Origin: Folioceros fuciformis | Lineage: Eukaryota | Assembly (NCBI GenBank): GCA_049999805.1 | Contig: JBNGIO010005925.1 | Coordinates: 1-32,672 of the forward strand | Direction: 5' to 3' | DNA length: 32,672 nt | Shown here: positions 1-32,672 of the stretch, one piece after another | Position numbering within the stretch: position 1 is the stretch's first letter | How the letters are laid out: every line of letters begins with the position of its first letter | Position numbers and translations under genes: made by a program | The notes under the pieces: generated by a model | Told to the model about the DNA's origin: nothing | The model's input: only the letters and a program-made list of their open reading frames with translations | The model's database searches: none

Positions 1-490
1 CCCCTACACACCATCACCACTATTCTGCACCACGCTCCATCACCCTCCACACACCGTCACCACCATTCTACACCGACCCACACCACGCTCCATCACCCTC
101 CACACATCACCACCATTCTACACCGACCCACACCACGCTCCATCACCCCTACACACCAATCACCACCCTTCTACACCGACTCTCTATCACCCCCTACACA
201 CCATCACCACCGTTCTACACCGACCCTCCATCACCCCTACACACCATCACCATCGTTCTACACCGACCCACACCACGCTCTATCACCCCTACACACCATC
301 ACCACCGTTCTACACTATCTACACCACGCTCCATCACCCTCCACACACCATCACCACCGTTGTACACTGATCTACACCACGCTCCATCACCCTCCACACA
401 CCATCACCACCGTTCTACATCGACCTGCACCATGCTCCATCACCCCCCCCCAGCACCCTCTTACCACCACCGCTACCACCCACCACCACC
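1..490. repeat. CAC/CAT-rich degenerate tandem minisatellite (units of ~39-54 bp), truncated by the window start
   Basis: Recurring CCCTACACACCATCACCACCGTTCTACACCGAC(CCACACCACG)CTCCATCA. The His/Pro-rich ORF 360..623 is a by-product of it. Confidence 0.9.
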
Positions 491-519
491 ACGGCTCGAG
501 CTTCTTCGCCTGAACTCAG

Positions 520-531
520 CCCTAAACCCTA
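520..531 (+). promoter_or_regulatory. Telo-box-like motif (CCCTAAACCCTA) upstream of the PPR gene
   Basis: AAACCCTA core about 190 bp upstream of ATG 719. Function is inferred only, and such motifs are scattered through the window. Confidence 0.3.
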
Positions 532-916
532 TGCTTGTACCTGCGTATAGTTGTATGCTACGTCTACCCATTCGTGTTGTCTGTAACTATGTAAAGTGTA
601 TGGCACCCTCTAAAGGAGAGTAGGGCCTACTAGGGGAACTACGTTCCACAGGGCTCCTGCCGTGTGCTTCTTGGTTTGCCAACTGCTTCAAGCGACTGAT
701 GTCTGCTTCATAACCGATATGAGCAGCAAAAGCATTCGGCTGCCGAGGTTCCGGAGGCCAGAGGTGGACGGCGGCCTGTGGGCCTGTGTACGAATGTCCG
801 ACCATGCTCCTCCTAACTACCTCTACGGTCGTGTGGTGTGGTCACGCAGTGCAGTGCCTGTGCATCCTGCCGTAAGTCTGTTGTCAGCCTCATGTTCCGA
901 CACCGGTTCCTGAAAG

Positions 917-3640
917 ATGGTCACTGCATGGCAGCCGGAGCCTTTGTGGACTCAACAGACTGCAATGGGGGAGTGTACAGGGATTGTACGAGGAGCCCCC
1001 TCTCGCCTCATTTTAGGAGGTGAACCTCTGACAAACAAGGCCTCCAACAGGTGCAGCAGTGTATGGAACCCAGCAATTCCACTACCGAGAAAAAGTCTGG
1101 GTGGGCACGGGTATTCCAGTTATGGTCGTCCCAACGACAAGGAGCAGGAGCAAGAGCAAGAGCACTTGTGGAAACGATTTTTCGTGGACCCGTCTATCTG
1201 GTGGGACATCAGACGAAATAAAAAGAGCTCCCGGTCGCCTGACTTCCGGCGTAAGAGGTGGAGCCAGGTCCTGTGCCTGAACAATTTGTTCCAGCCAGGT
1301 TGTGTTGATGAGCAGCTCATCTCCTTGGATGTGCGCGTGGGTCATGGTGCCTCTCCTGCTAGATGCCCATCTTTGGATGAGCCTGAACTTGGCAGGCGTG
1401 GAGGTTCGGGAATGGGTGTGGTCACCGCTGAGACCGTGAGCATGTTATGTCAGCAGGGGATGCTTTCTGAGGCAGTTGGAGCCCTGCAAGATCTGGCGCA
1501 CACGAACCCTGCCATCTCCCGGTCTCTGTTTTACACTGTGCTGAAACTGTGTACAGCCAAGAGGGATTTGGTCTCGGGGCGACGAGTTCATGATCTCACT
1601 GTCAAACTTGGGTACGATTCAAATGCATATGTGGGAAACCATATCTTGCGCATGTATGCATGCGGAGGTCGGCTACAGGAGGCCATGAATGTGTTCAGCA
1701 AGGTGGGCAAACCGGATGCGTTCCTTTGGTTTTCTATAATCTCCGCATTCTCTAAGCAGGGAAAACCTAATGAAGCCATACAACTGTACGAGGAGATGCG
1801 TAGGTCAGGAGTGAAGGCGAATGGCCACGTCTTTGTAGCTGCCCTGCAAGCTTGTGCATTGGCCGCCGACCTGGAATCTGGCAGGAAAGTGCACTCTGAT
1901 GTGTTGCACACTGGCATCCACACTAACTTGTTTGTTGGCAACTGCCTGGTGGACATGTATGCCAAATGTGGCGAATTGGAAGATGCTCGCCAGGTTTTCA
2001 ACAACATGGGGAGAAAGGATGTTGTGACATGTAATGCCCTCATATCTGGGTATGTCAAATGCGGTCAACTGGAAGACGCACGCCAGTTTTTTGACACCAT
2101 GCCCGCAAAGGATGTGGTGACATGGACCGCGCTGATTGCTGGGTATGCGCAGCAAGGGCTTGGCCAAGAGGCGCTCCTTATGTATGAACAAATGGAGGGA
2201 GAGGGCCTTGTTTTGGCTAACCACTTTACTCTGTCTTGCCTTCTGAAGGCCTGTGGAAGTACTGGTGCATTACAGAAGGGCAGGCAGCTGCACTCACATA
2301 TTGAGGAAAGAGGATTGCTGGATAACGTAGTCGTGAGCACCTGCCTGGTGGACATGTATGCAAAATGTGGTGAACTAGAAGCTGCACGCCAGGTTTTTGA
2401 CGGCTTGCCCACCAAGGATGTGGTTACATGGACTGCCCTGATTGCTGGTTATGCACAGCAAGGACTCGGCCAAGAGGCCCTTTCTGTGTATGGACAAATG
2501 GAGGAGGCGGGCCTCATTTTGGCTGACAATGTAACATTTTCTTGCCTGCTGAAGGCCTGTGCAAGCACTGGTGCCTTACAGAAGGGCAGGCAGCTGCACT
2601 CACAAATTGTCAAAAGAGGACTGCTGGATGACGTTGTGGTGGGCACCTGCTTGGTAGATATGTATGCAAAATGTGGTGAACTGGAAGCTGCACGCCAGGT
2701 TTTTGACAGCATGAACACAAAGAATGTGGTGACGTGGACCGCCCTGATATCTGGGTATGGTACTTGTGACGACGGTCAGATGGCACTTGCTTGTTTTGAG
2801 GAGATGTTAGCTGCCGGTATACAGCCTCATGATGCTACTTTTACTAGCCTTCTTGCAGCATGCAGTCATGAGGGACTAGTCGACGAAGGTCGCAAGCACT
2901 TTGCCTCTATGTTTGAACAGCATGGCATCAAACCTACCGTGGAGCATTATACCTGCATGATTGATCTTCTGGGTCGTGCTGGCCATTTGGCTGAGGCAGA
3001 GAAAATGCTATTATCATGTGAGGGCCGAGGCGATGTTGTGGGCCTGACGGCTTTGTTGACCGCCTGCCAAAGTCATGGGGACATAGAGAGGGCGACGTGG
3101 TGTTTTGAGAGCATTGTAAGGCTGGACCCCCAGGAGGCACCCGCCTATGTGCTCATGGCCAATGCCTATGCAGATGCAGGTAGGTGGGTGGATGTAGACA
3201 GGATTGAGACGCAGAGAAGGGCAGCAGGAGCTAACAAGATTGCTGCAGTGGCCACCATTGAGGTGGAGGAGCAGGTACATACATTTGTGGTGGGAGACAG
3301 GAGAGAGGATATTGCGCTCAGGGTGGAGAGCATGAATGCACGTTTGACACAGGAAGGGGGCCATGCACCTCACACAAGGCGGGTGTTGAAGCCAGTATGC
3401 GAGAAGGACAAGGAAGATGCGCTTTGTGGGCATGCTGAAAAACTAGCTATGGCGTTTGGTCTTTTAAATACTCCGAGTGGAACACCTCTGGTGGTGACGA
3501 AGAATTTACGCATGTGCAGTGACTGCCACAGTTCCACGGAGATCATGTCAAGACTTGAACAGAGACACATTGTTGTAAGGGACGGGTACCGGGTGCACCG
3601 ATTCGCTAATGGTTGTTGCAGTTGTAAGGGTCGACCGTGA
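917..3640 (+). CDS. PLS-class PPR protein with E1/E2 and C-terminal DYW:KP (GRP-type) domain; candidate organellar U-to-C RNA editing factor; N-terminal OSB-like PDF motif. The true start may be ATG 719 via an intron starting at 872.
   Basis: 907-aa ORF with P-L-S repeats (LVDMYAKCGELEAARQVFD, DVVTWTALIAGYAQQG), E motifs (HYTCMIDLLGRAGHL; AYVLMANAYA), a C-terminal domain with HAEKLA and CSDCH Zn ligands, and a GRP end instead of DYW. Confidence 0.95.
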   Translation: MVTAWQPEPLWTQQTAMGECTGIVRGAPSRLILGGEPLTNKASNRCSSVWNPAIPLPRKSLGGHGYSSYGRPNDKEQEQEQEHLWKRFFVDPSIWWDIRRNKKSSRSPDFRRKRWSQVLCLNNLFQPGCVDEQLISLDVRVGHGASPARCPSLDEPELGRRGGSGMGVVTAETVSMLCQQGMLSEAVGALQDLAHTNPAISRSLFYTVLKLCTAKRDLVSGRRVHDLTVKLGYDSNAYVGNHILRMYACGGRLQEAMNVFSKVGKPDAFLWFSIISAFSKQGKPNEAIQLYEEMRRSGVKANGHVFVAALQACALAADLESGRKVHSDVLHTGIHTNLFVGNCLVDMYAKCGELEDARQVFNNMGRKDVVTCNALISGYVKCGQLEDARQFFDTMPAKDVVTWTALIAGYAQQGLGQEALLMYEQMEGEGLVLANHFTLSCLLKACGSTGALQKGRQLHSHIEERGLLDNVVVSTCLVDMYAKCGELEAARQVFDGLPTKDVVTWTALIAGYAQQGLGQEALSVYGQMEEAGLILADNVTFSCLLKACASTGALQKGRQLHSQIVKRGLLDDVVVGTCLVDMYAKCGELEAARQVFDSMNTKNVVTWTALISGYGTCDDGQMALACFEEMLAAGIQPHDATFTSLLAACSHEGLVDEGRKHFASMFEQHGIKPTVEHYTCMIDLLGRAGHLAEAEKMLLSCEGRGDVVGLTALLTACQSHGDIERATWCFESIVRLDPQEAPAYVLMANAYADAGRWVDVDRIETQRRAAGANKIAAVATIEVEEQVHTFVVGDRREDIALRVESMNARLTQEGGHAPHTRRVLKPVCEKDKEDALCGHAEKLAMAFGLLNTPSGTPLVVTKNLRMCSDCHSSTEIMSRLEQRHIVVRDGYRVHRFANGCCSCKGRP
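2110..2715 (+). repeat. Internal tandem duplication of one P-L-S PPR triplet (2 x ~303 nt)
   Basis: KDVVTWTALIAGYAQQGLGQEAL...LVDMYAKCGELEAARQVFD occurs twice with near-identical DNA, e.g. CTGAAGGCCTGT...TTACAGAAGGGCAGGCAGCTGCACTCACA. Confidence 0.85.
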
Positions 3641-4734
3641 CAATGGAGAATTGATGTTCCAAGTCTAGGTGGCTACTTCCGCCAGAGAGGATCTGCGTTT
3701 TGGTTTAAAAGCCTTGGGTGGCCCCCAAGTAAATGTGTTTGGGAGGTCAAGCTATCTAGACGAGGCTGGGCAGATGCTACTATTATGTGACGGCAAAAGT
3801 AAGCGTTTGCTGAAAGCCTGCAAAAGTCACGGGGATATAGCCACACATGGCAGTTTGGTGGTTTGAAAGCGTGGTCAACCTGAACTCTTCAAGGGATGCT
3901 GTATACAAGGATTTGTATCCGGGAGTTTGTCACCACCCTATATTTGCTGTGGTTTAGACGGTTTGCGCAAGAACTAAAAAATCTATCGTATCCTTCCTTT
4001 ATCTCATTGGATTCCAGTTTGATCGCATTCGTAATCGTGTCCGGTTGCGCCCTCCCTGCAGGAATGTTCACTGTAGGGGGTTTCTCCTTCCAGGAATGGA
4101 AACCACTGCCGTCTCGTGTCGTCTGTTTCAAGATATCGGGGCTCCACTCCATTGAAGGAAAGGGCATCCCTGAAGGAGCTCTGCAAGATGACCCCGTCAG
4201 AAACTCGTGCAATCCCTACAGGTCAACATCGCTTCAAGGGACATCAATGAGAGAGGGGGCAAGATGGGAACAGGAGGGAAAAGGTTGCAATCAACGATGC
4301 AACCCCTTGGCACGCAAAGCGCATTCTCACCTTATCTTTTGGATGGGCAAGGACCCGCGATGCCCAAGCACTTTCTGACCTTGAGTTGTGGAGACATTGA
4401 GGAGCTCTGTTGCCCCACCTGCCGGCATCAACAGTCTACGATGCCACTTCCTCCTTTTGACACCTTTTTTTTTCTTCCTTAAGCTATCCTTGGTCGGATC
4501 TCTCTGTTCATGGCGTGGCTTGTATCCACCTTTGTTCTAGATGCAAGAGATAAGGCATTCGCCACTCCTTTGGCAACTAGAGATATGGGTGTATTCGGCG
4601 AGGAAGCTTTCCGTACAAAGTGAATGCCAAGCCTTGTGGTGTCCAGAAGAGTGAGTGCAGGGAAAGAAAACCGGAACGAAACCCGGTCGAACAGACAATA
4701 CTCGATGGTTACAGGTAGCGTGTGGATGCGGTCA

Positions 4735-5886
4735 TTATGTTCCGATTAACCGTTTGTAACGAGCATACCCCAGTACACCCCCGAAAACAAGAAATCCTGC
4801 GAACCCTGTTAAAACAACCACCCATTTGAACATGTAGGAGTGGCCAGTATTCCACTTGTATGGAAGGTTCATTCCAAATATTCCAGCCACTAGTGCATAC
4901 AGGGCCGTCACTACTGTTGCAGAGCTCAATATAAGCTCTAGCTGTATCAGCTGATTCCTGTGGTTGTCCAGCTGGATGTTGATGTAATCCTCCGTGTCAT
5001 CAATGTACTCTCGAAGTGTTGTGAGCTTGTTTAGAGTCCCATCAATCTGCATGAAGTATGCCTCCAATAACATTTCAAGCTCCTCAATGTCCTCAGCACC
5101 ATGAGAATAGGTAGACACCGTAGCGGCTCTGCTAGCCCCTCTCGAGAGCCTTGAGCCAATTGTGGGAGAGGTGGCGACCCAGTCCCCGGGTGTCAAAGAC
5201 GTCCGAGCAGCTCTAGGAGATGCTCCTCCCACAGTTTTCCTTGTGAGAAACAGGTCAGCCATGTCCCCGTCATCATCCAGAAGCTGTTCAAGCTCATCCC
5301 TAATCTTTTGAACACGGGCAGTGAGTCTGGTCATCCCGCTCTTCAGCTTCCTCACTTTGTCCAGATTCCGACTAGTAATCTTGTTCGTCAGATCATCTAG
5401 AGCTGGATACGCTGATGTCTCAAGTTCTGTCATGCTTGCGTCCAGAAAGCTACAAATTGCTTCCAAAGCCACTTCCAATGCCCTGAACTCGAAAGGAGGC
5501 ACCTCTCCACTACTATCCACATCGTAGCCCTCCGCTCCAAAATTGTCAGGTTGCTGGACATAATTCTTGGCAGGCAGCCTGCGAGAAAGCTCTTCCACGA
5601 TTGGTACTACGTGCTCGCTGTGAGGGTTCCGCAACAAAACCTCTTCAGCTGTGATTATAGCTTTGATGTGCTCAAGATTCAGAACGATGGCCCGCTCACG
5701 CCCTAGGATGGTCGATGGATAAGACAGCAGAGGGTCTAGAATCCGAAGATCACGGGCATGTATCCCTACCCGATGCATGATCGCATATTTGTCTACATCC
5801 AACGCAGTACGGTGCCCATTCACGTCGAGCAAAACCCAATTCGTGCGAGATGCTCCCTTCTTCGGGCCTTGTGCTTGGACCGCCAT
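4735..5886 (-). CDS. MRS2: MRS2/CorA-family magnesium transporter (MRS2-2/7/I-like), 383 aa, single exon
   Basis: [70 protein letters not shown] and a GMN motif at the end of the first of two C-terminal TM helices. First ATG of the frame is at 5886. Confidence 0.95.
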
Positions 5887-6650
5887 GGCAGCTCTTCGCC
5901 GCGCGGCCGCCTGAGGACCCCAATTCCGGCAAATCAAACAGCTGCACCATAGCACAAGGCAATCCCAGAACGTCGTGCATACTCCTTAGATTCCGAGGGA
6001 ACAGAGTCTGCACGTCGGGGCAGTTATGATAAATGCCTGAGGCGTGCTTAGGTCTGAAGGGCGGACTCCAGCGTCAGCATTATAATTGCTCCAAGAACAT
6101 CCTTACCCTAACAAGCCAAAACACGTGGGCATCAACGGTCTGGGCCGTCTGCCATGGAGATGTGGTCATGCACACTAGGCACCTGCGGATGCGGATGCTG
6201 CCACAACAGTGGTGTCGCTGGACGTTGACGGATGGCCACACTGTGTTAATTTAACCCCTTGTGATCGATCCAACAAAGTCGCTCTGCGTAGAGGGATTCC
6301 AGTAGGACCGCCTGATCAGCTCACTGCAAGGAATGAAGCCACGGAACACAATCAAGCCTTCAGTTACGGCAGTGAAAAGGTGCCCAGCGAAAAAAAATCT
6401 TCGAAAATATGACGTTTTATTCTCTCAGGGCTTGCAATAATAAATCCTAAGCGCTGCACCATCCTCTGGCTTGTGCGCTCATCCAAATGCATGGCATGCC
6501 AAAGTTTTGTCCTAGGGTATCTAGAAACATATTCGCTTTCAATTTTCACTTTGACAAATGAACCAAATCGGACCTTGCACGGGGACACAACAAGCAATCG
6601 CACATATTTATTTGAGTTTTGAGTAAAAACAGCTAGCCTTCCCGTTTTAT

Positions 6651-6780
6651 GTTCATGACTTCTCTGCTAGATTGAAAGAAAATAGGAATTGTTCATGACT
6701 TCTTGGCTAGATTGCAAGCACATAAGAACTGTTCATGACTTGTTTGCGAGACTTCAAACATAAGAACACTTTCATGGCTA
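6651..6780. repeat. Degenerate 40-bp tandem repeat (~3 copies)
   Basis: GTTCATGACTT... starts at 6651, 6691 and 6731. Confidence 0.75.
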
Positions 6781-8384
6781 TTTCCTATTGTTGTGGGGAG
6801 GATCTATATGGCATATGCTTTTAAGGTTTGGGGTTGGCCCAGGCTGAGGAACTAGCTTGCGCTTGATGCATTCTCATTATATGCAATTGCACAATGGCCT
6901 CCAGCCCATTTAAGGTTTAGGGTTTAGAGGTCCAGCCTTGGCTAAGCCTAGCAGGCAGCTGAAACGGGCTAAAATAGATAGCTTCTTTTGGTTAGAGAAT
7001 GTCCATTGTTGTTNNNNNNNNNNTAATGTCATGTACAAAATGATGATAATGGCAAGAGAGGTGCAATCAGTAATTCTAAGTGTAAGTAGAACCTTCCTCC
7101 TCTCAAACTATGATATCTTAGGTACTATTGGTAGTCATAATTATGGTATTAGGCTTAGCGATTTCCAAGACTAGCTCTCATTGGTTTGGTCACCTTTTGT
7201 AGTTTATCTCATCACTTTTGGAATAGATAGGTTCCATCTTGTTTTTCTCCATTGAAGAAAATTATAATATTTAATGTTTGTGCATTTAATTGCATCTTCC
7301 CTTTCTTCCCTTTAAACACCCCATCTTAGTTACGTTACCTCCTTCAAGGACATCCTTCCCTTTAGATGTCCTATTCGAACTACATTACATGCTCCAAGGA
7401 CATCAATCCTTCACTTCCTTGTCTTTAGTGAAATAATTTAAAAGTTACTCAGATCAATTGCACTTAAGCAATCACATATTAAAAAAATATTATTTCTATA
7501 AAAAATCTATTGAATTAATTAATTAATAGAAAAAAAAGTAAGTTGGTTTTTAAACACTGCTTTCATATGTGCCTTTTGGCTAGGGGCACAATTCTTCACA
7601 AATAGGTATGTCTATTTGTATCTATTTATCTTGCTTATCTAATAACTTGTTACTAACTGATAAGCTATATAAAACCTCTAGAACCTCTAAAACCTCGTCA
7701 GTACATATCTCCTTCTTCTTCATTTAAGGACCCTATTCTAAGTAGAACCCGAATACAAAGATGCTTACTCAACAATCTTCTTATATATTATACCCATATA
7801 TGTTGGGCTAAGCCATCATGTATGAGGGTTTTCTACTTCAACAATGTCTTTTGATTAGTTGACAAGTTTGAGTCTTGGACTACTTTGCTTCCTTACATTT
7901 ATTATAATTATGTTTGATTTCTTTAATTACGTTCTCAAGAATATTAAACAAAAAGGACTTCATCGCTAAAGAATGAAAACCTCCTCATTAAAGAACCCTA
8001 GGAAAAACACTCAACTAAATGTTACAAAATCAAGCAAGAACTTATCATCTATGGCACACCAAAGGCAGGCTCTTCAGTCTATCGTTCAAAGACCTTGGGG
8101 CCCAAAACAAAGGGAGGTCCTTAGGCTAGAGCCACCAACAAATACTTTTATTAGTAATGTCATCAACAAACCATTTACTCATTAAATGATCATTTTAACT
8201 TTACTATACTTTATGAATGTTTTCACATAAAGACAGGGGAACATTGGGATCCCTCTTTCGGTCACCCGTTTCTTTCAAGTGATCAATACAATCACTTCTC
8301 CATAATATCAGCTTAGGCACTTTATAGGAATCATCAGCACTAGCTAGCACTTCTTAAGAATATAAACACAAGCAATATATGAGA

Positions 8385-8480
8385 ATCAAAGGTGGAGGCA
8401 CTTTGCAAGGATCAGAGGTGGAGGCACTTTGCAAGGATCATTAGCATAGGCAATTTGTGAGAATAAAAGGTGGAGGCTCT
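8385..8480. repeat. Short tandem/dispersed duplication (ATCA(A/G)AGGTGGAGGCACTTTGCAAGG)
   Basis: Two adjacent near-identical ~26-bp copies plus a partial third copy near 8467. Confidence 0.7.
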
Positions 8481-9429
8481 CACAAACCCTCTCTATGGGC
8501 CAAGTGGAGACCGTAGAAAGGACGGAGTACATGTTGACATGTTGGTGCCCCTAGGTTGAGTTGGCTAGGTTGGTTGTTCTTAGAGTGATTACCAAAGTCT
8601 AGTCGTTAGGTGATTTAGTCATAAAAATATCTCGTTTAATCTACTAGCAAATCCCCACATTCATCTAAGCATGGAGGTGTTAGCATGGTTGATTTGTACT
8701 ATAGCCTTGATCTTCACATGTGAGTTAGCCTTTACAAATCCCTCTTGTGACTACAGATGCCACAAAAGCATGACCATGATTTGGAGGCAAGGTCTTTGAA
8801 AGTACAAGGTTTTTGTGAAATAAGATCATGATTTTCACTCTCATTCATGTGCAATTGGTTACATACCCTTTTTCAATGCCCATGAAGTCGCTTCTTCCAA
8901 GCATGTTCATATTAAAAGACTCATGTGGCATATTTGGACCCTTGAAATTTTATGGTCTTAGCTAGAGAATTTTTAGTCATTAGAAAGTATTAGGCTAGAA
9001 CATAATACTAGAGTAACAAATCTTCAGCAATATATATAGCTCAAAATTGTTGAGTTGCTTGTGTAGGCATAAAAAAGAGCAAGACCTAGCTCCCCTTCCC
9101 TTTAGCTTTTCTTGGCCTCCAATTGGCTATATGTCTAGCTTGTTTCTTGATGTTCTTGGATTCATGTTCTGGTGCCATGAAAATGTAGAAATTGTAAATA
9201 TAAATATCTTACTTCAATCTCAATGGAAAAACGCCAATGAGGTTTTCAGTGAGAGCTCGTTCAAATATCTTCACAATGGTGTATAAGACAACACATTTTT
9301 ACAAGTATGCAATTCAGCACAAAGCCTCAGTAGTAGGATTGATGTTCGTGTATACAATGGACTTATAGACTCTCACTCAAATGTGCATTTGGATGACTGG
9401 CGCCCATCTACCCCTCTCCTCCCCCTCCC

Positions 9430-9745
9430 CTTCTTGAGGCTTGGGGGAGGCTATGAGCCCCCCTTGTCCCCTATAGCTCACAACCATGAGTGCTCCTATG
9501 GCTATCCTCGAAGCCACTATTGGAGCTCTATGGATGGATGCAACATACATGCAATGCAATGGAACAGTTTGCACGAAACCCGTTACACTCCATCCAATTT
9601 CAAGCTCATAGTTCCCCCCTTTCCCCCTTGAGGCTTGGGAGCGAGAGAGGCTACGAGCCCTATGGATGGATGTAATATACTTGCGGTGCAATGCAACAAC
9701 TTGCACTAAACCCATTGCATTCCATCGAGTTTCAAGCTCACAATT
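9430..9745. repeat. Diverged local duplication
   Basis: CTATGGATGGATG...TTTCAAGCTCA occurs at ~9528-9609 and ~9660-9741. TTGAGGCTTGGG occurs at ~9434 and ~9628. Confidence 0.65.
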
Positions 9746-10144
9746 TTCTCCAAAACATGTAAACTAACAAGTCTAGTGTCTAGCAACTCATAGGTTAAGT
9801 TTGATATTTTAATACATGAAAATGAAAATACACATCATTATTATAAATATCATATAACGACTCTTTTGTCATCGTCATTCTCTTCCATATTCATCTTATA
9901 TATATAACAGTCACTCTATAGATGGAGGCTATATCATTCATCGGTTGTCATAAAAGACTCCACAATGTAGTAGTGTTAATTTCCCAGCCTCTAAGACCAA
10001 GGAGATGAACTACTTGTTGCATACATTGTCCAGCCTAACCTCAATTGAAGCTCTAAAACACATGCATGCTAGGAGTCGTGGCAGTCCTTGTCCACACCTA
10101 TTGCAACCTATGTACGATAACCAAATGCATGTGACACTTTGAAG

Positions 10145-10183
10145 GATTTAGGGTTTAGGGTTCTTAACCCTAAACCCTAAATC
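10145..10183. repeat. Perfect inverted repeat of plant telomere units (18-bp arms, 3-nt spacer)
   Basis: GATTTAGGGTTTAGGGTT-CTT-AACCCTAAACCCTAAATC. Confidence 0.9.
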
Positions 10184-10277
10184 AATGATCCTTTTAAGGA
10201 TTGTTGTTTAAACCCTTTCATGAAGAATAGTTGTAACAAATAAGGAGCATCTCCAATAATGTAAGGAGGCATAGGAA

Positions 10278-10510
10278 CACCTTCCACCATGGTAATGAGC
10301 TCTTTAAATAGGCTCTTTCTGATCATCTGTTGCCATGAACTACTATTTCACAAAATTCTTGCATCATTAGAACCTCCTGAGACTATTGAGGCATAAATCT
10401 AACCTTCCATCATGGTAATGGGTTCTCTAAATATGCTCTTTCCGATTACAGATTGCCATTAACTATTACTTCCAAAATTTTGCATCATTAGGACCTCCCA
10501 AGACTATTGA
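10278..10510. repeat. Diverged tandem duplication (~120-bp period) inside the transposase relic
   Basis: ACCTTCCA.CATGGTAATG...TGCATCATTAG.ACCTCC..AGACTATTGA is present twice. Confidence 0.8.
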
Positions 10511-11487
10511 CAAATATATCTAAAACAAGTATTGATGGTCATATATAGCCTATAGAGCAATACAAGGCATGTTATAATGCTTGCAATGATATACTATTGG
10601 TGTGTACATTGGTGGTGGCTTAACAATGAACTGTATCAAAGAGTCGTCAATAGCACCTACAATGTTAAGTAGTAGTGTCCACTCAAACTTTGCAGAATGG
10701 CTTCCTAATGTTGTCTTGATGGAATGCCAATGAAAGACAAGTATAATTTCCTAGGATCACTTAATATAGCCATCACAGCCTTTGTGTATTGTACCACTTG
10801 TTGCCACACCCACTCCATGTTTTATGGGCCACCTCATAAGGAGCAATTATCTTCATGGCTGATAATATTGCATCCACCCTTCGCTTCTGATCTTGCACTA
10901 AAGCTGATAGTATTGGTCATGCTTGCATCTGCAAACTCTCCCACAAACCTTGCTGACTAGGTGATTTCCACCAAACCCTAGAAACACTTGGTCTTGTAGT
11001 CTATATTGGCAAACTAATTGTTGCAACCATTACCAACATTATGAAAGAACTCATCACATTACTTGATTCCACCCTAAAACAAGGTTTGATAAGTTTCGCT
11101 ATAGTTTTTCATTTTGAGGGTACATGTTCTAGACAGGCAACATAGAGATTCTATGTGAAAATTCTATCACCCTCCCTGAGTAATCTTTGGTATGTCATAG
11201 TTCCCTGCAACTCCCCGTTGAATTTCCTTGGACACTCCCTCCACATTGTTGGGCAATGGGATGAATTAATATGCAAAACGGTTATAATATACATTGAGGG
11301 AAACAATTATGGTGAGTTATTATACACGACTTGCAGTCTGTGCTGTTTCCTGCACACCTCCCATTGAGGTTAGCCTCTATCCGTAAAAGTTCTGTGTATA
11401 GCGGGTACTAATGGAGACATAGCAGAATGTGCGGGGCACTATTAATGGTGTCACACTTGTTATATGTGCAAACACTCTATTTCCTGT

Positions 11488-11670
11488 TAACTTTAGGCTT
11501 TTGTTAAGCATCATCCCTTACTTTTCACGAATACAAGGTCCACTTTTTTCTCCTTTTTGCATGTAAAGCTTCTGGTCATATTAATCGTGTGAACTTTAGG
11601 CTCTTGTTAAGCATCACCCCACACATTTTACATATACAAGGTCCGCTTTTTTCTCTTCCCTGCATTAAAG
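11488..11670. repeat. Diverged tandem duplication (~103-bp period)
   Basis: AACTTTAGG...TTGTTAAGCATCA...ATACAAGGTCC.CTTTTTTCTC is present twice. Confidence 0.7.
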
Positions 11671-11781
11671 CCCAATGGCTCCCACATTCTACTCACATGA
11701 ACCCGGGAAAAATAGTGGTATGAGAAACGGAAAGCATGGCCCCACTTTACGAAAATCTCGGACTGATACAGAAACAGAGCT

Positions 11782-11885
11782 TAGTCCGTGATAAGGAGGA
11801 GGGTAGTCCCTGATATGGAGAAGGGTAGTCCGTGATACGGAGCCCTCCTCTCTACCCGGAGCTTGGTCCGTGATACGGAGCCCTA
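11782..11885. repeat. Short degenerate repeats (GTCCGTGATACGGAG)
   Basis: About four variants, at 11784, 11806, 11828 and 11866. Confidence 0.65.
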
Positions 11886-11902
11886 CTCATCATGGAGCTT
11901 TC

Positions 11903-12480
11903 TTTTTAAGAATGTTCCTGCAACTTCGTCCCGGACGGACCAGTTTTTAAGAATGTTGCTGCAACTTTGCACCAGATGGACCGGTTTTTAAGAATGTTGC
12001 TGCAACTTCGCACTGGACGGACCGGTTTTTAAGAATGTTGCTGCAACTTCGCACTGGACGGACCGGTTTTTACGAATGTTGCTGCAACTTCACACCGATG
12101 GACGGGCTTTCAAGAATGTTGCTGCAACTTCGCATCGGGACAGATGGGTTTTTAAGAATGTTCCTGCAACTTCGCACCGGGACGACGGGACGGACAGGTT
12201 CTTAAGAATGTGCATGCAACTTTGCACCGGATGGACCGGTATATAAGAATGTTCGTGCAACTTTGCAAGCACAAATCGGTTATTAAGAATGTTCGTGCAA
12301 CTTCGCACCGCACGGACTGGTTTTTTAAATGTTCTTGCAACTTGGCACCGAACGGACCGGTTTTTTAAATGTTCCTGCAACTTGGCACTGGACGAACCGG
12401 TTTTTAACAAGGACGAACCGGTTTTTAACAAACTAGTTTTTAAGAATGTTCCTGCAACTTCGCACCGTATGGACCGGATC
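11903..12480. repeat. ~39-bp tandem minisatellite (roughly 13 copies)
   Basis: Unit TTTTTAAGAATGTT(G/C)CTGCAACTTCGCAC(T/C)GGACGGACCGG. Confidence 0.92.
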
Positions 12481-12610
12481 ATCTTAAGCACTACTAATAA
12501 GGAGCATACCAAAGGAGACATTCTCTAACTATACATTTTTTAAAGGTTTCCTATGGATATCTAGCCACATATTCCCTTTTGATGCTTATATGTTTCTTGT
12601 CCTTTTGATC

Positions 12611-12677
12611 AACCAACCAAACCGGACGCCGCACCAAAGCGTTTGGGAAACCAACCAAACCGGACGCCGCACCAAAG
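12611..12677. repeat. Exact 29-bp direct repeat
   Basis: AACCAACCAAACCGGACGCCGCACCAAAG at 12611 and 12649. Confidence 0.85.
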
Positions 12678-13537
12678 GGATACAGAAGAAATACCACAAC
12701 CCTTAGTTTTCATGTTCACACTCTATAAATTTGTCATGCTAGGGTGGTGGTAAGCTTTTTTTCGATCTGAGGAAACGTTGACATGTGTTCATATGTCAAA
12801 TGTCCGGTGGGGCGCATAACCGGTATGTTTGCAAAAAATCCTAGAGAGACTTTGGTATGCCATAAGAGCCCTTCAGACTGCAAGTTGGAGCTTTGGGTTC
12901 GGTCGTCGTAGGGTGGGAAAAGGGGGCTTCTGAAGAAAAGTGAGCAGGATGCAGCACTTGGCACGCAACTTGCTTGCATCAGAATTTTTGGACGACGGAA
13001 CATTCCCCTCCCCTTAGCCTATCTAACAACCTCGCGGTGGCTGTATCTAGTGCACGGAAGTGTATGGACTCAATCCCCGAGACATAGGACACATTTACAA
13101 CGACAGAACTCTGGGCACGACATCCGCGTCCATGCCACGTTTCCTACCTAGACTAGGTAATTCCACCGCAATCAACCTTCTCTCAAAGCTCAGCCAGCTA
13201 CCAGCTCGCACTGCCCGACGCCACCAGGCAAGTAACCTTCTTGGTCAGCAGACAGCATCATCAGGGATGGATACCTCACACTTACATATGGAACTCGTCT
13301 TATGGTGCACTTACTACTGCGCAAGAATGCACTCTACACTACACCTACTGCACTCAAAGCTAAGCAGCTTGGCTTCAGAGAAGCAGACACGTACTAGTAC
13401 TAACACCGGCCCTTTATCTAGCTAGTCACCTCAATGAATAAGGCTACACATAATTTAAACACATAGCAAATGAAATCAGCCACATTCTGGCGAAACGAAT
13501 AGAACGAATTTCAATAGGTCGGTGCGCTACTCCTAGT

Positions 13538-16500
13538 CTAAACAAAGTAGGAAGCAGAAGTAGTCAAGTCTGACAGGATCTCCAGTTGGTCCTCACTGAA
13601 CAGATACTTCTGTATGGCCCACGTGTCCGAATGAGTGCGTCGAAACTCCGCTATGGTTTTCATTACCGTACCTCTGGTGGGTGGACCTTCCTTGATGAAC
13701 CACGCCAAAGCGCAAATGATATCAGGTAACCATAGAGGAACGTCATAAGGAGAACTCAACACGCAAGCTGCCAGACCCAATGCGATTCCATGAACCTTGG
13801 CAACTGGATACCCAGCAATGCTACTCCTGTTTTTCCTCCTGCCAGACTTTTGGAAGGTCAGAGCCTCGGCCAGTGCCTCGTCCCGAAAACTGGTAACCAA
13901 CTTCTCATCAGCCCCTTTCATCATTCCTGCCAACGTTTCTGCTGCCAGCTCCCGGACCTCCAGCTGAGGATCGAAGAGCAGCTGCCGCACAGTATCCCAC
14001 AGCAGCGTTGACTCTTCCTCAGACATGATGAAGGTATGCCTGAAGAAGAAACACTGCATAGACACTAACGCTGCCACTCTCGTGTGCCAATTGGAGTCCG
14101 CTGTCGATAGAACAATAGCAGCCACAGCTTCTGGGAGATGCGCTGCAGGACATGGCTGATAGTTGAGAAGCCGGAGAGCTAACATGGCCAGCGCAGACAG
14201 CTCCTTCTCAGATGTCTCTTGCAGAGACAGCAGAGGGCGGATGAGGCCCACAATAGTACTGATAACAACCCCTGCCCTGCCAGACTTGATGCAAGCAATC
14301 ATGAAATACAGTGCAGTCTCCATCCACTTCACCGCTTGTTTACTCTCCTCACTTCCAACATCACTGCCGCTGGCATTGCTATCGCCGGAACTCAGGGCTG
14401 ATGCAGAGCTCATTATCTGAATCTTGGATGAGGCACTGACAGCACCCTGCACTAACAGTGAGCTCCAATCCTCGTAATGCACCCCGGCAAAGGAACTATC
14501 CACAGTAACCCCCTCTGTATTCAAGATACCCTTCAAGTTTGACAGCAAGACGCACATAATGTTCCCCACTGCTTCACGAACCTGGGCCGCAGGATGAGCC
14601 ATGCTATCCACTGCTTCTCGTAAAAGCGCTGCCTGGAACTTGTAACCCTTGATCCCGGCAGGCCCAGGCAGTAGCTCTGTAACTGCCGCTTGCAGCAGGG
14701 TTAGTCGCCTTGCAACCAGGCTACTTGATGCTGAGGCTGGTACTGGCTCCACAAGACAGTCAAGTATCTTCCTGGATAGCAATGGCTCACTCACTCCGTC
14801 ATTGCCTTTCCGAGTCATAGCAAAACGAATGCAGGCAGCCCATTCTGTCACGGATTCCAAGTTTGCTTGCATCACCACGTTTCTCAACAACGGGCCAAGC
14901 CATTCATTCCAGGCCTCCAACACACACGTGGCATCTGAATGCAAAAGACCAGCAAACATTTCAGAGGCAACACATTGCTTGCCCCTTTCATCCACAGCGT
15001 TGGCTGCATCCTCAAGTGGGCCACGCAGGGCATCAAGTACCGCTGGACCACATTCCTGAACCAGATATTCAAACACCCTGGCTAAATTAGCTGAGAACGC
15101 TTCACCTCTGGAAGTTATGTCCCAAGTCCTTGTTCGGGGCCACTCTCTGATGAATGAAGGCATATAAGCGGTGATTCCCAGATCTGACATCCTCTGTCGA
15201 CTAGATCCAGCATAATTGTTTCTGCCTGACCTCCCCGGTCCCTCCGGATAGTGGTGATCAAAGGCAAGATTCTGGACAACATTGGCAAAAAAATCGCCAT
15301 CCTGCAAGACTTGCACAATGGAACTTTCCACAGAACGTGGGAATTCTTGAACACCTGATTCGGAAACCTCATTATCCGATCTGCCCTCTGCAGCCACCTG
15401 AGTGGGGGACTGGAGAAGAAATTGCAGGGCAATGATGGACATGGGTCGGAGTGGCGGAAGCTCACTCTTCAAATTGGAGAAGAACTGCCCTGTTATGTAC
15501 TGCCTGGAGGCTGACGTGACATCTTCCCCATATGACGAGCCAAACAACCTGGGAGGAGTCACCAATAGCAGGAGCATGGCATGGGCCATCAATGTGTACC
15601 GCCAATGAACTGTTCCCTGATTGCCCGCCAAGAAGCCCTTGATTTCTGATATCAGTCCATCGTACATGGGACCATCCTCGGAGGCATGAGGCACTTCGCT
15701 TGGCAGGACTCCCCCAAACCGCACATAAAACACAACAAACAGTTCATTTATGGCTGCCTGGGCTTTAATAGTTTCAAGATGAGAACTGCGGAGCAAAGAC
15801 AACAAAAACGAAGCGAACGAAGGCCAATCCTGCATGAGGCACCGAATCACATGCCTCGACATGAGTACCCTACAAGCTCCCAGAGCCGCCTCTTCAACAC
15901 CCTCAGGTCCTCGCAGCGAAGCAGTTAGCAGTGGCATGCAACCCTTCACGAGTGCAGGAAACCTCTTAAGCATCTTGCTCAGGGTGTTTGCTGCTTGACC
16001 TCGCACTGTGTCATAATTGTGGAGAGAGAGTTTCAGAAGATCTCCAGAGAGAGAGAGAACGTGGGCTGGAGGAGCCAGCTTCTTGGTGGTGGGAGTGTAT
16101 GGCCTGTACCCAGCTTGGGACGCTCGCCATTCACTATGCAAGTAGACTTTTTCGATTAGGAACCATTGTGGACGCCGAGGTCCCTTTGTGTATGTGCCTG
16201 TTATAAGATTGATCTGAGGCTCCAGAAAGCTTCTGCTAGATGATCTCCAAGCTAACCAGTCTTCAAACTCCAGTGACCCATAATTACCAGTCAATCCAAT
16301 CACTCGCACCAAAGTCAGAAGCAGCTTGGTATCATCTGCCCTCTCCTTCAGGAAAGATTCACATGCAACATGAAGAGCATCTGCAGTCTCCTCTCGCAAT
16401 TCAACAGATCCAACAGAGGCTCCAGCAGCCCCGGCAACAGTTAAAGATTGGCCAGATAAATCTGCATTTGATGGGCGTCTGAAATCAGGCAAGCAAGATC

Positions 16501-19057
16501 TCACACCATGGAGACTTGCTTCCATGCGTAGCAGGACTACTCGTAGGTCTTCCTTCTCCTGCCGTAAAACATCCCCAGTCTGTGCCTGCTGGCAGAAGCT
16601 CAGCAACTCAGGAAGTACGCATCGCAGGTGTGAGTCCAACAACGCATTGGCATATGCAACTTCCTCTGCACTTGGCGCATGCCATACTGGCGCCTGACCT
16701 TTAAATGTCTCCACATCGAAGTCCTTGATACTCATCCATGCCTCAATGTCAGCGAAGTACTTCTCCCCAGACCTGTATTCCTCAAGTGGATAGTACCGTA
16801 TCAAACTCCCCAGTAAATTACTCAGCAGATGGCTTCCAGCCTCATTCACTTTGGTGGAAGGCGCCCCGAAGGCTGCCTCAATCACATTGTTTAACAGATC
16901 CTTGTAAGGGAGGAGAGCTTCTCCACCAAATGTTACAGCTAGAGCAAGAACATTAATCTGGTGAGAGACTGACGTGGACAGAGCGGGAGACAAGCTTGCC
17001 AGCTTGCCATCTGCTTGATTCCTCAAACCCCTGGAAGGAGCCTCAGCCAGAGCAGAGATTATGGACATCATTATCGGCTTAAGAAGGACTTCCGTTGTCT
17101 CAACCGGACTGGCATATACCGCAGCACGGCAAAGCAGACCTATTTCGTCTGAAGCTCCAGGTAAGACGCTGGTGTGCACAAACTTTGCCACCTTTTTCAA
17201 ACCCTGCTGGAAGAGCGGCTTTGTTAACCTACCAAACAGTAGTTCAATCATAGCGTGACACACGGATCCACGCTGAAGCAGAAAACTATGAGAGCACCGA
17301 CTGAACCCTTCGTCGACTCCCACATCTCCTGCCTGACTACTAGGTTCCAAATGCACCAGCAGTACAAACAGACGGGAGAGAAACTCGTCAAGCCACAGAG
17401 ACCAGTCAATTGGTAGGAAAACATTCCCACCTTCCTCAATGCCACCCAAAACTAGGATGCTTGATATTACAGCAAAATAGAACCGCAATGTTGCCAGGGT
17501 CTTAGGAGGGTCGTTGGCATCCATCCCAGGGAGTGTGTCGAACATGGCAGCGACAAGGACTTCCTTGTAGGCCATACTGGCCATGGTCTCTTCAGTAGCG
17601 TCAAGCATGTCCACATCCTTGCCAGCCAACTGCCGTGAGGCAACCTCCCTTGCTGACACTAGCAGTATGGATCTGGCAGCCAACGCCAGAGTGTTCAAAG
17701 CTGATTCCAACTGATGAGTGGCTGTGATAGTATCCATGGCAGTCTGAAAGCCCGCTATGACCAGAGGTAGAACCAGGGATGGTTCCACATATGCCAGGTT
17801 TGTCGCCGCATCTGCTGCAGTTCTTGCCAGCTGCCCATTCTTGCTGTACTGGCCCCTCTCAATCAGCTTCAACATGGCTTTCACAAACGCCACCCGTTCC
17901 TCCGGGCCTAGAAAGTGGTCACTGTCCACGCCATTTTTCAGCTTCAACCTTTTGCCTTGCTCCTTGGCCAGGCGTTTGAGGAAAAACATGACGAGATATC
18001 GAAGAAACTGTTCAAGAAAAGTCGTCCATGATCCTCCATTAGACGGATGGTAATACTGCTCAAGGAGCTCAACAATAATCTCAAGTTGAACCTGAGCTGA
18101 ACCCCCTGGATGCAGCAGAAAAACAATCGTCCTGGCTATTACTTTAGCATTTGACGTTGACCAGCCAGAGTTGAAGGCAAGCATAACTTCACGCGGAACA
18201 GATCTCTGTACCGGCGATGATGCACTGGCCTTCCCGACAGGTACCTCAAATGACCTCAGAAAGTGCATGAAGAGAGTAGGCATGACGGGCTCCAAGTCAG
18301 CAACAGCAGGGGCACAGTGCTGAATATACCTTCCCACCAGGGAGGACCATTGCAGATTCCAATAGTAGCAGTTTGGGATTGCCGACCACAACTTGAGACA
18401 GTCTGCTAGCCATTGCGGAGTGAAAAAAGTACGGTCCCAATCAGAAGCCGCATATTTGGTGGGGAGAAACAATGAGATGAAACCCACTGCTTCGAGCGCC
18501 AGATTGTGAGACAGATCCTCCAGTGCAGGTTTGAACTCCGCCCAGATCTCCCCAGCAGACTGTGAAGGGAAGTAACGGTGACAGCTTCTCACCAATGATG
18601 ACACCAGCTCCAAGTGTGTCTGCTTCAATGCTAGACCTTCATAGCTATGACGCCTGTTGAAATGAGTATTGAGGAGCAGAACATAGAGGGGCCTCCACTC
18701 AATGTTCAAGACAAGTTTTTTTCGATACTTCTTAACAAGTGTAAGTAGGCAGTGCCCCCATCGAACCTGGACAAAGAGATGGTCATTGGACTGCAGGAAG
18801 ATGTCGAGGCTCAGCTCTGCAAGGCACTGCAAATCCGCCAGATCAAGGTCACTCTTAGCCTTCAAAAATGTGGTGAGAACAGAAATCCACCGCAGTGTTG
18901 CATATCTAGACTGCGGCTCTTGAGGCTTCCATTCGCTTTGGACGGTCTGTACAACAACATGGAATTTCGTCCTCTCCTCAGCTACTCCCTCAAGGATGGG
19001 TGGCGGCAGCCATGCATTGCAGAGGTGGACTTTCTCTGGTTCAGCAGTATCCGCCAT
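13538..19057 (-). CDS. PA200: Proteasome activator subunit 4 (PA200/PSME4/Blm10), 1839 aa, single coding exon
   Basis: The N-terminus HLCNAWLPPP matches the plant PA200 start. Also LLEQYYHPSNGGSWT, GMDANDPPKT, SSPYDVPLWLP and AEFRRTHSDTW, with a C-terminal ...SASYFV (proteasome-docking-type tail). First ATG of the frame is at 19057. Confidence 0.95.
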   Translation of the reverse strand: MADTAEPEKVHLCNAWLPPPILEGVAEERTKFHVVVQTVQSEWKPQEPQSRYATLRWISVLTTFLKAKSDLDLADLQCLAELSLDIFLQSNDHLFVQVRWGHCLLTLVKKYRKKLVLNIEWRPLYVLLLNTHFNRRHSYEGLALKQTHLELVSSLVRSCHRYFPSQSAGEIWAEFKPALEDLSHNLALEAVGFISLFLPTKYAASDWDRTFFTPQWLADCLKLWSAIPNCYYWNLQWSSLVGRYIQHCAPAVADLEPVMPTLFMHFLRSFEVPVGKASASSPVQRSVPREVMLAFNSGWSTSNAKVIARTIVFLLHPGGSAQVQLEIIVELLEQYYHPSNGGSWTTFLEQFLRYLVMFFLKRLAKEQGKRLKLKNGVDSDHFLGPEERVAFVKAMLKLIERGQYSKNGQLARTAADAATNLAYVEPSLVLPLVIAGFQTAMDTITATHQLESALNTLALAARSILLVSAREVASRQLAGKDVDMLDATEETMASMAYKEVLVAAMFDTLPGMDANDPPKTLATLRFYFAVISSILVLGGIEEGGNVFLPIDWSLWLDEFLSRLFVLLVHLEPSSQAGDVGVDEGFSRCSHSFLLQRGSVCHAMIELLFGRLTKPLFQQGLKKVAKFVHTSVLPGASDEIGLLCRAAVYASPVETTEVLLKPIMMSIISALAEAPSRGLRNQADGKLASLSPALSTSVSHQINVLALAVTFGGEALLPYKDLLNNVIEAAFGAPSTKVNEAGSHLLSNLLGSLIRYYPLEEYRSGEKYFADIEAWMSIKDFDVETFKGQAPVWHAPSAEEVAYANALLDSHLRCVLPELLSFCQQAQTGDVLRQEKEDLRVVLLRMEASLHGVRSCLPDFRRPSNADLSGQSLTVAGAAGASVGSVELREETADALHVACESFLKERADDTKLLLTLVRVIGLTGNYGSLEFEDWLAWRSSSRSFLEPQINLITGTYTKGPRRPQWFLIEKVYLHSEWRASQAGYRPYTPTTKKLAPPAHVLSLSGDLLKLSLHNYDTVRGQAANTLSKMLKRFPALVKGCMPLLTASLRGPEGVEEAALGACRVLMSRHVIRCLMQDWPSFASFLLSLLRSSHLETIKAQAAINELFVVFYVRFGGVLPSEVPHASEDGPMYDGLISEIKGFLAGNQGTVHWRYTLMAHAMLLLLVTPPRLFGSSYGEDVTSASRQYITGQFFSNLKSELPPLRPMSIIALQFLLQSPTQVAAEGRSDNEVSESGVQEFPRSVESSIVQVLQDGDFFANVVQNLAFDHHYPEGPGRSGRNNYAGSSRQRMSDLGITAYMPSFIREWPRTRTWDITSRGEAFSANLARVFEYLVQECGPAVLDALRGPLEDAANAVDERGKQCVASEMFAGLLHSDATCVLEAWNEWLGPLLRNVVMQANLESVTEWAACIRFAMTRKGNDGVSEPLLSRKILDCLVEPVPASASSSLVARRLTLLQAAVTELLPGPAGIKGYKFQAALLREAVDSMAHPAAQVREAVGNIMCVLLSNLKGILNTEGVTVDSSFAGVHYEDWSSLLVQGAVSASSKIQIMSSASALSSGDSNASGSDVGSEESKQAVKWMETALYFMIACIKSGRAGVVISTIVGLIRPLLSLQETSEKELSALAMLALRLLNYQPCPAAHLPEAVAAIVLSTADSNWHTRVAALVSMQCFFFRHTFIMSEEESTLLWDTVRQLLFDPQLEVRELAAETLAGMMKGADEKLVTSFRDEALAEALTFQKSGRRKNRSSIAGYPVAKVHGIALGLAACVLSSPYDVPLWLPDIICALAWFIKEGPPTRGTVMKTIAEFRRTHSDTWAIQKYLFSEDQLEILSDLTTSASYFV

Positions 19058-19351
19058 TCCTTTCGCTGCGATGCCAACTTCAGGTCGCTGTGTACCTGAC
19101 TGGTTACCAACAAGCCAACGAACTATCCTGTTTCCACAGTCGGCCGCACACTCCTGAAACCTCTGCCAGTCAACAATTACAGCACAGCCCTGCGATCCCA
19201 CTCAACCCTTGTCCACTCCTGTTCCTCGTCAGAAGGCACGTTGAGCATAGACACTTGGAACCGAGTACCACCACCAACTCCCGTCGTATGCAGAATCCCT
19301 AGCACCAGCAAGAAAAAGCGAAGCGGCTGGTAGCAGGTCAAGGTAGTACTG

Positions 19352-20160
19352 TCAGCATCCCAACACAGCAGGATGGCCGAACTCTTCGATGGTCTTTGTG
19401 GCCAAAACTAGGACATCCATGAAGGCACTGAAAGCGGCCCTTAAGAACCTGGCCTCCACTGCGGCAAAGGTCCTGGTACATGAACAGTACACCACAAATG
19501 AGTTTCTGATGGCTTTGTGCACACCAAACCGGGTGGACACAGACTCCAGAGGAAAAGGAACAAACGAGGACTGTAAATGTCCTGGAATCCGTTGGATTCA
19601 TGTGTCAGAGCACACAGGAGGAGGGCGTCCGAAACTCACACCACAAGAATTTGTCCATTCACCGAGATTTCCCTCGTCACTTTGTCCGGTTGCAGCTGCA
19701 GGCCAACGGGTGCACTGACAAGCATGAGATTGCGGCCACGACGGCAGAGAGAAGCGCTGAAGAGCGGAGATGCATGGTGCGTCACCTCAGAATCGACAGC
19801 AAGAGCAGTCATAACAATCGTTGCCACATCTTGGGATGCATACTCCACTTGCAAGTTGCTGCAAGAATGGTACAAAACTGAGACAGGTCTAGAAGCAGCA
19901 GGAAGGGTAGCAGCAGCAGCAGGTGGTATCAGCAGACTCGACGACGGACCGACCGACGGAACCCATCATCTGCGTCTGCAACACCATCTGCTGTATTTGT
20001 CACCCAATTTCGACAATGCAGTGTGAGCGGGAATTAACAAAGAGGGGACGGCAGGCGCGAGCCGGACGTACCATGTGCAGGTGGTCGCGGGAGCTGCGGC
20101 GGTGGGAGCGAGCTGCGGTCCAGGTCCAGGCGGCGGTGGCGAGACGGCAATGGTTGCCAT
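19352..20160 (-). CDS. PCC1: KEOPS/EKC complex subunit Pcc1 (LAGE3/CTAG family), ~112 aa; exons 20160-20072, 19858-19786, 19695-19640, 19472-19352
   Basis: Spliced product MATIAVSPPP...TCTC-NLQVEYASQDVATIVMTALAVDSE-LQPDKVTREISVNGQILVV-TFAAVEARFLRAAFSAFMDVLVLATKTIEEFG. All introns are GT-AG and phase-compatible. Exon 1 is the least certain. Confidence 0.85.
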
Positions 20161-20418
20161 GTGCCTGGCCCGGCCCGAAGATGTTCCTACTCTCACACAA
20201 AGGCGGTGCAGTGCGGTGGGTTTCCCCGTTCACCTCCTATTTTTTTTCCCCCCCCCTTTTTAGGTCGCTTGCTCAACAGACAAGGGAAGGAAGCTCCCTC
20301 TCTGACCAGACAGGAAGGTGGAGGGTTTCGTTCCGACGAGTTCTCCAGAGCCCTCTCTCTTGGAGAGCAAGGCAAGGAAATAATACGTCCAATTCTAGGT
20401 TTCCGGAATGAGACGCTC

Positions 20419-21238
20419 ATGCCTACACGGGTGGCGCATCTAGGGTGGCCTCGACAGCAGCTCTGCAGGAAGTTGCCGTGTCACTTCATTAGGAGCTGCT
20501 TGGCACATAGGGCAGGATCAGTAGATGCATCGAGTGATGAAGAGAGGCTGAGTAAGGGCCAAACGTACAGCATGGAGAGGTGCTTCTCGGCACAGGATGT
20601 GGAGGCATACGCACGGCTTTGTGGGGACACCAACCCCATACATCAGCAGATTTCTGCAGCAGCAGCTGCAGGATTTGGGGAGGGATGTTTGGTCCATGGC
20701 ATGCTGTATGCAGGCCTTTTCCCGGCAATCATAGGATCCAAGTTTGTAAGTGTGTGCATGAATCCCTATGGTTGCAATGGGTTGCTTTGTGCGTCATTAC
20801 ATGCCGTGCTTTTGTTTTCGCTGGCAATGAATCGACCTTTGAGAAGCAGAGCAAAACAAAAACCTCTCTCACCCAATTGTGTTTCACCCCTCCTCCTATC
20901 TTTAGCTTCTCCTCCTGCCTCGTTTGTGAAAGGGATAGCCAGGAGCTGTGTACATTTCTCAAACTCTGGAATTCCGCAACCCTGTCTTCGTCGGCGAGAG
21001 TGTGGTGGCCAAAGTTCAAGTGGCAGAGACAAGAAAGCTGAGACGTCATTACAAGTTGTTTCCCTTCCTTCTTTCCTTCCTTCATTGGATGCGTTTTGAG
21101 TGACTTTGATCTGTGCACGTGACAGCTCCTATCGCTCTGGATTGCTGCAGAGTGTCGTTTGCTACCACCTGTCATAAGGGCGTTGCCCTCGTCCTGGAAG
21201 GGTCTGCCGTGGCACTGGTGCCAGCGGAGTTGCCGTAG
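20419..21238 (+). CDS. HTD2: MaoC/hot-dog-fold dehydratase, probably mitochondrial 3-hydroxyacyl-ACP dehydratase (HTD2/mtHD-like); exons 20419-20745, 20939-21054, 21151-21238
   Basis: FSAQDVEAYARLCGDTNPIH, VHGMLYAGLFPAIIGSKF|PGAVYISQTLEFRNPVFVGE, VLEGSAVALVP. The Arg-rich N-terminus resembles a presequence. The start codon and the exon 2 donor are uncertain. Confidence 0.8.
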
Positions 21239-21558
21239 CGATTGTGCGCCTTGTGCCGTGTGTAAAGTGTAGAAGTAGACTAGCCGACACGTGTCCAGAC
21301 CTTGATTGGATAAGGATGCAGTGAAGGTTATGTCTGACTTCCGACGACGCAGTGTTCCCGGCGACAACATACATTCATTCCATGTTGTGAAGCTTTGAAA
21401 TGTCATTCGCTCTGAGCTGAATGAGGAAGAGAATTTTTGAGCGGTTCATGCTCTCGAACCAGCAGTAGCATGTCGCACACCTCAGCAAACGTGTAGATGT
21501 ATCAAACCACCACAGGTGCAGCTGCGGTGTAGCCACGACGATCCAAAATGTGACCATC

Positions 21559-23190
<1,632 letters not shown>

Positions 23191-25280
23191 CTAAAAACTA
23201 GGCAAGCTTAATGTGTATCATGAAAAGGCGTTACGTTACGAATAACAAAAACAACAAGAAAGTAAGTCAAATTCCTCTTGCTTCCTGGCTTCTTGCTTGG
23301 TCTTCATGAGTCGGAGTCGGAGTCGGAGTCGGGTCACCTGTGCAAACCAACCAGGTTGGAGGTGGCGAAGAAAGTGACGTATCCATGAGTGTTTTTGCAA
23401 CCAAGACAACCATGGATCCAAACCACCCTCTACCACACATTTGCAAGATACCTACGGTCTAGGTATTGTAGTTGAGTCTACCCATCTACCTACGTAGTGT
23501 TAATCATGGAGCCACCCTAAACCCTACGTCCCTCCATTATTAACACTTCACTCTTTCCAAGAATGCAGTTAGAGTTTTTTTTTCCTACATATATGTAGAT
23601 AAAATATCTAAAGATATTTATTAATATTAAAGAATATTATATCTTATTAACAGATTCTCTACTCCAAAGAAAGATTACAAATATGTTGTCTTCTCTTGAG
23701 ATTATATTATTATTTGCTCCAAAAAAAACAAGAAAAAAAAAGAGTACTAAAGATTGTAATAGTGCCCATACCAATACCAATAGTGGCTAGCTAGAAACAA
23801 GCCAAGCCAAGCCACTACTTTTATGGTGCACAATATGGGCGTTGGTTTTATTTTTATTTTTTTCAACACTATTTTATTTTGTCCATGCCATACTCCTTTA
23901 ACCCATGCCACTATGTGTGCAAGCAGTAACGCCCCCTTCCTTACGCAGCGTAAAAGGAAGCAATGGCCTCGAATCTCGTCTATTCACTCTATAGCACTCC
24001 ACTTACAAATCACTCAACTCCCTCTCACGCGACTCACTAGGCTCCAAGTAGCCCGCTGTCCAATGACGATTCGCAGACCACCTCCTCTAAGTGCTGCTCT
24101 TTATATAAGATTCTTACAAAGGAGTCTGGCCATCTATGCCCCACTGGTTACTGCCCTTGACTCAATCTGACAAGCTTGCTCTTCGAGCCCTCCCCAACTA
24201 TGTCTCAAGGATAAACTTCTCATTGTCTACCTCTCTCTCCCTCAAGGCCTCCCTCAAGGCCTTAGCACTCGCCTATTTATACTCCACAACTAAGCCACTG
24301 CTATGAGAATCATACACACCACTCATCTCAGAATACTAGTGAACCACTAATGCCAAGGCACTTGTAACTTACAAGTGCCTTGTAGGTTGCATGTATGTGT
24401 TGTAGTCGCAAACCTAAGCCTTCCACAACGTTGCGCGTGTAGTGCAAGCCTTGCAGGTTGCTCGAGATAATGCATATGCACAAGGATTGGAGGCCATGAA
24501 CTTCCTCCCCAACATGTATCGACTTCACTTGGCTTTAACCACTCTGTGTAGAGATTGCAGGAGTAGGATGCAGCCATTAGAGGTATACCTGCAGCCATGG
24601 ACCTCCGGAGGAGGAGGCCACTCCATGGGCAAGGAGGGCCATTTGCCTTCTCCGGTCTTTTGCAGTAGTGTATGGTACCTATATAAAGGCCCATGGAGTC
24701 TTTTCTTTTTTCCCATAATCAGATGTTAGGACATGTACCCCTCAAAGGCCTGGAATAAAGACTGTCTAAACCCATTCTCCCTATTATATGGTTTATTGCC
24801 CCCGCTACATACCATTGATCGTTGCGTGAAGGGAGAAAGACATGGTTGATGATGAACCTTCCCTAAAGGGAGAATGGCTTTGGATATGGGTGAAGGAGGA
24901 GATAGAGAACATCTTGCATTCAGTGTGATGTCATGGAGCCCTAAAACCCTTAAGGAGGTCGTGTGAGGGAAGCATTGATCTAATGTGTGCAATGGGTGAG
25001 AGGGAAAAAAAAACTTGTTTATTGGTGATGGCCTGATGGGGATGGCTGGATTGGGATGCCCTTAAAGTTGCCCACTACTGAAACAGACATGTCGATTTGC
25101 TTCAAAAAATGGGATCGTATAGTATAGTATACGGTGGTCTTCGTATTGGTATTCCATATCTTCCACTACAAAGGCTAAATTGAAAACCCTAAGTTGGTAG
25201 AATGGTGCCTTGGGTAGAATAGACCCTGACCATATTTCAACCAAATGTGCGAATGGCTAGTTTGGATTTTTTTCTTCATA

Positions 25281-25595
25281 AGCTAAACATTCGTGCTCAA
25301 GCCCAAACTGAATAGACTCACTGAGCTAAACATTCGTGCTCAAGCCCAAACCGGACAGACTCACTGAGCTAAACATTCGTGCTCAAGCCCAAATCGGACA
25401 GACTCACTGAGCTAAACATTCGTGCTCAAGCCCGAACCAGACAGACTCANNNNNNNNNNCTCACTGAGCTAAACATTCGTGCTCAAGCCCGAACCAGACA
25501 GACTCACTGAGCAAAACATTCGTGCTCAAGCCCAAACCGGACAGACTCACTGAGCTAAACATTCGTGCTTAAGCCCAAACCTTACAGACTCACTG
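25281..25595. repeat. 43-bp tandem minisatellite (at least 7 copies, spans an assembly gap)
   Basis: AGCTAAACATTCGTGCTCAAGCCCAAACCGGACAGACTCACTG at 25281, 25324, 25367 and onward; N-run at 25450. Confidence 0.95.
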
Positions 25596-26114
25596 TTTAG
25601 AGAAATTTTCTACTAGACCCCTCTCTTCGATTTAGTACGGGTTTGGGTAGAAACACATTTGGTTGCAATATCGTCATGGTTTATTCTACCCGAGGTGCCA
25701 TTCTACTAGCTTAGGGCTTTTGGTTCAACCTTCGTGGTAGAAGGAGGTGTGGGTTACAACATCCAGTTCAGGATTTACAGTTTGGGTTCTTTTGGTTCGT
25801 GTTTCAAGCTATATGTAGATTCCCATATGTACATCCGTATCCCTCCGCTCCACCCTTGGCCTCATGCACAAACCTCTACCCCCTCCCTCCTTACAGAAGT
25901 TGTTCCCCAAGCCAAGCGGAGTCGCTCCTTACTCCCTAGCTAGTTGCACCTCCCCCTCCCTTGTTACGAAGCCTGGTGGCTCTACGGCCTTGTGCGTGTG
26001 GTGAATGAACCTTGAAACAAACCCTAAATAAGCAAACCCTAACCGATGAATCCTAAGTTGCGAATCATACATACCACTCATCTCAGAATACTAGTGGTTA
26101 TTACAACTCCATCC

Positions 26115-26480
26115 TTCTTAAGAGGTTTTGCCTGGAACACACATCCACACCAATTCTTAGGAGGTTTTGCCTTGCCTCGAACACACATCCACACCAATTC
26201 ATAGGAGGTTTTGCCTTGCCTCGAACACACATCCACACCAATTCTTAGGAGGTTTTGCCCGGAACACACATCCACATCACTTCTTAGGAGGTTTTGCCTA
26301 CAAACACATCCACACCACTTCTTAGAAGGTTTTGCCTTGCCCAAAACACACATCCACATCACTTCTTAGGAGGTTTTGCCTACAACACACATCCACACCT
26401 CTTCTTAGGAGGTTTTGCGTGGAACCCACATCCACACCACTTCTTAGGAGGTTTTGCCTGAAACACACATCCACACCACC
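26115..26480. repeat. 39/44-bp tandem minisatellite (~9 copies)
   Basis: TTCTTAGGAGGTTTTGCC(TTGCC)...AACACACATCCACACCA. Confidence 0.92.
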
Positions 26481-26483
26481 ACT

Positions 26484-26642
26484 CATCTTAGAATACTTAG
26501 TGGTCATTACAACTCCATCTCATAATATATTAGTAGTCATTACAACTCCATCTCATAATATATTAGTGGTCATTACAACTCCANNNNNNNNNNTCATTAC
26601 AACTCCATCTCATAATATATTAGTGGTCATTACAACTCCATC
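26484..26642. repeat. 33-bp tandem repeat spanning an assembly gap
   Basis: ATTACAACTCCATCTCATAATATATTAGTGGTC at 26506, 26539 and onward; N-run at 26584. Confidence 0.9.
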
Positions 26643-26699
26643 CTTCTTATTAGGAGATTGTGCCTGGAACATACATTAGTTTTCCTCGATACATCGGTT

Positions 26700-26835
26700 T
26701 TCCTCGAAACACATCTACATCTACTTCCCAGTGTTTCGAAACACATCTACATCTACTTCCCAGTGTTTCTACTTCCCAAGGCATTTCCTCGAAACACATC
26801 TACATCTACTTCCCGGTGTTTCTACTTCCCAAGGC
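26700..26835. repeat. ~32-bp repeat TCGAAACACATCTACATCTACTTCCCAGTGTT (3 copies)
   Basis: Copies at ~26704, ~26736 and ~26789. Confidence 0.85.
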
Positions 26836-27235
26836 AGCAAGAGAACGATGGCATCTTTCATCATCAACTTTCATCTTATTTCACTTATACCATTACTCAA
26901 GTGAAGTTAAAGCCGATAGAAATTTGGCCGCGGGAAACGTTATACTGAAATGTGCCTTCCTAAGGGACCCCGTAATGAACGGGTAGCCGTAGGTCCAACG
27001 TAATTCACAACTGACAATGTACGATATAAAATAAGGGCCACAAGGCTGAGTCGTTCAGGCCCTAAAAATTGCAAAAGTCTGGAACATTGCTATCTACATA
27101 CATACGTACGTACGTACATATGTACTGTAGGTCCACACATTCCATTCGCCTGGACGCCTGAAGCAGGGAGGCTTTCGATGAAAAACAAAAATAAAAATGG
27201 AAATGAAAATAAAAATGAAGGCATAGATGGTATCA

Positions 27236-28339
27236 TCAGGCAGAGAACTTGACACCCTCATCGTCTGTAGATGCTCCTGTAAAGACTGCAGCTTTGCCCC
27301 GCTGTTCAAGGATCTTGAGGGCTCGGGTCAAGATGGTCCGGTCGATGCCTTCAATTTCTGCGACAAACTCGAGCATGCATGGCCACGGCATGTCAGTCGA
27401 GGTTTGGACAAGGAAACGAACAAGAAGGAAATGGCCATACCCACTCCTCAGGAGCAGGAGGAGCCTTGTCCTCCTCAACAAGCCTCGGCAGGCTCGGCAT
27501 ACCTGAACCACGTGTCTCGTCTCCTGATCTGATTTCTTCCAACGTCATCACACTGTCCCCAAGTCCATTGTCACGAACCTGATCCAACATCCAATGAATT
27601 TCAAAATCATGGGTGAGTGGGTGACTGTTGACTGCCAAGCCGCACACAACTAGGCAGCTCAGAACTTACAAACTGCAAGATCCAGTCAGCCCAGTCCTGT
27701 ATCCTCCTCCAGAGGATTAGACACCTCCTATGAGATTTGTCCAACCACTCCCCTCTTCCTGCACGCACTCAGATAGCCACACATCCAACTGTGTTGCTAC
27801 ACTCCACCTCAGCATTGCTGTCCAATGCCTCATCGCTCATGACACAACCGTGAGGTTACCTTACCTTCTGCAACAAGAGCCCCAAGGAAGACTTCCCTGG
27901 CTTCATTATTCAGTTTTCCTGCGCAGCCCACAATTCCAATGATCACCCAACTAAAACAACAACAACAACAACCACAGGCGTCAGCCATTGTGTGGCCTGG
28001 CTGCCCAAGGTCACATACGCTCAATTGTGGGATTCACGAAAAGGGGAAACTCCTCCTCCAAGTTCACTACAGAGATCTTGTGCGCTTTACAGTACTGGAG
28101 AATGAGCTCCTTCCACAGCTGCACTTGCTTTTCCCTTGTGTCCCTCACCGGTTGCAACCTGTACGCACACCATTACCATTACGATTTCAAGAGACACACC
28201 CTTCACATATGCTTGGCTGGGATGGTGCATCCTAGCCGAGATCAGACAGATGTTAAAGCACACCATCTTCTCACGTGAAGTAGGGAGGATAGTTGTAGAA
28301 GTTGGGGAGCTTGAAGGACTCCCCAGAGTGTACTGCCAT
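27236..28339 (-). CDS. VPS25: ESCRT-II subunit VPS25; exons 28339-28275, 28158-28019, 27918-27865, 27758-27670, 27578-27503, 27357-27236
   Basis: FKLPNFYNYPPYFT|LQPVRDTREKQVQLWKELIL...CLILWRRIQDWADWILQF|VRDNGLGDSVMTLEEIRSG...DDEGVKFSA. Five phase-compatible GT-AG introns. Confidence 0.93.
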
Positions 28340-28385
28340 AAGCGACATCACTGCACCCTGAACGCCTGCTACGCCTTGTTCTTCT

Positions 28386-28416
28386 CGTCACACGTCACAC
28401 GTCACACGTCACACGT
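28386..28416. promoter_or_regulatory. (CGTCACA)x4 array carrying tandem ACGT/TGACG cores in the divergent VPS25-GH27 intergenic region
   Basis: CGTCACACGTCACACGTCACACGTCACACGT. The regulatory role is inferred. Confidence 0.4.
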
Positions 28417-28547
28417 AAAGCGAACCAGCTCCTTGACTCGCATGCCTTAAAGCTTGTTAAATTCCCGCAACAGTTTCACAACTCGCCCGATTCCGACAAT
28501 TTTTGCTCCCTACCTCTTGGCCTTGGGTGGGCGAGGCCTGTCGCTTG

Positions 28548-31397
28548 ATGGCGACCACAGCACGGTTTGGGTTGCTGCTACTCCTCCTGTACGACGTCGT
28601 AGCTGGATTCAGGTTTGTTGTGCTGATGTTAAGTCGATCTCGGATGGAAGTGCTGCTGCTCCTGGAAAGCGCACGACCTTCATGCATCTTTTGTGGCGGC
28701 AAGGCACGGATGTACTAGAAACAAACAAGTATTTAACATGTAGAATGCTGCTCTCTCCACATCAGACTGGGTGAAGCAACAACCAGGAGCCCTAGTCGTG
28801 TGAGAGACTTCGAGACAGGGCAAGGGCTGGCCATCACACCTCCTCGCGGGTGGAATTCGTACAATTCCTTCTCGTGGGTTCTTACCGAAGACGAATTTTT
28901 AGCTAATTGTGAGATTGTGTCGCGTAAGCTGCTCCCCTATGGCTACGAGGTAAGAATCACTTGCAATCCACTTCAAGAGATGTGCTGGGCTGGGCTCTGC
29001 TCTGGCTTGCAACCTTTTTTTGCCCCTCACACTGTGGTCTGTGTGGTATGTGGGACAGTATGTGGTGGTGGACTGGCTTTGGTATCGCCAGCTCAAGCCT
29101 GGGTCACATGTCAAGTCTTTAGGTTTTGATGTTATAGATGAATGGGGACGCCCAATTCCTGATCCTGAAAGATGGCCTTCGTCGCGAAACGGTCAAGGAT
29201 TTCGTCCCATTGCGGACCGGGTGCATTCTATGGGCCTCAAGCTTGGCCTACACATCATGCACGGCATAATTGCAGCTGCTGTGGATCAAAACACACCCAT
29301 CTACGGAGCCAAGGTGGGAGCTGTGTGCATGTTTCCATACGTACCAGGCAATTACAAGTAACGGGGTGTGACCCAGCTTCTTTTCTGAGAGACAGAAAGT
29401 GTTGTTGCCTCTCCAGGGAAGTCCAGATGGAGACGGAGGGCGACCATGGACAGCACGAGACATTGCTGTTGAAAAAGACCAGTGTAGATGGATGATCAAA
29501 TGCTTTCTTGGCGTGAACACTAGCACCGAGGGTGGCCGTGCCTACATAAATTCCTTGTATCAACAGTTTGCTTCATGGGGTGTTGACCTGGGTGAGGCTT
29601 TGTCCTTGAAAACCTGATCACCTAGTCTTTGATGGGGCCTCCATAACCCAGTACTTGTTTCTTTCTACCTTCACACAATGCAGTGAAGCAGGACTGTGTT
29701 TTTGGCGGCCCTGATTTGCGCTTGGATGAGGTAGCTGCTGCGGACGAGGTGAGGCTAAGCATGGCGTATCGTGTGCCACAAGATTTACTCCATGAGCGGT
29801 TGTGCAACAAACTTGGAGCCTGTCCTTCCTCATTGCTGTAGGTTGACATGCACAGGCCATAAAGGCTACCGGTCGCCCTATGCTGTTCTCCATCTCACCA
29901 GGGAAATCTGTCACCATGAAGGAGGCAAGTCTTGTCCAGAACATGAGCCACACTTTCAGAGTGTCGAATGATGTATGGGACAAATGGTCCCATCTTCGTC
30001 ATCACTTTGACCTTGCCAGGTAGTTTGGTCTCGCTCTGTGTCTCCTGTTTTGGCAACAATGGTTCAGTTGCTCTAACCGAGTTGGTTGGTGGCTGATTCT
30101 CCTTGGTCAATTGCTTGGCAGAGAGTTCACAAGCTTGATTGGTGGGGCTGGGTTGCACGGCGGGAGATCATGGCCGGACTTAGATGCAATGCCGCTAGGA
30201 TATCTCTCAAAGCCAAGTACACATGTTTTTTAAATTTCCGTTTGCGTATGTTCTCCTGTGTTCAAGTTCACATCTAGGCTGGTAGTTGTGATGTGTTGCA
30301 AGTGAACCTCCACAAGCAGGTTGCAAACTTCAATTTCATGTGGACAGGTGCACCTGTTGGGCCTTTCCGCTGGTGTAGTTTGACACGAGACGAACAAAGG
30401 ATGCTGGTACCCTCCTGAAGCAGATGATGTTAAGCATGTGATGATGAGTCCTCTTGTTTTGTTTTGTGTTGTTTCGTTTCGTTCTGCTACGTCTGACGAC
30501 CTTCCTTGACTGAGGGAAAGTTTCGCGTTCCAGATCACGCTTTGGACCATGGCGAGATCTCCATTGATGTTTGGTGGCGATTTGCGGAGACTCGACGAGT
30601 GGATGTATGACCTGATCACTCACCGTCTTGTTCTCGAGATCAACGACCATAGCTCCAGCAACCTAGAGGTATTGAATCTGCTGCACTTTTGCAGGCTTTG
30701 CAAAGCGTGCATGTATCCTGCTGGCGTTGGTTGCGGGCAGACCAAGTGACAGCTGTAGAATTTGGATTGCAGCTTGTGAGGAGTGCCGAGTCGGGCACGT
30801 CTGCCTCAGAGCTGGATGACATCCGAGTATGGGCTGCCCGTGGCTCAGCAGGTATCCATCCCGCCGCATGCACAATGTAGTCCATTCTCAGTGACTCGAT
30901 GGACATGGCAAAAGTTTTCATGTCCACCTTGGTTGGCACTGCGTCGTGTGGCATGTCCAGGCCTGTTCTACATAGCCTTTTTCAATCTGAGGTCATTTTC
31001 AGCATCCATATCCACCGAGCTGAAGGACATGATGGAGCAGGTCCGTGCAGGTGCACCGAACTCTGAGTGGAAGTGCTCCGTGATGGATGGGTGGACCAGC
31101 AAGGTACTGGGCGACCTGACAGACAGCATCACAGTGGTGTTACCAGGACACAGGTCGGCGCTGTACGCGATGAAATGTCATGAACATACCTTGTCGGCGC
31201 AGGCGAGGAGCAGGGTCAGCAGAGCCACCGTGATGTTGTTAGTGGTGTGCAGTGCGGCTAGCCTGGTCCTTGTGTCACTAGTTCTGGCCTTGATCCTATC
31301 CGTAAGAGAGGTTGCACAACAGGTGGAGCAAAGTGGAGAGTGCTGGCGGTATTCAAGTAGACGGCAGAACGGTGATGTCACACAGTCAATGTTGTAG
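28548..31397 (+). CDS. Glycoside hydrolase family 27 (alpha-galactosidase/beta-L-arabinopyranosidase-like) with signal peptide and C-terminal TM helix; exons 28548-28612, 28766-28949, 29059-29313, 29417-29591, 29684-29748, 29856-30019, 30122-30216, 30348-30406, 30534-30668, 30773-30851, 30961-31397
   Basis: TPPRGWNSYNSF, YVVVDWLWY, PDPERWPSS, GLKLGLHIM, WGVDL|VKQDC (nucleophile), RVSNDVWD (acid/base), SWPDLD, TLWTMARSPLMFGGDL, YIAFFNL. Introns are GT-AG and phase-compatible. Confidence 0.9.
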
Positions 31398-31560
31398 AGC
31401 GATAAGGTTCCGTCATGGAAGAGTCGGGTTGCTGCGAGCCAGTAGCACTGGCTAATCATTCATCAAGCGTCCCCACACTGGATATGCGACATTCAGATCA
31501 TTTAATGTGAACGAAGCGTACACACGTCAAGTCCTAGCCACCGAAGTTGAGGGATCGGGA

Positions 31561-31870
31561 TCACGAATCAGCGGCCTTCTTTTCCTTGAGGGCCTTTCTC
31601 AGTTGCCGTCTCTGCTTGGATGTCTGGCCAGACTTGAGCTGGGTCCTGGCGGCCAATTTGATGTCAAGGTCCTCAAACGATTTCTGCGCACAATCATGAG
31701 CCCCCGGTCCCTCCCAAATGTAAAAGCCAGCGGCAAGCAGACCGGCGGGTGGGCAGGCATCCCAAGAGAACACTCACATCGCTCATTTCCTTGAAGCTGA
31801 CAGCGTAGAAGGTGATGGCAGCAGCAGCAGCAATGCCCAGGACGGGCAACGCGACCTGCAGCGGGTCCAT
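31561..31870 (-). CDS. Small (71 aa) single-pass membrane protein of unknown function; exons 31870-31778, 31683-31561
   Basis: MDPLQVALPVLGIAAAAAITFYAVSFKEMSD|KSFEDLD...SKQRRQLRKALKEKKAADS, with a GTGAGT donor and GCAG acceptor in phase 0. It resembles a conserved uncharacterised plant protein (from memory, not searched). Confidence 0.75.
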
Positions 31871-32364
31871 GGGCCACCGACTTCCGATTGTGCCTGCCTT
31901 GGCTCGCCGAGGCTCACTTGTGCTTGGTGTGGACTCTGGAGGGTGTCGCGTGAATTGAAACCGCGGAAGAGGAGAACTTGAGGATGAGATGACACAGTCT
32001 GTCTAGTGTATCTAGTACATATGTGTACTGATGGTGGACGTGGAGACTTTTAAAAGAGATAGAAAGAAAAACGGGAAATCCTATGTATACGACGGAAAAT
32101 TATGTCTGTGTAGAGGTCATGAGGCTACTAAGGGAGGATGGACATAGATTGTTTGCAATCTATGTAGACGTGGCCTACTTGTAGTTGCCGTATGCATATG
32201 GAGGTGAACTAGGTTTAGGAATTAGGGTATTAGAGCTGGGTGGTCTAGGCGTAATGGCTGCCTTGCGCTAGCCTCCCTCATCCATGGAGAGGTGGCGTGC
32301 TTTATCTTACTCTATTTTATGATCTTTACCTTACTCTATTTTATGATCTTCAAACGTACAACCA

Positions 32365-32672
32365 AGCCCGAGCATAAGCCCAAGGAAGAGGGATGGATGG
32401 AGCATGAGCANNNNNNNNNNTAAGCCCAAGGAAGAGGGATGGATGGAGCATGAGCACTAAGCAAGATCAAGAGAAAGCCCGAGCATAAGCCCAAGAAAGA
32501 GGGATGGATGGAGCATAAGCCCAAGGAAGAGGGATGGATGGAGCATGAGTACTAAGCAAGATCAAGAGAAGAACCGCTAAGCAAGACCAAGAGAAGAACC
32601 ACTAAGCAAGATCAAGAAAAGAAGTCCTAAGTAGGAGCAAGAGCACTAAGCCCTAAGTAGGAGCAAGAGCAC
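32365..32672. repeat. Composite purine-rich tandem repeats with an assembly gap, truncated by the window end
   Basis: AAGCCCAAGGAAGAGGGATGGATGGAGCAT x4, CTAAGCAAGATCAAGAGAA x4 and CTAAGTAGGAGCAAGAGCAC x2. Confidence 0.88.

Follow-up and report, generated by a model that had tools for sequence, protein, structure and literature searches.

Plant organelle editing factors are commonly pictured as a tract of PPR repeats with E and DYW domains C-terminal to it, with helper proteins supplied in trans. A conserved, additional nucleic acid-binding domain carried in cis would give these editors a functional element of a new kind. A candidate for such an element, the PDF domain, occurs in several plant lineages. 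This domain is known from OSB proteins, in which a central SSB/OB-like domain is followed by C-terminal PDF repeats (PMC13393729; PMC6963530). According to the available text of three reviews (PMC6963530; PMC4166229; PMC6451138), the PDF motif of AtOSB1 is by itself sufficient for ssDNA binding, OSB1 and OSB2 favor ssDNA over dsDNA or RNA, and ssDNA binding is the sole activity given to the motif. On the editing side, the closest described proteins are the DYW:KP factors of the hornwort GRP subgroup, recognized by a GRP ending, a Met before CxxC, and a Glu in place of the PG-type Lys (PMC9478123; criteria for the KP domain are also taken from PMC11845758). In the available text of PMC11845758, U-to-C conversion is demonstrated for designer consensus proteins only, and for no natural KP protein.

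Reading frame and N-terminal region

The window, which is the whole 32,672-nucleotide stretch of DNA that was analyzed, holds a gene in which a PDF domain precedes the PPR repeats. Its features are as follows:

917..3640, + strand: gene for a PDF + PLS-PPR + E + DYW(GRP) protein; single complete ORF of 907 amino acids, stop codon included
917..1159, + strand: N-terminal extension, residues 1-81; presumed presequence, then a short acidic EQ run
1160..1333, + strand: PDF domain, residues 82-139; matched with phmmer, an OSB-only profile and BLASTP, and modeled with AlphaFold2
1334..1441, + strand: linker, residues 140-175; poorly conserved, 14-17% identity to relatives
1442..3073 (approximate bounds), + strand: PLS-type PPR repeat tract, residues 176-719; Pfam PPR, PPR_2, PPR_1 and PPR_3
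2050..2759, + strand: tandem duplication inside the PPR tract; Tandem Repeats Finder, period 306 nt (102 amino acids), 2.3 copies, 83% matches
3074..3262, + strand: E motif, residues 720-782; Pfam PF20431, E 8.5e-13
3359..3637, + strand: DYW-family deaminase domain, residues 815-907; Pfam PF14432, E 2.5e-31, match to residues 815-905

The first 70 residues of the protein contain 6 K+R, 3 D+E, and 12 S+T, and residues 1-81 are presumed from their sequence to be an organelle-targeting presequence. Identity of this extension to four PDF-PPR relatives is only 17-23%, and no Pfam family was found on the N-terminus at E values up to 10, save for a chance match to CRIM1_C (E 0.068).

A domain that starts only 81 residues from the start of the protein might be an artifact of the gene model, with the PDF stretch being intronic, lying in a 5' leader, or being cleaved off with the transit peptide. 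No sequencing run on record as RNA contains the 917-3640 locus. Run X1, whose kind is not recorded, yielded a 996-nt contig identical without gaps to window positions 640-1556, but since this run could be DNA, and could even stem from the source sample, the contig is uninformative on splicing. No sign that the segment is spliced out was seen. Several observations argue against an artifact, and make it very unlikely in our view. In both the ORF list and the translation, the 907-amino acid frame is uninterrupted from the ATG at 917, with an in-frame stop codon (911-913) directly 5' of it, and neighboring genes in the window are likewise uninterrupted long single ORFs. Between residue 17 and approximately residue 165 there is no Met, so any start further in than residue 17 would fall beyond the PDF domain and would leave no presequence. 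A conserved, confidently folding domain of 58 residues is also unlike a transit peptide, and the order presequence-PDF-linker-PPR is repeated in independent gene models and assembled contigs of at least four named genera.

Homology and constraint of the PDF domain

A preliminary description of this DNA had placed an OSB-type PDF motif at 1166-1318, and the translation of 917-3640 reads exactly as quoted there for residues 84-134. This interval lies inside the domain, but the domain is slightly longer, covering approximately residues 82-139 (nt 1160-1333). When residues 82-140 were searched against 1.84e9 representative proteins with phmmer, a single-sequence HMMER search, 179 matches were obtained at E<=1e-3, with 33 at E<=1e-10. 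Architecture was sorted for the 150 of the 179 matches that were listed. In 47 of the 150, an SSB domain (PF00436) was matched N-terminal to the PDF, as in OSB proteins (at or above the Pfam cut-off of 26 bits in 34 of those 47), and 11 of the 150 were PPR proteins, with the PDF N-terminal to the repeats in 11/11. Source names among the matches included OSB1-like (Populus), OSB3-like (Chenopodium, Striga, Cajanus, Canna), and Arabidopsis OSB3, with OSB4 also among the names, and BLASTP aligned the segment with three stretches of Arabidopsis OSB3 (E 1e-9, 5e-7, and 7e-4). An OSB-only profile, made from 82 PDF segments of the 47 SSB-domain-bearing matches, aligned to residues 82-138 with 53.6 bits, whereas 2000 shuffled versions of the N-terminus or of the PDF segment scored 13.2 bits at most. 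The OSB-type assignment is thus matched by phmmer, by the OSB-only profile, and by BLASTP to OSB3. The checks on it that had been proposed beforehand included a match to a profile of OSB PDF motifs and conservation among relatives. The profile match proved significant, and identity of the segment to its counterparts in four PDF-PPR relatives is 40-48%, a level equal to or above that of their first PPR motifs (26-49%). Judged by these alignments, residues 82-139 form a genuine PDF domain that is homologous to the PDF repeats of OSB proteins. The domain is accordingly not confined to the OSB family, a point of relevance to OSB origins.

A six-frame scan of the window gave only this one PDF match, and a Pfam scan returned no PDF-motif family. 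Word-index searches reflected a limit of that method, since HMMER found relatives: with the 59-residue fragment one candidate shared words and none gave a score, and with residues 1-210 none of 821 candidates gave a score. The best feature match in the ESM Atlas (0.75) was to an unrelated bacterial cluster, and was uninformative.

The drift listed in the preliminary description is real. In alignment A1, numbered by position within the 59-amino acid segment, N17 is replaced by Ile, H31 by Arg, and both W39 and W48, conserved Trp positions, by Cys. The P-D-F triplet is present, and the six invariant columns (D16, R18, K21, D28, F29, and P46) are all kept, as are 7/8 of the nearly invariant ones, with W39 being the one lost. 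Among the 16 PPR-borne segments that were scored, the window's copy ranked 15th with 53.6 bits, and 13 others reached 69-92 bits. The PDF of its closest relative, P0091, scored 54.8 bits; it lacks W14 as well as the Pro of the P-D-F triplet, and it has a 2-residue insertion. P0091 is thus similarly diverged but at other positions, which fits relaxed constraint in the subfamily.

Both the low scores of these two copies and their losses at conserved positions favor the idea that the domain is a decaying relic, in which an ancestral PDF+PPR protein was functional but the PDF of the GRP lineage is drifting and no longer binds, leaving an inert N-terminal spacer on an ordinary PLS-DYW:KP factor. 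The retention of all six invariant columns and of an intact reading frame points the other way, as does the comparison of the window's protein with P0091, in which the PDF segment (48%) is as conserved as the PPR motifs (49%), and the flanks are 17-23% identical. Conservation is thus concentrated in the PDF domain and falls away on either side of it. In addition, the window's own PDF sequence still folds in an AlphaFold2 model, as helix-strand-strand-helix with a mean pLDDT of 91.9 and no residue below 70, although this model leans on the alignment. On balance, we regard decay to an inert spacer as unlikely. Searches with the model gave no match in the PDB at E<=0.001 with Foldseek, which does not imply a novel fold, and a best Z of 2.6 with wide VIA-align, where no solved fold was recognized; a model that matches no solved fold provides no independent structural support for nucleic acid binding.

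Terminal deaminase domain and PDF-PPR fusions in other plants

Downstream of the PDF and linker, Pfam PPR matched 12 stretches of the tract (E 2.1e-81), which is 49% identical to P0091 throughout. From its length, the 306-nt tandem unit is inferred to be one P-L-S triplet. Short pieces only, of 90-95% likeness, were found in runs X2 and X6, over PPR-coding parts.

The DYW-family domain contains the zinc/catalytic motifs HxE (HAE) and CxxC (CSDC), and the protein ends in GRP, not DYW. Residue positions were assigned by eye in an alignment with the PG-type protein P0073. The active-site Lys (Lys88) is kept, in K-N-L-R-M-C, four residues before Met-Cys; Met precedes CxxC where the PG-type has Val, and Glu (in H-S-S-T-E, after CxxC) takes the position of the PG-type Lys103. 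The N-terminal box reads K-I in the window's protein, K-P in the 49% identical P0091, and P-G in the Sphagnum PG-type protein; the window's box thus resembles KP but has no Pro. By its GRP ending, Met, and Glu, the domain is of the GRP subtype of DYW:KP, whose members are candidate U-to-C editors. The reported order, a PDF N-terminal to a PLS-PPR tract with a GRP-type DYW:KP domain, holds, with the PPR, E, and DYW parts detected by Pfam and the GRP residues read from the translation.

One to three N-terminal PDF copies before a PLS-PPR tract were also found in other non-seed plants:

Sphagnum compactum CAM6033764.1: PDF+PLS-PPR, ends in DYW (PG type)
Selaginella XP_024517303.1: PDF+PLS-PPR, no Pfam DYW-domain match
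Adiantum KAI5076972.1 and KAI5061374.1: PDF+PLS-PPR, no Pfam DYW-domain match
Diphasiastrum KAJ7570437.1 and others, five clusters: PDF+PLS-PPR, no Pfam DYW match, several with an E motif

Five further assemblies also contain PDF+PLS-PPR proteins. The proteins in the list above are labeled by their sources only as hypothetical or generic PPR proteins. The PDF(1-3)+PLS-PPR architecture is recurrent in mosses, lycophytes, ferns, and hornwort-like sequences. The unusual editing-factor architecture that had been pointed out, PDF+PLS-PPR+GRP, is therefore present, but other genes share the fusion and it is not restricted to KP domains, since the Sphagnum protein ends in DYW and the lycophyte and fern proteins are E-type or DYW-less. 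A KP-specific enrichment of the fusion was considered and rejected in that form: DYW-bearing PDF+PPR proteins among the matches listed comprise one ending in DYW (Sphagnum) and two ending in GRP (the window's protein and P0091), the remaining PDF+PPR proteins among them have no Pfam DYW-domain match, and so few proteins do not allow statistical testing.

The distribution of the fusion bears on whether the PDF might point the DYW:KP catalytic domain at ssDNA, so that organelle DNA rather than RNA is edited or crosslinked. The ssDNA preference of OSB PDF motifs, taken from the available text of the OSB reviews, is all that speaks for such an activity. The PLS tract of the protein is complete and is accompanied by an E motif and a DYW domain, which is an RNA-editing architecture, and the same fusion occurs on E-type or DYW-less PLS proteins that have no deaminase domain, indicating that the PDF is not tied to catalysis. 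We find DNA editing scarcely credible.

In a tree of PDF domains (59 columns, quick search), the PPR-borne copies grouped, with 10 label changes compared to 19-24 in 200 label shuffles, and the window's PDF fell in a 9-tip clade (SH-aLRT 89) in which 8/9 tips are PPR-borne. A single origin of the fusion was considered but is not established by this 59-column tree, since the PPR-borne copies, though clustered, do not form one clade, and 5/24 lie outside the PPR-rich clades. Among the paper texts searched, none describes a PDF+PLS-PPR fusion, and a large survey from 2026 that is devoted to domain fusions of editing factors does not mention it either. Surveys that rely on domain models overlook the PDF motif, since Pfam contains no model for it.

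Proposed role and comparison with known systems

PPR tracts bind RNA with their N-terminus toward the RNA 5' end, so the PDF would sit 5' of the PPR footprint. In the reading that we favor and think rather probable, the gene encodes an organelle-targeted, PLS-class, GRP-type DYW:KP factor whose folded, OSB-homologous PDF is an accessory nucleic acid-binding module. The domain would be retained on the mature protein as a sequence-independent, single-strand nucleic acid-binding module, while the PLS tract would set the target and the DYW:KP domain would carry out the base conversion. The likeliest role of the PDF, judging from sequence, is that of an accessory single-strand nucleic acid grip or a nucleoid tether. 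It might grip the transcript itself, raising affinity or dwell time, or alternatively it might keep the editor on ssDNA or at the nucleoid, which would place editing beside transcription. The preference of OSB proteins for ssDNA over RNA, as given in the available text of reviews, weakens the version in which RNA is gripped. A PDF fusion would offer a handle on where editing occurs relative to transcription and nucleoids, and engineered editors, whether U-to-C or C-to-U, might be fitted with the domain as an add-on module.

A PDF on a PPR protein could instead serve protein-protein contacts or assembly, through oligomerization or through a nucleoid or editosome partner, without binding nucleic acid. 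This idea is consistent with the tetramer formed by AtOSB2 (PMC6963530), with the pathway-specific modulation of RecA-driven reactions by OSB proteins (bioRxiv 10.64898/2026.10.24.761589), both as given in the available text of these sources, and with a variable PDF copy number, which is 1-3 in the case of PPR proteins and reaches 9 among the other matches listed. In contrast, ssDNA binding is all that the reviews ascribe to the PDF motif (PMC6963530; PMC4166229; PMC6451138), and no oligomerization or partner binding is mapped to it in the available text of the OSB literature. An assembly module appears quite improbable to us, and an accessory nucleic acid-binding module remains the preferred reading.

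A broader version of this preferred reading, which we offer only tentatively and hold to be doubtful, is that PDF+PLS-PPR proteins are an old subclass of non-seed-plant organelle editing factors, in which the PDF, either borrowed from the ssDNA-binding OSB proteins of recombination surveillance or held in common with them, anchors the editor to ssDNA at transcription bubbles or nucleoids, and editing, including hornwort U-to-C editing, is coupled to transcription or DNA maintenance. If this were true, seed plants would have lost the subclass at the time when separate helper proteins arose.

Compared with known systems, the window's protein shares with OSB proteins the PDF domain of approximately 50-58 residues and all of its invariant columns. 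It differs in having the PDF at the N-terminus, with PPR repeats and a deaminase domain C-terminal to it, and no PF00436 SSB match was found in the whole protein with Pfam at E values up to 10. By its domain content, then, the protein shares a domain with OSB proteins but is not a member of the OSB family. With the hornwort DYW:KP proteins of the GRP subgroup, which are the basis of the designer U-to-C editors KP2 and KP3, it has PLS repeats, an E motif, and a GRP-ending DYW-family domain in common. The available text of PMC9478123 and PMC11845758 describes no N-terminal PDF on KP proteins, whereas the window's protein has one. In PDF+PLS-PPR proteins elsewhere, the PDF tends to group with that of the window's protein, but lies nearer the consensus (69-92 vs. 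53.6 bits).

Gene layout and identity of the N-terminal segment

The reading frame opens at ATG 917, immediately 3' of an in-frame stop at 911-913, and its translation contains no Met between residue 17 and approximately residue 165.

Features of the locus (positions are those of the window unless residues are given)
917-3640, + strand: unbroken ORF of 907 codons (ORF list, translation)
within this ORF, + strand: PPR repeats, 12 stretches (Pfam, E 2.1e-81)
residues 720-782, + strand: E motif (Pfam)
residues 815-905, + strand: DYW-family deaminase domain (Pfam, E 2.5e-31)
2050-2759, + strand: tandem duplication in the PPR tract, period 306 nt, 2.3 copies, 83% matches
4735-5955, - strand: MRS2/CorA Mg transporter, 406 aa, one uninterrupted ORF
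13538-19201, - strand: proteasome activator PSME4-like protein, 1887 aa, one uninterrupted ORF
21559-23187, - strand: monodehydroascorbate reductase-like protein, 542 aa, one uninterrupted ORF

The 306-nt unit encodes 102 aa and is thus as long as a single P-L-S triplet; this suggests a recent expansion of internal repeats, by which the RNA footprint would become longer. A C-rich tandem array (1-445; period 43-53 nt, ∼8 copies) precedes the PPR gene and is open in three + frames, which read as His/Pro/Thr-rich low-complexity sequence. Positions 6001-12000 (∼6 kb) have 39-40% G+C, with flanking genes at 50-55%; an ORF scan of this stretch found no ORF of at least 200 aa, and it could be intergenic or repeat-derived.

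The translation of residues 84-134 is identical to the protein sequence quoted for 1166-1318 in the preliminary description, and a Pfam scan of the whole protein placed no family in residues 1-175. Residues 82-140 were then used as query in a single-sequence HMMER search of 1.84 billion representative proteins, which matched 179 of them at E<=1e-3; of these, 33 reached E<=1e-10, and numerous proteins gave several matches. A Pfam scan covered 150 of the 179. Among these matches listed, 47 contained an SSB domain (PF00436; at or above the Pfam cut-off in 34), always upstream of the matched PDF repeat, in agreement with the OSB layout in passages of published work (PMC13393729, PMC6963530). Eleven were PPR proteins, one was a kinesin model, and 91 had no SSB, PPR or kinesin, most lacking any Pfam match and many being short fragments. 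Source names included OSB1-like (Populus), OSB3-like (Chenopodium, Striga, Cajanus, Canna) and Arabidopsis OSB3. Alignment to Arabidopsis OSB motifs had been suggested, and by BLASTP the segment matched three separate stretches of OSB3 (E 1e-9, 5e-7, 7e-4).

To avoid reliance on PPR-borne copies, an OSB-only profile was built, with the 47 SSB-bearing proteins as its sole source (82 segments). It matched residues 82-138 at 53.6 bits, compared with 13.2 bits for the best of 2000 shuffles; since similarity to the query had guided the choice of these segments, it is the HMMER E-value that serves as independent statistic. In a 36-sequence alignment the window copy keeps all six invariant and seven of eight nearly invariant columns, and deviates at four places, with Ile for the Asn of WWDNR (WWDIR), Arg for the His of KHK (HK to RK) and Cys for two Trp, exactly the drift first noted. 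From these sequence comparisons, homology to PDF domains is near certain, confirming the OSB-type motif originally proposed.

The AlphaFold2 model from the same alignment folds the 59 residues into a helix, two short strands and a helix (mean pLDDT 91.9), and Foldseek against the PDB, with VIA-align, found no similar solved structure. That the domain serves as a protein-interaction module appears rather improbable.

Strong PDF matches were also seen in P0010 and its cluster (Effrenium voratum, a dinoflagellate by source name; 7 copies) and in P0018 (Sanguina aurantia MAG, a chlorophyte snow alga by source name; 4 copies). Sections of reviews place the motif in green plants only and state that Chlamydomonas lacks OSB genes. 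P0134, a kinesin-motor gene model from Coptis chinensis (1526 aa), has PDF matches near residues 191-245, and may be a fused annotation of adjacent genes or another PDF fusion.

The editing-factor part and divergence of the PDF domain

P0091 (753 aa), the nearest relative found, is 49% identical to the window protein over the PPR-E-DYW part and likewise ends in GRP; the N-terminal box of the DYW domain reads K-I in the window protein versus K-P in P0091. As described in parts of PMC9478123, hornwort DYW:KP proteins form DRH and GRP subgroups, named by their last three residues, KP domains have Met in place of PG-type Val95, and GRP proteins have Glu in place of PG-type Lys103; the conserved active-site Lys is given as Lys88 in a portion of PMC11845758. 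The window protein has the GRP end, the Met, the Glu and the Lys88 equivalent, and on these residues it is a GRP subgroup member, in agreement with the DYW:KP(GRP) class assigned previously; this membership also suggests a hornwort source. The same portion of PMC11845758 gives KP activity as shown for designer consensus proteins only, not for natural ones.

Identity to four PDF-PPR relatives is 40-48% for the PDF segment, 26-49% for the first PPR motifs, 17-23% for the presequence-like part and 14-17% for the linker; among these relatives the PDF segment is conserved. The domain is flanked on both sides by poorly conserved stretches in a continuous reading frame, and independent models of other plants repeat the arrangement of N-terminal extension, PDF, linker and PPR. 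Since the neighbouring genes are single long ORFs, an intron in the PDF-PPR gene is not expected; three such housekeeping-type genes make the locus unusually intron-poor for a land plant. A look through sequencing runs turned up one that contains the locus, of unspecified kind, and none listed as RNA. With this layout, an artefact of the gene model or of cleavage is very improbable, and the PDF domain is probably retained on the mature protein.

On the OSB-only profile, the window copy (53.6 bits) and P0091 (54.8 bits) are the most diverged single or first PPR-borne copies, versus 69-92 bits, and each has its own set of lost conserved residues in the 36-sequence alignment. This fits relaxed constraint on the domain in the GRP lineage. 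A drifting relic in the window paralogue, a reading that this divergence would accommodate and against which the retained invariant columns stand, is unlikely.

Recurrence and origin of the PDF + PPR fusion

The set of PDF+PPR proteins comprised the 11 among the 150 HMMER matches listed and 3 from a profile search, of which the best 120 of 573 matches were considered, in a ranking that favours multi-copy OSB proteins.

PDF+PPR proteins found
Sphagnum compactum: one, 564 aa, ends in DYW
Selaginella: one, 910 aa
Adiantum: two
Diphasiastrum: five clusters, up to three PDF copies
further assemblies: five

The Sphagnum compactum protein is PG type because of its DYW ending. In every protein found, Pfam and profile matches placed 1-3 PDF copies N-terminal to the PPR tract, and all look like PLS class. 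No seed plant occurred among the source-named proteins listed, a small sample. The count is probably a lower bound, since short fragments (80-200 aa) with one PDF copy are numerous among the listed matches lacking SSB, PPR and kinesin, and one of them, P0057 (162 aa), falls with the PPR-borne clade on the PDF tree.

That tree held 24 PPR-borne and 223 other domains over 59 columns, the latter reduced from 591 by keeping representatives under 70% identity, and omitted isoforms P0152-P0162 and partial domains. The PPR label changed 10 times, compared with 19-24 in 200 shuffles, although related sequences share labels anyway. The window copy lies in a nine-tip clade (SH-aLRT 89) in which 8 of 9 tips are PPR-borne. 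The tree points to few origins of the fusion, with 59 columns being too few to settle the matter.

A 2026 survey of editing-factor domain fusions makes no mention of OSB, PDF or single-stranded DNA, and a 2026 OSB family paper none of PPR. Searches joining the PDF motif with pentatricopeptide returned a review whose PPR mention concerns RNA polymerase, those joining pentatricopeptide with organellar single-stranded DNA returned only unrelated papers, and one joining OSB with DYW and PPR returned a localisation study. The PDF + PLS-PPR architecture is undescribed in the main texts found, and an earlier mention is possible.

Possible roles of the PDF domain

In the window protein, a complete PLS-E-DYW(GRP) editor is preceded by a conserved PDF domain, folded in the predicted model. 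Recognition of RNA by PLS tracts is sequence-specific, their N-terminus facing the RNA 5' end, and in editing factors the catalytic site lies in the DYW domain; that the PDF domain serves DNA-directed catalysis is extremely improbable. If it stays on the mature editor, the PDF domain would add an affinity for single strands, independent of sequence and located 5' of the PPR footprint, and its partner might be the transcript, or ssDNA at the nucleoid, which would bring the editor to nascent RNA. We give about even weight to a function as nucleic-acid grip or tether, and lean somewhat towards the overall picture of an added single-strand module on a GRP editor, acting on transcript or nucleoid ssDNA. 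The PDF motifs of OSB1 bind ssDNA, according to excerpts of PMC6963530, PMC4166229 and PMC6451138, and OSB proteins, in passages of reviews, prefer ssDNA to RNA, so that an RNA grip is not the obvious role for a PDF domain.

Follow-up and report, generated by a model that had tools for sequence, protein, structure and literature searches.

To our knowledge, no candidates other than the DYW:KP domains are known for the enzymatic conversion of U to C in RNA, and these domains are under development as base editors. The gene described here, situated in a window of 32,672 nucleotides from Folioceros fuciformis (i.e. the whole stretch of DNA that was analysed), ends in such a domain but carries Ile-Ala where most of the class carries its name-giving Lys-Pro pair. 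A sequence-only reading of the same DNA had regarded the junction (K-I-A-A-V-A) as a KPAxA signature with the Pro lost, and had proposed either a natural variant with a bearing on the U-to-C mechanism or an allele starting to decay.

As described in the accessible part of PMC9478123, GRP and DRH are hornwort subgroups, the GRP-based consensus designs KP2 and KP3 reach 26% and 22% U-to-C editing in E. coli (which bears out the statement, in the sequence-only reading, that consensus KP designs edit U-to-C heterologously), and three of the seven designs (KP2, KP3 and KP6) are reported to edit. By the account of PMC11845758 (accessible part), no natural DYW:KP protein had been seen to edit as of 2025, the assays there and in PMC9478123 having been confined to consensus designs; in bacteria, the synthetic proteins are arrested at the stage of a protein-RNA crosslink, and KP6 edits C-to-U too (PMC11332814). 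In the accessible parts of PMC11332814 and PMC11845758 the U-to-C mechanism is now centred on Lys88, which the latter reports as essential for U-to-C editing in KP2, KP3 and KP6. Features of the class are the replacement by Ala or Cys of the Ser in HxE (PMC11845758, accessible part) and a 3-4-residue deletion in the PG-box region, resulting in a domain of 132-133 residues (PMC11332814). The class is confined to plants with U-to-C editing (hornworts, lycophytes and ferns).

An intact gene for a PLS-class PPR protein

The gene (Table 1) is a single open frame on the forward strand (917-3640; 907 codons and TGA), in the translation of which neither a stop nor a frameshift was found, the nearest upstream in-frame stop being at 911; its length is far beyond chance, and the structure of the gene is directly established. 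The Pfam PPR families match the protein at E-values from 1e-38 to 1e-81 and E_motif at 8.5e-13, while residues 1-168 are matched by no Pfam family. A regular-expression scan retrieved the N-terminal motif W..FF.DP..WWD.R...PDF from 5 of the 343 other proteins of the comparison set (345 proteins, two of which are the window's own), namely P0003 (GRP), P0009 (DRH) and three proteins whose tails are not of the KP type (DYW in two, DYL in the third).

The 16 PPR motifs, the boundaries of which we infer from the usual P, L and S lengths (placed by hand), would recognise about 15 nt upstream of the target, and the PPR code predicts A-U-n-n-U-U-A-A-G-G-G-A-n-n-G for positions -18 to -4, with the target U at 0. 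E1 and E2 would grip the RNA backbone around the site (the final Lys of E2 taking part), and the zinc site (His65, Cys93 and Cys96), Glu67 and Lys88 of the DYW:KP domain would turn the target uridine into cytidine, with Lys88 attacking C4 of the base. Presumably, the protein is imported into an organelle and acts there in the U-to-C direction on a sequence of this kind.

Table 1. Features of the gene and of its immediate surroundings (positions refer to the window).
Feature	Position	Strand	Basis
Complete intronless CDS; PLS-class PPR protein with E1, E2 and DYW:KP (GRP-type)	917..3640	+	ORF list, translation, Pfam
N-terminal motif W..FF.DP..WWD.R...PDF, upstream of the PPR array	1169..1246	+	Regular-expression scan
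16 PPR motifs: P?-L1-S1-P1-L1-S1-SS-P1-L1-S1-P1-L1-S1-P2-L2-S2	1418..3034	+	Motif table by offsets
Tandem pair of 306-bp P1-L1-S1 triplets (2114-2419, 2420-2725)	2114..2725	+	Alignment, TRF
E1 (3035-3136) and E2 (3137-3238)	3035..3238	+	Pfam E_motif, motif table
Conserved last Lys of E2 (AAG)	3236..3238	+	Alignment
DYW:KP domain, GRP subgroup, 133 residues	3239..3637	+	Pfam PF14432, tree, AlphaFold2, Foldseek
Ile-Ala (ATT 3239-3241, GCT 3242-3244) where most of the class has Lys-Pro	3239..3244	+	Alignment
V-V-G-D-R-R-E-D-I-A, shortened stretch without xHP	3287..3316	+	Alignment
H-A-E: zinc-binding His, Ala for the PG-type Ser, catalytic Glu	3431..3439	+	Coordinates checked
Lys88 (AAG): active-site Lys, proposed nitrogen donor and crosslinking residue for U-to-C	3500..3502	+	Alignment; PMC11845758, PMC11332814
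C-S-D-C-H: two zinc-binding Cys and the next His	3515..3529	+	Invariant columns
Glu101: Lys in 49/53 class members; GRP-subgroup mark	3539..3541	+	Alignment; PMC9478123
Terminal G-R-P (GGT CGA CCG, 3629-3637), then TGA stop	3629..3640	+	Translation
Frame-broken E1-like PPR fragment, ~160 bp past the stop codon	3795..3880	+	Alignment to the gene's own E1

The C-terminal domain belongs to the GRP subgroup

Positions 3236-3640 translate into a C-terminus of 134 residues followed by the stop, which PF14432 (DYW_deaminase) matches at E 7e-33 (112.8 bits, the gathering cut-off being 24); for the complete CDS the match is at 2.5e-31. The 133-residue domain fits the numbering of PMC11845758 (Lys88, Gly64, Val113 and Val119 being present). 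As the sequence-only reading had noted, the translated domain is without P-G (i.e. without a PG box), the region after HTFVVG is shortened, HAE takes the place of HSE, CSDCH is intact and the protein terminates in GRP. In the alignment the shortened stretch is devoid of xHP (10 residues versus 14 in HSE-type domains; 3-4 fewer than in DYW:PG). A second zinc site (CxxCH, H, CxC) is present along with the HxE...CxxC signature, and the residues of these signatures that are invariant in an alignment of 62 domains (H66, E68, C94, C97, H98, H121 and C130, in alignment numbering), together with C128 (conserved in at least 90%), are all found here. Lys88 is likewise invariant across the 62 domains, but as it is also kept in PG domains (PMC11845758, accessible part) it does not discriminate KP from PG. 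The conservation of all catalytic residues is directly established. AlphaFold2 modelled the domain with a pLDDT of 91.5, and with this predicted structure as query Foldseek returned 9kfx_A (a synthetic PPR-DYW bound to RNA) as best match (E 2.4e-15, TMq 0.92, rmsd 1.4), besides 7o4f, 7o4e and 7w86 (E about 1e-10); the model points to a DYW-type deaminase fold.

In a quick IQ-TREE phylogeny of 64 domain rows (branch supports SH-aLRT), the domain falls in a clade of five GRP domains (support 96, with four comparators), which is nested in a larger clade comprising 29 rows of the GRP and DRH types (support 98), and the DYW-ending outgroup rows are split off by a branch with a support of 99. Membership in the class and in the clade is directly established: the GRP-type assignment of the sequence-only reading stands, and the clustering with canonical DYW:PG that would have told against it was not observed. 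The GRP membership points to a hornwort origin. Apart from the window's domain, only four that end in GRP came out of word-index searches and a full HMMER search against 1.84 billion representatives; the accessible part of PMC9478123 describes GRP as under-represented in transcriptomes. The domain retains 43 of the 44 columns conserved in at least 90% of the class, and the sole miss (Glu101) is the published mark of GRP proteins, in which a Lys equivalent to K103 in PG numbering (the partner of the Asp in D-Y-W) is replaced by Glu (PMC9478123, accessible part). This position is occupied by E in two, T in one and Q in one of the four other GRP domains. When 54 class members were ranked leave-one-out on about 45 columns, the domain scored 44/45 and stood in the upper half.

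The Lys-Pro pair varies across the class

When the domain is aligned without gaps to the other four of the GRP type, [K]-I-A-A-V-A falls opposite [K]-K-P-A-x-A. The Pro is absent, as the sequence-only reading had it, but the register it assumed was wrong: the first Lys belongs to the end of E2, and both residues of the pair are substituted (K to I and P to A) with zero indels at the junction. This E2-final Lys is conserved in at least 90% of the 62 aligned DYW domains and, assuming a two-residue chain offset, would correspond to K474(L,E2) in the structure of the synthetic PPR-DYW. K474(L,E2) contacts the +2 phosphate in the solved C-to-U complex, and its replacement (K474D) strongly lowers editing (PMC13324415, accessible part); K555A in PPR56, the equivalent of K474, likewise lowers it (PMC7611903).

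Exact KP was found in 33 of the 53 class comparators, which share every other class feature. The first position is occupied by K (43), M (4), L (4), R (1) and Q (1), and the second by P (41), A (4), L (3), R (2), V (1), S (1) and I (1), so that 12 of 53 have another residue in place of Pro; on a tree of 53 rows (the window's domain included and the KP columns left out) the Pro position calls for no fewer than 11 independent changes and the Lys position for no fewer than 10. Since the pair is not universal, we treated it as a frequent mark and assigned the domain to the class by the tree and its remaining features. Within GRP, KP is intact in 4/4 other domains and the I-A pair is unique to the window, a frequency that rests on n=4 because the searches gave only four other GRP-ending domains. 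Whether variants of the KIAA type are common is therefore answered differently for the two ranks: none of the four other GRP domains is without KP, but in spirit the wider KP class bears such commonness out. In the same-organism runs, paralogues with A at 3240 and C at 3242 are found in 50 to 62 contigs, and KP-compatible letters at these two positions make up 96 to 98% of the summed paralogous-contig depth. None of the contigs listed at 80% likeness covers 1557-3610 without differences. Our literature search, which lay outside the founding papers (Gerke et al. 2020 and Gutmann et al. 2020), found no published treatment of KPAxA variation.

We argue that the name-giving Lys-Pro is among the less constrained features of the class, while Lys88, HAE, both zinc sites and the deletion stay, and that caution is called for in domain design and classification, where the KP motif is unsuitable as a screen for class members. 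With Pro replaced this often, and with the mechanism centred on a Lys88 that is present here, the special lever on U-to-C editing that the sequence-only reading saw in the lost Pro is not supported.

Tolerated substitution, relaxed constraint or altered action

We consider it probable that the gene encodes a functional, nucleus-encoded factor of the hornwort GRP-type (PPR-DYW:KP) for site-specific organelle RNA editing. As part of this explanation, I-A at the E2/DYW junction would be a tolerated lineage-specific substitution with no sign of decay, the effect of which would at most be the loss of one positive charge beside the backbone-contacting Lys.

We regard it as unlikely, although worth weighing, that we are dealing with a redundant paralogue of recent origin that drifts under relaxed constraint, for which no separate editing site remains and in which I-A arose early on, with a neutral or mildly deleterious effect. 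Such a history would agree with the terminal branch of the window's domain, which is the longest of the GRP clade (0.35, as compared to 0.18 to 0.24 in the others) and may reflect a relaxation or change of constraint on the gene. It would also agree with the surroundings in the same genome: hundreds of paralogous contigs from the same-organism runs align to the gene at 80% likeness, which shows that it belongs to a large family. These contigs pile up heavily over the N-terminal motif (1169-1246), the window's version of which is less canonical than that of P0003. Moreover, the internal 306-bp duplication (TRF at 2050-2759: period 306, 2.3 copies) and the downstream PPR fragment, which can be aligned, with indels, to the E1 region of the same gene and lies in a region where paralogous-contig depth spikes (3802-3928; back-joint from 3840 to 3149), speak of turnover at the locus.

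Against relaxed constraint stand the 907 codons free of stops and frameshifts and the retained class-conserved columns, which include all zinc ligands, Glu67 and Lys88; the same intact frame and columns, with a GRP mark as the only departure, tell against the suggestion of an allele starting to decay. The triplet copies themselves, which are identical at 257/306 bases and 82/102 residues, differ in the 'last' specificity residue at all three motifs (N/D, N/D and D/N), and this resembles divergence under use more than it does decay, as far as a crude count as opposed to dN/dS can tell (22 synonymous versus 20 non-synonymous codon differences).

It appears improbable to us that the I-A pair alters the action of the domain, be it by a shift from U-to-C to C-to-U, by a change in crosslink release or by a change in how the nucleotides immediately 3' of the site are accommodated. 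Single and triple substitutions outside the active site are reported to flip KP6 between U-to-C and C-to-U (PMC11845758, accessible part), and positions 1-2 directly follow the Lys aligned with K474(L,E2), the neighbouring Lys being Ile here. These positions, however, vary freely in the class (exact KP in 33/53, with M, L, Q or R also at position 1), they are not reported as RNA or active-site contacts in the accessible parts of the structure literature examined, and the main text on 45 KP6 mutants (PMC11845758, accessible part) names no mutant of position 1 or 2. With I-A, both a positive charge and the rigidity of a Pro are lost just after the backbone-holding Lys of E2, which could change the downstream RNA turn. 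We would give little credence to a specific form of this idea, namely a natural GRP factor that works without either KP residue and in which I-A would alter the hold on that turn, shifting the U-to-C/C-to-U balance or the release of the Lys88-RNA intermediate; if it were true, the protein and its KP-bearing close paralogues from the same genome would constitute a natural pair able to reveal the role of KP.

That the protein is a canonical C-to-U DYW:PG deaminase minus its PG box is hardly credible, for although its fold, zinc and Glu residues are the same as in solved C-to-U domains, the domain groups with the short HAE types inside the GRP clade, apart from the well-separated DYW-ending outgroup, and shows the features of its clade (the deletion, HAE, Glu101 and the GRP tail).

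Our verdict is that the gene is a further member of a known GRP kind with a mildly unusual junction; it supplies one more intact natural GRP-type sequence and does not by itself open the question of the mechanism.

Comparison with known systems

A sequence search of solved structures returned PG-type chains (E 1e-26 to 1e-34) and no KP-type ones. The DYW:PG domains (OTP86 7o4e/7o4f, DYW1 7w86 and the synthetic PPR-DYW 9kfx/9kfy) have the same fold as the window's domain (TMq 0.75 to 0.92) and share with it the zinc ligands, the Glu, the active-site Lys and the second zinc site; unlike it, they are characterized by P-G-x-S-W, the xHP stretch, HSE, a D-Y-W tail and C-to-U editing. The fern-type P0020 (ending in D-I-F and forming a clade with a Ceratopteris richardii protein) resembles the window at the junction (K-M-A-A-V-A versus K-I-A-A-V-A), with neither Lys nor Pro at positions 1-2, but is set apart by its own well-separated clade, C-E-H-A-E-K-M, a stretch of 11 residues after V-V-G-D and Lys at 101. 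Since its clade is a separate one and its other features differ, we take the likeness of the junctions to be convergent.

Closer to the window are the DRH domains (the basis of KP1, a design absent from those reported to edit in the accessible part of PMC9478123), which have the same short HAE-type domain, fall in the same 29-row clade and reach identities of about 58 to 64%, but end in D-R-H and carry Lys at 101. The closest system is the GRP subgroup (Gerke et al. 2020, as cited in the accessible part of PMC9478123), the source of KP2 and KP3, which has in common with the window the PLS array, E1, E2 and the 133-residue domain, and shares with it HAE, the lack of xHP, Lys88, Glu101 and the terminal GRP, at domain identities of 64 to 69% (P0003, P0006 and P0010) and 60% (P0260). 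In comparison with these four domains, the window reads I-A instead of K-P at positions 1-2 and Thr instead of Gly at position 6, and as compared to P0003, P0006 and P0010 it reads D-G-Y instead of D-A-H/R at 115-117.

Gene architecture and genomic surroundings

The PPR gene occupies a single ORF with an in-frame stop ahead of it (at 911), and its product matches the Pfam PPR repeats (E 2e-81), E motif (8.5e-13) and DYW_deaminase (2.5e-31) models. The motif borders within the protein were set by hand and tabulated via offsets, and the interval under study (3236-3640) begins with the residue that closes E2 and then spans the DYW domain and the stop codon. The long ORFs nearby encode proteins that are ordinary for a plant nuclear genome.

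Features of the PPR gene and its neighbourhood (motif borders set by hand)
Feature	Position	Strand	Remarks
C/A-rich tandem repeat	28-445		period ~53 bp, 8.3 copies, 84% matches (TRF)
PPR protein gene	917-3640	+	907 codons, ends TGA (ORF list, translation)
N-terminal region			167 residues
N-terminal motif	1169-1246		W..FF.DP..WWD.R...PDF, ahead of PPR array
PPR array			16 motifs: P?-L1-S1-P1-L1-S1-SS-P1-L1-S1-P1-L1-S1-P2-L2-S2
S-type motif	2021-2113		31 residues (V-V-T-C-N..., N/D), directly after an S1 motif
Tandem P1-L1-S1 triplet (within 2050-2759)	2114-2419, 2420-2725		whole 306-bp triplet
E1	3035-3136	+	
E2	3137-3238	+	
DYW domain	3239-3637	+	133 residues
E1-like fragment	3795-3880		frame-broken (L-L-K-A-C-K-S-H-G-D-I...), ~160 bp behind the stop codon
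MRS2/CorA-like magnesium transporter	4735-5955	-	long neighbouring ORF
Proteasome activator subunit 4 (PSME4/PA200-like)	13538-19201	-	one uninterrupted 1887-codon ORF
Monodehydroascorbate reductase	21559-23187	-	long neighbouring ORF

The two triplet copies are identical at 257/306 bases and 82/102 residues; as each of the three motif pairs is unlike in its 'last' specificity residue (N/D, N/D, D/N), one copy reads A-A-G and the other G-G-A. The S-type motif behind S1 makes the P-L-S order irregular at this point (S1-SS). The N-terminal motif, which is without a Pfam family, was recovered by regular expression in five of 343 other stored proteins (P0003, a GRP protein; P0009, a DRH protein; and three with non-KP tails, two DYW and one DYL), and may resemble the 'PDF motif' of OSB proteins, which bind ssDNA in plant organelles. 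The fragment resembling the gene's own E1, at which paralogue depth spikes, is a relic, left either by a different PPR gene or by partial duplication. The C/A-rich repeat reaches the window start (TRF rows from base 1).

Class placement and conservation

Three word-index searches and one exhaustive HMMER search gathered 345 stored proteins (two of them the window's protein and its domain), and 344 DYW domains were sorted into 257 HSE types, 55 HAE types with a short stretch and 32 others. The 53 class members used here are the 55 short HAE rows less the window, P0247 and P0104 (both without N-terminus), plus P0264 (HVE). In a quick maximum-likelihood tree of 64 rows (these 53 and 11 outgroup rows, with P0195 left out as truncated), the window clades with the only four other G-R-P-ending domains gathered (SH-aLRT 96), this GRP clade is nested in a 29-row clade containing D-R-H types (support 98), and the DYW-ending outgroup rows are set apart by a branch with support 99, bearing out the GRP-type DYW:KP assignment of the sequence-only reading. 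The five features it had named (no Pro-Gly, short stretch, H-A-E, C-S-D-C-H and terminal G-R-P) are likewise found in the translation where it placed them, the stretch after V-V-G measuring 10 residues as against 14, including xHP, in HSE-type domains. One stored domain ending in D-R-P (P0101) has 29 residues in the stretch that is 10-14 long elsewhere, its extra residues being an insertion at the site of the class-typical deletion. For hornworts the two described subgroups are GRP and DRH (PMC9478123, citing Gerke et al. 2020), and GRP proteins have Glu instead of the Lys that is the partner of the D-Y-W Asp (PMC9478123); the window carries this GRP-typical Glu at position 101. An AlphaFold2 model of the domain (62 aligned sequences, mean pLDDT 91.5) found its best structural match in 9kfx_A, a synthetic PPR-DYW bound to RNA (TMq 0.92, rmsd 1.4), followed by the OTP86 and DYW1 domains, and a sequence search of solved structures returned PG-type chains alone and no KP-type chain.

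The suggestion that this is an allele starting to decay is not borne out: the domain retains all zinc ligands, Glu67 and Lys88, and, of the 44 columns conserved to 90% or more among the 53 class members, departs from the class at one (the GRP-typical Glu101) and matches the other 43. Furthermore, in a leave-one-out ranking over about 45 columns it scores 44/45, within the upper half of 54. Drift of a redundant paralogue would fit the window's end branch (0.35, longer than those of the other four GRP rows, which span 0.18 to 0.24), the only hint of faster change; the near-complete retention of class-conserved columns speaks against such drift, which we consider unlikely. Taken together, the gene is real, intact and ordinary-looking, and its product belongs to the GRP subgroup of DYW:KP editing factors in hornworts.

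The Lys-Pro junction in the GRP subgroup and in the species

K-I-A-A-V-A had been read as KPAxA with its Pro lost; the Pro is indeed absent, but the register differs, as the first Lys does not correspond to the K of 'KP'. The other GRP domains, four in number (P0003, P0006, P0010 and P0260), align without gaps, with no insertion at the junction, and their K-K-P-A-x-A is paired with K-I-A-A-V-A. The first Lys closes E2 and is at least 90% conserved in 62 DYW domains of both classes, and each residue of the K-P pair is substituted (Ile, ATT, for Lys; Ala, GCT, for Pro). The register fits the numbering of PMC11845758: counting Ile as position 1 yields Lys88, Gly64, Val113, Val119 and a length of 133, and these four residues agree with that paper's consensus.

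K-P is present in all four other GRP domains; the sequence-only reading would have been refuted had the variant proved common among GRP proteins, which among these four it did not. Contigs of four runs were placed on the gene at 80% likeness, which includes paralogues, and the letters giving Lys/Pro-type codons (A at 3240, C at 3242) occur respectively in 52 and 50 contigs of X1 and in 62 and 60 of X2, two runs of the same organism. These letters make up 96 to 98% of summed depth, although a single letter is no more than compatible with K-P and depth does not give copy number. Moreover, 15 and 17 contigs matching up to 3239 go on with the consensus K-P-A-V-A-T-I-E-V-N, and the closest paralogues clearly have K-P before the same A-V-A-T-I-E-V. 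The Lys-Pro loss is thus unusual within the subgroup and the species (i.e. locally rare), and the gene can serve as the natural I-A side when I-A and K-P are compared.

Putative function

Fifth and last residues of PPR motifs specify bases (T+N = A, T+D = G, N+D = U, S+N = A, S+D = G). With S2 placed at -4, the predicted target from -18 to -4 is A-U-n-n-U-U-A-A-G-G-G-A-n-n-G, L-type motifs being less reliable readers. By analogy with the class, the protein would be imported into an organelle, where its array would bind one RNA site and its DYW:KP domain would edit the uridine at position 0 into cytidine. In the current model, drawn from consensus designs, C4 of uracil is attacked by Lys88, and the resulting link between protein and RNA has to be resolved for cytidine to be freed; K88A abolishes U-to-C and yields C-to-U instead (PMC11332814, PMC11845758); the designs stall in bacteria. 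The U-to-C mechanism, previously called unresolved, is hence partly addressed through a residue that the window keeps.

Lys 3236-3238 is paired in the alignment with position 476 of the 9kfx chain and, as that chain runs to residue 612, two beyond the last one numbered in the paper (W610), is probably equivalent to K474(L,E2), which in the C-to-U complex touches the +2 phosphate at the RNA U-turn, and whose K474D mutation strongly lowers editing (PMC13324415). The Lys 'directly before the PG box' that is required for editing (K555 in PPR56, K823 in OTP86; PMC7611903) is taken to be the same residue. Positions 1-2 directly follow this Lys, ahead of the first deaminase-fold strand (strands of the AlphaFold2 model begin at residue 5 of its sequence, P0002). 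The sections consulted do not name positions 1-2 as contacts, and those of PMC11845758 name no mutant at either (its 45 mutants of KP6, a consensus-designed protein, are listed in its supplement). Ile for Lys would take away a positive charge beside the backbone-binding Lys. We regard it as quite improbable that the junction change alters editing direction or release.

Lys-Pro variation across the class

Among the 53 comparators, position 1 is K in 43, M in 4, L in 4, R in 1 and Q in 1, and position 2 is P in 41, A in 4, L in 3, R in 2, V, S and I in 1 each; 33 have an exact K-P and two have neither residue (P0265, R-S; P0020, M-A). A second tree, built with the six junction columns removed, has 53 rows with the window among them; on it, the absence of Pro from 13 rows requires at least 11 changes, and that of Lys from 11 rows at least 10. 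Lys-Pro loss is therefore commonplace across the class, and K-P is a poor criterion for membership. That the domain is a PG-type deaminase whose PG box has been lost is contradicted by the 64-row tree and exceedingly improbable. The fern-like sister rows P0020 and P0026 (support 100) read K-M-A-A-V-A and K-L-P-A-V-A respectively, showing a recent Pro-to-Ala change in another lineage, and the junction of P0020, which shares a distant clade with a protein from Ceratopteris, is almost that of the window.

Follow-up and report, generated by a model that had tools for sequence, protein, structure and literature searches.

Intron loss from the PA200 gene

The gene for the proteasome activator PA200/PSME4 of the hornwort Folioceros fuciformis was found to be free of introns in its coding sequence (CDS) and in the stretch of its untranslated regions (UTRs) that is covered by RNA, and it was found to be expressed. 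Comparison with loci of other land plants indicates that the Folioceros lineage has lost every ancestral intron of this gene, precisely and with the reading frame left colinear. The favoured reading, to which a probability of about 0.6 is given, is that one or a few loss events took place by homologous recombination with spliced cDNA, probably at the native locus and earlier than the split of two congeners. The case is clearly a new and well-documented one of a known type of event, in which a gene loses all of its introns while its neighbours keep theirs. The window, which is the whole stretch of DNA that was analysed, is 32,672 nucleotides long (assembly GCA_049999805.1, contig JBNGIO010005925.1, positions 1 to 32,672 of the forward strand), and all coordinates are those of the window.

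The PA200 reading frame and its protein

The minus-strand open frame at 13538..19201 was found to be one uninterrupted ORF containing the intron-free CDS of PA200/PSME4, a Blm10-type proteasome activator, at 13538..19057 (minus strand; first ATG at 19057, 1839 codons followed by the stop at 13538-13540). Stop codons have a frequency of about 3 in 64, so a frame of 1839 codons is not a product of chance. The ORF was found to contain the Pfam domains HEAT_PSME4_mid (PF16507, 1.8e-49), PSME4_C (PF11919, 2.5e-26) and HEAT_PSME4 (PF23096, 3.5e-6), all with scores exceeding the curated cut-offs, and structure-chain matches were found to human PA200 (6e-87; 6rey, 6kwx) and to yeast Blm10 (about 4e-17; 4v7o). 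The domain set and the length were like those of the human and yeast proteins, and the match ran from end to end.

The protein database search returned 343 relatives of the ORF, among which the named plant PA200s nearly all gave 99-100% query cover; known PA200 proteins have a length of about 1800 aa. The identity of the named PA200s to the Folioceros protein was 49-51% in liverworts and mosses, followed by 45-46% in Selaginella and ferns and 42-44% in flowering plants. When the gene was set against the named land-plant orthologues (43-53% identity), gene structure was the sole difference. The closest relative was a protein of another organism (P0005) with 78% identity; it lies on a contig of 11,459 nt, which is either DNA or RNA, and it may share the intron-free state.

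The MAFFT alignment with eight land-plant orthologues was found to be colinear, with deletions of just 4-6 aa in the Folioceros protein. An insertion of at least 5 aa that is private to the Folioceros protein, or to it and the 78% relative together, was not found in this alignment, and the frame therefore hides no in-frame intron and the protein is complete. The coordinates, the Pfam domains and the colinearity with the eight orthologues agree on the intact PA200 ORF of 1839 codons that had been claimed in the original prediction. The ORF at 13538..19057 is accordingly taken to be the full-length, functional and expressed PA200/PSME4 orthologue. Its C-terminus was found to contain SYFV where the plant consensus is SYFA; the HbYX-type C-terminal tail of PA200/Blm10 proteins docks into the 20S alpha ring.

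In the FastTree phylogeny of 20 PA200 proteins, the Folioceros protein and its 78% relative were found to pair with full support. The two were placed apart from the liverworts, mosses, Selaginella, ferns and seed plants, with a weak (0.65) grouping with one liverwort clade and Physcomitrium. Read from its sequence, the plant is a bryophyte outside the mosses and liverworts, most likely a hornwort. The same tree suggests that two old PA200 clades may be present in liverworts and ferns.

The intron-free state in DNA and RNA contigs

Among the 24 public sequencing runs listed, 20 were found to contain some part of the stretch and three to contain at least half of its words. Two of these three best runs were from one sample and DNA-like, and the third was from another, older study of the same organism. 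A group of runs of a congener contained a small share of the words. The contigs of four runs were aligned to 12673-32672; the DNA or RNA status of a run as given by the tool is a guess, and it was judged here by whether the neighbouring introns were present or absent.

The contigs of the same-organism DNA run (X1) were found to match the window letter for letter at 12708-13886, 13904-15140 and 15175-22279, and the third of these stretches runs from inside the PA200 CDS through PCC1 and through a dehydratase gene with its intron into the gene for monodehydroascorbate reductase (MDAR). This run is perhaps the source of the assembly itself and hence no independent witness. Its contigs join the PA200 CDS to unspliced neighbours, and the intron-free CDS therefore stands in genomic DNA.

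The run from the other study of the same organism (X3) was found to skip the GT..AG introns of the neighbouring genes and was for this reason taken as RNA. Its record 9, an RNA contig of 6970 nt, was found to cover 12928..19471 (minus strand) with no mismatch and no joint across the PA200 mRNA. It was colinear through the PA200 CDS, a 3′ UTR stretch of about 610 nt and all of the space up to the last PCC1 exon. The contig ends no more than 2 nt from the acceptor AG (19474-19473) of the last exon of PCC1, followed by 426 further letters that map elsewhere and that are presumably spliced PCC1 exons. One contig spanning PCC1 and PA200 is no proof of a single transcript, and transcript starts are beyond what contigs can show.

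Two runs of a congener, one RNA-like (X5) and one DNA-like (X7), were found to show a divergence of about 7% from the window, with 359 differences in 5153 letters. The congener DNA contigs were colinear with the window at 13969-14654, 14651-16245 and 16216-18033, with gaps of 0, 0 and 4, respectively. PA200 is thus intron-free over at least 4 kb of its CDS in this second species (about 93% identical) as well.

Introns of the neighbouring genes

The gene for the KEOPS/EKC subunit PCC1 was found at 19352..19965 (minus strand) with split exons, the Pfam domain Pcc1 being present in two ORFs (19355-19597 and 19639-19965). It is on the same strand as PA200, and between its TGA stop (19354-19352) and the PA200 ATG downstream there are 294 nt. 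The gene for a MaoC-like dehydratase, identified by Pfam at 20038..21096 (plus strand), was found to contain at least one GT..AG intron at 20746-20938, with an RNA joint in both X3 and X5. The gene for the ESCRT-II subunit VPS25 at 27239..28172 (minus strand; Pfam pieces) was found to contain at least four short introns, with four CT..AC joints in 27357-28018, followed by the gene for a GH27 alpha-galactosidase at 28451..31397 (plus strand; Melibiase_C piece), which was found to contain at least eight short introns, with eight GT..AG joints in 28608-30958. A further GT..AG joint was present at 31683/31778 in the contigs of the RNA runs. These introns were about 90-150 nt long and occurred once per about 100-300 nt, and the counts are lower bounds since they were taken from 15 of 71 joints. 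That the four neighbours contain introns, as claimed in the original prediction, was thus confirmed, by split Pcc1 ORFs for PCC1 and by RNA joints for the other three.

The CDS of MDAR at 21559..22878 (minus strand; 439 aa, ending in SKI) was found to have full Pfam coverage and no intron, and was colinear with an X3 RNA contig at 21151-23072 and with congener DNA contigs at 21557-22834. The CDS of an MRS2/CorA-type Mg2+ transporter at 4735..5886 (minus strand; 383 aa) was found to be a single ORF with full Pfam coverage, the basis in this case being the ORF alone. The same prediction had read an all-or-none absence of introns from PA200, MDAR and MRS2; all three were found to be single ORFs, and the pattern itself is suggestive, being drawn from four genes of a single window.

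A PPR protein with an E motif and a DYW deaminase domain was found by Pfam as a single ORF at 917..3640 (plus strand). In its deaminase domain lysine-proline replaces the usual histidine-aspartate, and its C-terminus was found to contain GRP, not DYW; we take the lysine-proline deaminase to be the 'DYW:KP' type of hornworts, lycophytes and ferns. No domain was found by Pfam in 22 of the 38 small ORFs of 1-950 and 3600-4750 that were searched.

The flanks of PA200

The 3′ side of PA200 was found to border an AT-rich spacer of about 7 kb (5990..12927; 32-46% G+C), which contained a 41-nt tandem array at 11892-12477 and, at 7014-7023, a run of N. Pfam gave no recognisable domain of any protein, a transposon or a reverse transcriptase included, in 5990-13540, where 71 of the 81 ORFs of at least 40 aa were searched and the 10 inside the 41-nt array were omitted. 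A poxvirus match from Pfam in the same interval was sub-threshold and was taken as chance.

Around the transcript end (12928) no run of eight or more A was found; the longest runs were of 6-7 nt and were 90-170 nt away. No target-site duplication was found; one 9-mer was common to both flanks, against 0.6 expected by chance. Direct repeats of at least 40 nt that bracket PA200 were not found. When eight pieces of the neighbouring genes were compared by tblastn with 64 metagenome loci of PA200 for synteny, there were zero matches.

Ancestral introns of PA200

An alignment of ten PA200 proteins was used to scan metagenome contigs, which gave the 64 loci, and labels such as moss-like denote the best named protein match only. 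Physcomitrium PA200 was the nearest named protein of the moss-like loci L009 (61%) and L007 (57%). The nearest named proteins of the angiosperm-like loci were those of Populus (L012, L016, L021), Arabidopsis/Brassicaceae (L027) and Medicago (L049). Other loci, among them L001 and L006, were colinear and cDNA-like and are uninformative on introns.

The moss-like locus L009 was found, in chained tblastn pieces, to contain 27 exon-like pieces with 26 boundaries, distributed across 16.4 kb, followed by 20 exon-like pieces in the partial locus L007, whereas the PA200 of Folioceros is one piece. By the same chaining, the five angiosperm-like loci were found to contain 32-33 exon-like pieces each. 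The boundaries are the ends of tblastn pieces, not the output of a spliced aligner, so the counts are lower bounds and the positions are good to about 5 aa. The intron-richness of PA200 in angiosperms, which had been stated in the original prediction, agrees with the 31-32 boundaries of these five loci.

The boundaries were projected onto the PA200 protein through the alignment, which gave 33 angiosperm clusters, each present in at least three of the five loci. Boundaries within 5 aa of an angiosperm cluster made up 19 of 26 in L009 and 16 of 19 in L007. The chance cover is about 20%, or about 5 of 26 expected, and the binomial p was 9e-9 for L009 and 1e-9 for L007. The seven off-cluster boundaries of L009 were mostly found where an exon piece had gone undetected. 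Because the positions are common to moss-like and flowering-plant loci, the land-plant ancestor already had about 20 or more of these introns, and because the relatives examined are intron-rich at common positions, the state of PA200 in Folioceros is one of loss in the lineage and not of ancestral absence. The genes of the hornwort Anthoceros angustus have a mean of 3.81 introns per 1.31-kb CDS according to the part of the report that was available (PMC7027989), from which roughly 16 introns are predicted, as a rough guide, for a CDS of 5.5 kb.

Discussion

Mechanism of the loss

In the proposed mechanism, a spliced and near full-length PA200 mRNA of about 6.5 kb would have been reverse transcribed, or several conversions would have taken place. 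The cDNA would then have recombined homologously with the PA200 gene, as in the Baltimore/Fink model, and many adjacent introns would have been removed together, with the promoter kept and with no poly(A) tail or target-site duplication left behind. The event would probably have occurred at the native locus, before the split of the two congeners. Exact excision with the frame intact is a criterion of the Fink model, and at all of the 26-32 mapped positions the ORF was found to be continuous. The precision of the loss, together with the dense introns of the adjacent genes, speaks for a process whose target is the whole transcript.

Judged from the pattern alone, reverse transcription is the most likely route. 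The original prediction had proposed an unusually processive route from mRNA to DNA; the route is retained as the most likely cause, and unusual processivity is not needed. Templates of such a size are copied routinely by retrotransposon reverse transcriptases. Nothing in the sequence itself is a mark of reverse transcription. The lack of a poly(A) tail and of a target-site duplication, from which the same prediction had concluded that the event was old or occurred in situ, was confirmed in the flanks. The missing hallmarks of a retrogene fit an event in situ and fit equally an old retroposition or stepwise deletions. The genome may also contain a second, intron-bearing copy of PA200, of which the two clades of liverworts and ferns in the tree give a hint.

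Alternative explanations

That cDNA-derived sequence was built into the genome assembly is scarcely conceivable. This source of error had been named in advance in the original prediction, and the DNA contigs of the same organism were found to connect the CDS with intergenic DNA and with neighbours that are unspliced, with the congener DNA colinear as well. Nothing was found in favour of such an artefact, although the best DNA run may be the assembly's own sample. An ancestrally intron-poor PA200 in bryophytes and algae, with introns gained in vascular plants, had been named likewise; it would suit the distant locus L032 (31% identity), which is nearly colinear in two pieces. It is nonetheless very improbable, given a moss-like contig with 26 boundaries of which 19 match angiosperm positions.

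The remaining alternatives accept the loss and differ in its route. A processed retrogene would have arisen if a full-length mRNA had been copied and inserted 294 nt downstream of PCC1 and the parent had later been lost. All parental introns are absent from the CDS and the UTRs, as such a copy would have it; the place tight behind PCC1, with an RNA contig bridging spliced PCC1 and PA200, suits borrowed upstream transcription; the 3′ side borders 7 kb of AT-rich, repeat-bearing DNA; and retroposition is known for hornwort PPR genes from the accessible part of one report (PMC13386178). However, a poly(A) remnant, a target-site duplication and a bracketing repeat are all missing from the flanks, although an old event would have lost them, and the 3′-flank ORFs searched contained no reverse-transcriptase or other transposon domain. 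The bridging contig is no evidence of one transcript, and two steps, a gain and then a loss, would be needed to replace an essential single-copy gene; this origin is accordingly held to be unlikely. Gradual loss along a long branch, with single introns or small groups of them removed by partial cDNA conversions or genomic deletions, is rated as quite unlikely, since 26-32 positions were lost with zero survivors and with no private indel of 5 aa or more at the former junctions, and since the adjacent genes keep dense introns (GH27 at least eight, VPS25 at least four). The long branch would nevertheless have given ample time, short introns such as those of the neighbours (about 90-150 nt) are easy to delete, and intron-free long genes recur in bryophytes, as MSH1 is intron-free in three Anthoceros species and in Marchantia in the portion of the source consulted (PMC10487979). 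Recombination of the native gene with spliced cDNA in one or a few events is therefore retained as the preferred reading.

Wider implications

It is possible, but doubtful, that hornwort nuclear genomes are bimodal for introns and that cDNA replacement of whole transcripts made many long housekeeping genes intron-free in situ. The class concerned may then be made up of housekeeping genes that are long and have steady expression (PA200, MDAR, MRS2, MSH1 and others), whereas their neighbours would keep nearly all ancestral introns. The replacement process would possibly be the same retroposition activity that expanded the hornwort PPR genes, and the RNA contig bridging PCC1 and PA200 might reflect compact tandem transcription units.

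The scar-free loss of about 30 introns from an essential gene of 5.5 kb is a natural test of whole-transcript conversion against piecemeal loss. Hornworts occupy a key node in land-plant phylogeny, and if such loss is genome-wide in them, their intron evolution would be tied to their retroposition activity. For the annotation of hornwort genomes, a conserved gene modelled as one long exon can be genuine, and there is no need to split such a model or to treat it as contamination.

Comparison with known intron-free genes

No published report was found of hornwort PA200 or of genome-wide, all-or-none intron loss, the literature search on PA200 being a weak test, and no statement on intron loss was found among the main-text terms of two hornwort genome papers (PMC7027989, PMC8075897). 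For the MRS2-type transporters (MGTs), 103 of the 149 examined have 4-6 exons, as given in the section of the source that was seen (PMC6345045).

The PPR genes of hornworts and lycophytes carry signatures of retroposition in the part of the report at hand (PMC13386178). They are like PA200 in being intron-free, in belonging to the same lineage and in being attributed to the copying of mRNA into DNA. As described there, the retroposed PPR genes are dispersed duplicates of an expanding family, many of them with poly(A) remnants and flanking transposons, whereas PA200 was found to have neither a poly(A) remnant nor a flanking transposon and has no close duplicate on record, its single close match P0005 (78% identity) being from another organism.

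MSH1 is intron-free in Anthoceros agrestis, A. angustus and A. punctatus and had 22 introns in the ancestors of seed plants, according to the same limited view of its source (PMC10487979). It resembles PA200 as a long housekeeping gene that is intron-free in hornworts. MSH1 is also intron-free in Marchantia and in many outgroups, which leaves its ancestral state ambiguous, whereas the evidence for PA200 points to loss.

The class IV HD-Zip (C4HDZ) genes of mosses have lost all of their introns, which was ascribed to recombination with cDNA in the passages available (PMC3773374). The mechanism is inferred both for these genes and for Folioceros PA200. The two cases differ in that PA200 has a CDS of 5.5 kb from which about 26-32 introns are gone, and in that the plant is a hornwort and not a moss. 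In both, as far as the moss genes are described in those passages, a functional nuclear gene of a bryophyte with intron-rich relatives was found with all of its introns removed exactly and with no scars of a retrogene.

PA200 and its transcript

The intronless PA200/PSME4 coding sequence (13538..19057, minus strand, 1839 codons) was found to lie 294 nt from PCC1, the split-exon gene directly upstream on the same strand. A single contig of an RNA-like run from organism A was found to span the entire PA200 mRNA together with PCC1, which was read as spliced (window 12928-19471, minus strand). This bridging contig could reflect either overlapping UTRs of the two genes or read-through transcription. 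Just past the 3′ terminus of the PA200 mRNA, at 11892-12477, a ~41-nt unit was present in 13 tandem copies. In the adjoining bin (12673-13339) the depth of the DNA-like run was ~3x baseline.

PA200 in the congener

In the DNA-like run of organism C, a congener that differs from the window in ~7% of letters, the PA200 coding sequence was found to contain 1 nt in place of 55 nt at 18295-18351. The net difference of 54 nt amounts to 18 codons and keeps the reading frame, in line with constraint on the coding sequence.

A shortened form was also seen in the RNA-like and DNA-like runs of organism C. In one DNA contig, position 18661 was joined to 19579 with 14 different letters between them, and the joined form was without PA200 codons 1-132, the 5′ UTR and the last exon of PCC1. 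An RNA contig was found to depart from the window at the same position, 18661, and its loose end was read as the same letters as in the DNA contig, after its first letters were compared with the window sequence. The break falls exactly on the border of codons 132 and 133, near an ancestral intron position (~aa 131), but the letters adjoining it do not end in AG. The N-terminal region of PA200 in its normal form (18569-19047) was found as well in the RNA-like run that contained the break. The joined form could come from a truncated second locus or from a deletion allele, or the assembly graph could have produced it as an artefact.

In the tree of PA200 proteins built with relatives P0006-P0029, two well-separated clades were found, each of which included a protein from Marchantia and another from Riccia, and the two Adiantum proteins were placed far apart. 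This arrangement of the protein sequences suggests that PA200 underwent an old duplication in land plants.

Repeats and neighbouring genes

The repeat-rich stretch at 23345-26679, which contains N runs at 25450-25459 and 26584-26593, was found to reach a DNA-run depth of up to ~620 against a baseline of ~11, and was therefore identified as a high-copy element. A Pfam search of its ORFs found no domain.

The MDAR coding region (21559-22872, minus strand) was found to contain a G+C of 0.62, whereas the other single-exon genes contained 0.50-0.52. The MDAR protein (21559-22878, minus strand) ends in SKI, a peroxisomal-type tail. The PPR protein at 917-3640 (plus strand) was found to contain a DYW-type deaminase domain with lysine-proline at the canonical histidine-aspartate site, followed by a C-terminal end of GRP, not DYW. 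This lysine-proline type corresponds to the DYW:KP variant, which has been associated with U-to-C editing in hornworts, lycophytes and ferns.
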